A DNA stretch of 64,000 nucleotides from an uncultured Alphaproteobacteria bacterium (GCA_937892955.1 CALBKH010000096.1:7621-71620); one strand, 5' to 3'; counted from the first letter of the stretch, positions 1 to 64,000 are shown. The notes: generated from the letters alone by a model not told the origin. Program-made: numbers and translations.

Positions 1-566
1 GCCGCGATCTCCGGGAAGCCGGTGTGGCCGGTGAAGCCGTAGAGCATCGACGCGCCGTAGAGCAGCATGCCCGAGGAGAGCGCGCCGAGGACGAAGTACT
101 TCAGGCCCGCTTCCGTCGACTTCAGATTGTCGCGATCGATCGAGGCGACGACGTAGAGGGCGAGCGACTGCAGCTCGAGGCCGAGATAGAGCGAGATCAG
201 GTCGTTGGCCGAGATCATCGCCATCATGCCGACGGTGGCGAGCACCACCAGTACCGGATACTCGAAGCGCCCCCACTTGTCGGTCGCCGCCGGTCGCGCC
301 GACAGCACGATCGCGGTGGCCGAACCGACCAGCGCCAGCACCTTCATGAAGGTGGAGAAGGGGTCGACGACAAAGGTGCCACCGAAGGCCGACGCCGAGG
401 TCGGTCCGACCAGCACCCACACCAACGCGACGACGAGGGCGAGCACGGCGCCCCAGGTCACCACGCCGACCGACTTCTCGCCGACGAAGACGCCGAGCAT
501 GAGAAGCGCCAGCGCGCCGATCGCGAGGAGGATCTCCGGCATCACCGGCATCAGATCGAGTGTCAT
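1..566 (-). CDS. nuoN: NADH-quinone oxidoreductase subunit N (N-terminal part; gene continues beyond window start)
   Basis: Absent from the ORF track because it runs off the window. My reverse-complement translation from the ATG at 564-566 reads [32 protein letters not shown]...[59 protein letters not shown], a typical NuoN/ND2 N-terminus. It follows nuoM in canonical order. Confidence 0.9.
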
Positions 567-668
567 GTCGGCCTCACAGCCCCTGTCGTCACATCCCCGC
601 GGGGTTCACCCGCCGCGGTTCGTCCATCTTCTGTCGTCGAGAGGGGGGGATCCCCCTCCCCTCGTCTC

Positions 669-2183
669 TCAGTTGGCGACCAGCGCCGCGACCTTGCCGG
701 CGGCGGCGATCGCCGCCTGCGTCTTGGTCACCAGCGCCTGCACCGAGGCTTCCGAAGCGTTCAGCACCGGCGCCGGATAGACACCGTAGAAGATCGTCAC
801 CAGGACCAGCGGCACGACGACGATGCGCTCGCGCCAGTCGAGGTCGAGGATGCCCTGGAGCGACGGCTTTTCGAGCTTGCCGTTCATCACCCGAGCCAGC
901 AGCCACAGCGCATAACCGGCCGACAGGATCACGCCGGACGCGGCGAACAGCGCCACCCAGGTGTTGGCGCGATAGGCGCCGAGCAGGGTGAGGAACTCGC
1001 CGACGAAGCCCGAGGTGCCCGGCAGGCCGACGTTGGCCATGGTGAACACCAGGAAGGCCACGGCGTACCACGGCATCCGGTTCACCAGACCGCCGTAGGC
1101 GGCGATGTCGCGGGTGTGCATGCGGTCGTAGATGACGCCGACCGAGAGGAACAGCGCGCCCGACACGAAGCCGTGGGAGATCATCTGGAAGATGGCGCCC
1201 TGGAGACCGGCGGCGTTGAGCGTGAAGATGCCCATGGTCACGTAGCCCATGTGGGCGACCGACGAATAGGCGATCAGCTTCTTGATGTCCTCCTGCGCCA
1301 GCGCCACCAGCGAGGTGTAGACGATCGCCACCACCGAGAGGGTGAAGATCATCGGCTGGAAGTACTCCGACGCCAGCGGGAACATCGGGATCGAGAAGCG
1401 CAGGAAGCCGTAGCCGCCCATCTTCAGGAGGATGCCCGCCAGGATCACCGAACCGGCCGTCGGCGCCTCGACGTGGGCGTCGGGCAGCCAGGTGTGGACC
1501 GGCCACATCGGCATCTTCACCGCGAAAGAGGCGAAGAAGGCGAGGAAGGCCCAGGTCTGCAGGGTGGCCGGGAAGTTGTGCTGCAAGAGCGTCGGGATGT
1601 CGGCGGTGCCGGCCTGGAAGTACATCGCCAGCATGGCGATGAGCATCAGCACCGAGCCGAGCAGGGTGTAGAGGAAGAACTTGAACGAGGCGTAGACGCG
1701 ACGCGGTCCACCCCACACGCCGATGATGATGAACATCGGAATGAGGCCGGCCTCGAAGAAGACGTAGAAGAGCATCAGATCGAGCGCGGTGAAGACGCCG
1801 ATCATCAGCGTCTCGAGCACCAGGAAGGCGATCATGTACTCCTTCACCCGGTTCTGCACGCTGTCCCAGGAGGCGAGGATGCAGAAGGGCATGAGGAAGG
1901 TGGTCAGGATCACGAAGGCGACGGAGATGCCGTCGACGCCCATGTGGTAGTTGAACAGACCACCGAGCCAGGTCGACTTCTCCACCATCTGGAAGCCCGG
2001 GTTCGAGGGATCGAACCGGCTCCAGATCAGGAGCGACACCAGGAAGGTCACCACCGTGGTGATCAGCGCGATCACCCGGATGTTGCGCTTCGCCACCTCG
2101 TCGTCGCCGCGCACCAGCGCGAGGAACAGCACGCCGACCAGCGGCAGGAACGTGACGATCGTGAGCAGTGAATTGCCCATCAC
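669..2183 (-). CDS. nuoM: NADH-quinone oxidoreductase subunit M
   Basis: 504-aa polytopic membrane ORF ([17 protein letters not shown]...[28 protein letters not shown]), an antiporter-like ND4 family signature. Its start overlaps the nuoL stop by 4 nt. Confidence 0.95.
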
Positions 2184-4273
2184 CGAACTCCCCCGAACAT
2201 CACATAGGTCACCAGCGCCGCGACACCGATCAGCATGGCGAAGGCGTAGTGGTAGACGTAGCCCGACTGCAGCGCGACGACGCGGTTCGTGACGTCGACG
2301 ACCCGCGCCGACACGCCGTCCGGCCCGAACCCGTCGATGACGCGCCCGTCACCCTCCTTCCACAGGAAGCGGCCGAGCTTCTTCGCCGGGTTCACGAACA
2401 GGAAGTCGTAGAGCTCGTCGAAGTACCACTTGTTGAGCAGGAAGCGATGCAGACCGGGCATCGTCTCCGCCAGCTTCTCCGGCACCGACGGCGCGGCGAC
2501 GTAGAACCAGTAGGCGACGATCAGACCGGTCAGCATCGCCACGAAGGGCGCGAACTTCACCCAGGTCGGCACATGGTGCATGTGCTCGAGCACGTGGTTG
2601 TTCGCGTCGGTGAACAGCGCGCCCTTCCAGAACTCGCCGTACTCGTGGCCGATGAACAGGCCGGTGAACACCATGCCGGCGAGCACCGCACCGGTGGCGA
2701 GCACCATCAGCGGCACCGTCATCACCGACGGGCTCTCGTGGACGTGCTCCATGACCTCCTTCGAAGCGCGCGGGGCGCCCCAGAAGGTCTTGAAGATCAG
2801 GCGCCAGGAGTAGAACGAGGTGAACAGCGCGGCGATCACCAGGAGCGCGAAGGCGAGACCGGCGACGGCGTTCCCGCCGACGAAGGCCGCTTCGATGATC
2901 GCGTCCTTGGAGTTGTAGCCGGCGAAGCCGAACGGCGTGCCGGGGATGCCGACGCCGGTCAGCGCCAGCGTGCCGACGATCATCATCGCGTAGGTGAGTT
3001 TGATGTGGCTCTTCAGCCCGCCCATGTTGCGGATGTCCTGCTCACCGGAGACCGCATGGATCACCGAGCCGGCACCGAGGAACAGGAGCGCCTTGAAGAA
3101 GGCGTGGGTGAAGAGGTGGAAGATACCCGCCCCGTAGGCACCGACGCCGAGGCCGACGAACATGTAGCCCAGCTGCGAGCAGGTCGAATAGGCGATGATG
3201 CGCTTGATGTCGTTCTGCACCAGACCGACGGTCGCGGCGAAGAAGGCGGTGAGCGCACCGACCAGGGTGACGACGGTGAGCGCCGTCGGCGACTGCTCGA
3301 ACAGCGGCGACAGGCGCGCCACCATGAAGACGCCGGCGGTGACCATGGTCGCGGCGTGGATCAGGGCGGAGACCGGCGTCGGGCCCTCCATCGCGTCCGG
3401 CAACCAGGTGTGCAGCAGGAACTGCGCCGACTTGCCCATCGCACCGAGGAACAGGAGCAGGCACAGCGTCGTCATCGCGTCGACGTGCCAGCCGAGGAAG
3501 ACGATCTCCTTGCCCTTCATCGAGCCGGCCGACGCGAAGATCGTGTCGTAGTCGATGGTGCCGAACAGCCAGAACACGCCGAAGATGCCGAGGATGAAGC
3601 CGAAGTCGCCGACGCGGTTGACGACGAAGGCCTTGATCGCGGCGGCGTTGGCCGAGGGCTTCTGGAACCAGAAGCCGATCAAGAGGTAGGAGGCGAGACC
3701 GACGCCTTCCCAGCCGAAGAACATCTGCACCAGATTGTCGGAGGTCACCAGCATCAGCATGGCGAAGGTGAACAGCGACAGATAGGCGAAGAAGCGCGGC
3801 CGGTCGGGATCGTGGCTCATGTAGCCGATCGAATAGACGTGGACGAGCGCCGAGACGGTGTTGACCACCACCAGCATGACCGCGGTCAGCGTGTCGACGC
3901 GGATCGACCAGTCGACCGACAGGCCGGCGGTGTGGATCCACGGCAGGAGCGGCACCTTGAAGGCGCCGTGATGATCGCCGAGACCGACTTGGACGAAGGC
4001 GACCCAGGAGAGGAGCGCGGCGACGATCAGAAAGCCGGAGGTGACGAGTTCGGCGGGACGCGCCAGCGCCTTCGCCTCGTGGTGCTCGTGACCATGGCCA
4101 TGGCCATGGCCGTGGTCGTCGTCGTGGCCGTGAGCATCGTGCCCATGCGCGCCGTGGCCCAGGTTGGCCGCGCCCATCGGGGCGGCGCCGTAGGGCAGCA
4201 GCGTCATGGCGCCTGCGATCAGGAAGCCGAGGAGCGGGAGAAAGACGATCGCCGTGAACATGAGACCGCTCAC
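2180..4273 (-). CDS. nuoL: NADH-quinone oxidoreductase subunit L, with His-rich insertion after TM1
   Basis: 697-aa ORF with ND5/NuoL motifs ([49 protein letters not shown]). Sits between nuoK and nuoM. Confidence 0.95.
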
Positions 4274-4578
4274 CCCTTCATGACGTTGACGTCTTCCACC
4301 GCGATCGAGCCGCGGTTGCGGAAGAAGACCACCAGGATCGCCAGACCGATCGCCGCTTCGGCGGCCGCGACGGTCAGGATCAGCATGGCGAAGATCTGGC
4401 CGACGAGGTCACCCAGCGCGGCGGAGAAGGCGACGAAGTTGATGTTGACGGCGAGAAGGATCAGCTCGACCGACATGAGGATGACGATGACGTTCTTCCT
4501 GTTGAGGAAGATGCCGAACACCCCCAGCGTGAACAGGATCGCGGCCACCGAGAGGTAGTGCGACAAGCCGATTTCCAT
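4270..4578 (-). CDS. nuoK: NADH-quinone oxidoreductase subunit K
   Basis: 102-aa, 3-TM ORF ([45 protein letters not shown]), the ND4L signature. 4-nt overlap with the nuoL start. Confidence 0.95.
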
Positions 4579-4696
4579 GACTTCCCCCGTCTTGCCCGAG
4601 GAGCCCGGTTCACCCGGATCTCACCTCGACCGACCCCCGCGCGCGACCCTCTCGCCCGCGGACCGAGCACCCGGCCGGTCGCCCGGCCGGCACTCC

Positions 4697-5305
4697 TCAC
4701 ATTCCCTTGCCCGTTTCCACGTGGACGATCTCGATGGCGGTCGCGGGACCGCGCGCCACCTGCTCGGAGATGTCCTGCCGCTTGACGAAGGGCTTGTGGC
4801 GCAGCGTCAGCACGATCGCGCCGATCATCGCCACCAGGAGGACGAGACCCGCCCCCTGGAAGAAATAGACGTACTTGGTGTAGAGCACCTCGCCGATCGC
4901 CTGGACGTTGCCGGAACCGGCGGCGTAGGGCACCGCACCCTTGCCGACCAGACCCGGGTCGATCGCCCAGCCGCCGACCACCATCAGGAGCTCGGCGAGG
5001 AGCACCAGACCGATCACCGAGCCGATCGGCAGATACTGCAGGAACCCCTCGCGCAGTTCGGTGAAGTCGACGTCGAGCATCATCACGACGAAGAGGAACA
5101 GCACCGCCACCGCGCCGACGTAGACGACCACCAGCAGCATCGCCAGGAACTCGGCGCCCATCAGCACGAAGAGCCCCGCCGCATTGAAGAAGGCTAGGAT
5201 CAGGAACAGCACCGAATGGACCGGGTTGCGCGCCGAGATGACCATGAAGGCCGACCCGACGGTCATCGCCGCGAAGAGGTAGAAGAAGAGGGCTTTCAGG
5301 ATCAT
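4697..5305 (-). CDS. nuoJ: NADH-quinone oxidoreductase subunit J
   Basis: 202-aa membrane ORF ([56 protein letters not shown]), ND6-like, at the canonical operon position. Confidence 0.9.
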
Positions 5306-5350
5306 CGGTCATCCCCGACGGCCATGGGCGGCATCCCGCCCGGCCGCATC

Positions 5351-5839
5351 TCAGCGGTAGGGCGCATCCATTTCGATGTTGCGAGCGATCTCGCGCTCCC
5401 AGCGCTCGCCGTTGGCGAGCAGCTTGGCCTTGTCGTAGTAGAGTTCCTCGCGCGTCTCTGTGGCGAACTCGAAGTTCGGCCCCTCGACGATGGCGTCGAC
5501 CGGACAGGCCTCCTGGCAGAAGCCGCAGTAGATGCACTTCACCATGTCGATGTCGTAGCGCGTGGTGCGCCGCGTCTGGTCGTTGCCGCGCGGCGCCGCC
5601 TCGATGACGATCGCCTGGGCCGGACAGATGGCTTCGCACAGCTTGCAGGCGATGCAGCGCTCTTCGCCGTTGGGATAACGGCGCAGCGCATGCTCACCGC
5701 GGAACCGCGGCGAGACCGCACCCTTTTCGAAGGGGTAGTTCAAGGTCGCCTTGGGCGCGAAGAAGTAGCGCATCGACAGGAAGAACGCCGATACGAACTC
5801 CTTCAGGAACAAGGACTTCGCTGCCCGATCGAGTCTCAT
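5351..5839 (-). CDS. nuoI: NADH-quinone oxidoreductase subunit I (2x[4Fe-4S] ferredoxin-type)
   Basis: Track ORF 5351..5923 trimmed to the internal ATG at 5839 ([15 protein letters not shown]...). Two CxxCxxCxxxCP motifs ([24 protein letters not shown]). Confidence 0.9.
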
Positions 5840-5895
5840 CTTCCACCCGCTTCCTCTCCCCGGTCGCCCGGGGTTCGTCAGGTTCACTGCCGCGA

Positions 5896-6129
5896 TCAAC
5901 CGCCCATGGTGGCGCCGAACCAATACCCGAGGCCGGCGAAGACCAGTGCGTTGACCACGAAGGCCACTTTCAGGACCGTCTCGAGGGTCTCCGCGCGGCG
6001 GATCACCCCGGTCGAGCCGGTCCCCTTCTCGAAGGCCCGCCGCAACAGCATCGCGACGAAGCCGAAATCGATCACCCCGATCATCAGCCCGACGAGGGCT
6101 CCGATCAGACCGGCGAGAGACAGTTCCAT
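5896..6129 (-). CDS. small 2-TM membrane protein inserted between nuoH and nuoI (unknown function)
   Basis: 77-aa [31 protein letters not shown]...[20 protein letters not shown]. It fills the nuoH-nuoI gap exactly, has high GC3 and a GGGAGGGA Shine-Dalgarno just upstream of the ATG. Confidence 0.55.
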
Positions 6130-6157
6130 GCCGTCCCTCCCCTTCCCTGCGGCAGGC

Positions 6158-7210
6158 TCAGGGCGCCCAGCCCATCACCTGCAGAACAGCCGCGACGATC
6201 ACCACCATGCCCAGCGACAGCGGCAGGAAGACCTTCCACCCGAGACGCATCAGCTGGTCGTAGCGGTAGCGCGGCACGATCGCCTTCGCCATGGCGAACA
6301 TGAAGAAGACGAGCAGCGACTTCAGCGTGAACCAGACGATGCCCGGCACCCAGGTGAAGGGTGCGAAGTCGAACGGCGGCAGCCATCCGCCCATGAACAG
6401 AATCGTCGTCATGGCGCACTGGACCGTGATCGCCACGTACTCCGACAGCATGAACACCATGTAGGGCGTGGAGCCGTACTCGACCATGAAGCCGGCCACG
6501 AGTTCGGATTCCGCTTCCGCCAGATCGAACGGCGGGCGGTTCGTCTCGGCCAGCGCCGAGATGAAGAAGATCACGAACATCGGGAACAGTGGCAGCCAGT
6601 ACCAGTTCAGGAACGACGCCCAGGGAATGCCGAGCATGTGGGCGAGGCCGTGGTCCTGCTGGTAGCGCACGATCTCGGAGAGATTGAGCGTACCGACGCA
6701 GAGCAGCACGGTGATGATCACGAAGCCGATGGAGACCTCGTAGCTGACCATCTGCGCCGCCGAGCGCAACGCCGACAGGAACGGATACTTCGAGTTCGAC
6801 GCCCAGCCGCCCATGATCGTGCCGTACACGCCGAGCGACGAGATCGCCATGATGTAGAGGATGCCGACGTTGATGTTCGACACCACCCAACCGTCGGCCA
6901 CCGGGATCACCGCCCAGGCGCCGAGCGCCACCGTCGCCGAGACGAGCGGCGCCAGCAGGAAGATGCCCTTGTTGGCCGAAGCCGGGATCGTCGGCTCCTT
7001 GAGCACGAACTTGATCATGTCGGCGAAGGACTGGAACAGTCCCCACGGGCCGACGATGTTGGGACCGCGCCGCATCTGCACCGCCGCCCAGATCTTGCGG
7101 TCGGCGTAGAGGATGTAGGCGATGAGCACCAGGAGAACGACCATCAGCAGCAGCGACTGCGCCGCGATGATGATGAGAGGCCAGAGATAGTCGGCCCAGA
7201 ACGACGCCAT
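6158..7210 (-). CDS. nuoH: NADH-quinone oxidoreductase subunit H
   Basis: Track ORF 6158..7291 trimmed to the ATG at 7210 ([22 protein letters not shown]...[34 protein letters not shown]), the ND1 signature. This start lies 14 nt after the nuoG stop. Confidence 0.9.
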
Positions 7211-7223
7211 CACGCTCTCCCCC

Positions 7224-9323
7224 TCATTCCGCCGCCGCCGCGACGCGAGCCGCGGCGAGCTTCGAGCATTCGGCCATGATCGCCGAGGCACGCGCGATCG
7301 GGTTGGTCAGATAGAAGTCGGTCACCGGCGAGACGAAGTCGGCCCCGGCGAGCGCGCCACCGGCGCCGGCCGCGAGCTTCGCGACGTCTTCATGGTGGCC
7401 TGCCGCGATTTCGTCGACCCCGGCATAGGTCGGATGCGCCGCTTCGAGCGCTGCGCGCAGCTGCGCCAGACTGTCGAAGGGCAGCGTCTTGCCGACGAGC
7501 GCCGAGAGCGCCCTGAAGATCGCCCAGTCTTCGCGCGCGTCGCCGACCGGGAAGGCCGCACGGGCGCCGACCTGAACGCGACCCTCGGTGTTGACCCAGG
7601 TGCCGGACTTCTCGGTGTAGGCCGCACCGGCCAAGATGACGTCCGCGCGATGCGCGCCGGCGTCGCCGTGGGTGCCGAGATAGACGACGAAGGTCGAGCC
7701 GAGCTTCGAGGTGTCGATCTCGTCGGCGCCGACCAGGATCAGCGTCTCGATCGCGCCCGAGGCGCAGCCGGCGAGGATGTCCCTGGTCGAAAGACCGCCC
7801 TCACCCGGCACCACACCGAGATCGAGCGCGGCGACGCGGCTCGCGGCGGTGTGCAGGATCGAGAAGCCGTTCCACTCGGCCGTGGCCGCACCGACGTCGA
7901 CGGCGAGCTTGGCCAGCGCCGCGATCACGGCCGGGCCGTCGTCGCGGGCGGTGACGGCGTTGCCGACGAGGATCAGCGGCTTCGAAGCGCCCTTCAGCAC
8001 CTCGAGGAAGCCGTTGTTGCCGGAGGCGAGGTTCGCCACCGCGTTCGGGCCCTCACCGAGGAAATTGTAGGCGTAGTTGAGATCGGCCTCTTCGCCGATG
8101 ACGCCGATCGTGCAACCGCCCCTGCGCCAGCGCTTGCGGATGCGGGCGTTGAGCACCGGCGCCTCGAGCCGCGGGTTGGAACCCACGATCAGGATGGCGT
8201 CGGCGGCTTCGATGCCGGCGATGGTGGCGTTGAAGAGGTAGGATCCGCGGCCGGCCGCACCGTCGAGGCACGAGCCGTCGGCGCGGCCGTCGAGGTTGGC
8301 GATGCCGAGGGCGTCGGCCAGGGACTTCACCGCGAAGAGCTCTTCGGCAGAGGCGAAGTCGCCGACGACGATGCCGACCTTCTTCGGATCCGTGCCCTTC
8401 AGCTTCTCGGCGACGACGCCGAGGGCGTGCGGCCATGTCGAAGCGGTGAGCTTGCCGCCGACGCGGACGTAGGGCCGATCGAGACGCTGGGTCTTGAGGC
8501 CGTCGACGACGTGGCGGGTCTTGTCGGAGATCCACTCCTCGTTCACGTCCTCGTTGAGGCGCGGCAGGATGCGGACCACTTCGCGGCCCTTGACGTCGAC
8601 GCGGATGTTGCAGCCGACGGCGTCCATGACGTCGATCGACTCGGTCTTGGTCAGCTCCCACGGACGGGCGGTGAACTCGTAGGGGCGCGAGGTCAACGCG
8701 CCGACCGGGCAGAGGTCGACGACGTTGCCCTGCAGCTCGGAGGCCATGGCGGCGCCGAGATAGGTGGTGATCTCGACGTCCTCGCCGCGCGAGATGAGGC
8801 CGAGATCGCCGGCGCCGGCGACTTCCGCGGTGAAGCGGACACAGCGCGTGCACTGGATGCAGCGCGTCATCACCGTCTTGACCAGCGGGCCGATGTACTT
8901 GTCCTCGACGGCGCGCTTGTTCTCGTGGAACCGGCCGGCGTCGATGCCGTAGGCCATCGCCTGATCCTGGAGATCGCACTCGCCGCCCTGATCGCAGATC
9001 GGGCAGTCGAGCGGATGGTTGATCAGCAGGAACTCCATCACGCCTTCGCGGGCGCGCTTGACCATCGGCGTGTTGGTGTAGACCTCCGGCGGCTCGCCGT
9101 TCGGGCCCGGGCGCAGGTCCTTGACCGACATGGCGCAGGAGGCCTGCGGCTTCGGCGGACCGCCCTTCACCTCGACCAGACACATGCGGCAATTGCCGGC
9201 GACCGACAGGCGCTCGTGGAAGCAGAAGCGCGGCACTTCCGCGCCGGCCGCTTCACAGGCCTGCAGCAGCGTCGCTTCCGCTGCGACGTCGATCTCGTTG
9301 CCGTCGATCTTGATCTTGGCCAT
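7224..9323 (-). CDS. nuoG: NADH-quinone oxidoreductase subunit G (75-kDa Fe-S subunit)
   Basis: 699-aa [55 protein letters not shown]... with 2Fe-2S and 4Fe-4S Cys motifs ([28 protein letters not shown]). Confidence 0.95.
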
Positions 9324-9332
9324 GCCCGTTCC

Positions 9333-10616
<1,284 letters not shown>

Positions 10617-10699
10617 CGGTCTCTTCCCAGTCGCCTCTCGAACACCACCCGACGTCGCCGCCGGATCGTTCCGCCGTCCGTCGCCGGACGGCGTCCTCG

Positions 10700-11353
10700 T
10701 CACTTGCCCTGCGTCACGATGTTGACGCGGTACGAACCGTCGTAGAGCCCCGGATCGGTCAGCGACGTCTGGCCGCCCTCGGCCATGGCGCCGTTGCGGC
10801 CGTTCTGCGGGCCGGGTGCAGGCGTCTCGCCGCGCTCGAAGGCATCGAGCACCGCGTTGAACGTGTCGATCGTCAGGTCCTCGTAAGTGTCGCTGGCCAC
10901 CGCCACCATCGGGGCGTTGACGCAGGCACCCAGGCACTCGACCTCTTCCCACGAGAACCTGCCGTCGGCGGAGAGCTCGTGGGCGTGATGGGCGATGCGG
11001 GTCTTGCAGACCTCGATGATGCCGTCGGAGCCGCGCAGCATGCAGGGCGTCGTACCGCACACCTGGATGTGCGCGACCGACCCCACCGGCGCCAGCTGGA
11101 ACTGAGTGTAGAAGGTCGCCACCTCCAGCACCCGGATGTGCTTCATGCCGAGCCGGTCGGCGATCGTCTCGATCGCCGCCTTGGAGACCCAACCCTCCTG
11201 CTCCTGCGCCCGCATCAGGAACGGGATCACGGCGGAGGCCTGCTTGCCGGCCGGAAACTTGGCGATGACCGTCGCGGCCCAGGCCTCGTTCTCGGGGCTG
11301 AAGGCGAAGGAGGCCGGTTGGACCTCGGTGGCGGCGAGCCTGCGGACGCTCAT
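10700..11353 (-). CDS. nuoE: NADH-quinone oxidoreductase subunit E (24-kDa 2Fe-2S subunit)
   Basis: 217-aa ORF with [14 protein letters not shown] and [11 protein letters not shown], the NuoE thioredoxin-like 2Fe-2S motifs. Confidence 0.9.
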
Positions 11354-11425
11354 GAAATCCTCGGACGGTCGATCGTACGTGTATTCGTTCGACGGGGTTC
11401 TTCACTCCGCCGGTTCATTCCGGCC

Positions 11426-12619
11426 TCACCGGTCGACGTCGCCGAAGACGATGTCGAGCGATCCCAGGATCGCCGCCACGTCGGCGAGCATGTGACCGCG
11501 GTTGAGGAAGTCCATCGCCTGGAGATGCGCGAAGCCGGGCGCCCGGATCTTGCAGCGATAGGGCTTGTTGGAGCCGTCGGAGACGAGATAGACGCCGAAT
11601 TCGCCCTTCGGCGCCTCGACGGCGGCATAGATCTCGCCTTCCGGAACATGGAAGCCTTCGGTGAAGAGCTTGAAGTGGTGGATCAGCGCTTCCATCGAGC
11701 GCTTCATGTCGCCGCGCTTGGGCGGCACCACCTTGTGCGTCTCGGCCGACACCGGCCCGACGCGCTCCTTGCCGAGCAGCCGCTCGACGCACTGCTTCAT
11801 GATGCGGTTCGACTGGCGCATCTCGAACATGCGGATGAGATAGCGGTCGTAGCAGTCGCCGTTCTTGCCGATGGCGATGTCGAAATCCATCTCGTCGTAG
11901 CACTCGTAGGGCTGCGACTTGCGCAGGTCCCACTTGGCGCCCGAGCCGCGCAGCATGACGCCGGTGAAGCCCCAGTTGAGCGCGTCCTCGAGACTGACGA
12001 CGCCGATGTCGACGTTGCGCTGCTTGAAGATGCGGTTCTCGGTCAGGAGGCCTTCGAGATCGTCGACCACCTTGTCGAAGTTGTCGCAGAACTTGCCGAT
12101 GTCCTCGACCAGCTTCTCCGGCAGGTCCTGGTGGACGCCGCCGACGCGGAAGTAGTTGGCGTGCATACGAGCGCCGGAGGCGCGCTCGTAGAAGATCATC
12201 AGCTTCTCGCGCTCCTCGTAGCCCCACAGCGGCGGGGTCAGCGCGCCGACGTCGAGCGCCTGAGAGGTGACGTTGAGAAGATGGGAGAGAAGACGGCCGA
12301 TCTCGCAGTAGAGCACGCGGACGAGCTGACCGCGCTTCGGCACGGTGAGGCCGATGAGCCGCTCGGCGGCGAGCACGAAGGCGTGCTCCTGGTTCATCGG
12401 GGCGCAGTAGTCGAGCCGGTCGAAATACGGGGTGGCCTGGGCGTAGGTCTTGTTCTCGATCAGCTTCTCGGTGCCGCGGTGAAGCAGACCGATGTGCGGG
12501 TCGGCGCGGGTGACGACTTCGCCGTCGAGCTCCAGCACCAGACGCAGCACGCCGTGCGCGGACGGGTGCTGCGGCCCGAAGTTGATGTTGAAGTTGCGTA
12601 CCGTCGCTTCGGCGCCCAT
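11426..12619 (-). CDS. nuoD: NADH-quinone oxidoreductase subunit D (49-kDa)
   Basis: 397-aa [39 protein letters not shown]...DIVFGDVDR, the canonical NuoD N- and C-termini. Confidence 0.95.
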
Positions 12620-12653
12620 CGCGCGGTCCCTCGATCCATCGTGGTTCTCCCGG

Positions 12654-12851
12654 TCAGGGGAGAATTCCGAACCTGGCGATCAGCCACCCGATCACCGATC
12701 CGGTCACCACCAGCGCCAACCAGCGCCAGTTGCGACCCCATGTTCGCTCCCAGACCGTGGAGCCCACCTGCATCGCGGTGGTCACGATCGGGATCAGGAG
12801 AACGACGAACAGCAGAAGCAGGACGATCGGTCCGATGCTCGGCTGTGTCAT
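12654..12851 (-). CDS. small 2-TM membrane protein inserted between nuoC and nuoD (unknown function)
   Basis: 65-aa [30 protein letters not shown]...[22 protein letters not shown]. It fills the nuoC-nuoD gap, has mostly G/C third positions and a GGAGGGGGA Shine-Dalgarno directly upstream. Confidence 0.55.
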
Positions 12852-12867
12852 TCCCCCTCCCCTGCCG

Positions 12868-13467
12868 CTATCCGGCCTTCTCGTCGCCGGGCAGGACGTA
12901 GTCGGGTCCTTCCCAGGGGCTGAGGAAGTCGAAGTTGCGGTATTCCTGCGTGAGCTTCACCGGCTCGTAGACCACCCGCTTCTCGGTCTCGTCGTAGCGA
13001 ACCTCGACGTAGCCCGACATCGGGAAGTCCTTGCGCAGCGGATGACCGTCGAAGCCGTAGTCCGTGAGGATGCGACGCAGGTCGTGGTGCCCGGTGAAGA
13101 GGATGCCGTAGAGGTCGTAGGTCTCGCGCTCGAACCAGTCGGCACCCTGGAAGAGGGCCGTCGCCGAGGGAACCGGGGTCACTTCGTCGGTCTCGAGCTT
13201 GATGCGGACGCGGGTGTTCTTCGTCGGCGACAACAGGTGATAGACGACGTCGAAGCGCTTCTCGCGCGCCGGCCGGTCGACCCCGCAGATGTCGGTGAAG
13301 GCGACGAACTTCAGGTCCGGATCGTCGCGGAGCGTCTTCAGCACGTCGAGGACGGTCTCCGGCGTCGCCTGAAGCACCACCATGTCGACGCCGACCGACC
13401 AGCCGGCGATCCTGTCGCCGAGCTTGGCCGCGATGGTCTCGCCGAGAGACTTGAGCGATTGAGCCAT
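12868..13467 (-). CDS. nuoC: NADH-quinone oxidoreductase subunit C (30-kDa)
   Basis: Track ORF 12868..13902 trimmed to the ATG at 13467 ([23 protein letters not shown]...[41 protein letters not shown]). Confidence 0.9.
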
Positions 13468-13511
13468 GCTTCCTCGACCTTTCCGGCGCCTCGCGGCACC
13501 GCCACGAGACT

Positions 13512-14093
13512 TCAGCGTTCGATGGTGCCGGTACGGCGGATCTTCTTCTGCAGCAGCAGCACGCCGTAGAGCAGCGCCTCCGCGGTGGGCGGGCAGCCCG
13601 GCACGTAGACGTCGACCGGCACGATGCGATCGCAGCCGCGCACCACCGAGTAGGAATAGTGATAGTAGCCGCCGCCGTTGGCGCAGGAGCCCATCGAGAT
13701 GACGTAGCGCGGCTCCGGCATCTGGTCGTAGACCTTGCGCATCGCCGGGGCCATCTTGTTGGTCAAGGTGCCGGCGACGATCATCACGTCGGACTGGCGC
13801 GGTGAGGCGCGCGGAGCGAAGCCGAAGCGCTCGCAGTCGTAGCGCGGCATCGCCATCTGGATCATCTCGACCGCGCAACAGGCCAGACCGAAGGTCATCC
13901 ACATCAGCGAGCCGGTGCGCGCCCAGTTGATGAGGTCGTCCGTCGCGGTGACGATGAAACCCTTGTCGGCGAGCTCGTCGTCGATCTTCAGGAAGAAGGG
14001 ATCCTCCGCACCCACCGGCTTACCGGTGTTCGGATCGATGATCCCCTTGGGAGCGGGAGCGACCAGCGGCGAAGACGGTTGGATCAGTCCCAT
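13512..14093 (-). CDS. nuoB: NADH-quinone oxidoreductase subunit B (PSST, N2 cluster)
   Basis: Track ORF 13512..14561 trimmed to the ATG at 14093 ([13 protein letters not shown]...GLACCAVEM...[37 protein letters not shown]). Confidence 0.9.
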
Positions 14094-14449
14094 TCCAGGG
14101 CCCCCTTCTTCCACTCGTAGACGAAGCCGATGGTGAGGACGCCGAGGAAGATCATCATCGACCAGAAGCCGAACCAGCCGAGACCGCCGAAGGCCACCGC
14201 CCACGGGAACAGGAAGGCCACTTCGAGATCGAAGATGATGAAGAGGATCGACACCAGATAGAAGCGGACGTCGAACTTCATGCGCGCGTCGTCGAAGGCG
14301 TTGAATCCGCATTCGTAGGCCGACAGCTTCTCGGGATCCGGCTTCTTGTAGGCGACCAGGAAGGGCGCGATCATGAGAGCCAGGCCGATGACGCAGGCCA
14401 GCGCGAGAAAGACGACGATCGGCAGGTATTCGCTGAGCAGGGCTTGCAT
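14084..14449 (-). CDS. nuoA: NADH-quinone oxidoreductase subunit A
   Basis: 121-aa, 3-TM ORF ([22 protein letters not shown]...[39 protein letters not shown]), the ND3 signature. First gene of the operon. Confidence 0.9.
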
Positions 14450-15083
14450 GGCGATCCCGTTCCTCTCCCCCGATCCGGGAAGCGATCCGCGATCCGAGAT
14501 CGTGGATCGGACTGCTCTCGCCGGGTTCCTCGCGCCGATTCTGGGAACACGGCGCCGTCACGGCGAGGATACGACGAATTCGCGGCTGCGACCCGTCGTC
14601 ACGACGGCACGCTTAGCTCAGCCACCCCCGCGACGCAAGCGCCTTCACCCGCTCTTTTGGTCGAGTGTGGGGGGACGATCGGAAGACCCCGCATCCCACA
14701 CCCTACCGCGGCGCAACAAAGCGCACCGCCGCGGAATTTCGCGCTTTCCCCGCGGTTTCGGCGATTCGCCCATTTCTTCGCTCGGGCCCGCGCGTGCGGC
14801 CGCGACCCCGGGATCACAGGATGCGAGACCCTCGTCGACGGCCGCTCCGATCCGCCTCGCCGCGGCTCGCGAAAAGAGGGCGGCGAAAGGCTTTCCCGGG
14901 TTCAGCCGATTTGGCGCATTCTGGTATTACACAATAGGTCGACCTCGACCAAAGTTCCATCCACCTCACCCCGGTGCACCGGCGGTTCGCCGGCCGCGAT
15001 CGGCGAGGATCGGAGAAAGCGCGGCGAAACCGGCTTTTCCACCGGCTGCCGACGACGCCGGAATCTTCGCCGGCAAGAGGTGC

Positions 15084-15111
15084 TTGACACCGGAAGCCGG
15101 GCACCTTAAAC
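15084..15111 (+). promoter_or_regulatory. candidate sigma-70 promoter for tRNA-Asp
   Basis: TTGACA at 15084-15089, a 16-nt spacer, then TTAAAC at 15106-15111. It lies about 44 nt upstream of the mature tRNA 5' end. Motif match only. Confidence 0.4.
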
Positions 15112-15154
15112 GACCCTCCATCGCCGACGGGGCACGCCCCCGAAGCGGTCCAGC

Positions 15155-15231
15155 GGGGGTGTAGCTCAGTCGGTTAGAGTGCCGGCCTGTCACGCCGGAG
15201 GTCGCGGGTTCGAGCCCCGTCACTCCCGCCA
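15155..15231 (+). tRNA. tRNA-Asp (anticodon GTC)
   Basis: GGGGGTGTAGCTCAGTCGGTTAGAGTGCCGGCCTGTCACGCCGGAGGTCGCGGGTTCGAGCCCCGTCACTCCCGCCA. It folds as a cloverleaf by hand: a 7-bp acceptor stem with one G-U pair, anticodon loop CTGTCAC, T-loop GGTTCGAGCCC and an encoded CCA. Near-identical layout to E. coli tRNA-Asp. Confidence 0.95.
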
Positions 15232-15439
15232 TTTCTTCCTCGGAAGAATTCCGGACATCGAAGAATCCACGACATCGTCGAAACGAGTGGAACCGCGCCT
15301 CGCGCGGCTCTCGCCGTTCGACCGTTCCGCCCTCTCCTCCTCGATCCTCCTCCCCGTCTCGGCCCGACCTCCGCCGGATCGCCGACACCGCTCCGACATT
15401 GAGATTTCGCGCGCGCGTGCGCGCGAGGCCGGAAACCGC

Positions 15440-15793
15440 TCACACCACCGGCGAACCGTAGCCGAACGAGTAGGGAACCGGCCCGGAGAAGGCGAGAACG
15501 TCGCCTTCGTCGAGCGTCGCCTCGCGGTTGATCAGGCCGCCGCCGTAGACGCCGGGCGAGATGTCGCGACCGTTGCGCAACACCAGGAAGACGTCGGCCG
15601 GCGGCAGGCGCAATCGGTCGACGACGTCGCCGACGGTGGCGCCCGCCTCGAGTTCCATGCGCCGCACCGGCCCCTCCGGCCCGGCATGCCGAGTGAGGCT
15701 GTTGAACAGCCGCACCTCGATGGCGATCGTCGCCCCGCCGGCATTGTGTCCGAGCCCGGCCGGCGCCTGCTCGGGAACCTCGTCTCGCCGCAT
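15440..15793 (-). CDS. MoaD/ThiS-like beta-grasp protein lacking a C-terminal Gly-Gly
   Basis: 117-aa ORF. Its core (IAIEVRLFNSLTRHAG...LEAGATVGDVVDRLRLPP...VLRNGRDI...LDEGDVLAFSGPV) aligns by eye with the MoaD-like ORF at 24065..24367. It ends in ...PYSFGYGSPVV instead of GG. GGAGG lies 13 nt upstream of the ATG. Confidence 0.6.
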   Translation of the reverse strand: MRRDEVPEQAPAGLGHNAGGATIAIEVRLFNSLTRHAGPEGPVRRMELEAGATVGDVVDRLRLPPADVFLVLRNGRDISPGVYGGGLINREATLDEGDVLAFSGPVPYSFGYGSPVV

Positions 15794-16083
15794 CGCCTTT
15801 TTCGCCTCCTCGCGCCCGCGCGCGTCGACCCGCGAAGATAGGCGACGACGGCGCGAACCCCTTGATCGCGGTCAAGACGGTCGCCGAGCGAAGTCGGTCC
15901 GGCCGCTTCGCCGTGCATCGCATCGCCCGCTCGCGAGGTCGCGCCCGACCGTCCACAGGCCTCCCGCGCCGACCGATTCCCTCTGGCCGAGCGACGGCCG
16001 ACCCGCCATTATGGCGCCACGAACACGACGGATCGGCCCGGCACGCAACGGGATCGACGGAGGAAACGGGGATTCGATCCAGG

Positions 16084-17190
16084 ATGAGCCGCGACGCGAC
16101 GCCCGCCGCCCTCACGCCACTCTCCCGGCTCCGCGACGACATCATGAGATTCGCCGGTCCGGTGGCGCCGCGATCGGTGCCGTCGGCCGAGACGATCGGC
16201 GCGATCGCGGCCGAGGACGTCGTCGCCGCGACGGCGGTGCCGACGACGGCGGTGGCGCTGATCGCCGGCCATGCCGTCGCCTCGATCGAGACCGTCGGTG
16301 CCTCGCCCTATGCGCCGGCGAACCCCGCGCGGCTGGTTCCGGTCGCCGCCGGCGCCCCGATTCCCGACGGCTGCGACGCGGTGGTGCCCGCCGACGCCGT
16401 CACCCACGACTTCGGCCTCGCCTCGGTGCAGCAGGCGGTGGCGCCGGGCGAGAACCTGCGCCGCGCCGGCGAGGATTTCGCTGCCGGAACGCGCCTGGTG
16501 ACGGCGGGGACGCGCATCGCACCGCATCTCGCCCTCCTCGCCGACGCGATCGGCCACGCGACCCTGTCGATTCGCCGTCCGCGCGTCGCGGTCCGCCACG
16601 CCGACGCGCCGGAGGCATCGCGATCGGCGCGGCTCGTCGCGGCGATGGTCGAGGCGGATGCCGAAACCACGATCGGAACCGTCGATGCACCGATCGGCGC
16701 GGCCGACCTCGTCCTCTTGGTCGGAAACGCCGAGATCGGCCCCGAAGACGCGGCGCTCGCCCTCCTCGACGGTACGGGCCGGCGTCTCGGCCACGGCGCG
16801 GCGCTCGCCGGGCTCGAATCGCTCGCCTGGGGGACGATCGCCGACCGCCCCGCCCTGGTGCTGCCGCATCGCCCGGAGGCGATCTTCGCCGCGCGCCTCA
16901 CCCTGATCGAGCCGCTCCTCACCGCCCTCGCCGCGGCGCGCGAACCTCCGCCGACCGAGACCCGGCCGCTCACCCGCAAGATCGTGTCGCAGGTGGGGAT
17001 GAGCGAGATCGCGCTCCTCGCCCGTGACGGCTCCGCGTGGCGACCGCTCGCCACCGGCGGCCTGTCGTGGTCGGCGATCGCCGCCGCCGACGCCTTCGTC
17101 GAACTGCCGCCGCAGAGCGAAGGACAGGCCGAAGGCACTCTCCTCACGGCCCGCGCCCTCACCTTTCCCCCGCTTCGGAGTACCCCATGA
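16084..17190 (+). CDS. MoeA-like protein with degenerate active-site motifs (pseudo-MoeA)
   Basis: MoeA domain order is recognisable (PIPDGCDAVVPAD, APGENLRRAGEDFAAGTRL, PRVAV...). The conserved FDxSxMDGYA, STGDEL, SGG(V/T)S.G..DY and KPGKP motifs are all substituted (VALIAGHAV, RHADAPE, LVGNAEIG, LAGLES). Start chosen at ATG 16084. The stop overlaps the next ATG (ATGA at 17187-17190). Confidence 0.7.
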   Translation: MSRDATPAALTPLSRLRDDIMRFAGPVAPRSVPSAETIGAIAAEDVVAATAVPTTAVALIAGHAVASIETVGASPYAPANPARLVPVAAGAPIPDGCDAVVPADAVTHDFGLASVQQAVAPGENLRRAGEDFAAGTRLVTAGTRIAPHLALLADAIGHATLSIRRPRVAVRHADAPEASRSARLVAAMVEADAETTIGTVDAPIGAADLVLLVGNAEIGPEDAALALLDGTGRRLGHGAALAGLESLAWGTIADRPALVLPHRPEAIFAARLTLIEPLLTALAAAREPPPTETRPLTRKIVSQVGMSEIALLARDGSAWRPLATGGLSWSAIAAADAFVELPPQSEGQAEGTLLTARALTFPPLRSTP

Positions 17191-19103
17191 AACAGGACCA
17201 GTTTCTCACCGTTCTCGGCCGTGACGAGGCGCTCGCCCGGTTCGAGGCGGCGCTCGCGGCCGAACCGGTCGGGGTCGAGACGGTGCCTCTGGCCGCCGGC
17301 CTCGGCCGCGTGGTGGCCGAGAACGTCGTGCCGGCGATCGACGTGCCGCCGTTCGATCGCTCGACCATGGACGGCTTCGCGGTGCGCGCCGCCGACGTGG
17401 CCTCCGCCTCCGAAGTCGCTCCGGTGACGCTTCGCCTCACCGGCGAGACCATCGCCTGCGGCACCGCACCGAAGCACGCGGTCGCGGCCGGCATGGCGAC
17501 GGTGATCGCCACCGGCGGGCCGATCCCGCGCGGCGCCGACGCGGTGGTGCCGGTGGAGTGGACCGAACCGGGCGCCGACGGTGCCGTCGTCGTCCGCCGC
17601 GCCGTGGCGAGCGGCCAGAATCTCGCCTACGCCGGCTCGGACCTCGCCCGCGGCGAGGTGCTGCTGCGCCGCGGATCGACCGTCGGCTCGCGCGAGATCG
17701 GCATGATGGCCGCCTGCGGCATCGGTTCGCTCGCCGTCTTCCGCCGACCGAAGGTGGCGGTGATCTCGACCGGCGACGAACTGGTCCAGCCGGGCGAGGC
17801 GCTGCGTCCCGCCGCCATCTACGATTCGAACGGGCCGATCGTCGCCGCGGCGGTCGCCGAGAACGGCGGCGAGGCCGTCGCCTACGGGGCGATCCCCGAC
17901 GACGAGGAAAAGCTGCGCGCCGCGCTCCACGAAGCGCTCGCCACCTGCGACATGGTCATCCTTTCCGGCGGCACCTCCAAGGGCGCCGGTGACTACACCG
18001 CCCGCCTCGTCGGCGAACTGGGCTCGCCCGGCATCGTCGCCCACGGCGTGGCGCTGAAGCCGGGCAAGCCGTTGTGTCTGGCGGTGTGCGAGGGCAAGGC
18101 GGTGGTGGTGCTGCCGGGCTTCCCGACCTCGGCGATGTTCACCTTCCACGAATTCGTGGTGCCGTCGCTGCGCCGTCTCGCCGGGCTTCCCGCCCGCGCC
18201 GAGGCCAAGCTCGACGCCACCGTGCCGGTGCGCGTGCCGTCGGATCGCGGCCGCACCGAATTCGTCATGGTGTCGCTCGGCGAGGGCCCCGAAGGCGAAC
18301 GCATCGCCCATCCGGTATTCAAGGGTTCCGGCTCGATCTCCGCCTTCGCCCAGGCCGACGGCTTCGTCATGGTCGACGCCCTCGCCGATCAGATGCCGGC
18401 GGGCACGCTGAGCGAGGTCACCCTGTTCTCTCCCGACGTGCGCATCCCCGATCTGGTGATCGCCGGATCGCACTGCGTCGGGCTCGAGCCGATCATCGAT
18501 CGGCTGGCGGCCGAGGGCTGGGTGGTGCGCGTCCTCGCCCTCGGCTCGCTCGGCGGCATCCAGGCGGCCAAGCGCGGCGAATGCGACATCGCCCCGACCC
18601 ACCTCCTCCACGCCGAGACCGGCGCGTGGAACCGCCCCTATCTCGGCGACGACATCGATCTCGTCGAAGGCTGGCGGCGCGTCCAGGGCATCGTCCACCG
18701 GCCCGGCGATCCCCGCTTCGAGGGCAAGACGGTGACCCAAGCGATCGAAACGGCGGCGAGCGCACCCGACTGCCTGATGGTCAACCGCAACCAGGGCGCC
18801 GGCACCCGCATCCTGCTCGACGGTCTGCTGGCCGGTCGACGTCCCGAGGGCTACTTCAACCAACCGCGCTCGCACGGCGCCGTCGCCGCCGCGGTCGCCC
18901 AGGGGCGGGCCGACTGGGGCATGGCGATCCGGGCGGTGGCCGAACCCTACGGCCTCGCCTTCATCCCGTACGGCGACGAGCACTACGACTTCGCCATCCC
19001 GAAGAATCGCATCGAACGCCCGGCGGTGAAGGCTTTCCTGAAGGCGCTGGCCGAGGAGAGCGTACGGGCGGAGTTGCGGAGGATCGGCTTCGAGCCGGCG
19101 TGA
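17187..19103 (+). CDS. moeA: molybdopterin molybdenum/tungsten-transferase MoeA fused to a C-terminal PBP-like (oxyanion-binding type) domain
   Basis: Track ORF 17037..19103 trimmed to ATG 17187 (MKQDQFLTVLGRDEALARFEAAL...). Canonical MoeA motifs are present: FDRSTMDGFAV, ISTGDELV, IYDSNG, LSGGTSKGAGDYT, LKPGKPL. About 220 extra C-terminal residues (IPDLVIAGSHCVGLEPIIDRLAAEG...NRNQGAGTRILLD...YDFAIPK) resemble a periplasmic-binding-protein fold domain. Confidence 0.85.
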   Translation: MKQDQFLTVLGRDEALARFEAALAAEPVGVETVPLAAGLGRVVAENVVPAIDVPPFDRSTMDGFAVRAADVASASEVAPVTLRLTGETIACGTAPKHAVAAGMATVIATGGPIPRGADAVVPVEWTEPGADGAVVVRRAVASGQNLAYAGSDLARGEVLLRRGSTVGSREIGMMAACGIGSLAVFRRPKVAVISTGDELVQPGEALRPAAIYDSNGPIVAAAVAENGGEAVAYGAIPDDEEKLRAALHEALATCDMVILSGGTSKGAGDYTARLVGELGSPGIVAHGVALKPGKPLCLAVCEGKAVVVLPGFPTSAMFTFHEFVVPSLRRLAGLPARAEAKLDATVPVRVPSDRGRTEFVMVSLGEGPEGERIAHPVFKGSGSISAFAQADGFVMVDALADQMPAGTLSEVTLFSPDVRIPDLVIAGSHCVGLEPIIDRLAAEGWVVRVLALGSLGGIQAAKRGECDIAPTHLLHAETGAWNRPYLGDDIDLVEGWRRVQGIVHRPGDPRFEGKTVTQAIETAASAPDCLMVNRNQGAGTRILLDGLLAGRRPEGYFNQPRSHGAVAAAVAQGRADWGMAIRAVAEPYGLAFIPYGDEHYDFAIPKNRIERPAVKAFLKALAEESVRAELRRIGFEPA

Positions 19104-19253
19104 AGGGCAAGTCTCGCACGGCCGAGGGCGGAGATTCTGTGCGCATCCGAAGGGACGGCGTTTTCGGCCGGCACTCGTCCCGTCATCCCCGGCTGGAGCA
19201 CTCGGAGAGTGCGGAGGGAAAGGGGATCCATCGGAGAGGCAACGGATTCATCC

Positions 19254-19298
19254 GGCACGATCGGGGGCGGCACGATCGGGGGCGGCACGATCGATGGC
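19254..19298. repeat. short tandem repeat, 15-bp unit GGCACGATCGGGGGC x about 2.9
   Basis: Read directly: ggcacgatcgggggc ggcacgatcgggggc ggcacgatcgatggc, in the convergent spacer between the moeA fusion and the modE-like gene. Confidence 0.6.
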
Positions 19299-19375
19299 CC
19301 CCCTTCCCTCGCCCTTCGGGCTCGCCGGGGGTGACGGGCGGATGATGCCCATGACGTGCTCCGGAGACGTCCCCC

Positions 19376-19747
19376 TCAACAACCGTCGTCCAACCCGTCC
19401 TGCGCTTCCGGCGCCGCCATCAGCGCCTCGAGGGCGGCGACGTGCGGCGCGGCCGCCTCTTCGGTGGCGAGGAGCAGCGCCCGATAGCGCTCGACCACCT
19501 CGCGGCCGAGATCGGTGAGCGCCGCGCCCCCTCCCCCGGCGCCGCCGGTGTGGCCCTCGACCAGCGGCCGGCCGAAGGCCTTGTTGAGGTGGTCGATCAG
19601 CTCCCAGGCGCGCCGGTAGGTCATGCCGGTGGCGCGCCCTGCCGCCGAGATCGAGCCGGTCTCGGCGATCGCCTCGAGCAGCGACACCTTGCCGTGGCCG
19701 ATGCGCGTCTCCGGGTCGAGCTTGAGGAACAGACGGATGGCGATCAT
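19376..19747 (-). CDS. ModE N-terminal-domain (winged HTH) regulator without Mop/TOBE molybdate-binding domains
   Basis: Track ORF 19376..19798 trimmed to ATG 19747 (MIAIRLFLKLDPETRIGHGKVSLLEAIAETGSISAAGRATGMTYRRAWELIDHLNKAFGRPLVEGHTGGAGGGGAALTDLGREVVERY). It aligns with the E. coli ModE N-terminal DNA-binding domain, including the GG.GGGGA.LT motif. At about 123 aa there is no room for the di-Mop domain. Confidence 0.8.
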   Translation of the reverse strand: MIAIRLFLKLDPETRIGHGKVSLLEAIAETGSISAAGRATGMTYRRAWELIDHLNKAFGRPLVEGHTGGAGGGGAALTDLGREVVERYRALLLATEEAAAPHVAALEALMAAPEAQDGLDDGC

Positions 19748-20094
19748 GGCGGCGGCTCTCCCCGGGCGAATGCGATTTTCCCGCCCCCGACGGTCCACCC
19801 GTTCGGAAGCCGATTTCGGTCGATCTTATTCGAGTCCACGGCGAAACGAAGCGTTTCCCATCGCCGCCACGCTCTCGAGCGATCGAAAAAATCCCCCCGG
19901 CCGCGGATTGCAAAACCGCCTGCCACTGTTATGAATCGTTCCAACTACGAAGTAGTTCGGATGAAACGACGCGTTGTTCGCTTGTAAGCATAACGCTTTC
20001 GCTGCGATTTCGCATCGTTTTGCTCGAACGACCACAAAGATTTTCATATCGGGGGGAGACGCGGACGCCGCCACGGGGCGGAGTACGTCGGACT

Positions 20095-20119
20095 CCCTCT
20101 CCCGCAACCCAAGGGAGGG
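20095..20119 (+). promoter_or_regulatory. hairpin that can sequester the aorA Shine-Dalgarno
   Basis: CCCTCTC (20095-20101) can pair with GGGAGGG (20113-20119) as 7 bp including one G-U pair. GGGAGGG is the SD of aorA (ATG at 20128). The loop is 11 nt. Hand-folded only. Confidence 0.3.
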
Positions 20120-20127
20120 CGCTCGGC

Positions 20128-20604
20128 ATGATGAATTCGCTGCACATCGACCCCTCGAAATGCACCGGCTGCCTCCAGTGCGAGATGGCCTGTTCGTTCG
20201 AGAACCACGGTGTCTTCGCCACCTCGAAGTCGCGCATCAAGGTGTTCGACTTCCATTCGACCGGCCGCAAGGTGCCCTACACCTGCACCCAGTGCGACGA
20301 AGCCTGGTGCATGCACGCTTGTCCCGTGGGCGCCATCTCGGAAGACAAGAAGACCGGCGCCAAGGTGGTCAACGAGACGACCTGCGTCGGCTGCAAGGTG
20401 TGCACGATCGCCTGCCCCTTCGGGACGATCAACTACGTCGCCGACACCGGCAAGGTGCAGAAGTGCGACCTGTGCGCCGGTTCGCCGGCCTGCGCCGAAG
20501 CATGCCCGACCGGTGCGATCACCTTCGTCGACGCCAACTGGACCGGCCTCGACCGCATGCGCGCCTGGGCCGAGAAGCTCGACACCCAGACGGCGACGGC
20601 CTGA
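20128..20604 (+). CDS. aorA: 4x[4Fe-4S] ferredoxin-like electron-transfer subunit of AOR (AorA-type)
   Basis: Track ORF 20020..20604 trimmed to ATG 20128, preceded by AAGGGAGGG. Four cluster motifs are present: CTGCLQCEMAC, CTQCDEAWCMHACP, CVGCKVCTIACP, CDLCAGSPACAEACP. Confidence 0.85.
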   Translation: MMNSLHIDPSKCTGCLQCEMACSFENHGVFATSKSRIKVFDFHSTGRKVPYTCTQCDEAWCMHACPVGAISEDKKTGAKVVNETTCVGCKVCTIACPFGTINYVADTGKVQKCDLCAGSPACAEACPTGAITFVDANWTGLDRMRAWAEKLDTQTATA

Positions 20605-20621
20605 GACGAGGAGGATCGAAC

Positions 20622-22469
20622 ATGTCCTGGCAACGCAAGATCCTGCGCGTCGACCTGACCGCCGGCACCTGCACCCCCGAAGACCTCAACATGGACTGGG
20701 CGCACGAGTATCTCGGCTCCCGCGGACTCGGGACGAAGTATTTCGTCGAGGAGGTCGGCGCCAAGGTCGACCCGCTGTCGCCCGCCAACAAGCTGATCTT
20801 CGCCACCGGGCCGCTCACCGGCACGATGGCTTCGACCGGCGGCCGCTACACCGTCATCACCAAGGGCCCGCTCACCGGCGCCATCGCCTGCTCCAACTCG
20901 GGCGGCTACTTCGGCGCCGAGTTGAAGATGGCCGGCTGGGACATGGTCATCCTCGAGGGCAGGTCGCCGAAGCCGGTCTATCTCCACATCGAGAACGACA
21001 CGGCCGAACTCGTCGACGCCGCGGAGATCTGGGGCACGTCGGTGTGGCACACCGAGGAGCACCTGAAGAAGAAGCATCAGGACCCGCTGATGCGCGTCTC
21101 CTCGTGCGGCCGCGCCGCCGAGCAGGGCTGCCTCTACGCCGCGGTGGTCAACGACCTGCACCGCGCCGCCGGCCGCTCCGGCGTCGGCACCGTGATGGCC
21201 TCGAAGAACCTCAAGGCGATCGCGGTGCGCGGCACCAAGGGCGTCGCCACCATCCGTGACCCGAAGGCCTTCATGGAGGCCACCAAGGCGGGCAAGAAGG
21301 TGCTCGCCGACAACGCGGTCACCGGCCAGGGCCTGCCGGCCTACGGCACCCAGGTGCTGATGAACGTCATCAACGAGATCGGCGCGCTGCCGACCCGCAA
21401 CCATCGCGACATCCAGTTCGAAGGCGCGCGGGACATCTCGGCAGAAGCCATGGCCGAGAAGCGTCCGACCGACGGCAAGGCCAATCTGGTCACCAACCAG
21501 GCCTGCTTCGGCTGCACCATCGCCTGCGGCCGCATCTCCCAGCTCGACAAGACGCACTACACCGTCGTCACCAAGCCGCAGTACTGGGGCGCCTCCGGCG
21601 GCCTCGAATACGAAGCGGCCTGGGCGCTGGGCGCCGCCAACGGCGTCGACGACCTCGAGGCGCTGACCTACGCCAACTTCATCTGCAACGAGGACGGCTT
21701 CGATCCGATCTCCTTCGGCGCCACCGTCGGCGCGGTGATGGAGCTCTATCAGATGGGCGTCCTCACCAAGGAGCAGATCGGCATCGAGGCGCCGTTCGGC
21801 TCGGCCCGGGCGCTGACGTTCCTGGCGGAGAAGGTGGCGCTCGGCGAGGGCTTCGGCCGCGAAGTCGCCATGGGTTCGAAGCGGCTCTGCGAGAAGTACG
21901 GCCATCCGGACCTGTCGATGTCGGTCAAGGGCCAGGAATTCCCGGCCTACGACAGCCGCGGCATCCAGGGCATGGGCCTGACCTACGCCACCTCCAACCG
22001 CGGCGCCTGCCACCTGCGCAGCTACACCGTGGCCTCGGAAGTGCTGGGCATCCCGATCAAGACCGACCCGTTGGCGACCGAAGGCAAGGCGGGCCTCGTC
22101 AAGGCCTTCCAGGATGCCACCGCCGCCTTCGACTCGGCCGGCATCTGCATCTTCACCTCCTTCGCCTGGACGCTGGCGGACGTCGCACCGCAGCTGCAGG
22201 CCGCCTGTGAAGGCGACTGGAGCCTGGAGAACCTGGAGAAGGTCGGCGAACGCATCTGGAACATGGAGCGCATGTTCAACAACGCCGCCGGCTTCACTTC
22301 GAAGGACGACAGCCTGCCCAAGCGCCTCCTGACCGAACCGGCCAAGACCGGCCCGGCCAAGGGTCTGGTCAACGGCCTCGACAAGATGCTGCCGGAATAC
22401 TACCAGCTGCGCGGCTGGACGCAGGATGGCGTGCCGACCAACGAGACGCGCGTGCGCCTCGGGCTCTGA
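20622..22469 (+). CDS. aorB: tungsten-dependent aldehyde:ferredoxin-type oxidoreductase, catalytic subunit (AorB-type)
   Basis: Track ORF 19974..22469 trimmed to ATG 20622 (MSWQRKILRVDLTAGTCTPEDLN...), giving 615 aa. AOR-family features: N-terminal AFOR_N-like segment, CFGCTIAC 4Fe-4S ligands, GLEYEAAWALG, DSRGIQGMGLTYATSNRGACHLRSY, GICIFTSF. Confidence 0.9.
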   Translation: MSWQRKILRVDLTAGTCTPEDLNMDWAHEYLGSRGLGTKYFVEEVGAKVDPLSPANKLIFATGPLTGTMASTGGRYTVITKGPLTGAIACSNSGGYFGAELKMAGWDMVILEGRSPKPVYLHIENDTAELVDAAEIWGTSVWHTEEHLKKKHQDPLMRVSSCGRAAEQGCLYAAVVNDLHRAAGRSGVGTVMASKNLKAIAVRGTKGVATIRDPKAFMEATKAGKKVLADNAVTGQGLPAYGTQVLMNVINEIGALPTRNHRDIQFEGARDISAEAMAEKRPTDGKANLVTNQACFGCTIACGRISQLDKTHYTVVTKPQYWGASGGLEYEAAWALGAANGVDDLEALTYANFICNEDGFDPISFGATVGAVMELYQMGVLTKEQIGIEAPFGSARALTFLAEKVALGEGFGREVAMGSKRLCEKYGHPDLSMSVKGQEFPAYDSRGIQGMGLTYATSNRGACHLRSYTVASEVLGIPIKTDPLATEGKAGLVKAFQDATAAFDSAGICIFTSFAWTLADVAPQLQAACEGDWSLENLEKVGERIWNMERMFNNAAGFTSKDDSLPKRLLTEPAKTGPAKGLVNGLDKMLPEYYQLRGWTQDGVPTNETRVRLGL

Positions 22470-22552
22470 CCACGCCCCATCATCGCGGGCCGCGCGGGGC
22501 GAGACCTCCGCGCGGCTCTCTTCGTCCGAGACCGGACCTGCGGGAGCGCCTC

Positions 22553-23821
22553 ATGAGACACGTCATCATCGGCAACGGTCCGACCGGTGTCGTCGCCGCC
22601 GAAACCATCCGCAAGAAGAACCCGACCGACGAGATCGTCATCGTCGGCGACGAACACGAGCGGCCCTATTCGCGCATGGCGATCCCCTACCTGCTGGAGG
22701 GCAAGATCGCCGAGAGCGGCACGCTGCTGCGCCACGATCCGCACCATTGGGAACGGACCGGCATCTCCCTCGTCGAAGCGCGCGCCACCTCGATCGACGC
22801 GGCGGCGGGTCGGGTGTCGCTGTCGAACGGCGACGCCCTCCCCTACGACCGGCTGCTGATCGCCACCGGCTCGCACCCCGTCCGCCCGCCGATCCCGGGT
22901 ATGGACCTTCCCGACGTCGTCTCCTGTTGGACGCTCGACGACGCCCGCAAGATCCAGGACCGCCTGCGCCCCGGCGCCAAGGTGCTGCAGATGGGCGCCG
23001 GCTTCATCGGCATGATCATCATGGAGGCGATCGCCACCACGGTGAACAAGACCGGCGGCAAGCTCACCGTCGTCGAGATGGGCGACCGCGTCGTGCCGCG
23101 GATGATGACGCCCGAGGCGAGCCGGCTCATCCAGGGCTGGAGCGAGAAGGCCGGCGTCGAGATCCTCTGTTCGACCCGCGTCGCCTCGGTCGCGGCGAAG
23201 GCGAGTGGCGGTCTCACCGTCACCTTCGGCGACGGCGCGTCGCGCGACTTCGACTTCGTCATCTGCGCCACCGGCGTGGTGCCGACCATCGACTACCTGA
23301 AGGGCTCCGGCGTCGAGATCGGCAAGCTCGGCGGCATCGTCGTCGACGCCCGCATGCAGACCACGGTCCCCGACATCTACGCCGCCGGCGACTGCACCGA
23401 GTCGGTCGATCTCTCCACCGGTGAGTTCATGGTCAACGCCATCCAGCCCAACGCCGCCGATCAGGCGCTGGTCGCCGGCGCCAACATGGCCGGCGGCGCT
23501 GCCCTCACCCGCGGCGGCCTCAGGATGAACGTGCTCGAGACCTTCGGTCTGATCTCCACCTCCTACGGCCAGTGGTGGGGCGCGGAAGGCGGCGAGCACG
23601 TCGAGGAGGTCGACGCCGACGAATTCCGCTACATCCGGCTGGAGTTCATGGGCGATCGAGTGATCGGCGCCACCGTGGTCGGCCGCACCCACCACATCGG
23701 CGCCCTGCGCGGCCTCATCCAGACCGGCGTCAAGTTGACGGCGGAGTGGAAGGCGCGCCTGATGACCGACCCGAACAAGTTCATGGACGCCTACCTCGCC
23801 TGCGGGCAGTCGGCGGCCTGA
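22553..23821 (+). CDS. aorC: FAD/NAD(P)-dependent pyridine nucleotide-disulfide oxidoreductase-family subunit (AorC-type)
   Basis: 422-aa ORF with two Rossmann dinucleotide motifs (VIIGNGPTGVVAAE and VLQMGAGFIGMIIME) plus the AAGDC motif. Lies directly downstream of aorB. Confidence 0.8.
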   Translation: MRHVIIGNGPTGVVAAETIRKKNPTDEIVIVGDEHERPYSRMAIPYLLEGKIAESGTLLRHDPHHWERTGISLVEARATSIDAAAGRVSLSNGDALPYDRLLIATGSHPVRPPIPGMDLPDVVSCWTLDDARKIQDRLRPGAKVLQMGAGFIGMIIMEAIATTVNKTGGKLTVVEMGDRVVPRMMTPEASRLIQGWSEKAGVEILCSTRVASVAAKASGGLTVTFGDGASRDFDFVICATGVVPTIDYLKGSGVEIGKLGGIVVDARMQTTVPDIYAAGDCTESVDLSTGEFMVNAIQPNAADQALVAGANMAGGAALTRGGLRMNVLETFGLISTSYGQWWGAEGGEHVEEVDADEFRYIRLEFMGDRVIGATVVGRTHHIGALRGLIQTGVKLTAEWKARLMTDPNKFMDAYLACGQSAA

Positions 23822-23826
23822 TCCGA

Positions 23827-23849
23827 GGTTCGAACGATCCGTTCGAGCC
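23827..23849 (+). terminator. possible attenuator or partial terminator after aorC
   Basis: GGTTCGAACG atc CGTTCGAGCC (9 of 10 complementary) followed by TCTTC. It lies in a 243-bp gap before the next ORF. Confidence 0.3.
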
Positions 23850-24064
23850 TCTTCGGCGGTGCAGCGATGCCGCCTCGCCCGACGGTGGGCGGCTTCGACG
23901 AGGGGGTTCGGCGTCGCGAAGGACCCGCCGAATCCCGAAGCCGAGAAACATGCGAGAAAATACCTAGATCACCCCTTGATCCGTCGCATCGTCGCGCCAG
24001 ATCACAAGACGACGGCGGGGAAACTCGCCGGACGGCTGGTCGAAGGGGGGCCGAGGAGGACCCG

Positions 24065-24367
24065 ATGATCCATTCTCTTCCGATGAGGGGGTTGGTGCCG
24101 GAGACCGGTCGGACCGTGACGATCACGTTCAAGCTCTTCGCCCTGCTCGAGCGCTTCCTGCCCGAGGGTGCGAGCCGCAACGAGATCCGACTGTCGGTAC
24201 CCGACGCCACCACGCCGGGTGCCATCATCGCCGCCCTCGACCTGCCGGTGGCGCTCTGCGCCCTCGTCATCCTCAACGGTGTCTTCGTCCCTCCGGAGGC
24301 CCGTGATACGCAGGCCCTCGTCGACGGCGATGTTCTGGCGATCTGGCCGCCGATCGCCGGTGGCTGA
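24065..24367 (+). CDS. MoaD-like sulfur-carrier protein with C-terminal Gly-Gly (AorD-like)
   Basis: Track ORF 23867..24367 trimmed to ATG 24065, with GAGGAGGA 4 nt upstream. The protein reads MIHSLPMRGLVPETGRTVTITFKLFALLERFLPEG...LVDGDVLAIWPPIAGG, with ThiS/MoaD beta-grasp length and a terminal GG. Confidence 0.75.
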   Translation: MIHSLPMRGLVPETGRTVTITFKLFALLERFLPEGASRNEIRLSVPDATTPGAIIAALDLPVALCALVILNGVFVPPEARDTQALVDGDVLAIWPPIAGG

Positions 24368-24710
24368 TCGCATCAATCCCCCGCAAGGCAACTGGCCCCT
24401 GGTTCCCTCCCCGGAACCGGGGGTCTTCGTCGTGACCTACGAGATGGCGTTGACGCCGGCCGAACTGCACCGGCTGGCGGTGCATCTCGACGGCGGGGCG
24501 GAGATGGAACGCGGCGAGCGCTTCGCCGCGGCGCGTCTCGCCGACGGGAGGGCATGGCGGATCACGCTGGGTCCCGAACGCGAGCGCCGCATCGCCCTGA
24601 TGCGCTTCCCCATCTGCGACGCCGAGATCCGCCTCGAAGGCTTCGAACGCCCGGCGGCCGATGCCTTCCTGACGCGGTTCCACAAGGTCTTCCAGAAGGG
24701 CGGCGGCTGA
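24360..24710 (+). CDS. small conserved-looking protein of unknown function ending in GGG
   Basis: Same frame as track ORF 24168..24710. A candidate GTG start at 24360 overlaps the MoaD-like stop (GGTGGCTGA). GC3 is high throughout. The protein ends ...FLTRFHKVFQKGGG. The start is uncertain; an alternative ATG gives MALTPAELHRL. Confidence 0.5.
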   Translation: MADRINPPQGNWPLVPSPEPGVFVVTYEMALTPAELHRLAVHLDGGAEMERGERFAAARLADGRAWRITLGPERERRIALMRFPICDAEIRLEGFERPAADAFLTRFHKVFQKGGG

Positions 24711-24743
24711 CCCCGCGGGGTGTCCCCGCCCGCGACGCCGCGA

Positions 24744-25805
24744 TCAGTCGACCGCCTCGACTTCGACGCTGCCGCCGTCGCGCGCCGCCCGCGCAATCGC
24801 CTCGATCACCGCCAGGGTGCGGGCGCCGTCGACGAGGCTGCAACGCGGCGTCTCGCCGTCTCGGATCACCCGGCGGAAATGGGCGACCTGCTCGACGAGC
24901 GGGTCGACCGGCTCGGGGGCGAGCGACGAGCGCTCGAGCGGCTCCCACCATCCCGCCTTCGTGCCGTAGCGCCACAGCGTCAGGTCGGGCAGCGACAGCG
25001 CCCCGCGGGTGCCGGCGATGTGGAAACAGTGCTCGCTCTGCCGCGGATAGACCGGCGCCTCGCCCGCTGTCATCTCCCAACTCCACGGCGCCGCGGCGGT
25101 GTCGGAGAGGAGGAAGGTGCCGAGTGCCCCGCCGGCGAAGCGAACCAGCACCGCGGCGGTGTCCTCGACCTCGAAGCCGCGACGGACGTTCGAGGTGATC
25201 GCCTGGACATGCGTGATCTCGCCGACGATGGCGCGGATCAGATCGACATCGTGGACGAGGTTGATCAGGATCGGTCCGGCGCCGGCACGACGACGCCAGG
25301 CGACATCGAAATAGTCGTCGGGTTTGAGGAACAGGGTGAGCCCGGAGACCGCCACCGGCGTGCCGATGTCGCCGCGCGCCACGATCTCCTGCGCGCCGCG
25401 CACGATCGAGCCGTGGCGGCGGTGATGGCCGACGAGCACCGGCACCCCGACGTCCCGGGCCGCTGCGATCATCCGCCGGGCGGCGGCGAGATCGCCGGCC
25501 ACCGGCTTCTCGACCAGCAGCGGCAGGCGATGAGCGAGGACCGCGAGGGTGCCCTCCTCGTGCAGCTGATTGGGCGTGGCGAGGATCACCCCTTCCGGCC
25601 GGGTGTCGGTGATCGCCCGTTCGAGATCGGCGAAATGCGGTGCGCCGTATTCGGCGGCGACGGTCGCCCCGGCGACGGCCGGATCGACGATGCCGACGAG
25701 CCGACACATGGGATCGGCGGCGAGACGCGCCGCATGGACGCGGCCGATCAGCCCGGCGCCGACGAGGAGGATGCGGACGGGTTCGGTGGATCCGCTGGTG
25801 TTCAT
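24744..25805 (-). CDS. Gfo/Idh/MocA-family NAD(P)-dependent oxidoreductase
   Basis: C-terminal 353 aa of the artefactual 883-aa track ORF. It starts at ATG 25805 (MNTSGSTEPVRILLVGAGLIGRVHAARLAADP...LVEKPVAGDL...), showing the Rossmann GxGxxG and EKP motifs of the family. Confidence 0.85.
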   Translation of the reverse strand: MNTSGSTEPVRILLVGAGLIGRVHAARLAADPMCRLVGIVDPAVAGATVAAEYGAPHFADLERAITDTRPEGVILATPNQLHEEGTLAVLAHRLPLLVEKPVAGDLAAARRMIAAARDVGVPVLVGHHRRHGSIVRGAQEIVARGDIGTPVAVSGLTLFLKPDDYFDVAWRRRAGAGPILINLVHDVDLIRAIVGEITHVQAITSNVRRGFEVEDTAAVLVRFAGGALGTFLLSDTAAAPWSWEMTAGEAPVYPRQSEHCFHIAGTRGALSLPDLTLWRYGTKAGWWEPLERSSLAPEPVDPLVEQVAHFRRVIRDGETPRCSLVDGARTLAVIEAIARAARDGGSVEVEAVD

Positions 25806-25849
25806 CGATCGATCGCTCCCTCCCGCCTGCCGAACGTCGCTCGTCGTCG

Positions 25850-26593
25850 TCACGCCGCCGCCTCGGCGAGCGAACCGCCGAGGAAGAGCTGGCCGACGCG
25901 CGGGTCGTTCAGGATCTTGTCGGCCCGGTCGAACATACGCGTCCGGCCGAGCTCGAGCACCAGTCCCCAATCGGACATCGCCAGCGCCGAACGGGCGTTC
26001 TGCTCGATCATCAGGATCGAGACGCCCTGGTCGCGCTGTTCGATGAGGAAGCGGAAGGTCTCCTCGACGAGCAGCGGCGACAGGCCGATCGACGGCTCGT
26101 CGATGAGGATCAGCTTCGGGTCGAGCAGCAGGCCGCGGGCGATCTCGAGCTGCTTCTGTTGTCCCCCCGACAGCGTCCCGGCCTGGACGTCGCGCTTCTC
26201 GCGCAGCGCCGGGAAGCGGTCGAGCGCCTTGTCGATCCGGGCCGGCATGTCGGTGAGGCCGCGCCCGGCGGCGATGCCGCCGAGCTCGATGTTGTGGAAC
26301 ACCGACAGCTCCGGGAAGATGTTGCGGCCCTGCGGCACGTAACAGATCCCCGCCTCCAGCAGGGCGCGCGGTTCGAGGTTGGTGACGTCGCGCCCGGCGT
26401 ACGCGACGCGCCCCTCCCGCGCGCGAAGAAGCCCGAACAACGTCTTGAAGACGGTGGACTTTCCCGCGCCGTTCGGGCCGATCACGGTGGTGATCGAGCC
26501 CTTCGGAACTTCGAAGGTGGTGCCGTTGAGGATGGTCATCTTGCCGTAGCCGGCGACGAGACCTTCGACCCTCAGGATCGGTTCTTCGCTCAT
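25850..26593 (-). CDS. ABC transporter ATP-binding protein, LivF-like (HAAT family)
   Basis: 247-aa ORF with Walker A GPNGAGKST, signature LSGGQQKQL and Walker B LILIDEPS. Confidence 0.9.
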   Translation of the reverse strand: MSEEPILRVEGLVAGYGKMTILNGTTFEVPKGSITTVIGPNGAGKSTVFKTLFGLLRAREGRVAYAGRDVTNLEPRALLEAGICYVPQGRNIFPELSVFHNIELGGIAAGRGLTDMPARIDKALDRFPALREKRDVQAGTLSGGQQKQLEIARGLLLDPKLILIDEPSIGLSPLLVEETFRFLIEQRDQGVSILMIEQNARSALAMSDWGLVLELGRTRMFDRADKILNDPRVGQLFLGGSLAEAAA

Positions 26594-26596
26594 GGC

Positions 26597-27340
26597 TCAG
26601 TGTCCCAGATAGGCTTCGACGACGGCCGGATCGGCACGGACTTCGGCCGGTGTTCCCTGCGCCAACACCCGGCCCTCGGCCATGACGACGACGCGCGAGC
26701 ACAGGCTCATGACGAAGTCCATGTTGTGTTCGATGACGACGAAGGTCGCCCCCTGCTCGCGGTTGATCGCCTCCAGCCGCTCCTTCAGCGCCGCCAGCAT
26801 GGTCGGGTTGACGCCGCCGGCCGGCTCGTCGAGCAGCACCAGCTTCGGCCCGGCCATGAAGGCCATCGCCGCGTCGAGCAGCTTCTGCTGGCCGTAGGAG
26901 AGGCCGCCGGCCTTCTGATCGGCGAGATGATCGAGCTCGAAGAAGGCGATCATCCGATTCGCCGCATCGGTGAGCCCGGCATCGCCGCGGCCGAAGAGGC
27001 GGGAGAGCTTGGTGCCCCGGTGCTCCTGGCCGGCGAGGATGAGGTTCTCGCGCACCGACAGGGTCGGGAAGACCTGGAGGAGCTGAAAGGTGCGGCTGAC
27101 GCCGAGCTTGGCGAGCTCGGACGGGTAGAGGCCGGTGACCGGCCGCCCCTCCAAGAGCACCTCGCCGTCGGTCGGCGTGAGCTGGCCGAGGATGCAGTTG
27201 AACAGGGTCGACTTGCCGCAACCGTTGGGGCCGATGATGCCGAGGATCTCGCCCTTGTTCACGTGGAAGTCGACACCGTCGACGGCGCGGATGCCGCCGA
27301 AGTACTTCCGCATGCCCTTCACTTCGAGAACGCGGGTCAT
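26597..27340 (-). CDS. ABC transporter ATP-binding protein, LivG-like (HAAT family)
   Basis: 247-aa ORF with Walker A GPNGCGKST, signature LSYGQQKLL, Walker B LVLLDEPAGG and a LivG-type C-terminus (VVEAYLGH). Confidence 0.9.
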   Translation of the reverse strand: MTRVLEVKGMRKYFGGIRAVDGVDFHVNKGEILGIIGPNGCGKSTLFNCILGQLTPTDGEVLLEGRPVTGLYPSELAKLGVSRTFQLLQVFPTLSVRENLILAGQEHRGTKLSRLFGRGDAGLTDAANRMIAFFELDHLADQKAGGLSYGQQKLLDAAMAFMAGPKLVLLDEPAGGVNPTMLAALKERLEAINREQGATFVVIEHNMDFVMSLCSRVVVMAEGRVLAQGTPAEVRADPAVVEAYLGH

Positions 27341-28341
27341 CGGGCCTCACTCCCCTCCAGCATCGGACGGGCGGCGGCGCGCATCTCGGCAGCACGGCGT
27401 TGAGCCACGTGTTCGCGAGCGCGCTCGACGAGGCCGAGGATCCCGGTCGGGCTGAACACCAAGAGGATCAGCACCACCGAGGCGTAGACCAGCAGGTACC
27501 AGCCGCCGGTGGCGCGCAAGAGTTCCGGCAGCACGAAGGAGAGGAAAGCGCCGACGAACGGGCCGAGGAAGAAGCCCGAACCGCCGACCACCACCGTCAG
27601 CAGCATGACGAAGGAGGCGGAGATGGCGAAGGGCGCCGGATCGATGAACTCGACCAGCGGCGCATAGAGCGCCCCGGCGAAACCGCCCCAGGCGGAACCG
27701 ATGGCGAAGGCGAGGAGCGTGTAGGTGCGGATGTCGACGCCGAGCGAAGCCGCCCGCATCCAGTTCTCGCGCAGCGCCTGGAAGGCGCGGCCCCAGGGCG
27801 ACCGCAACAGCCACCACATGGCCAGCGACAGCCCCACCGTCACCACCAGCACGAAGCGGTAGAACGGCAGGGCGCGCGACAGGTCGAGCCCGAAGATCAC
27901 CGGTCGCGGGATGTTGGAGAAGCCGTAGACGCCGCCGGTCAGCCATTCCTCGTTGCGGGCGACGAGGAAGACGAACATGGCGAAGGCCAGCGTCACGAAG
28001 GCGAGATGGTGGAACTTGACCCTGAGCGCCGGAAAGCCGAGGACGACGCCGACGCCGAAGGACAGCGCCCCCGAGACGAGAAAGGCGACCGGCCACGCCA
28101 CGCCGTGGTTCTTGGTGAGGATCGCCGTCGTGTAGGCGCCGATGCCGACGAAGGCCGCCTGGGCGAGCGATTTCAGGCCGGCGTAGCCGAGGGTGAGGTT
28201 CAGCCCCATGGCGGCGATCGCCATCACCAGCCACAGCGACACGACGTAGAGGCCGTAGGCCTTGAAGCCGACCGGGATGAACCACAGGAGCGGCGCGGCG
28301 ATCGCGATCACCACGAGATTCGGGTCGAGGCGGCGGATCAT
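27337..28341 (-). CDS. ABC transporter permease, LivM-like
   Basis: Track ORF 27337..29403 trimmed to ATG 28341 (MIRRLDPNLVVIAIAAPLLWF...LNLTLGYAGLKSLAQAAFVGIGAYTTAIL). Polytopic. 4-nt overlaps with both neighbouring genes. Confidence 0.85.
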   Translation of the reverse strand: MIRRLDPNLVVIAIAAPLLWFIPVGFKAYGLYVVSLWLVMAIAAMGLNLTLGYAGLKSLAQAAFVGIGAYTTAILTKNHGVAWPVAFLVSGALSFGVGVVLGFPALRVKFHHLAFVTLAFAMFVFLVARNEEWLTGGVYGFSNIPRPVIFGLDLSRALPFYRFVLVVTVGLSLAMWWLLRSPWGRAFQALRENWMRAASLGVDIRTYTLLAFAIGSAWGGFAGALYAPLVEFIDPAPFAISASFVMLLTVVVGGSGFFLGPFVGAFLSFVLPELLRATGGWYLLVYASVVLILLVFSPTGILGLVERAREHVAQRRAAEMRAAARPMLEGSEAR

Positions 28342-29216
28342 ACGGTGCGCTCCTCGCGACGGCCGAGAAGACCCTCGGGCTTGAACAGGATGAAGACGAC
28401 GAGGAGGCCGAGCGGCACGGCGGTGCGGTAGCCCGACGAGACGTAGGCCGCGGCGAGATTGTCGACGAGGCCGACGATGAACCCGCCGGCGAGCGCGCCG
28501 CGCACCTGATTGAAGCCGCCGACGATCGCCGCGATGAAGGCGGAGAGGCCGATGACCTCGCCGTTGGAGAACTTGGCCAGATAGATCGGCGAGATCAGGT
28601 ACGAGGCGAACACCGCCAGCCCGGCGTTGATCAGGAAGGTCAACAGGATCATCCGCTCGACGCGGACGCCGAGGATGCGGGCGACCGTCGGGTTCTGCGC
28701 CGTCGCTTGCATGGTGCGGCCGAGCCGGGTGCGGGTGACGAAGAGCTGCAGCGCCACGATCGCGGCGATCGCCACGACGAAGACGGCGACGTCGCGGAGC
28801 GACACCGCCGCGCCGAGGAGCGAGAACGTGCCCTCCGGCACCATCGACGGGAACTGCGCCGCCTGCGCGGAGTAGCCGTCCTTCGCCCCTTCCTTCATCA
28901 GGATCGACAGCGCCATGGTGGCGATGGCGAGCGGCAGCACCCCGTGCTTCAGCATCGGGTCGACCAGGAAACGCTTGAAGCCGACGCCGAAGAGCAGGAG
29001 GAACACGGCCGTCGCCAGCATCGCCGCCGCCCAGAACGGCAGATGCAGCAGATCGCGGGCGGCGAGCGCCAGGATCGCCGGCAGCATGACGAACTCGCCT
29101 TGGGCGAAGTTGATCGTCTGCGAGGTCTGCCAGACCAGGGTGAAGCCGATCGCCGCGAGCGCGTAGATCGCGCCCGTGGCGAGACCGGCGACCAGCAGCT
29201 GGAGGAACTGATCCAT
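28338..29216 (-). CDS. ABC transporter permease, LivH-like
   Basis: Track ORF 28338..29372 trimmed to ATG 29216 (MDQFLQLLVAGLATGAIYALAAIGFTLVWQTSQTINFAQGEFVML), the canonical LivH N-terminus. Confidence 0.85.
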   Translation of the reverse strand: MDQFLQLLVAGLATGAIYALAAIGFTLVWQTSQTINFAQGEFVMLPAILALAARDLLHLPFWAAAMLATAVFLLLFGVGFKRFLVDPMLKHGVLPLAIATMALSILMKEGAKDGYSAQAAQFPSMVPEGTFSLLGAAVSLRDVAVFVVAIAAIVALQLFVTRTRLGRTMQATAQNPTVARILGVRVERMILLTFLINAGLAVFASYLISPIYLAKFSNGEVIGLSAFIAAIVGGFNQVRGALAGGFIVGLVDNLAAAYVSSGYRTAVPLGLLVVFILFKPEGLLGRREERTV

Positions 29217-29412
29217 CGGGGAACCTCGGGGTTCGGTGGCCCGGCCGCGCCGCGTCCCTCGCCGTTCGGGAAATGCCGCCGCATCCACCGGTCGGGCGTC
29301 GCGGTGGACATCCGCTCTTCGGAAGAGACGGGCGGGAGGACGATGTCCCCCCCGCGCCGTCAGGTGCGGCATTCGTCGTGGGAGTTCGGCGGATGCCGGT
29401 CACGGAGCCGGA

Positions 29413-30549
29413 TCAGGGGTTGATCATCGGCAGGACCTTGGTGATCACTTGGCGGCCGTCCTTGACCTCGGCGAGGAAGCTCTCGCGGTCGACGTCGCCG
29501 ACGTCGTTCCACTTGGTCTCGATGAGGATGCCGGGGACATCCTTCGGCGAGATCCGGAAGCCGTGCATGGTCTTCATCAGGGCTTCACGGTCGAAGGAGC
29601 CGTTCTTCTCGGTGGCGGTCTTGATCGCCCACACCGAGGTGTAGCCTTTGATGCCGTTGTGGTCGGACTTGTAGTTGTACTTGGCCTGAAAGGCGTCGGA
29701 GAAGGTCTTGAAGCCGGGGATCGGCGCATCGACCGACAGACCGACGTGACCCTTGACGCCGTTGGCGGCGTCGCCGGCCAGTTCGATCACCTTGGCGCCG
29801 AGCAGTGTGGTCTCGCCGACCAGCGGCTTGTCGATGCCCTGCTGCTTGGCGGCGCGCAGGAAGCGGGCGCTCTCTTCTTCGTTGAGATAGACGAACACCG
29901 CGTCGGCGTTCGAGCCCTTCACCTTGATGGCGTCGGCGGCGAAATCGGCCTGACCGGATTCGGTGGCGATGTCGGCGGCCACCGCGATGCCGCGCTTCTG
30001 CAGCTCGGGGATCATCGCGTCGCGGCCGCCCTTGCCGAAGTCGTTGTTGACCCAGACGATCGCCACCGACTTGGCCTTGAGGTCGTCGCGGAACCAGTTG
30101 GCGAGCTTGGGCATCGCGTCGGCCTGATTGAGCGACGAGCGGAAGAGATAGGGGTTGCCCTGCTTGGTCAGTGAGGCCGCCTCGCCGCCGACGAACTGCG
30201 GCACACCGGCCTTCTGGGCGATCTGCATCGAGGCGCCGATCGGGCCGGAGAACACCGGTCCGAGGACGACGTAGGTGCCCTCGTCGATGGCGCGCTGCAC
30301 GGCGGCGCGGGTGTTGCCCGGGTTGGTCTGGGTGTCGTAGTGGGCGATGTCGATCTTCTTGCCGAGGATGCCGCCCTTGGCGTTGATCTCGGCGACGGCG
30401 AGGTCGACGCCGTTCTTCCAGTTGGTGCCGGCGGTGGCGCCCGCGCCGGAGAGCTCGATGACGTCGATCAGCTTGACGCTGTCCTCGGCCGCGGCCGGGA
30501 CGACGAAGGCGACGGTGGCGAAGAGAGCCGCGGCGAAGGTGATTTTCAT
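29413..30549 (-). CDS. periplasmic substrate-binding protein, LivK/type-1 PBP family (ligand unknown)
   Basis: Track ORF 29413..30750 trimmed to ATG 30549 (MKITFAAALFATVAFVVPAAAEDSVKLIDVIELSGAGATAG...). It has a signal peptide and a Leu/Ile/Val-binding-protein-like layout. Confidence 0.85.
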   Translation of the reverse strand: MKITFAAALFATVAFVVPAAAEDSVKLIDVIELSGAGATAGTNWKNGVDLAVAEINAKGGILGKKIDIAHYDTQTNPGNTRAAVQRAIDEGTYVVLGPVFSGPIGASMQIAQKAGVPQFVGGEAASLTKQGNPYLFRSSLNQADAMPKLANWFRDDLKAKSVAIVWVNNDFGKGGRDAMIPELQKRGIAVAADIATESGQADFAADAIKVKGSNADAVFVYLNEEESARFLRAAKQQGIDKPLVGETTLLGAKVIELAGDAANGVKGHVGLSVDAPIPGFKTFSDAFQAKYNYKSDHNGIKGYTSVWAIKTATEKNGSFDREALMKTMHGFRISPKDVPGILIETKWNDVGDVDRESFLAEVKDGRQVITKVLPMINP

Positions 30550-30655
30550 TTCGGTTTCCTCCCGGTGACGGACGGTTCGTTGGACCGTCTCTCGTGTGGA
30601 TCCCGGCCCGGGCGGGGTCGAGATCGATGGCGTGAAGTCGACCCTCGAGCCGCCC

Positions 30656-32590
30656 TCACAGATATTCGACGATGTCGCCGCGCCGGCGCAGCTCGGCGAG
30701 TGCGGCCATGCGGGCGGGCGCGTTGGCGGCGCCGTAGAGATCGTAGCCACCCTTGCGGCTCACCACTTCGAAGAAGAAGCGGTCCTGGAACGGCGTGCCG
30801 TAGAGGTGGAAGAACTCCGCCTCGCCGGTGCGATCGTAGAGGATGCCGAGGTGCTGCATCTCGTCGACCAGCGCGTCGTCGAGGCCGAAGCGGGCGGCGA
30901 CGTCGGCGTAATAGTTGGGCGCGATCGACAGGATCGGCGCACCCGCCGCCTTCAGCGCCCGCGCCGCCGCCCAGATGTCGGCGGTCTCGAAGGCGATGTG
31001 GTGGACGCCGGCACCGGAATAGGTCGAGACCGACCGCGCCGTGGCGGTGCGCCGACCTTCCGAGATGTTGAGCGGCATACGGATGCGACGCGACGCATCG
31101 GAGACGGCGCGCGAGCGCACCAGACCGTAGGGGTCCGGCAGCAGCCAGGTGGTCTCCGGTTCCAGCCCGAGAACGGCCCGATGGAACAGCACCCAGCTGT
31201 CGAGATCGTCCTCCGGCAGCGCCTCGGCGACATGGTCGATGCGGCCGAGCCCGACGGGGGACCGATGCGGGATGCCCTCGAGGACGAAGTCGCTCTCGAA
31301 GGCGTAGCCGCCGCCGGCGTCGCGGCCGGTGAAATAGACGAGGCTGCCGTCGTGGTTGCGGATCGCCGGGATGGTCATCTCACCGGCACCGATGCGGCCC
31401 TCGAAACGAGCGGCGCCGTAGCTCTCGGCGCGGGCCAGTGCGGCGTGCGGATCGTCGGTCTCGAGCGCCAGCGCGCAGACCGACGGGCCGTGCATCAGGT
31501 AGTAGGCCTGAGCGACGCTGTCGCGCTCGGAGTTGATGACGAAGCGGATGTCGCCCTGCCCCCAGAGATCGACGTCCTTGGAGCGATGGCGGCCGAGCTT
31601 GGCGAAGCCGAAGGGCGCCAGCCACGCCTCGAGTTCGGCGCGCGCACCGTGATCGACGGCGAATTCTACGAAGGCGAAGCCGTCGAGATCGGCGGCCGGC
31701 GGCGGATCGAAGAGTTCGACCCGGCGGCGGATGCGCTTCTTCTCGCCGGCCGGCGCGGCGGCGGCGTCCGCCGCGAGCAGACCGCGGGTCTTCTCCTCCA
31801 GCCACAGCAGCGAGCGCATGGCGTCGCGGGCGGTGGTGCGCGGCGCAGCGCGGCGCAGTTCGTCGTTGAAGATCTCGAGGCTGATCGGCCCGGCGTAGCC
31901 GGCGGCGATCACCGCACGCAGGAAGGCCGGCACGTCGAACTCGCCCTGCCCCGGCAGGCAGCGGAAATGGCGCGACAGGGTCAGCGCCGACATGCCGAGA
32001 CGCGGCGCGTCGGCGAGCTGGACGAAGAAGATGCGTTCGCCCGGCACCTCGGACAGGCCGCTCCGGTCGTCGGGCAGCGCCAGGGTGTGGAAGCTGTCGA
32101 CGATGAGGCCGAGGTGGGGATGATCGGCCTTTTCGACCAACCGCCAAGCGTGATCGAAGGTCTTGATCCGGGTGCCCCAGGACAGCGCCTCGAAGCCGAT
32201 CTTGAGGCCGCGCTTCGCCGCCCGCTCGGCCAGCGCCCGGAGCTGCGCCGCGGCGCGTTCGTCGTCGTCGATGGCGTCGGGCGAGACGTTGGAGCACACC
32301 AGCATCAAGGGCGCACCGAGATCGCCCATCAGGTCGAACTTGCGTTCGGCCCGATCGAGATTGCGGGCGAAGGTGGCGTCGTCGACGCCTTCGAGATCGC
32401 GAAAAGGTTGGAACAGCTCGATGGCGAGGCCGAGGTCGGCCGCCATCGCCGCCACCTGCCGGGGATTGCCGGGGAAGAAGGTCAGATCGTTCTCGAAGAT
32501 CTCGACGCCGTCGAAGCGGGCGATGGAGATCGCCTCGAGCTTTTCCGGCAGCGTGCCCGACAGCGAGACGGTGGCGATCGAGCGCCGCAT
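30656..32590 (-). CDS. bifunctional-type 3-dehydroshikimate dehydratase-like protein: xylose-isomerase-like TIM barrel fused to an HPPD/VOC-like domain (QuiC1/QsuB-type architecture)
   Basis: Track ORF 30656..32749 trimmed to ATG 32590 (MRRSIATVSLSGTLPEKLEAISIARFDGVEIFENDL...), with GGGAGAG upstream. The C-terminal half (IDHVAEALPEDDLDSWVLFHRAVLGL...GVHHIAFETADI...FFFEVVSRKGGYDLYGAANAPARMAA) looks like a 4-hydroxyphenylpyruvate-dioxygenase-type VOC domain. Confidence 0.75.
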   Translation of the reverse strand: MRRSIATVSLSGTLPEKLEAISIARFDGVEIFENDLTFFPGNPRQVAAMAADLGLAIELFQPFRDLEGVDDATFARNLDRAERKFDLMGDLGAPLMLVCSNVSPDAIDDDERAAAQLRALAERAAKRGLKIGFEALSWGTRIKTFDHAWRLVEKADHPHLGLIVDSFHTLALPDDRSGLSEVPGERIFFVQLADAPRLGMSALTLSRHFRCLPGQGEFDVPAFLRAVIAAGYAGPISLEIFNDELRRAAPRTTARDAMRSLLWLEEKTRGLLAADAAAAPAGEKKRIRRRVELFDPPPAADLDGFAFVEFAVDHGARAELEAWLAPFGFAKLGRHRSKDVDLWGQGDIRFVINSERDSVAQAYYLMHGPSVCALALETDDPHAALARAESYGAARFEGRIGAGEMTIPAIRNHDGSLVYFTGRDAGGGYAFESDFVLEGIPHRSPVGLGRIDHVAEALPEDDLDSWVLFHRAVLGLEPETTWLLPDPYGLVRSRAVSDASRRIRMPLNISEGRRTATARSVSTYSGAGVHHIAFETADIWAAARALKAAGAPILSIAPNYYADVAARFGLDDALVDEMQHLGILYDRTGEAEFFHLYGTPFQDRFFFEVVSRKGGYDLYGAANAPARMAALAELRRRGDIVEYL

Positions 32591-32713
32591 GTCGTTCTCT
32601 CCCTGAACCCCGGCCATCGTTTTCCGATGTGCCGCGCGGGCGCCGTCTTCGGCGTCTCCGCATTCGTTGCCGAACAATGTCCGACATGCCCGGGCACGCC
32701 GCACGGGGCGCTC

Positions 32714-32756
32714 GTCATGTTCCGACATGACGAAAGTCACTTTATACAATCGATTG
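32714..32756. promoter_or_regulatory. two palindromes in the promoter region of the minus-strand catabolic/transport operon
   Basis: GTCATGT tccg ACATGAC at 32714-32731, and the perfect 10-bp palindrome CAATCGATTG at 32747-32756. Both lie in a locally AT-rich stretch 120-170 bp upstream of the 32590 start. Confidence 0.25.
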
Positions 32757-32834
32757 AAATTCCGAAAAGACCGATGAAACCGTCGCGTTCCGTCGTTCCG
32801 AGGGGGAAAACTCGTCCCGTCGCCCGAAATCCTC

Positions 32835-33545
32835 TCACCGCCGCGGCCGGCCCAGCGCCTTCACCGCCAGTTCGGTGCGGGTCTGGACGTGCAGCTTCTC
32901 CATGATGCGGCTGACGTAGTTCTTCACCGTGCCCTCGGCGAGGTGGACAGCATCGGCGATCTCGCGGTTCGAGCGGCCCTTGGCGACGAGGGCGAGGATC
33001 TCCTCCTCGCGTTCGGTGAGCGGCTCGTCGGCCGCCTCCCCCTCCCCCGCCACCGGCACCTGCGGCCGGGCGCGGCGGAACTCCTCGAAGACTTTCCGCG
33101 CGACGAGCGGCGACAGGCGCGATTCGCCCCGCTTCACCGCGCGGATGGTGTCGAGGATCTCGTTCTCGGAGGTGTCCTTCAACAGATAGGCCTGTGCCCC
33201 GGCGGAGATCGCCTCGAACACCAGATCGTCGGTGTCGAAGGTGGAGAGCGCCACCACCTGGCTACCCGGATGTTCGGCGACGATGCGACGGGTGGCGGCG
33301 ATGCCGCCGAGGCGCGGCATCTGGATGTCCATCAGCACGATGTCGGGGCGGTAGCGGCGGACGAGATCGATCGCCTCGACACCGTCGGCGGCCTGACCCA
33401 CCACCTCGATGTCCGGCTCCATCTGGAACATGGTGGCGAAGGCGCGGCGGATCAGTTGCTGATCCTCGGCGATGACGACGCGGATCGCCTCGGCCGGCGC
33501 GGCGTCGGCATCCGTGGGGGGCTCGGGTCGGTCGCTCGGCGCCAT
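32835..33545 (-). CDS. NarL/FixJ-family response regulator (REC + LuxR-type HTH)
   Basis: Track ORF trimmed to ATG 33545. REC motifs are present (VVIAEDQQLIR, PDIVLMDIQMPRLGG, VVALSTFD). The C-terminal segment LTEREEEILALVAKGRSNREIADAVHLAEGTVKNYVSRIMEKL is a LuxR-type HTH. Confidence 0.85.
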   Translation of the reverse strand: MAPSDRPEPPTDADAAPAEAIRVVIAEDQQLIRRAFATMFQMEPDIEVVGQAADGVEAIDLVRRYRPDIVLMDIQMPRLGGIAATRRIVAEHPGSQVVALSTFDTDDLVFEAISAGAQAYLLKDTSENEILDTIRAVKRGESRLSPLVARKVFEEFRRARPQVPVAGEGEAADEPLTEREEEILALVAKGRSNREIADAVHLAEGTVKNYVSRIMEKLHVQTRTELAVKALGRPRR

Positions 33546-33594
33546 GGTGTCTCGGTCTCGGTTCGATCGATGAGACGCCGTCCACGGACCCCGG

Positions 33595-34041
33595 TCAAGC
33601 GCTCGGTGGCTCCGCGGCATAGCGGGCGAGCCGTTCGCCGAGCGTGCCGGTGTGCAGTTCGAAGAGATGGCCGTCGTGGTCGTGGAAATAGATCGAGCGG
33701 CCCTCGCCGGGAACCCGTGGCCGCCCCTCGCGCAGGTCGAGGCCGAGCGAGCGAACCGCGGCGAGCGAGCGATCGTGGTCCGCCTCGGCGATGCGGAGGG
33801 CGACGTGGTCGTAGCTGCGCGTCGTCGGACGCTCGCCCTGCATGATGGCGATCCAGATCGGCGCCGGCGCATCCGCGTCGCCGGGCTCACCGCCGACCAG
33901 GAAGAAGCGTTCCGGCGACAGCGAGAAGGTGTTCGCGCCGCTGTCGTAGACCCGCCGCGCGCCGAGCACGGTGGTCAGGATCTCCTCCACGGACTCGAGA
34001 TCGCGGACGACGAAGGTGATGTGGCTGAGACCCAGGACCAT
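33595..34041 (-). CDS. fosX: FosX-like VOC-family metalloenzyme (fosfomycin hydrolase homologue)
   Basis: Track ORF trimmed to ATG 34041. MVLGLSHITFVVRDLESVEEIL...FSLSPERFFLVG...IWIAIMQGERPTTRSYDHVALRI...RPRVPGEGRSIYFHDHDGHLFELHTGTLGERLARY is co-linear with the FosX sequences of Mesorhizobium and Listeria as I remember them. Confidence 0.75.
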   Translation of the reverse strand: MVLGLSHITFVVRDLESVEEILTTVLGARRVYDSGANTFSLSPERFFLVGGEPGDADAPAPIWIAIMQGERPTTRSYDHVALRIAEADHDRSLAAVRSLGLDLREGRPRVPGEGRSIYFHDHDGHLFELHTGTLGERLARYAAEPPSA

Positions 34042-34327
34042 GGCGTGAGCAGAGCCCACGCAAGGGCCGAAGGCAACCGGAAAGCCCGGCCGCGAGGAGG
34101 ATCGCGGGAAGAACGAGGGTCCCGCGCCCTGTGCGGGCGAGCAAGAATGCCGGGGAACGCATCGCGGCTGTCCGTTTCGTCTTGCGCGCCGACGCGCGCC
34201 TTTCCTTCTCCCCTTGCGGGAGAAGGATTCCGAGCCGTGTCCGGGGCGCCGAAAAGCACCTCGATCATTTGTTTCATCAGAAGGTTGGCGCATTCCTTCA
34301 GCCGCGGGACCGGACAGCCGTGGGGTT

Positions 34328-35227
34328 TCACCCGCCCCGCGCGAACCCTTCCGGCGTCGGCGCGACGAACTCGCGTTTCCCGCCGCGCCCATCCGGCAGC
34401 ACCAGCCGATGGGCGTGCAGCATCAGCCGCGGCGCGGTGCGGCCGTCACCGTAGAGCCGATCGCCGAGGATCGGGTGGCCGAGAAGCTTCGCATGGATGC
34501 GCAACTGGTGCTGCCGACCGCTCTCCGGATGGAAGGCGACGAGGCTCGAGCGCCCGTCCGCCGCCGTCTCGACCACCTCCCAGCCGGTCGCCGCGGAAAG
34601 TCCTCGCGGGTCGTCCGGCGCGGCGGCGACCATGCGCCCACCCTTGGCGGTCGCGACCTTCTCGAGTGGCGTCGCGATCCGTCCCGTCGGTGGCTCGGGC
34701 ACGCCCTCCACCACCGCCAGATAGGTCTTCTCCACCGCCCGCGAGGCGAAGGCGCGGCCGAGGCTCTCGGCGAGGCGGCCGTGTTTCGCCGCCACCAACA
34801 GGCCGGACGTGTCCTTGTCGAGCCGGTGGACGAGCCGCGGCCGCTCGCCCTCGGCGTCGACCAGCTTCGCCAGGATCGAATCGAGATCCTCCGTCGTGCG
34901 CGTCCCCCGGTGCACGGCGAGACCCGACGGCTTGTCGAAGACGATCAGATCATCGTCCTCGAAGAGCGTGATCCGGGCGAGGAGATCGCGCTCCACCGGG
35001 CTCGGGCCGGCCGCCTGTCCCGCCTCCACCACCGCCCGCTTCGCCGGTTCGGCGAGCCGCACCACCTGCCCCGCGGCGAGAACATCGCTCGCCCGCGCCT
35101 TGCGCCCATCGACGGTGAGCCGACCCTGTTTCAACAGGACGGCCGCCGTCGGCGCCCGCGGCGCATGGATGCGCAGGAAGCGGTCGAGCCGCATGCCCTT
35201 CTCGGAGGAGTGGACGATACGTTCCAT
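34328..35227 (-). CDS. RluA-family 23S rRNA/tRNA pseudouridine synthase with N-terminal S4 domain
   Basis: 299-aa ORF with the catalytic motif HRLDKDTSGLLVAAK, plus KTYLAVVEG and GRQHQLRIH. Confidence 0.85.
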   Translation of the reverse strand: MERIVHSSEKGMRLDRFLRIHAPRAPTAAVLLKQGRLTVDGRKARASDVLAAGQVVRLAEPAKRAVVEAGQAAGPSPVERDLLARITLFEDDDLIVFDKPSGLAVHRGTRTTEDLDSILAKLVDAEGERPRLVHRLDKDTSGLLVAAKHGRLAESLGRAFASRAVEKTYLAVVEGVPEPPTGRIATPLEKVATAKGGRMVAAAPDDPRGLSAATGWEVVETAADGRSSLVAFHPESGRQHQLRIHAKLLGHPILGDRLYGDGRTAPRLMLHAHRLVLPDGRGGKREFVAPTPEGFARGG

Positions 35228-35258
35228 GTCCGCTGTTTCGATCTCCGCCGACGCCGCC

Positions 35259-36761
35259 TCACGCCGCCCGCACTTCGGCCATGAACGCGTCGATCTCGGC
35301 GATCGCCTCCTCGCTCAGCCGCAATCCGAGCTTCGAACGCCGCCACACGACGTCCTCCGCCGTCACCGCCCATTCCTCGCCCATGAGGTGGCACACCTCG
35401 CGCTCGGTGAGGCCGGCGCCGAAGTCGCGCCCCAATCCGGCCGCGGTCTTCGTCTCGCCGATGATCCGCCGTGCCCGCGTCCCGTAGGCGCACACCAGCC
35501 GGCGGACGAGATCCGGTGCGAGGAACGCATACTCTCGCGTCATCTCGGCGATCAGCGCTTCGCGACCCTCGACGGGGAAGTCGCCGCCGGGCAGCGGCGC
35601 GTGAGCCGTCCACCCGGCCATCGCTGCGGTCCCCGCCGGCAACAGCGGACCGAGCTTCTTCAGCACCGCCTCGGCCAACATCCGATAGGTGGTGAGCTTG
35701 CCGCCGTAGATCGACAGCACCGGCGCCCGTCCCTCGGTCGCATCGAGATCGAGGACGTAGTCGCGCGTCGCCGCCTTGGCCTCGCTGGCGCCGTCGTCGT
35801 AGAGCGGCCGCACGCCGGCGAAGGTCCACACCACCTCCTCGTGCAGGATCGTCCGCGCGAAATACTCGCTCGCGGCCCGGATCAGATAGCCGATCTCCTC
35901 CTGCGAACACGCGACCGCCGCCGGATCGCCGCGGTAGTCGACGTCGGTGGTGCCGATCAGCGTGAAGTCGCCCTGATAGGGGATGGCGAAGATCACCCGC
36001 CCGTCGGCGTTCTGGAAGATGTAGGCGCGGTCGTGATCGAAGAGCCGCTTCACCACGATGTGCGAGCCCTTGACCAGCCGCACCCGCGCCGGCGTCGTCG
36101 ACCCGAGCACCTGACCGACGACGTCCGCGACCCACGGACCCGCGGCATTGACCAGGATGCGCGCCGCGATCTCCTCGCGCGACCCGTCGGCCATTTCGAG
36201 CGTCACCCGCCAGTGGTCGGCTCCTCGCTCCGCCGCCACCACCTTCGTCCGTGTGGCGATGGTCGCCCCCCTCTCGGCGGCGTCGCGGGCGGTCAGAACC
36301 ACGAGCCGGGCGTCGTCGACACGGGCGTCGGAATATTCGAAGCCGCGCTTGAACATGCCCGGCTTCAGCGGGCCACCGGCGGCGTCGTGCCTCAGATCGA
36401 GGGTGCGGGTGGGCGGCAGGAGCTTCCGTCCGCCGATGTGGTCGTAGAGGAAGAGGCCGAGACGCAGGAGCCAGGCGGGACGCAGACCGCGATGATGCGG
36501 CAGCACGAAGCGCAGCGGCTCGACGATGTGCGGCGCCATGCGCCAGACGATCTCGCGCTCGACGAGGCTCTCGCGCACGAGGCGGAACTCGTAGTGCTCG
36601 AGGTAGCGTAGGCCCCCGTGGATCAGCTTCGTCGACCACGACGAGGTGCCCGAGGCGAGATCGTTCATCTCGCTGAGGTGAACCTTCAGCCCGCGCCCGG
36701 CCGCGTCGCGGGCGATGCCGCAGCCGTTGATGCCACCGCCGATCACCGCGAGATCGTACAT
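35259..36761 (-). CDS. glpD: FAD-dependent glycerol-3-phosphate dehydrogenase
   Basis: MYDLAVIGGGINGCGIARDAAGRGLKVHLSEMNDLASGTSSWSTKLIHGGLRYLEHYEFRLVRESL, the classic GlpD N-terminus. Start placed at the ATG giving MYDL; the track ORF begins 13 codons earlier. Confidence 0.9.
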   Translation of the reverse strand: MYDLAVIGGGINGCGIARDAAGRGLKVHLSEMNDLASGTSSWSTKLIHGGLRYLEHYEFRLVRESLVEREIVWRMAPHIVEPLRFVLPHHRGLRPAWLLRLGLFLYDHIGGRKLLPPTRTLDLRHDAAGGPLKPGMFKRGFEYSDARVDDARLVVLTARDAAERGATIATRTKVVAAERGADHWRVTLEMADGSREEIAARILVNAAGPWVADVVGQVLGSTTPARVRLVKGSHIVVKRLFDHDRAYIFQNADGRVIFAIPYQGDFTLIGTTDVDYRGDPAAVACSQEEIGYLIRAASEYFARTILHEEVVWTFAGVRPLYDDGASEAKAATRDYVLDLDATEGRAPVLSIYGGKLTTYRMLAEAVLKKLGPLLPAGTAAMAGWTAHAPLPGGDFPVEGREALIAEMTREYAFLAPDLVRRLVCAYGTRARRIIGETKTAAGLGRDFGAGLTEREVCHLMGEEWAVTAEDVVWRRSKLGLRLSEEAIAEIDAFMAEVRAA

Positions 36762-36937
36762 CGTGCTCACGCCGTTTCTCCGCATCTTCCCAGCCGTCAC
36801 GTCGATTCCGGCGGCGGCATACTAGTACGACGAAACACCGACGCGGACGGCCTTGTCGCAGCTCTGCCCCTTCACTACCGTCGGGTTCACCGTCGGTCGG
36901 GGACGGACCCGCCGACGGCGCTCGTGAGGGGGGACCG

Positions 36938-37225
36938 ATGAGCGCCTACGTCATCTTCGACGTCCGGATCGACGATCCGGCACGCTATCAGGAATTCATG
37001 ATCGGTGTGAAACCGGCGCTGGAGGCGGCCGGCGCGAAATATCTCGCCCGCGGCGGCGAACACCGCGTCTACGAAGGCGATTGGGAACCGCGGCGCATCG
37101 TGCTGCTCGAATTCCCGACGCTCGCCGCCTGGGAGGGCTTCTATCACGGCCCGGTCTACCAGGGCCTGAAGGCCGTCCGCGACGCCTGCAGTTCGGCGCG
37201 GCTGGTCGGCGTCGAAGGGCTCTGA
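36938..37225 (+). CDS. DUF1330-family small protein
   Basis: 95-aa ORF MSAYVIFDVRIDDPARYQEF...RIVLLEFPTLAAWEGFYHGPVYQGLKAVR, recognised from memory of the family pattern. Confidence 0.7.
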   Translation: MSAYVIFDVRIDDPARYQEFMIGVKPALEAAGAKYLARGGEHRVYEGDWEPRRIVLLEFPTLAAWEGFYHGPVYQGLKAVRDACSSARLVGVEGL

Positions 37226-37407
37226 CGCGCTCCCGCGCCGAGCCGAGAGCGGATACCGGGAGGTCCCGAGGGCGATTTTTCGCTTCGCCGGTGAAAATCG
37301 GCAATTCGGTGCTGGTCCCGACCGCCCTCGATCGAGTTGACTGAAGCGCGGCGCAGCAGCTCGTTGCGCCGCGACGGAATTGTTTCACCGCCCGGACCTC
37401 GACCGAC

Positions 37408-38196
37408 ATGTGCGAACTCCTCGGCATGAGCGCCAACGTGCCCACCGACATCCGCTTCTCCTTCGCCGGCTTGGCGCGACGCGGCGGCGAGACCGGTCCG
37501 CACGGCGACGGCTGGGGCATCACCTTCTATGAGGACCGCGGCTGCCGCTCCTTCCACGATCCCGAGCCCTCGGCGAAGTCCGACATCGCCCGCCTGCTGC
37601 GCGCCTATCCGATCCGCAGCCGCGTCGTCGTCGCCCACGTGCGCCGCGCCAACCGCGGGCGGGTGGCGCTGGAGAACACCCACCCCTTCACCCGCGAACT
37701 GTGGGGGCGGCCGTGGAGCTTCGCCCACAACGGTCAGCTGAAGGGCATCAAACGCCTACCCCTCGGCCGCTTCCGCCCGATCGGCGCCACCGACAGCGAG
37801 CACGCCTTCTGCCGCATCCTCGGCGACCTCGAAACGCGCTTCCCGTGCCTGCCCTCGCCCGCCCGGCTCGACGCGGCGCTGCCCGAACTCTTCGCCCGCC
37901 TCGCCGAGCTCGGCGTCTTCAACTGCCTGCTCAGCGACGGCCGTACCCTCTACGCCCACTGCGGCAAGCGCCTCGCGGTGATCACCCGCCGCGCCCCCTT
38001 CGGCAAGGCGACGCTGATCGACGACGACCTCCAGGTCGACTTCGCCGCCGAGACGACCCCGAACGACGTCGTCACAGTGGTCGCCACCCGCCCCCTCACC
38101 CGCGACGAGGAATGGCGCGACCTCGTCCCCGGCGAGACGCTGATCCTGCGCGACGGCGAGACCGTGTCGCGCCGCGCCGGCCGAGTGGTGCCGTGA
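37408..38196 (+). CDS. yafJ: class-II (Ntn) glutamine amidotransferase, YafJ-like
   Basis: MCELLGMSANVPTDIRFSFAGLARRGGETGPHGDGWGITFYE...VVAHVRRANRGRVALENTHPFTRELWGR is nearly co-linear with E. coli YafJ, including the N-terminal nucleophile Cys2. Confidence 0.85.
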   Translation: MCELLGMSANVPTDIRFSFAGLARRGGETGPHGDGWGITFYEDRGCRSFHDPEPSAKSDIARLLRAYPIRSRVVVAHVRRANRGRVALENTHPFTRELWGRPWSFAHNGQLKGIKRLPLGRFRPIGATDSEHAFCRILGDLETRFPCLPSPARLDAALPELFARLAELGVFNCLLSDGRTLYAHCGKRLAVITRRAPFGKATLIDDDLQVDFAAETTPNDVVTVVATRPLTRDEEWRDLVPGETLILRDGETVSRRAGRVVP

Positions 38197-38367
38197 CGCG
38201 TTAGGCCGCCGTTCATCGCTGCGCGCTAAGGATCGATCCGTCCCGCGAAATCGTCGCACCGCCGGGCGGGGTACGGCGTCGATCTTCGCGGTGGAGCGGG
38301 CTCCGCCTGCCGGATCGTGTCGTGGCGACACGAGGGGACGGGCAACGATGTGACGGCGTATGGTCGG

Positions 38368-39537
38368 ATGACCCCCATCGACGTGGTGATGATCGGCCCC
38401 TTCCCGTCCGACGCGGCGCGGATCGAAGGCGGCGTTCAGGCCTCGCTCTTCGGCTTGGCGAGCGAGCTGGCGAAGCACGCCGGGATCGCGAGCCTGCGCA
38501 TCATGGCGACGCCGGTGCGCCCGACCTCCGGCATCCGACGCGACCGCGTCACCGGCATCGACGTCACCTTCCTCGACACGCCGGCGCGCCTTCTCGTCTC
38601 CTCGGTGCTCCGTGTCCCGGTGATCCTCGAGGCGCTCTCCGGCCCGAAAGCTCCGCTGCTTCATCTCCACGGCACCGGGATCGTCCAATCGGTGGTGTTG
38701 ATCGCCGCCCGCCTCCACCGCATTCCGACCGTCTGGACCATGCACGGCATCACCGAGAAGGAGATGTGGGCGGCCCTGAAGCGCGAACCCGGGCTCAAGT
38801 CCGTCGCCCGTTTCCTGCTCTATGCCGGCTGCGAGCGCCTGCAACTTCGTCTGACGCGCCACCTCGTCGTCGACACGCCTTATGTCGGTCGCGAGATCCG
38901 CCGCCGGTCGCGGGCGAAGCCGCTCGCCATCCCGCAGGGGATCTTTCCCGAGGAGCTGACCGCCGCCCGCGTCGACGATCGGCCCGACCCGGTGGTGATC
39001 TCGCTCGGCGTCGTTCATCCGCGCAAGGGTCACCATCTCGCCCTCCGCGCCTTCGCCGATGTCGTCCGCACCGTGCCCGAAGCTCGCCTCCTCGTCGTCG
39101 GCTCGCTCGCCGACCCGGCCTATCACGACGAACTCGTGCGCACCGTCGCCGACCTCGGTCTCGTCGATCGGGTCGAGTTCCACATCGGCGTGTCGCGCGA
39201 CGAGGTGCTCGCGGCGCTGCGCCGCGCCCGCGTCTTCGCTCTCCACTCCCAGGAGGAGAGCCAGGGCATCGCGCTGTGCGAGGCGATGGCGGTGGGACTA
39301 CCGATCGTCGCCACCCGCGTCGGCGGTATCCCCGACGTGATCGGCGCCAGCGGCGCCGGCTATCTCGTCGAATACGGCGACGTCGCCGCCATGGCCGGTC
39401 ATCTGACGCGGCTGCTCACCGACGACGATCTCCACCACACCATGGCCACCGCCGCGCTCGGCCGCGCCGGCGACTTCGCTTGGGGGCCGGTCACCGACCG
39501 CATCCTCGAGGTCTACCGCGACGCCCGCGGGGACTGA
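38368..39537 (+). CDS. GT4-family (GT-B) glycosyltransferase
   Basis: The C-terminal half carries the GT1/GT4 signature (ARVFALHSQEESQGIALCEAMAVGLPIVATRVGGIPDVI). The start is uncertain: the track ORF begins with GTG at 38317, and I placed it at ATG 38368. Confidence 0.75.
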   Translation: MTPIDVVMIGPFPSDAARIEGGVQASLFGLASELAKHAGIASLRIMATPVRPTSGIRRDRVTGIDVTFLDTPARLLVSSVLRVPVILEALSGPKAPLLHLHGTGIVQSVVLIAARLHRIPTVWTMHGITEKEMWAALKREPGLKSVARFLLYAGCERLQLRLTRHLVVDTPYVGREIRRRSRAKPLAIPQGIFPEELTAARVDDRPDPVVISLGVVHPRKGHHLALRAFADVVRTVPEARLLVVGSLADPAYHDELVRTVADLGLVDRVEFHIGVSRDEVLAALRRARVFALHSQEESQGIALCEAMAVGLPIVATRVGGIPDVIGASGAGYLVEYGDVAAMAGHLTRLLTDDDLHHTMATAALGRAGDFAWGPVTDRILEVYRDARGD

Positions 39538-39566
39538 GCCCCGCCGCGTCGCGGCCTTTCCTCATC

Positions 39567-40937
39567 TCACACCGCGATCCGCCGCGCCGCCTCGTCGAGG
39601 CTCGCCCGGAGGGCGTCGACGAGAGTGTCGATCTGGCGCTCGGTGATGATCATCGGCGGGCAGAGGGCGAGCGCATCGCCCATGGCGCGGCTGATGACGC
39701 CGTTCTCCTGGAGGATGCCGGCGACCATCGCCCCGAGCTTGCCGACCGGATCGAGCGCCTTCTTCGCCGCCTTGTCGGTGACCACCTCGACCGCGGCGAT
39801 GAGCCCGACGCTGCGCACCTCGCCGACCAGCGGATGATCGGCGAGCTGGCCGAGCCGCTTCTGCATGTGGGCGCCGACGGCGCGCACGTTGGCGACCAGA
39901 TCTCGCTCCTCGATGATGGCGAGGTTCTCCAGCGCCACCGCCGCGGCGACCGGATGGCCGCCGGCGGTGAAACCGTGACCGAGGGTGCCGATGCGGTTGG
40001 ATTCGTCGGCGATCGGCTCGAAGACCCGCTCGTTGATCATCAGCGCCGAGATCGGCAGGTAGGACGACGAGAGCTGCTTGGAGCACACCACCACGTCCGG
40101 CTTCATGCCGTAGGTGGTCGAGCCCCACATGTTTCCGGTACGCCCGAAGCCGCAGATCACCTCGTCGGCGACCAGCAGGATGCCGTACTTGTCGAGCACC
40201 ACCTGGATCTTCTCCCAATAGGTCGCCGGCGGCACCACGACGCCGCCCGCGCCCATCACCGGCTCGGCGAAGAAGGCGGCGATGGTCTCCGGCCCCTCGG
40301 CGAGGATCAGCGCCTCGAGATCGGCGGCGAGCCGAGTGGCGAAGGCCTCCTCGCTCTCGCCCGGCAATCCCTCGCGCCAGTGGTGCGGGCTCGAGGTGTG
40401 CAGCACCCCCTCGATCGGCAGATCGAAGGAGCGGTGGTTGTTCGGCAGCCCGGTGAGGCTCGCCGAGGCCAGCGTCACGCCGTGATAGCCGCGAATCCGC
40501 GAGATGAACTTCTTGCGCTGCGGCTCGCCCAGCGAATTGGAGCGGTAACGCAGGAGCTTCATCACCGTGTCGTTGGCTTCCGAGCCCGAGTTGGTGAAGA
40601 ACACCTTCGACATCGGCACCGGTGCGATCGAGACCAGCTTCTCGGCGAGGTCGATCACCGGTCCGTGCGATTTGTGGCCGAACGTGTGGTAGAACGGCAG
40701 CCGCCGCATCTGCTCGGCCGCAGCTGTGACCAGCCGCTCCTCCGAGAAGCCGACGCCGACGCTCCACAGCCCGGCCATCGCCTCGATGTAGCGCTTGCCG
40801 TGGATGTCGACGACGTGGACACCGTCGCCGCGCTCGACCACCAACGGCCCGATCTCCTGATGTCGCCGGGCGTCGGTATAGGCATGGAGATGATGGGCGA
40901 TGTCGCGGGCTTCCGGCGAATTCGGCGCATGAGTCAC
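39567..40937 (-). CDS. class-III (omega) pyridoxal-phosphate aminotransferase
   Basis: 456-aa ORF with FFTNSGSEANDT, YHGVT, LLVADEVICGFGRTG and the PLP-lysine context VVCSKQLSS. Confidence 0.9.
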   Translation of the reverse strand: MTHAPNSPEARDIAHHLHAYTDARRHQEIGPLVVERGDGVHVVDIHGKRYIEAMAGLWSVGVGFSEERLVTAAAEQMRRLPFYHTFGHKSHGPVIDLAEKLVSIAPVPMSKVFFTNSGSEANDTVMKLLRYRSNSLGEPQRKKFISRIRGYHGVTLASASLTGLPNNHRSFDLPIEGVLHTSSPHHWREGLPGESEEAFATRLAADLEALILAEGPETIAAFFAEPVMGAGGVVVPPATYWEKIQVVLDKYGILLVADEVICGFGRTGNMWGSTTYGMKPDVVVCSKQLSSSYLPISALMINERVFEPIADESNRIGTLGHGFTAGGHPVAAAVALENLAIIEERDLVANVRAVGAHMQKRLGQLADHPLVGEVRSVGLIAAVEVVTDKAAKKALDPVGKLGAMVAGILQENGVISRAMGDALALCPPMIITERQIDTLVDALRASLDEAARRIAV

Positions 40938-41325
40938 GGGTGGGCTCCCTCGGTGCGGTACGCGGTGCCCGACGTCGCTGCGACGACGGAACCGCGGAAG
41001 AGCCGCACTCTAGCCGAGACGGCGCGAAACGCACCCCCGGATCGCGAAGGTCCGCCCCTCGCTCGCCGCCCTGCTTCGCCGAAGAATGCACGGCGCCCGA
41101 GCGTCGTCGCCCCGCCTCGTCGAGATGCTCGGCTCGATGCCTTCCCATGCCAATATTCGCCTCGTCAGAAATGACGAAGTCCGGATCTCCCGGCAGGAAC
41201 ACTCGGCGGCGATGGTATTCGACGACGCGCGATCGTATGGAATTCCGCGGATTCTGCGGCTTTGGTTTATGATTTGTTGACCTCTCGACCGCACGATTTT
41301 GGCTGAGATTCCGTGGAGACGTGAG

Positions 41326-43050
41326 ATGGCCTATTCACTACGAACCCTGGCGGCGGCCGGAGTGATCCTCCTGGTGCTGTTCAACGTCGCCACGATCGGG
41401 CTGATCTCCCGGGCGAAATCCGTGAGCCTGTCGAGCTCCGACAACGTCGCCCAACACTTCGATCTTCTGACCGGCGACGTGATCCCGCTCGGCACGAACA
41501 TCAAATCGATTCAGATCGACGTGATCCAGGTCCAGCAGTTCCTCCAGGACGTCTCCGCCACCCGCGGCGAGAACGGGCTCGACGACGGCTTCAACAAGGC
41601 GGCCGAATTCGCGAAGAAGTTCGAGGAGGATGTCGAAGCGGCTCGCGCCATCGCCGTGAAGCTCGGCCGCATCGACATGCGCGACAAGCTCGACGCCACG
41701 ACCGCCGCCTTCGCCGATTTCTATCGGGTCGGCAAGGAGATGGCCGAAGCCTACGTCGCCGGCGGCCCGTCCGCCGGCAACAAGATGATGCCGGAATTCG
41801 ACGAACGCAGCGACGCCATGAACGCGACCATGGAAGCACTGCTGGCGACCCGCGACGGCATCATCGAGGGCACCACCCTGCGCATCGCAGAAGAAGTCGA
41901 GGCGGTGAAGACGACCATCGCCGGAACGGCGACGATCACCTCCGCCGCTGCGGCCCTGGCCACGCTCGGCCTCGTCCTCGCCGCCCTCGCCTTCCTGCGC
42001 TTCGTCGTCCGTCCGATCGGCGCCCTCACCGGCGTGATGGAGCAACTGACCTCCGGCCGCCGCGGCATCGCCGTACCGCATACCCGCAATCGCACCGAGA
42101 TCGGCCGCATGGCGCGCGCCACCGACGTCTTCCGCGTCGCCATCGAGGAGCGCGAGACGCTCCAGGCCGAACGCGCTCAGGAAGAACAACGCATGGAGGC
42201 CGAACGCCGGAGCGAACGTCTCGCCCTCGCCGACAATTTCGCCGCCACCGTCGCCGGCGTCGTCGAGACCGTCGGCCACGTCGCCGAGACCATCGCCGCC
42301 GGCGCCCACCGGGTCGACACCATCGCCCACACCACCGCCGGCAGCGCCGGCGCCGCCGCCACCGCGGTCGCCGCCGCCTCCGGCAACGTCTCCACCGTCG
42401 CCACCGCGACAGAGGAACTGTCGAGCGCCATCGACGAGGTCGGCCGCCGGATGCATCAGGCCGGCACCGTCTCCGCCACCGCGGCGCAGCAGGCCGAGCG
42501 CACCAACGTCATCGTCCGCGAACTTTCGGACGCCACGCTGCGAATCGGCGAGATCGTCGACCTGATCAACGCCATCGCCTCGCAGACCAACCTGCTCGCC
42601 CTCAACGCCACCATCGAGGCGGCGCGCGCCGGCGAGGCCGGGCGCGGTTTCGCGGTGGTTGCCCAGGAGGTCAAGAACCTCGCCCAGCAGACCGCCAAGG
42701 CGACCGAGGAGATCGCCCAGCAGATCGGCACCGTCCAGAACGTCACCGGCAGCGCCGTCGACGCGATCCGCGACATCACCACCACCGTCGACGAGATCTC
42801 GGCGATCTCCCGCTCGATCATCTCGGCGATCGACGAACAGGCCGCCGCCACCCGCGAGATCGCCCGCTCGATCGACGATGCCGCGACCGGTACCGATCGG
42901 GTCCATGCCAACATCACCGCGGTGGACCGCTCGACGCGCGAGACTTCGGACGCCGCCGGCTCGATGGTCTCGGCCTCGGACGAACTCGGCGCCGTCGCGA
43001 CGCGCCTGCGCTCGGAAGTCGCCGGCTTCGTCGCCCGCATCCGCGCCTGA
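41326..43050 (+). CDS. methyl-accepting chemotaxis protein (TM - periplasmic domain - TM - HAMP - signalling domain)
   Basis: Highly conserved signalling hairpin [47 protein letters not shown]. Two TM segments. Start placed at ATG 41326, with GGAG 8 nt upstream. Confidence 0.85.
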
Positions 43051-43054
43051 ACGT

Positions 43055-43082
43055 CGCGGCCGGCGCTCTGCCGCCGGCCGCG
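43055..43082 (+). terminator. GC-rich hairpin downstream of the MCP gene
   Basis: CGCGGCCGGCG ctctgc CGCCGGCCGCG, an 11-bp perfect stem 5 nt after the stop codon. There is no U-tract, so its terminator function is uncertain. Confidence 0.3.
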
Positions 43083-43347
43083 ATCCGCGACACCACCGCC
43101 ACGGCGGCGCACACGCGTCTTCGCCCCGCGTCCGGCCGCCCCGCGACCAACCTTCGCGCCCCCTCTGCGACGGCGAGAAGTCGTTGACCGGTCTCGCAAA
43201 TGAGCTAAGGTCCGATCGCCTCCGGAGATCATCGGTCCCGGTCGGCGATGCGCTTCGTCCACCCGCTGCGCGTCGGCGAGGATCGATGCCGGTCGGAGGC
43301 GGCCCTTCGCCGTAATTCCGGCCATCTTTCGGCCGACGGACTCGCCC

Positions 43348-44886
43348 ATGGACCGCCGCGCATTCCTCTCCTCGTCGCTTTCCCTCGCCGCCGCCCTCGG
43401 CCTGGGAGCGAACGTCACACCCGCGCAGGCGCAGGCGCCGGCGCCGCCACCCCAGACCCCGGTGGGAACCCCCTTCGGTTTCGCCTGGCTCAAGGACGAG
43501 GCCCGCCGACTGGCCGCAGCCCCGCGCAAGGCGCCGAGCACGCCGGTTCCCGCCCGCTTCGCCGACATCGCTCACGATCAGTATCGCGACATTCGCTGGA
43601 AGCCCGATCTCCTGATCTGGCGCGACGAGAAGCGCGGCTTCCGTCTCGAGCCGCTTCCCGCCGGCTTCGTCTATCGCACCCCGGTCGAGATCCATCTCGT
43701 CGACGAGGGGCTGGCGTTGCCCATCCCCTTCGACCGCGATCGCTTCGACTGGGGCTCGAACGTCGCCCCGCCCGAGGACGGGGTCGTGCTGCCCTTCTCC
43801 GGCCTCAAGCTGCGCCGACCGCGTGATGCCGATCGCTGGCAGGAGTTCGCGGTCTTCCAGGGCGCGACCTACTTCAAGGCGATCGCTCGCGATCAGGTCT
43901 ACGGCCTGACGGCGCGCGGGCTCGCCATCAACACCGCCGAACCCGACGGCGAGGAGTTCCCCTATTTCTCGCGCTTCTACGTCGAGAAGCCGGAAGAGAA
44001 CGCCCAGACGGTGCGGCTCTACGCCCTCCTCGACAGCAAGATGGTGACCGGCGCCTATCGCTTCACCATCCGCTCCGGCGACGAGACCAACATCGACGTC
44101 GAACTGACGCTGTTTCCGCGCGAGGATCTCGGCCACGTCGGCCTCGGCGCCCTCAATTCGATGTTCTTCTACGGACCGATCGGCCGCGGCCGCAGCGACG
44201 AGATCCGCCCGGCGGTGCATCTCTCCGACGGCCTCGCCGTCGTCACCGGTCTCGGCGAACGTCTGTGGCGGCCGCTCGCCAACCCGCGCACCCTGCAGAT
44301 CTCCGCCTTCGGCGACGAGAACCCGCACGGCTTCGGCCTCGCCCAACGGGCGCGCAGCTTCGCCGAATATCAGGATCTCGAACGGCGCTGGGATCTCTGC
44401 CCCTCCGCCTGGGTCGAACCGGTCGGCGACTGGGGCAAGGGCTCGGTCGTCCTGGTCGAGATCCCGTCCGACAGCGAGATCCACGAGAACATCACCGCCT
44501 ATTGGCGGCCGAAGGCCAAGATCCCGGCCGGCCAGGAATTCTCCGCCGCCTATCGGCTGCGCTGGACCGGCGCCGGCCTCGCCCCGAACGATATCGGCCG
44601 GGTGGCCGAGAGCCGTGAAGGCCAGGGCGCGGAAGGCGCGTGGCGGCGCTATGCGATCGACTTCGTCGGCCCGATGCCGCCGGTCGGCGCCGTCAAGCTC
44701 GTCGCCACCACCTCCGCCGGCCGGATCGTCTCGCCGGTGCTGAGGCCCAATCCTGCGACCGGCGGCTATCGCGTCACCTTCGATCTCGACCCCAAGAATG
44801 CGCCGATGAGCGAACTCAGGGTACAGTTGACCGACGGCCAGAAGCCGATCAGCGAGACTTGGCTCTATCGCTGGGTCGCCGCGTGA
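43348..44886 (+). CDS. opgG: periplasmic glucan biosynthesis protein, OpgG/OpgD family (twin-arginine-type signal)
   Basis: 512-aa ORF with MDRRAFLSSSLSLAAALGLGANVTPAQA, then MdoG-family blocks (FRLEPLPAGFVYR, YFSRFYVEKP, GAYRFTI). Its stop overlaps the opgH start. Confidence 0.9.
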   Translation: MDRRAFLSSSLSLAAALGLGANVTPAQAQAPAPPPQTPVGTPFGFAWLKDEARRLAAAPRKAPSTPVPARFADIAHDQYRDIRWKPDLLIWRDEKRGFRLEPLPAGFVYRTPVEIHLVDEGLALPIPFDRDRFDWGSNVAPPEDGVVLPFSGLKLRRPRDADRWQEFAVFQGATYFKAIARDQVYGLTARGLAINTAEPDGEEFPYFSRFYVEKPEENAQTVRLYALLDSKMVTGAYRFTIRSGDETNIDVELTLFPREDLGHVGLGALNSMFFYGPIGRGRSDEIRPAVHLSDGLAVVTGLGERLWRPLANPRTLQISAFGDENPHGFGLAQRARSFAEYQDLERRWDLCPSAWVEPVGDWGKGSVVLVEIPSDSEIHENITAYWRPKAKIPAGQEFSAAYRLRWTGAGLAPNDIGRVAESREGQGAEGAWRRYAIDFVGPMPPVGAVKLVATTSAGRIVSPVLRPNPATGGYRVTFDLDPKNAPMSELRVQLTDGQKPISETWLYRWVAA

Positions 44887-47219
44887 CCGGCGCCGCGAAC
44901 ACCGATATCTCGGGAACCATCGTGACCACCGACGTCGACCTCGCCTCCCCCGATCTTCTCGGACCGGTTCCGCCGGAAATGCCGCTCGACATGCCGGTGC
45001 AACGGCTCGATCGATGGGACGGCCCGCGACCGACCGTCGTCGACGGCAAGCCGACATGGTCGGTGCGCGCGATCCGGTTCTTCGTCTTCGGCCTCGCCTT
45101 CGCCATCTCCTTCTACGGCGTCCGCGAGATGGTGGGCGTCGTGTCGGCCGGCGGCATCGTCGGCCTCGAGTGGCCGCTGATCGTCTTCTTCGGCATCACC
45201 TTCTCGTGGATCGCGCTGTCCGCCGCCTCCGGCATCGCCGGGTTCTTCGCCGGCTTCTTCGAGGGCCGCGCCATCCGCACCATCGACCGGACGCTGCGCT
45301 CGAAGACGGCGCTCCTGATGCCCGTCTACAACGAGAGCCCGGCGCGCACCATCGGCGCCCTCGAGGCCATGGCCGAGAGCATCGTCGCCCTCGGCGAGGG
45401 TGCGAATTTCGAGATCTTCGTCTGCTCCGACACCACCGACCAGACCTGTTGGGTGGAGGAGGAACTGGCGATCGACCGCCTGCGCCGCCGCCTCGGCGAC
45501 CGCATGGCGGTGTGGTATCGCCGCCGCCACAAGAACATCGCCCGCAAGGCCGGCAACGTCGCCGACTTCGTCACCCGCTGGGGCGGTCGCTACGACCACA
45601 TGCTGGTGCTCGACGCCGACAGCCTGATGAAGGGTGAGACCATCGTCACCCTCGCCCTGCTGATGGAGGAGGACCCGCGCGCCGGCATCATCCAGACGCT
45701 GCCGGTGATCGCCAACCGCAACACCCTCTTCGCCCGCCTGCAGCAGTTCGCCGGCAAGGTCTACGGCCCGGTGATCGCCCGCGGCCTCGCGGCATGGTCG
45801 GGCCGCGACGGCAACTACTGGGGCCACAACGCCATCATCCGGACGAAGGCCTTCGCCGAGGCCTGCGGTCTACCGGATCTGCCCGGCCGCAAGCCCTTCG
45901 GCGGCCACATCATGAGCCACGACTTCGTCGAGGCGGCGCTGATCCGCCGCTCCGGCTGGGGCGTCTACATGGTGCCGTGGCTCGGCGGCTCCTACGAGGA
46001 GAGCCCGCCGTCGCTTCTCGACGTCGCCATGCGCGACCGCCGGTGGGCCCAGGGCAACCTCCAGCACATGAAGGTGCTGCCGACCAAGGGCCTCGCCTGG
46101 CCGTCGCGCATCCACTTCGCCACCGGCATCATGAGCTACCTCGCCTCGCCGATCTGGCTGATGCTGCTGATGGTCGGCCTGGCGCTCGCCTTGCAGGCGA
46201 AATTCATCCGGCCGGAGTACTTCTCCAAGGAATTCTCGCTCTATCCGGCGTGGCCGCGCTTCGACTCGGAACGCGCGTTGCAGCTCTTCGTCGTCACCAT
46301 GGGCGTGCTGCTGCTGCCCAAGCTCCTCGGCGTGATCGAGACGATCCTGCGTTCCGACCTGCGCAAGCGCTGCGGCGGCGGCTTCGCCATCGTCGTCGGC
46401 ATGGTGCTGGAGACGCTGATCTCGGCCCTCGTCGCCCCTGTCATGATGCTCCTCCAGTCGCGCCACGTCGCCGAGATCCTGCTCGGCCGCGACAGTGGCT
46501 GGAAGACCCAGCGCCGCGACGATGGCGGCATCCCGCTCGCCGAGGTCATCCGCCATCATTGGCAGCACGCCACCATCGGCGTCTTCATGGCGCTCGCGGC
46601 CTACGTCATCTCGCCCGCCATCCTCGCCTGGATGGCGCCGACGCTGATCGGCCTCGTCCTCGCCGTGCCGATCTCCTGGACCTCGGGCTCGCTCGCCGCC
46701 GGCCTCGGGCTGAAGAAGATCCGCCTGCTCCTCATCCCCGAGGAGACCGACCCGCCGGCGATCGTCGGCGCCGCCCACGACGCCCAGCACCTCGCCGAAG
46801 CCGAACTGCCGGAGGTCGAAGACGGCCTCACCTCGGTGGTCGAGACCCCGCACGCCCGCGCCGTCCACGCCCGCATGCACCTGCCGGTGCCGCTCCGCGC
46901 TCGCGGCAAGCCCGAACTCGATCCGGTGATGGCCGCCGCCAAGATCCACGAGGCGACCAATTTCGCCGAAGTGCTCGCCTGGCTCGGGCCGAAGGAGCGC
47001 ATGGCGGTGCTGTGCGAGCCGCAGCTGATCGAGACCATCGACCGGTTGATCGTCAAACCCGAGCCGCCGCCGGATCTGGTGGCGATCGAGGAGATGCGGG
47101 TGCGCCCCTACCCGGCGGAAGTGCCGCCCGGCGCCCATGAGGCGGCGCATCCCGAAGAGGCCCTCGCCGACGGCGAACCGGCGAGCCCGACGCGAGCCGC
47201 CGCCGCGCCGCCCGCCTGA
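44883..47219 (+). CDS. opgH: osmoregulated periplasmic glucan glucosyltransferase H
   Basis: GT2 core LMPVYNESP...VCSDTTD...HMLVLDADSLM...GHNAIIRTKAF...SHDFVEAALIRRSGW...RDRRWAQGNLQH, flanked by TM segments. Start placed at GTG 44883 (GTGA overlap with the opgG stop). A downstream ATG is possible. Confidence 0.85.
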   Translation: MTGAANTDISGTIVTTDVDLASPDLLGPVPPEMPLDMPVQRLDRWDGPRPTVVDGKPTWSVRAIRFFVFGLAFAISFYGVREMVGVVSAGGIVGLEWPLIVFFGITFSWIALSAASGIAGFFAGFFEGRAIRTIDRTLRSKTALLMPVYNESPARTIGALEAMAESIVALGEGANFEIFVCSDTTDQTCWVEEELAIDRLRRRLGDRMAVWYRRRHKNIARKAGNVADFVTRWGGRYDHMLVLDADSLMKGETIVTLALLMEEDPRAGIIQTLPVIANRNTLFARLQQFAGKVYGPVIARGLAAWSGRDGNYWGHNAIIRTKAFAEACGLPDLPGRKPFGGHIMSHDFVEAALIRRSGWGVYMVPWLGGSYEESPPSLLDVAMRDRRWAQGNLQHMKVLPTKGLAWPSRIHFATGIMSYLASPIWLMLLMVGLALALQAKFIRPEYFSKEFSLYPAWPRFDSERALQLFVVTMGVLLLPKLLGVIETILRSDLRKRCGGGFAIVVGMVLETLISALVAPVMMLLQSRHVAEILLGRDSGWKTQRRDDGGIPLAEVIRHHWQHATIGVFMALAAYVISPAILAWMAPTLIGLVLAVPISWTSGSLAAGLGLKKIRLLLIPEETDPPAIVGAAHDAQHLAEAELPEVEDGLTSVVETPHARAVHARMHLPVPLRARGKPELDPVMAAAKIHEATNFAEVLAWLGPKERMAVLCEPQLIETIDRLIVKPEPPPDLVAIEEMRVRPYPAEVPPGAHEAAHPEEALADGEPASPTRAAAAPPA

Positions 47220-47262
47220 TGCGACCGTCGGGATCGCCCACGACGCGCGATCCCGACGCGCG

Positions 47263-48366
47263 TCACATCACCAGCGCCACGCGCCCACCCGATTGACGAT
47301 CGAGCCGCCCGGCGAGCGTCAGTTCCATCAGGATCAGGTGCAGCTCGCCGGCCCGCACGCCGGTCGCCCGCAGGATCTCGTCGATCGTCACCGGCGTCGG
47401 TCCCAACGCTTCCAGCACCAGCCGCCGCGCGTCGTCGCCGACGTCGAGAGGCCGTTCGAGATCGTCGGACCCGGAGGTGGCGAGCACCGTCGGATCCGGT
47501 CGACGCCCGAGAATCGGTGTCAGGCCCTCGATCACGTGGGCGGCATTCGCCACCAGCGTCGCGCCGTTGCGGATCAGCTCGTTGGTCCCCTCGGCTCGCG
47601 GATCGAGCGGGCTGCCCGGCACCGCGAAGACCTCGCGCCCCTGCTCGGCGGCGAAGCGCGCCGTGTGCAGCGAACCCGACCGTGCCGCCGCCTCGATCAC
47701 CACGACGCCGAGAGCGATCCCCGAGATCAAACGGTTGCGGCGAGGGAAGTCGCGCGCCCGCGGTTCCCAACCGAACGGCATCTCGGAGACGAGCGCCCCG
47801 CCGGTCTCGACGATACGGGCGGCCAGCCCCTCGTGCTCCGGCGGATAGAGCCGGTCGAGCCCGCCGGCGAAGACGGCGATGGTGCCGGTGTCGAGGCTCG
47901 CCTCGTGCGCCGCCGCGTCGATGCCGCGAGCGAGACCGGACACGGTGACGAAGCCCGCCTCGCCGATGCCGCGCGCCATCAGCGCCGCCATCTTGCGCCC
48001 GGCGAGCGAAGCGTTGCGCGCCCCGACGATCGCCACCGCGTGGCGCCGGCACACCCCCGGCCCGCCCTTCACCGCGAGAAGCGGCGGCGGCCCTTCGATG
48101 GTGAGGAGGTGGGCCGGGTAGTCCGCCTCGCCCATGGCGACGAACCGGGCCCCCGCCGCCCGCGCCGCCGCCAACTCACGCTCGACCTCCGCTTCCGAGG
48201 CGATGCGGATGCGGCCGCGCGCGCCGCCGCGGCGCGCCAGTTCCGGCAGAGCCTCGAGCGCCGCCCGCGCCGAACCGAAGTGATTGATCAGTTCGCGGAA
48301 GGTGATCGGCCCGACGTTCTCCGACCGGATCAGCCGGAGCCACGCGGCGCGGCTCGCCTCCCCCAT
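47263..48366 (-). CDS. dprA: DNA-processing protein DprA (Smf)
   Basis: Rossmann-like DprA core [47 protein letters not shown]...[18 protein letters not shown] and a C-terminal winged-helix region. The start is uncertain; the track ORF extends to 48480. Confidence 0.8.
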
Positions 48367-48536
48367 CTCGGGACCGGCGGCATCCGCCGCGTCGTCGGCG
48401 TCGTCGAAGGCATGTAGGCTCACCGTTCGCTCTCCTGATCGGCCCGTGACGATCATGGTGAGCGGAGACCGGAGACACAACCCCTAATATGCGGCCGAGC
48501 CACCGTCGGTGGTGCCGCGAGGTCCCGACGCCCCGG

Positions 48537-49235
48537 TCAGCGGCCGAGCCAGCGGGCCATCGCCGCGTTCACCGCGGCAGGCGCTTCGAGCGTCGACAGG
48601 TGACCGCTGTCGGCGATCACCTCGAGCACCGCCCCGGGAATCGCCTCGACCATCTCGCGAGCGAGATCCACGGGCGTGATGACGTCCTCGGCGCCGACGA
48701 TCACCGTCGTCGGGCAGGCGATCGCGGCGAGCGACGGCCGGCAGTCGATCCGCCCGAGGATCGCCTTCTGCTGACGGACGAAGGCCTCGGCCCCGGTGTC
48801 CGCCGCCATGCGCCGGACGATGTCGACGAGGCGGGGCTCCGACTGATGCGCCGGCGAGAGAAGTCGCGGGATCTGGAGGTCGGCGATGCGATCGAAGCCG
48901 CCGGACTCGGCGATCTCGATCTGTTGTAGACGCGCCGCCTTCGCCTCGTCGCCGTCGGCACGCGCCTGGGTGTCGAGGAGCGCCAGCCGATCCACCCGCT
49001 CGGGCGCCCGCCTCAGGATCTCCATGGCGACGTATCCGCCCATCGACAGGCCGGCGAGGGCGAAACGCGGCGGCGCCTCGGCGAGGATCTGCGCCGCGAT
49101 CGCCGCCATCGTGTCGGCACGGCCGTGATCGGCGACGACGACCGACCGGTCGGTGGCGAAGGCGGCGATCTGCGCACCCCACAAGTCCGACGTGCAGTCG
49201 AGGCCCGGAACCAGCAGAAGCGGTATCTTCGTCAT
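48537..49235 (-). CDS. alpha/beta-fold hydrolase
   Basis: Track ORF trimmed to ATG 49235 (MTKIPLLLVPGLDCTSDLW...). It has the nucleophile elbow GLSMGG and a C-terminal DSGH motif. Confidence 0.8.
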   Translation of the reverse strand: MTKIPLLLVPGLDCTSDLWGAQIAAFATDRSVVVADHGRADTMAAIAAQILAEAPPRFALAGLSMGGYVAMEILRRAPERVDRLALLDTQARADGDEAKAARLQQIEIAESGGFDRIADLQIPRLLSPAHQSEPRLVDIVRRMAADTGAEAFVRQQKAILGRIDCRPSLAAIACPTTVIVGAEDVITPVDLAREMVEAIPGAVLEVIADSGHLSTLEAPAAVNAAMARWLGR

Positions 49236-49544
49236 CGTGCACGACCTCGTCCGAACGACCTTCCCCCGAGGCGGGAAACCGAGGCGACCGACGATGGAAC
49301 CGTCGAAGCCCCGCCGCGACCTCGTCGGCGACACTATAGTCGCGCCTATCCATCGGCAAATCTCGACAGAAACTGTCCGTTTCGTGCGCTCGGCGTTGAC
49401 TTTCGGAGATGTTCGATCAATATGCCGCCCGAGATCTCGCATTGCACAAAAGATTCTGCGCGCGAGCGAGCCCGCCCTGTCGAGGCGCCCCCGATCGAGG
49501 ACGTCGCAGGCCCGGCCGCGATGGCGCGCGACCCACGGGAACGA

Positions 49545-51068
<1,524 letters not shown>

Positions 51069-51071
51069 GCC

Positions 51072-51104
51072 GGACGGGCCGGCGACGCGATCTCCGGCCC
51101 GTCC
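51072..51104 (+). terminator. hairpin downstream of the helicase gene
   Basis: GGACGGGCCGG (11 nt) ... CCGGCCCGTCC, a perfect 11-bp stem starting 4 nt after the stop. There is no clear U-tract. Confidence 0.35.
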
Positions 51105-51399
51105 GCGCCTCGACCACCATCACGCGAATCACCTGTTCTCCAGCGATTGTGGCTTGTACCGAGTGGGTCGCGCGGTGCGAGCGTGACTCTTCTCTCGGTG
51201 ACGGTCCGCCGTCGCCGATGACGCCCGCCCGTGACGCGCGGCCGGCAAAAACACGCGAAAAACCCGTATTCGCAGCGTGGCGACCGCGCGAACCTTTACC
51301 ATGGGTTAAGTCGTTCCTGACACTTTGATGGAGAGGCCGAAGGGAGATCGGCCGAGCCTCTCGCCTTCGGGGAGTGGCGGAATGCGAGGGATGGCGACA

Positions 51400-52455
51400 A
51401 TGAGCGAGCGGGACGATTTCAAGCGCACCATCGTCTACGGCGAGAATGCCGTCGGACACCTGCGCAAGAACGAGATCCCGGCCTACCCACGCAACTACGA
51501 GCTCTGGTACACCTATGCTGCCGGCTTCAACCACGCGCTGAACAAGTCGATCAACGACATCATCCGTCAGCGCGGCAAGATCACGCCGGTCGAGGTCAAC
51601 CGCATCTACGACCAGTTCATCGCCCCCACTCGTATCGGTGAGCGCATCGACGAGGTCGGCGGGCGCCTCTCCGAAGAGATCAAGGGCGTCGCCGGCATGT
51701 TGGCGACCCAGATGGAATCGACCTCGAGCTACTCCTCCTCGCTCGGCGAAGCGCGCACCGCGCTGGCCGGCGCCAAGGACACCGGTTCGGTCGAGACCAT
51801 CGTCCAGGGCCTCATCGACGTCACCCACCGGACCGAGCGCACCAACCGCGAGCTCGAGGGCCAACTCGCCGAGTCGCGCCGCCAGATCGCCGAGTTGCAG
51901 GAGAGCCTGGAGGCGATCCGTTACGAGAGTCTGGTCGACGACCTGACGACGCTGGCCAACCGCAAACACTTCGAGCAATCGCTCGACCGCCTCATGGCCG
52001 AAGCGCAGCAGACCAACGTGCCGTTCTCGCTGCTGTTCACCGACATCGACCATTTCAAGAAGTTCAACGACACCTTCGGTCATCAGACCGGCGACCAGGT
52101 GCTGCGCCTCGTGGCGCTGGCGCTGAAGCAGAACATCAAGGGCCAGGACATCGCCTGCCGCTTCGGCGGCGAGGAGTTCGCCGTCCTGCTGCCGCGCACC
52201 GACATCGCCCAGTCGGTGGTCGTCGCCGAACACATCCGCGAGGCGGTGTTCTCCAAGGAACTGGTCAAGCGCTCGACCGGCGAGAACCTCGGCCGCATCA
52301 CCATCTCGATCGGCGTCGCCGAATGGCGTCGCGGCGACACCGCCCAGTCGATCGTCGAGCGCGCCGACGTCTGCCTCTATGCCGCCAAGCGCGGCGGCCG
52401 CAACATGGTGATCAGCGAGAAGGACGACGGCGCCTTCGATCACAAGGTGGCGTGA
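51400..52455 (+). CDS. diguanylate cyclase (coiled-coil N-terminal region + GGDEF domain, GGEEF active site)
   Basis: DDLTTLANRKHFEQ...LFTDIDHFKKFNDTFGHQTGDQVLR...CRFGGEEFAVLLP...SIGVAEW...ADVCLYAAKRGGRN. Start chosen at ATG 51400, with GAGGGA 8-9 nt upstream. The track ORF begins at 51325. Confidence 0.85.
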   Translation: MSERDDFKRTIVYGENAVGHLRKNEIPAYPRNYELWYTYAAGFNHALNKSINDIIRQRGKITPVEVNRIYDQFIAPTRIGERIDEVGGRLSEEIKGVAGMLATQMESTSSYSSSLGEARTALAGAKDTGSVETIVQGLIDVTHRTERTNRELEGQLAESRRQIAELQESLEAIRYESLVDDLTTLANRKHFEQSLDRLMAEAQQTNVPFSLLFTDIDHFKKFNDTFGHQTGDQVLRLVALALKQNIKGQDIACRFGGEEFAVLLPRTDIAQSVVVAEHIREAVFSKELVKRSTGENLGRITISIGVAEWRRGDTAQSIVERADVCLYAAKRGGRNMVISEKDDGAFDHKVA

Positions 52456-52476
52456 CCCGTCGATCCTCGGAACGGA

Positions 52477-52510
52477 GATGGGCTCGGAACCGGCCGGTTC
52501 CGAGCCCATC
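52477..52510. terminator. perfect 17-bp-arm palindrome, likely a bidirectional terminator between convergent genes
   Basis: GATGGGCTCGGAACCGG|CCGGTTCCGAGCCCATC read directly. It is followed by GTCTTTCG on the plus strand and sits between the cyclase stop (52455) and the cyclophilin stop (52568). Confidence 0.6.
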
Positions 52511-52567
52511 GTCTTTCGTGATCGCGCGCGAACTCGACCCGCGTCGCACCGCGATCGGTTCGCCGCG

Positions 52568-53131
52568 TCACTTGACGTCGGCGGCGACCTGCAGCTTGAG
52601 GATCTTGTCGGGATCGACGACCGTGCCGTTGGTCGCCTTGTCGCCCTTCTTGATCATGTCGACGAACTCCATGCCGGACACGACCTCGCCGAAGGCGGTG
52701 TACTTGCCGTTCAGGAACGAGCCGTTGGTGAACATGATGAAGAACTGCGAGTTGGCGGAATCGGGGCTCTGAGACCGCGCCATGCCGAGGGTGCCGCGCT
52801 CGAACGGCATCGGATTGAACTCCGCCGGCAGGTTCGGCAGGTCCGAGCCGCCGGTGCCGTTGCCGCGCGGATCGCCGGTCTGGGCCATGAAGCCGTCGAT
52901 CACCCGATGGAACTTGAGCCCGTCGTAGAAGCCCTTGCGCGCCAGCGTCTTCAGCCGCTCGACGTGCTTGGGCGCGATGTCGGGACGCAGGCGGATCACC
53001 ACCTTGCCGTCCTTCAAGGTCAGGATCAGCGTGTTCTCCGGATCGTTGGCGGCGGGACCCGCGGCGAAGGCCGCCCCGGCGGCGAGGAAAGTGGCGCCGG
53101 CGATGGCGGAGAGGAGCGTTCTGCGCAGCAA
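52568..53131 (-). CDS. ppiA: periplasmic cyclophilin-type peptidyl-prolyl cis-trans isomerase
   Basis: Signal peptide MLRRTLLSAIAGATFLAAGAAFA, then FHRVIDGFMAQTGDP...GTLGMARSQSPDSANSQFFIMF...GKYTAFGEVVSGMEFVD. Confidence 0.9.
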   Translation of the reverse strand: MLRRTLLSAIAGATFLAAGAAFAAGPAANDPENTLILTLKDGKVVIRLRPDIAPKHVERLKTLARKGFYDGLKFHRVIDGFMAQTGDPRGNGTGGSDLPNLPAEFNPMPFERGTLGMARSQSPDSANSQFFIMFTNGSFLNGKYTAFGEVVSGMEFVDMIKKGDKATNGTVVDPDKILKLQVAADVK

Positions 53132-53191
53132 GGGATCGGTCTCCCGTGGTTGTCGAGGCGTCGCCTCGGGTGAAATCGGACGATCCGGCGA

Positions 53192-53692
53192 TCAGCCGCG
53201 ATCGGCGAAGCGAGCCTTCAGGCGGGCTGCGACCTTCTCCGGCACGAAGCTCGAGACGTCGCCGCCCATTGCCGCGATCTGCCGGACCAGCGTGGCGGTG
53301 ATGTGGCGCACCCCCGGCGACGCCGGGAAGAACAGGGTGCGCACCGTCGGCGCCATCGCGCCGTTCATGCCGGCCATCTGCATCTCGTAATCGAGATCGG
53401 TGCCGTCGCGCAGGCCCCGCACGATCGCTGCCGCCCCGGCGCGGCGCGCCGCTTCGACCACCAGATCGGAGAAGGCGACGACCTCGACCCGCGACTGGTC
53501 GACGCCGAGGTCGGTCACGACCTCGCGGATCATCGCCACGCGCTCGTCGAAGTCGAACAGCGGCTTCTTCGCCGGATGGACGCCGATGGCGACGACGACG
53601 CGATCGGCGATGTCGAGCGACTGGGCGAGGACGTCGACATGGCCGTTGGTGACCGGGTCGAAAGAGCCCGAATAGAGCACCGTGCGCGTCAT
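53192..53692 (-). CDS. coaD: phosphopantetheine adenylyltransferase
   Basis: Track ORF trimmed to ATG 53692 ([22 protein letters not shown]...[21 protein letters not shown]...[11 protein letters not shown]), the canonical CoaD motifs. Confidence 0.9.
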
Positions 53693-54258
53693 CGCTCCCC
53701 CATCCGAACGCCGTTCTCGAATCGCTCGTCGGCGCAGGTGACGCGCCTCCGTCGCGTTCCGCATTAGCGCTCCGCGCCGGCTGCCGCAAGCCGCCCCACC
53801 CGACCGCGAACCTCGAACGCCTCGCCACGGCGAATTGTTGCGTCTCGCCGTCGCGACGAAACATCGACGTAACCCGATTTCGCCGCCACGAAAAACCGGC
53901 GACATGCCCCAAGGGTAGGTTGCACACGGTTCGAACGGGACACGGCGTCGATCGACCGCCATCGATCGGTGTCGTGGGGAGTTCCGGATCTCTCCCGATC
54001 CGGGACTCCCTCTCGCTCGGACTTTCCTCTCGATGCGGCCTCCGGTTCGCATCCGGCGTCGACGCTCCGTCTCCCGAGCGTCGACGCCCTCCGTTTCTTC
54101 GCGGGCCGTCGTTCCCCCCGGACGTCCGCAGACCGGTCAGCGGCCCGCCATCCGGCCGCCACCTCGAGAGGGCGAGCCTTCACCGGCCGCCCTCTCCCTT
54201 TTTCAGGCGACCCGCGCCGCCTCCCCCGATCGGCCGCGGCCTCGTCCCGACGAAACGC

Positions 54259-54289
54259 GAAACGCCGACGCGATGGGCGCCGGCGTTTC
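54259..54289 (-). terminator. candidate intrinsic terminator of gyrA
   Basis: GAAACGCCG ... CGGCGTTTC, 9-bp arms with a 13-nt loop, 33 nt downstream of the gyrA stop. On the transcribed strand the stem is followed by GCGTTTCGTC. Confidence 0.45.
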
Positions 54290-54321
54290 CGTGTTCTACG
54301 TGATCGTGGGCGAAGACGGCC

Positions 54322-57036
<2,715 letters not shown>

Positions 57037-57292
57037 ATGCGGTCTCTCTTTCGCGGATTCGGGCGCCCTCGGGCGATCCGTCTCAATAGACGATTCCGCC
57101 CGCGAAAGCCAATCGCGATGCCCTCGCCACGGCGATCAGCGGGTAGATTTTCCGAGGTTTTTCGCGCTGTCGGGCGGTTCGCGCCCGGATCGCGCCGCCT
57201 CGTTCCGCGCCGTTCCCCACACCCGCATCGCAGCGCACTGGCATTCCGGCGCGGGAGCGGGCACTGTGGGCGGCGGACACCGCGGGTGAGCC

Positions 57293-57916
57293 ATGCTCGA
57301 CTATCTTCTGGAAGCCTTCGTCACGCTCTTCGTCACCGTCGACCCGCTCGGGCTGGCGCCGCTGTTCATCGGCCTGACCGCCGGGTTGAGCGCCGCCGAC
57401 AGGCGCCGGATCGCGGTGCGCGCCACCTCGATCGCCGCGGTGATCCTGCTGTTCTTCGCCTTCGCCGGCGGCAAGCTTCTGTCGCTGATGGGGATCTCGC
57501 TCGCCGCCTTCCGCATCGCCGGCGGCCTGCTGCTGTTCTCCACCGCCTTCCAGATGGTGTTCTCGCAGAAGGAGCCGCGCGACAAGTCGGACGCCGATCG
57601 CGCCGTCGGCGTCGATCACGTCCGCGACATCGCCGCCTTCCCGCTGGCGATCCCGCTGCTCGCCGGCCCCGGCGCCATCTCCGCCACCATCCTCGCCGCC
57701 ACCAAGGCGCCGACCTGGATGCATCTCGCCGGCTTCCTCGGCCTCGTCGCCGCGGTGCTGGCGATCAGCCTGATGGTCTTCCTGCTGGCCGATCCGATCG
57801 ACCGGCGCATCGGCGAAACCGGGCGCGTCGTCATCGGCCGCCTGCTCGGCCTGCTCCTCGCCGCCCTCGCCGTCCAGTTCGTCGCCGACGGCGTCAAGGC
57901 GATCATGACCACGTGA
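57293..57916 (+). CDS. MarC-family (UPF0056) integral membrane protein
   Basis: 207-aa, 6-TM ORF MLDYLLEAFVTLFVTVDPLGLAPLFIGLT...IAAFPLAIPLLAGPGAISATIL, the family N-terminal motif. Confidence 0.8.
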   Translation: MLDYLLEAFVTLFVTVDPLGLAPLFIGLTAGLSAADRRRIAVRATSIAAVILLFFAFAGGKLLSLMGISLAAFRIAGGLLLFSTAFQMVFSQKEPRDKSDADRAVGVDHVRDIAAFPLAIPLLAGPGAISATILAATKAPTWMHLAGFLGLVAAVLAISLMVFLLADPIDRRIGETGRVVIGRLLGLLLAALAVQFVADGVKAIMTT

Positions 57917-58070
57917 CACGCGGTACGAACGCCGGCCTCCCGCCCGCCGCGCACGGCGCCGCGGCACCGAGAGGCGCGACGGCCGATGCGGCTCTCACGT
58001 CTCGCGGTTTGCCGATCCCTGCGGCCCCGAACGTCTCGAGCCGCCTCTCGTCCGACCGCTCCGTCCCCCC

Positions 58071-58640
58071 TCAGAACGGGATCTCGTCGTCCATGTCGGC
58101 GGACGGCGGCGGATTGTTGAAACCGCCGGAGCGCTGCCCGCCCCCGCCGCCGCCCGAGCGCGCCTGCGACCCGCCGCCACCACCGTAGCCGCCGCGACCG
58201 CCGCCGCCGCCCCGGCCGTAGCCGCCACCGAAGTCGTCGCCGCCACCACCGAAGTCGTCGCCACCACCGGCGCCGCCGCGGCCGCCGCCGGGGCTGTCGA
58301 GCATGGTCAGCGTCGAGTTGAAGCCCTGCAGCACCACCTCGGTCGAATAGCGCTTCTGGCCCTGCTGGTCCTCCCACTCGCGGGTCTGCAGCGCGCCCTC
58401 GATGTAGACCTTCATGCCCTTCTTCAGATACTGCTCGCAGACCTTGGCGAGACCCTCGTTGAAGATCACCACCCGGTGCCACTCGGTCTTCTCGCGCCGT
58501 TCGCCGGAGTTGCGGTCGCGCCAGCTCTCGGAGGTGGCGATGCGCAGGTTGACGATCGGCCGGCCGTCCTGGGTCCGGCGGATCTCCGGATCGGCGCCGA
58601 GATTGCCGACGAGAATGACCTTGTTCACGCTGCCCGACAT
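58071..58640 (-). CDS. ssb: single-stranded DNA-binding protein
   Basis: Track ORF trimmed to ATG 58640 ([43 protein letters not shown]...TEWHRVVIF...). It has a Gly-rich linker and the acidic tip DMDDEIPF. Confidence 0.95.
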
Positions 58641-58943
58641 GTCGTCCTCCCGACCGCGCCCACCGGCGGGTCCGTCATCCGGCCACCCCACCCGGCGGCC
58701 GCCTTCCTGTCTCCCGACGCCCCTACCCCTCGTGGCCGAGAGGCACGGAATCGCCGATCTTCCCACAAGCTCTAGACCCTCCCTCCGTCGGCGGCGACGC
58801 GACCGGCGGTCCGAAACGCCGCCGCGAGACGTTCTCCACAGGCTTGTCCACAGCCCCGGCCCGCAACGCTTCCCCGCGCCCACCGCGAAGCTCCTCGAGC
58901 TAACATGCCGCCGGCGCGAAGGCGGCCGGGACCGCTTGCCTTT

Positions 58944-58958
58944 GTTCCTCTTATGTTC
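58944..58958. promoter_or_regulatory. alphaproteobacterial-type LexA (SOS) box GTTC-N7-GTTC in the ssb/uvrA divergent region
   Basis: GTTCCTCTTATGTTC read directly, 111 nt upstream of the uvrA ATG. It sits in the 17-nt spacer between a TTGCCT (58936-58941) and a TATTCG (58959-58964) hexamer pair. Confidence 0.6.
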
Positions 58959-59068
58959 TATTCGATGAACCACGACGGCGCAAGCCCGGATTCGGGAGCC
59001 CGGCGCGGAACGACGCGAGGCCGAAGCGCACCAGCGCGGCGACCGATCGCGAGGATCGCGGAGACGAA

Positions 59069-62017
<2,949 letters not shown>

Positions 62018-62380
62018 TGTCGGCGCCGGGCGACGCCACGCCAGGACCGGCCTCCACGGATCGGTGCCGGCCATGCGTCCGGAGAAGTCTCGTGATCACA
62101 GACCGCTTCTTTTTGCATGCTCGACATGCGGTCGAGCTGCTGTGTAGGACAGCGAACTTGTCCTATCTGGAGACATGGAACGGTTCGAACGTTTCGCTGG
62201 CCGCGTGATCCCTCCCGACGCGACCGGATCTTGAAACGGACCCGTCGATCGGACCGGGGATACCCTCCCCGATCGGCCGTTCGCCCATCCGCTCTGCGGA
62301 TGGCGGCTCGGAGCGCGTATCTCCTCCCCCGCGCCCGAGCGACCCGGACGAGCCTCCTCCCGGTTCGTCCCGGTTTTTCG

Positions 62381-62413
62381 AACGCCCGCCGGCTCCTCCC
62401 GCCGGCGGGCGTT
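62381..62413 (+). terminator. strong GC hairpin with flanking T-runs, about 360 nt downstream of uvrA
   Basis: AACGCCCGCCGGC tcctccc GCCGGCGGGCGTT, a 13-bp perfect stem followed by TCGATTC and preceded by GGTTTTTCG. Confidence 0.45.
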
Positions 62414-62508
62414 TCGATTCACACCAGAGGCGGGAGGTCCCGGACCGAGACCGAATGGCGGCCCGTCGACGGAGCGCCGTAGCGGCGTCGCGCGCTTTCC
62501 GCCCGGGT

Positions 62509-63225
62509 TCAGTCGGTCGGATCGACGTAGGCGAGCGAGAACCACTTCTCCAGCGGCATGATGTCGATGCGATCGCCGCTGTCGCGCATCCAGCTGTCGG
62601 CGACCCAGTCGATGTCGGTGGTCTTGTCGGTCATCACCGCCGTGGCGTGGGCATAGAGGAAGGCGCCGCGTGATTCCGGCCGCCGGACGCGGTGATGCCG
62701 CAGAAGTCCGTTCCCCTCGAGCCAGGTGAGCAGCGTCGTGGTGTTGGTCGCCTCGTCGATGCAGTCGGTCTGCCCCGGCTTGTGGGCGTCCTTCAATTCG
62801 GAGCCGCGATGGTCGGGCGGCGCGCCGATGACGCTGTCCGCCTTCTTCTCCCACCACTGATCGGCGAGATTGATCGCCACGCGCTCGTCCGCCGGCGACG
62901 CCTTGTGCCCGTCGAAGATCTTCTTCAGATGGGCGATGTCCGCCTCACCGAACGGAATGGTCGTCTTGAACTCGCAGCCGAAGCCGTGACAGTAGGGCAG
63001 ATGGTCGCTCGCCGGCAGGGCGATGCCGCGCTCCCGCGCCCAACTCTTGGCCTCGTCCGAAATGCCGCTGCGCACATCGTCCCGACCGCCCCCGCGCACC
63101 GAGCCGGTCGCGATCGGATCGACCTCGGAGGTCAGCGCCACCTTGGGCTTCTCCTCCTTGCCGTCGGACTTACACCCGGCGAGCCCGAAGCCGGCCACCA
63201 GGATCGCCAGGAATGCCGCGCGCAT
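62509..63225 (-). CDS. lipoprotein of unknown function with a possible Cys-His-Asp (transglutaminase/papain-like) arrangement
   Basis: Start placed at the ATG giving MRAAFLAILVAGFGLAGC (lipobox LAGC). The C-terminal half contains GQTDCIDEATNTTTLL, YAHATAVM and WVADSW. Confidence 0.65.
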   Translation of the reverse strand: MRAAFLAILVAGFGLAGCKSDGKEEKPKVALTSEVDPIATGSVRGGGRDDVRSGISDEAKSWARERGIALPASDHLPYCHGFGCEFKTTIPFGEADIAHLKKIFDGHKASPADERVAINLADQWWEKKADSVIGAPPDHRGSELKDAHKPGQTDCIDEATNTTTLLTWLEGNGLLRHHRVRRPESRGAFLYAHATAVMTDKTTDIDWVADSWMRDSGDRIDIMPLEKWFSLAYVDPTD

Positions 63226-63469
63226 GGATACCTCTCGGACTGGAGCGAATCGGTCGATCACGGCTTCCCATTAAATAGCTTCTCCACAGTCGTTCCACAG
63301 GCAATATCTGCCCAGTGGCGGCGGAAAACCGCCGCGGTTCGCGCCTCGCCCGTGGGGCGGCGAGACGGCCGCACGGACCGATCCGCGCCGCCGTCCACGG
63401 CCGCGGTCGGCGCGGGCGGACGCGAAAATCCGCTTCGCTCCCGCGCCCGCGGATGCTAACCGGAGCGGC

Positions 63470-64000
63470 ATGATCGACACCTCCAAGTCCCCCTCGCCCG
63501 TCCACGTCGTCGGCGGCGGCCTCGCCGGCTCGGAAGCCGCCTGGGCGCTCGCCGGCCGCGGCGTCCCCGTCGTCCTCCACGAGATGCGCCCGGTGCGTGG
63601 CACCGAAGCGCACCGGACCGATCGGCTGGGCGAACTCGTCTGCTCCAACTCGCTGCGCTCCGACGACGCCGAGACCAACGCGGTCGGCGTCCTCCATGCC
63701 GAGTTGCGAGCCTGCGGCTCGATCGTCATGGCCGCCGCCGACGCCCATCAGGTGCCGGCCGGCGGCGCGCTCGCCGTCGATCGCGAGGCCTTCGCCGCCG
63801 CGATCACCGAGGCGCTCGAGCGCCATCCGCTGATCGAGATCCGCCGCGAGGAGATCGCCGGCCTGCCCGACGCCGCCTGGGACAGCGTCGTCGTCGCCAC
63901 CGGCCCCCTCACCTCGCCGGCGCTCGCCGCGGCCGTCGCCGCCCTCACCGGCGAGAAGGAGCTGGCCTTCTTCGACGCCATCGCCCCGATCGTCCATTTC
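63470..64000 (+). CDS. trmFO: methylenetetrahydrofolate--tRNA-(uracil-5-)-methyltransferase TrmFO (N-terminal part; continues beyond window end)
   Basis: Absent from the track because there is no stop in the window. My translation from ATG 63470 reads [66 protein letters not shown]...[11 protein letters not shown]...[13 protein letters not shown]...[12 protein letters not shown]...[13 protein letters not shown]. Confidence 0.85.

Follow-up and report, generated by a model that had tools for sequence, protein, structure and literature searches.

Two adjacent MoeA-related genes lie on the plus strand of the window, i.e. the whole 64,000-nucleotide stretch of DNA from an uncultured alphaproteobacterium that was analyzed here. 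The first, ORF1 (16084..17190), runs from the ATG at 16084 to the TGA at 17190 and codes for a 368-residue protein predicted to have a MoeA fold devoid of the catalytic motifs, that is, a pseudo-insertase. The second, ORF2 (17187..19103), codes for a 638-residue protein combining a canonical MoeA module (residues 1-415) with a C-terminal PBP_like domain (residues 444-621; 18516-19049, plus strand, delineated by Pfam). As the sequence-only reading had pointed out, the start codon of ORF2 overlaps the stop codon of ORF1 by 4 nucleotides in an ATGA at 17187-17190; a GGAG lies 6-7 nucleotides upstream of the ORF2 ATG, and the two, read directly from the sequence, make up a putative translational coupling signal (17177..17190, plus strand). 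The two genes are carried on one message, probably with coupled translation. ORF1 is a coding, real conserved gene, and its GC content by codon position (0.77/0.59/0.88) follows the pattern seen in ORF2 and in the aorB gene further downstream.

The only Pfam family matched by ORF1 is MoeA_N (81 bits), the thresholds for MoCF_biosynth and MoeA_C not being reached, and in comparisons with the NCBIfam MoeA equivalogs it fell far below every cutoff (NF007960, 66 bits against 440; NF011068, 102 bits against 534). An AF2 model of the protein (pLDDT 95.6, pTM 0.89) recovered 1UZ5, E. coli MoeA, Cnx1E and gephyrin E in Foldseek searches (TM 0.62-0.76, E-values 1e-24 to 5e-29), and on this model the complete four-domain MoeA fold (domains I-IV) is kept.

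Alignments of ORF1 with ORF2, Pyrococcus MoeA and E. coli MoeA, obtained with BLASTP, phmmer and MAFFT (residues are in E. coli numbering), reproduced each of the motif replacements that had been listed by eye. The FDxSxMDGYA motif is represented by TTAVALIAGHAV (16243..16278, plus strand), with D59 changed to alanine, and the position of T100 is likewise an alanine. STGDEL survives as RHADAPE, within the remnant VRHADAPE (16591..16614, plus strand), so that E188 of the TGDE motif is gone, and the IYDxN loop that follows is deleted together with the position of D228, a residue linked to coordination of the active-site Mg2+ (PMC9458074). The degenerate motifs of domain III (16714..16881, plus strand) comprise LVGNAEIGPEDA in place of SGGxSxGxxDY, in which GGxSxGxxD reads GNAEIGPED and the GGxS position GNAE; LAGLES in place of KPGKP (AGLES over the core), with K279 changed to alanine; and LPHRP in place of LPGNP, with PHRP at the PGNP position. 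Structures of E. coli MoeA variants at the E188, D228 and K279 positions are available in the PDB (2NQS/2NQU, 2NQV, 2NRO). The broader contention that all functional motifs have been replaced stands for those listed, but the acidic residues D142 and D259 remain, and these are the only ones retained among the active-site positions checked. The sole lysine in the protein is K299. The central domain, described earlier as some 30 residues shorter, does prove to be contracted, with domain III spanning 127 residues, 28 fewer than the 155 of the MoeA-PBP proteins. Judging from these alignments, ORF1 is devoid of the residues that bind Mg/AMP-MPT and the oxyanion in domain III, which supports the view of ORF1 as a MoeA paralogue with a degenerate catalytic site that is coupled to a canonical MoeA-PBP.

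All motifs of ORF2 are intact, as had been claimed along with the presence of the C-terminal domain. Its Pfam architecture is MoeA_N, MoCF_biosynth, MoeA_C and PBP_like (PF12727), it scores 750.9 bits against NF011068 (PRK14498, the archaeal MoeA1 type; cutoff 534) over positions 1-635 of the 647-position profile, and its closest PDB match is 1UZ5 (8.8e-87). Of the 23 catalytic positions checked, only G275 and F300, both typical of the clade, depart from the canonical residue, and the catalytic motif positions are invariant in 84 of 84 MoeA-PBP homologues. ORF2 is 100% identical to a protein from Pinisolibacter sp. A PDB search with the C-terminal domain yielded no solved homologue at E<=0.001. 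From these comparisons ORF2 is predicted to be an intact insertase with a cytoplasmic PBP_like domain of the oxyanion-binding type.

Next to the pair in the window is a bacterial tungsten-dependent oxidoreductase operon, coded on the plus strand. It begins with aorA (20020..20604), a poly-[4Fe-4S] subunit with matches to the Fer4 families, whose true start is probably internal to this ORF (the orthologue in locus L001 has 158 residues). Next is aorB (20619..22469; AFOR_N and AFOR_C domains), the tungsten-cofactor subunit of the bacterial aldehyde oxidoreductase, which matches chain A of 8C0Z, described in the PDB as a tungsten-containing aldehyde:ferredoxin oxidoreductase, with 1081 bits. It is followed by aorC (22553..23821), the FAD/NAD-binding flavoprotein subunit (Pyr_redox_2, 2.9e-56), and by aorD and a candidate aorE (23867..24710). 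AorD shows a ThiS/MoaD-like match (Pfam ThiS, 2e-6) in the C-terminal 60 residues of the ORF at 23867-24367 and is matched by the AorD seed from L001; the candidate aorE, the ORF ending at 24710, is matched by the L001 AorE seed in BLAST searches and by no Pfam family. With its genes for an AorB orthologue and, in order, Fer4, Pyr_redox_2 and ThiS-like proteins, the operon belongs to the bacterial three-subunit AorABC system, whose definition and the roles of aorD and aorE follow PMC6365974.

On the minus strand 5' to the pair is a divergent 117-codon ORF (15440..15793) with a weak ThiS/MoaD-like match (Pfam ThiS, E=0.0058, below threshold), whose codon-position GC pattern indicates coding and whose position is shared by each of the five loci of the window clade that were examined (L001, L086-L088 and the window itself; 75-82% identity). 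Also on the minus strand, 3' of ORF2, is a short regulator (19376..19798) consisting only of the ModE N-terminal HTH (Pfam HTH_1, 1.2e-9), without a Mop/TOBE sensor domain and with 87.8 bits (E 3.9e-25) against TIGR00637 ModE_repress, short of the 98.5 cutoff; a 123-residue HTH_1 protein is coded at the equivalent position in L001, L086 and L088. A seed search of window positions 6001-30000 returned no TupA or TupB, and the single TupC match in that interval was set aside as a livG/F-type ABC ATPase. Outside the window, aorABCDE is found beside the pair in L001, L006 and L086, whereas loci from Bradyrhizobium and other Hyphomicrobiales contain tupBCA, a TunR-like regulator, mobA, fdhD, a third moeA and formate dehydrogenase genes; TupA-like genes occur within 8 kb in 18 of 84 loci, and L087 has neither aor nor fdh/tup genes. 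These neighborhoods bear out the tungsten link that had been suggested for the pair.

We surveyed 84 MoeA-PBP loci, in 81 of which the presence of an upstream partner could be judged. A MoeA-like partner lies directly 5' of the MoeA-PBP gene in 75 of these 81, spread over at least six phyla, and is missing from the adjacent position in six. A 4-nucleotide overlap is possible at 28 of 70 junctions, and 63 of the 70 are compatible with an overlap or a gap of at most 20 nucleotides. The partners fall into 17 canonical, 7 intermediate and 47 degenerate forms: those from Planctomycetes, Deltaproteobacteria and Acidobacteria look catalytically complete, a few lineages are intermediate, and all 47 loci with degenerate partners are alphaproteobacterial, the window clade being the most extreme. 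For 44 of the 47 degenerate partners, the best BLAST match is to a canonical partner. One canonical partner (that of L070) is closest in the PDB to the Pyrococcus paralogues 1XI8/1WU2, while MoeA-PBP is closest to 1UZ5. Among degenerate partners conservation is lowest in domain III (0.35) and highest in domains II (0.46) and IV (0.44), whereas domain III ranks first in conservation in both the canonical partners and MoeA-PBP. Across the 47, D59 of domain II is kept in about 38, E188 in 2 and K279 in none; many less degenerate members retain GGxG, D259 and PG, the TGDE segment varies even among members of the window clade, and K299, S302 and G305 of domain IV are nearly invariant throughout the ORF1 family. 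A third, canonical MoeA is coded within 8 kb in 27 of the degenerate-partner loci as against none of the 17 with canonical partners.

Based on these observations we propose that the pair is the alphaproteobacterial form of an ancient archaeal-type pair for the tungsten cofactor, in which ORF1 serves as a non-catalytic subunit of MoeA-PBP; we give this reading a probability of about 0.55. The heterodimer, the W-versus-Mo selection and the hand-off to AorB put forward in the sequence-only reading are treated as hypotheses. Each MoeA active site combines domains III and IV from one chain with domain II from its partner chain (PMC9458074). Because it is shared in this way, an ORF1:ORF2 dimer would have one live site, with domains III/IV and the PBP_like domain from ORF2 and domain II from ORF1, and one dead site. 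A point against this scheme is that ORF1 of the window clade, lacking even D59 and T100, would add little to the chemistry of the live site. An asymmetric enzyme of this kind would place tungstate on molybdopterin to supply the neighboring AorABC, and the third, bacterial-type MoeA found nearby in most Alphaproteobacteria may have freed the active site of the partner from selection. The conserved synteny, the tight junctions, the relaxation specific to domain III, the tungsten context and the genetics of Desulfovibrio vulgaris speak for ORF1 being a subunit. Against it stand the six MoeA-PBP loci without an adjacent partner, a mirror-tree correlation between partner and MoeA-PBP (0.92) no higher than that between partner and the neighboring third MoeA (0.94), and the absence of an effect on FDH1 upon deletion of moeA5 or moeA3 in Methylorubrum (PMC13197769), genes whose orthology with the pair is by synteny. 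Moreover, D59 and T100 are invariant in 84 of 84 MoeA-PBP sequences, even though they would lie opposite the dead site if only heterodimers were formed, which argues against a strictly obligate heterodimer and for MoeA-PBP homodimers that also function. The stricter version, in which an asymmetric, one-site pseudo-MoeA:MoeA-PBP tungsten insertase cannot do without the dead MoeA as its non-catalytic subunit, is advanced only tentatively. Were it true, the requirement for two MoeAs indicated by Desulfovibrio genetics and the archaeal pair would be structural rather than a Mo/W division of labor, and ORF1 would be without a described precedent as a pseudoenzyme subunit in the biosynthesis of molybdenum/tungsten cofactors.

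A different possibility, which we consider rather doubtful, is that ORF1 acts alone, probably as a homodimer, as a scaffold, carrier or chaperone that docks, for example, apo-AorB, MobA/MobB or the MoaD-like AorD/AorE, its co-expression with MoeA-PBP reflecting no more than a shared involvement in maturation of the tungsten cofactor. An intact MoeA fold with conserved domains I, II and IV would suit such a role, as would the precedent of Glp, an inactive MoeA acting as a binding platform (PMC11291035), and both the invariant domain II residues of MoeA-PBP, which suggest that it still homodimerizes, and the mirror-trees, with their want of partner-specific coevolution, point the same way. However, the partner is strictly adjacent to MoeA-PBP across phyla, often with a 4-nucleotide overlap, as is more usual for subunits of a single complex; a catalytically complete MoeA occupies the equivalent position in other phyla; and no client-specific neighborhood is kept, since some loci have aor genes, others have fdh/tup, and L087 lacks both. 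The evidence for a heterodimer, together with the loss of all chemistry in domain III, to which the window clade adds that of D59 and T100, would also be compatible with ORF1 being a regulatory "poison" subunit, whose half-dead dimers, in a stoichiometry fixed by translational coupling, gate metal insertion, e.g. against mis-insertion of molybdate. We regard this as improbable: the ancestral partner looks catalytically competent, the second MoeA of Desulfovibrio is required for the Aor cofactor rather than inhibitory (PMC10102598), and nothing points to differential regulation of ORF1 and ORF2.

It is very unlikely that ORF1 is still catalytic, whether inserting metal with non-canonical residues or performing another step such as pterin binding or transfer. 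Retention of D142 and D259, the near-invariance of K299, S302 and G305, and the GGxG, D259 and PG of less degenerate members, which could still bind the pterin phosphate, would be in its favor, but the equivalents of E188, D228 and K279 are gone, the TGDE segment varies within the window clade, domain III is the fastest-evolving domain, and the protein lies far below every NCBIfam MoeA cutoff. The least probable reading, contradicted by the data, is a decaying pseudogene left by a MoeA duplication. Heavy substitution, the short domain III, an alanine content of 21.7%, evolution about 2.5 times faster than that of MoeA-PBP, and frameshifts that split the partner in the P0214-encoding contig and in three MAGs might suggest decay. 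However, absence or frameshifting in relatives, which had been named as what decay would look like, is not the pattern found: the partner frame is intact in 71 loci, and about 100 ORF1 homologues (protein clusters at 35-99% identity) are free of internal stops. ORF1 further shows strong coding periodicity, a very confident fold prediction and invariant residues peculiar to its family. All three split copies from MAGs belong to MFD-labelled assemblies, which we take to be long-read assemblies; they span the full profile across two or three frames, as would result from indel errors. ORF1 is under purifying selection.

The four-domain fold of E. coli MoeA, plant Cnx1E and gephyrin E is common to ORF1 and ORF2, and all their catalytic residues are shared with ORF2; those proteins are symmetric homodimers with two active sites, whereas ORF1 lacks a site and ORF2 has an additional PBP_like domain. 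Another comparison is with Glp, the MoeA2 of Corynebacterium glutamicum, a catalytically inactive MoeA reused as a protein-binding platform (PMC11291035), which kept the fold after losing the enzymatic role and is a Foldseek neighbor of the ORF1 model (PDB 8BVE/8BVF). However, this actinobacterial protein binds FtsZ at the divisome and has no link to MoeA-PBP, whereas ORF1 belongs to a cofactor and tungstoenzyme neighborhood; assignment of ORF1 to Glp was rejected (NF045515, 83.5 bits against a cutoff of 475). In D. vulgaris a MoeA-PBP gene and a second moeA are both required, non-redundantly, for the Aor tungsten cofactor, and in strain Hildenborough moeA (DVU2990) and moeA-2 (DVU0951, the MoeA-PBP) show a cofitness of 0.85 (PMC10102598). 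Unlike the window pair these genes are not adjacent, and DVU2990, likened to the partner by description, is an ordinary MoeA (33% identity) for which that study reports no active-site loss. Apparent orthologues of the pair, by synteny alone, are MoeA5 (META1p3047) and MoeA3 (META1p3048) of Methylorubrum extorquens AM1, where the order MoeA5-MoeA3-MobB-MoeA1 corresponds to degenerate partner, MoeA-PBP, MobB and a 417-residue MoeA in four Methylobacterium loci (L048, L055, L058, L061). According to PMC13197769, MoeA5 is 26.7% identical to E. coli MoeA, single deletions of moeA5 and moeA3 hardly shift the W-dependent FDH1 activity or the W content from wild-type levels, and both proteins are treated as candidate insertases, with no mention of the PBP fusion or, in the passages searched, of catalytic degeneration.

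The sequence-only reading knew of no characterized example of this pairing; contiguous MoeA2/MoeA1-PBP pairs of archaeal type and their co-occurrence with TupA had in fact already been described by Martinez et al. (PMC11291035; published version PMC11733289). The window pair resembles these in having adjacent moeA paralogues, one with a C-terminal PBP_like domain (PF12727), and the published pair is tied to tungstate transport (TupA) and tungstoenzymes; both paralogues are regarded there as insertases, with W proposed as the metal of one and Mo as that of the other, and the bacterial species named with the pair in the sections consulted include no alphaproteobacterium. Loss of the catalytic residues of the partner appears to be unreported in PMC10102598, PMC11291035 and PMC13197769, as far as these were consulted. 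Unlike the pair described by Martinez et al., that of the window and the 47 alphaproteobacterial loci has a non-fused partner lacking the active-site residues, with a domain III shorter by about 28 residues. The retention of a pair with a dead partner across many Alphaproteobacteria suggests that the second MoeA for the tungsten cofactor can act without catalysis.

ORF1 (ATG at 16084 to TGA at 17190, forward strand, 368 aa) and ORF2 (ATG at 17187 to 19103, forward strand, 638 aa) overlap as the sequence-only reading had claimed: the ATGA at 17187-17190, read directly from the sequence, provides both the ORF1 stop and the ORF2 start, and the latter is preceded by GGAG at a spacing of 6-7 nt. 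Both ORFs have the GC distribution over codon positions that is expected of real genes (0.77/0.59/0.88 for ORF1 and 0.74/0.52/0.91 for ORF2, in a genome of 68% GC), which none of the overlapping alternative frames displays. The GC content is locally 74% at 16001-18000 and 65-71% elsewhere in the window. Scans of 15300-20200 gave no sigma-70 promoters or intrinsic terminators, and a search of 14400-20700 recovered no Moco/Tuco riboswitch upstream of ORF1, its sole find being a tRNA-Asp (GTC; 15155-15231, forward strand) between nuoA and a small ORF divergent from ORF1.

ORF2 is a canonical MoeA with a C-terminal PBP-like domain, as had been supposed: it matches the Pfam domains MoeA_N, MoCF_biosynth, MoeA_C and PBP_like (residues 444-621), is a member of the NCBIfam family NF011068 (750.9 bits versus a cutoff of 534), and is 100% identical to an NCBI protein named Pinisolibacter sp., which makes this genus of Hyphomicrobiales the probable origin of the window. 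The sole Pfam match of ORF1 is MoeA_N; it reaches the cutoff of no NCBIfam MoeA model, scoring far under all of them, and membership in the Glp family was ruled out by score. ORF1 can be aligned from end to end with ORF2 (28% identity), Pyrococcus MoeA and E. coli MoeA. In a family alignment including E. coli MoeA from MG1655, whose numbering is used hereafter, ORF1 has alanine in place of both D59 and T100, lacks TGDE with E188, has the IYDxN loop and D228 deleted, and shows GNAE for GGxS, AGLE for KPGK and PHRP for PGNP. Only D142 and D259 are kept among the mapped sites, so that the degeneracy stands, whereas ORF2 has the canonical residue at every one of these positions. Every motif replacement earlier called by eye proved correct, as did the shorter central domain (domain III has 127 residues in ORF1 versus a mean of 155 in MoeA-PBP proteins) and the intactness of the ORF2 motifs.

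An AlphaFold2 model of ORF1 built on an alignment of 84 family members has a mean pLDDT of 95.6 and a pTM of 0.89, and Foldseek searches with it retrieved MoeA, Cnx1E and gephyrin E structures over about 400 columns (E-values down to 5e-29, TM 0.62-0.76). ORF1 relatives of 330-390 aa and 35-99% identity make up about 100 clusters in the protein database; the named ones are alphaproteobacterial, and their annotations go no further than "molybdopterin-binding protein" or "hypothetical". This family has invariant and nearly invariant positions of its own, among them K299, the one lysine of ORF1, a protein with 21.7% alanine.

To survey the partner, i.e. the MoeA-like gene directly upstream of the MoeA-PBP gene, a MoeA-PBP alignment was scanned against one genome per GTDB species and 80 loci were kept, giving a comparison set of 84 MoeA-PBP genes (the scan loci plus the window and four others). 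A MoeA-like gene ends at the MoeA-PBP start in 75 loci, being intact in 71, split by frameshifts in three and cut by a contig end in one; in six no such gene adjoins MoeA-PBP, and three further loci could not be judged. The six without an adjacent partner are L036, L046, L063, L068, L071 and L085, four of them from Planctomycetes. The three split partners (L033, L045, L049) extend over two or three frames but still span the whole profile, and all come from MAGs labelled MFD, which we take to be long-read assemblies; assembly indels are more likely than real inactivation here. Taking the start codon closest to the partner stop, a 4-nt overlap is possible at 28 of 70 junctions, and 63 have an overlap or a gap of at most 20 nt. 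One apparent natural fusion of partner and MoeA-PBP, P0214 (1027 aa; L089 6001-9084), was rejected as a frameshift read-through on a single contig, in which low-complexity out-of-frame sequence beyond the partner's HGIALQPG motif reads into the MoeA-PBP frame.

The intact partners form a graded series. In 17 loci from Planctomycetes, Deltaproteobacteria, Acidobacteria, Betaproteobacteria and Acidimicrobiia they are canonical (402-437 aa) and keep all catalytic residues, save that RPSS replaces KPGK. Seven are intermediate: TGDE, D228 and the GGxS serine are gone. The remaining 47, alphaproteobacterial and of about 370 aa, are degenerate and lack TGDE, D228 and K279 (e.g. in Bradyrhizobium, Methylobacterium, Methylocapsa, Aurantimonas and Mesorhizobium), with D59, GGxG and D259 mostly still present by manual count. 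Erosion is strongest in the window, L001 and L006, and D59 is also lost in the closest homologs of ORF1 (P0001-P0019, including the L086 and L087 partners). The catalytic positions checked in MoeA-PBP are invariant in 84 of 84 sequences. Thus, the degeneracy is wider than a single window: dead partners occur in many Alphaproteobacteria and are most eroded in the Pinisolibacter-like clade. The simplest view is that ORF1 descends from the "second MoeA" in an old pair of paralogs, rather than being a recent broken copy of ORF2, because the best match of a degenerate partner is a canonical partner in 44 of 47 cases, and because one canonical partner is closest to the Pyrococcus paralogs 1XI8/1WU2 and MoeA-PBP to 1UZ5.

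Mean pairwise identity per domain provides a measure of the constraint on these proteins. For domains I, II, III and IV it is respectively 0.38, 0.46, 0.35 and 0.44 in degenerate partners, 0.49, 0.54, 0.59 and 0.56 in canonical partners, and 0.64, 0.66, 0.71 and 0.61 in MoeA-PBP from lineages with degenerate partners. Domain III is therefore the most conserved domain in canonical partners and MoeA-PBP and the least conserved in degenerate partners, a reversal which, at the level of sequence comparison, points to selection having been lifted off the MogA-like catalytic domain only, with the rest of the partner still constrained. Taken as a whole, the partner changes at about 2.5 times the rate of MoeA-PBP.

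The gene-neighborhoods differ between lineages. In the window, L001, L006 and L086 the MoeA pair is flanked by a nuo operon and aorABCDE, and the window AorB matches the tungsten-containing aldehyde:ferredoxin oxidoreductase 8C0Z chain A with 1081 bits; the related L087 has no AOR near the pair. L088, with a partner that shares 44% identity with ORF1, has another AOR type with a hydrogenase-like complex: beside the pair, its region 1-8444 encodes an AFOR-family protein, a ThiS-like protein and a membrane-bound Mbh/Ech-like NiFe-hydrogenase-type complex (matching Proton_antipo_M, Oxidored_q6, NADHdh and NiFeSe_Hases), which may point to coupling between an AOR and an energy-converting complex. 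The small divergent ORF (15440-15793, reverse strand; 107-117 aa across relatives) recurs in L001 (9420-9764), L086 (8379-8732), L087 (1939-2289) and L088 (8474-8797) at 75-82% identity, well above the 44-62% of ORF1 across the same loci. Its one match, ThiS/MoaD-like, is sub-threshold, and its C-terminus reads GYG(A/S)PVV, not GG; as its position is constant in all loci examined from the clade of ORF1's closest relatives, it may be part of the MoeA-pair module. Directly downstream of ORF2, with counterparts likewise placed in L001, L086 and L088, lies a short regulator (19376-19798, reverse strand) with only a ModE-type N-terminal HTH (TIGR00637, 87.8 bits, just under cutoff) and no Mop/TOBE molybdate-sensing domains. 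Bradyrhizobium, Afipia, Chelativorans, Mesorhizobium and others encode an HTH_17-PBP_like regulator and a tupBCA-like transporter upstream of the pair, and mobA, fdhD, a third, canonical MoeA (417-418 aa), tusA and NAD-type formate dehydrogenase genes downstream. The regulator, which is divergent and has the PF12727 domain in common with the MoeA fusion, lies about 4.5 to 2 kb before MoeA-PBP in L003, L004, L012, L013, L017, L025, L031 and L081; in many Hyphomicrobiales and one Acetobacteraceae (L003) it and the ABC transporter directly precede the degenerate partner. Of the loci with degenerate partners, 27 have a third MoeA no more than 8 kb away, compared with none of the 17 with canonical ones. 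The Methylobacterium loci are arranged as partner, MoeA-PBP, MobB, MoeA.

Based on these observations we consider an ORF1:ORF2 heterodimer with one live site most likely. Such a dimer would hold one dead site and one complete site, the latter formed by domains III/IV and the PBP_like domain of ORF2 and closed by domain II of ORF1. This agrees with the fact that the two genes stay adjacent and coupled, that constraint is relaxed specifically in partner domain III, and that most degenerate partners still have the domain II Asp (D59). It also fits the need for both proteins in Desulfovibrio, where fitness profiling of D. vulgaris shows that the tungsten cofactor of Aor depends on both DVU0951 (MoeA-PBP) and DVU2990 (the other moeA), which are non-redundant (cofitness r = 0.85; PMC10102598).

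However, several points speak against the heterodimer being strictly obligate. In MoeA-PBP, D59 and T100 are invariant, suggesting that MoeA-PBP homodimers also work, and both are lost from the partner in the window clade. Mirror-tree analysis was uninformative, with no partner-specific coevolution (r = 0.92 for partner and MoeA-PBP versus 0.94 for partner and third MoeA). Furthermore, in M. extorquens AM1 (Methylorubrum) META1p3047-3050 encode MoeA5 (26.7% identical to E. coli MoeA), MoeA3, MobB and MoeA1, of which, by synteny, MoeA5 is the degenerate partner and MoeA3 the MoeA-PBP; the W-dependent FDH1 requires MoeA1 and MobB but is barely affected by single deletions of moeA3 or moeA5 (activity 40-41 U/mg versus 50 in wild type; W content 0.33-0.37 versus 0.48; PMC13197769). 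An affinity-capture role has been proposed for the PBP domain, with which an effect seen only under limiting tungstate would be compatible. The main rival is that ORF1 alone might serve as a scaffold or chaperone, by analogy with Glp of Actinobacteria. Lesser alternatives make it a throttling subunit, a cryptic enzyme or a pseudogene; decay was rejected on conservation, coding periodicity and the predicted fold, and the check for an absent or frameshifted ORF1 in relatives instead found the partner intact in 71 loci and the family in its roughly 100 clusters.

Many tungsten-using prokaryotes keep two MoeA paralogs next to each other, for which the common guess is that one serves Mo and the other W. 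This is contradicted by the Desulfovibrio fitness data, in which both MoeAs are needed for one tungstoenzyme. The degenerate partners of Bradyrhizobium, Methylobacterium, Methylocapsa, Pinisolibacter and others, a large natural group that kept fold, position and tight junction and lost the active site, amount to a natural "catalytic-dead mutant" experiment, one that predicts a non-catalytic conserved role for the partner. The dead partner makes the question of why tungsten takes two MoeAs directly testable, convenient systems being, among others, M. extorquens and Bradyrhizobium, which are genetically tractable, and MoeA5-type genes should not be counted as candidate insertases when W-dependent FDH or AOR biocatalysts are engineered in heterologous hosts.

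The sequence-only reading knew of no characterized example of the pairing, but the gene pair itself has been published. According to Martinez et al. (PMC11291035), an ancestral archaeal duplication produced MoeA1 (PBP-fused) and MoeA2, usually contiguous and also paired in a few bacteria; MoeA-PBP co-occurs with TupA, its PBP_like domain was modeled atop domain IV in an archaeal homolog, and MoeA1 was proposed to be tungsten-specific and MoeA2 molybdenum-specific. Loss of the partner's catalytic residues or a heteromeric enzyme is not described in the passages searched of PMC11291035, PMC10102598 or PMC13197769, and a full-text literature search for either found nothing. Hence, the gene pair is of a known kind, and its catalytically dead partner appears to be an undescribed variant.
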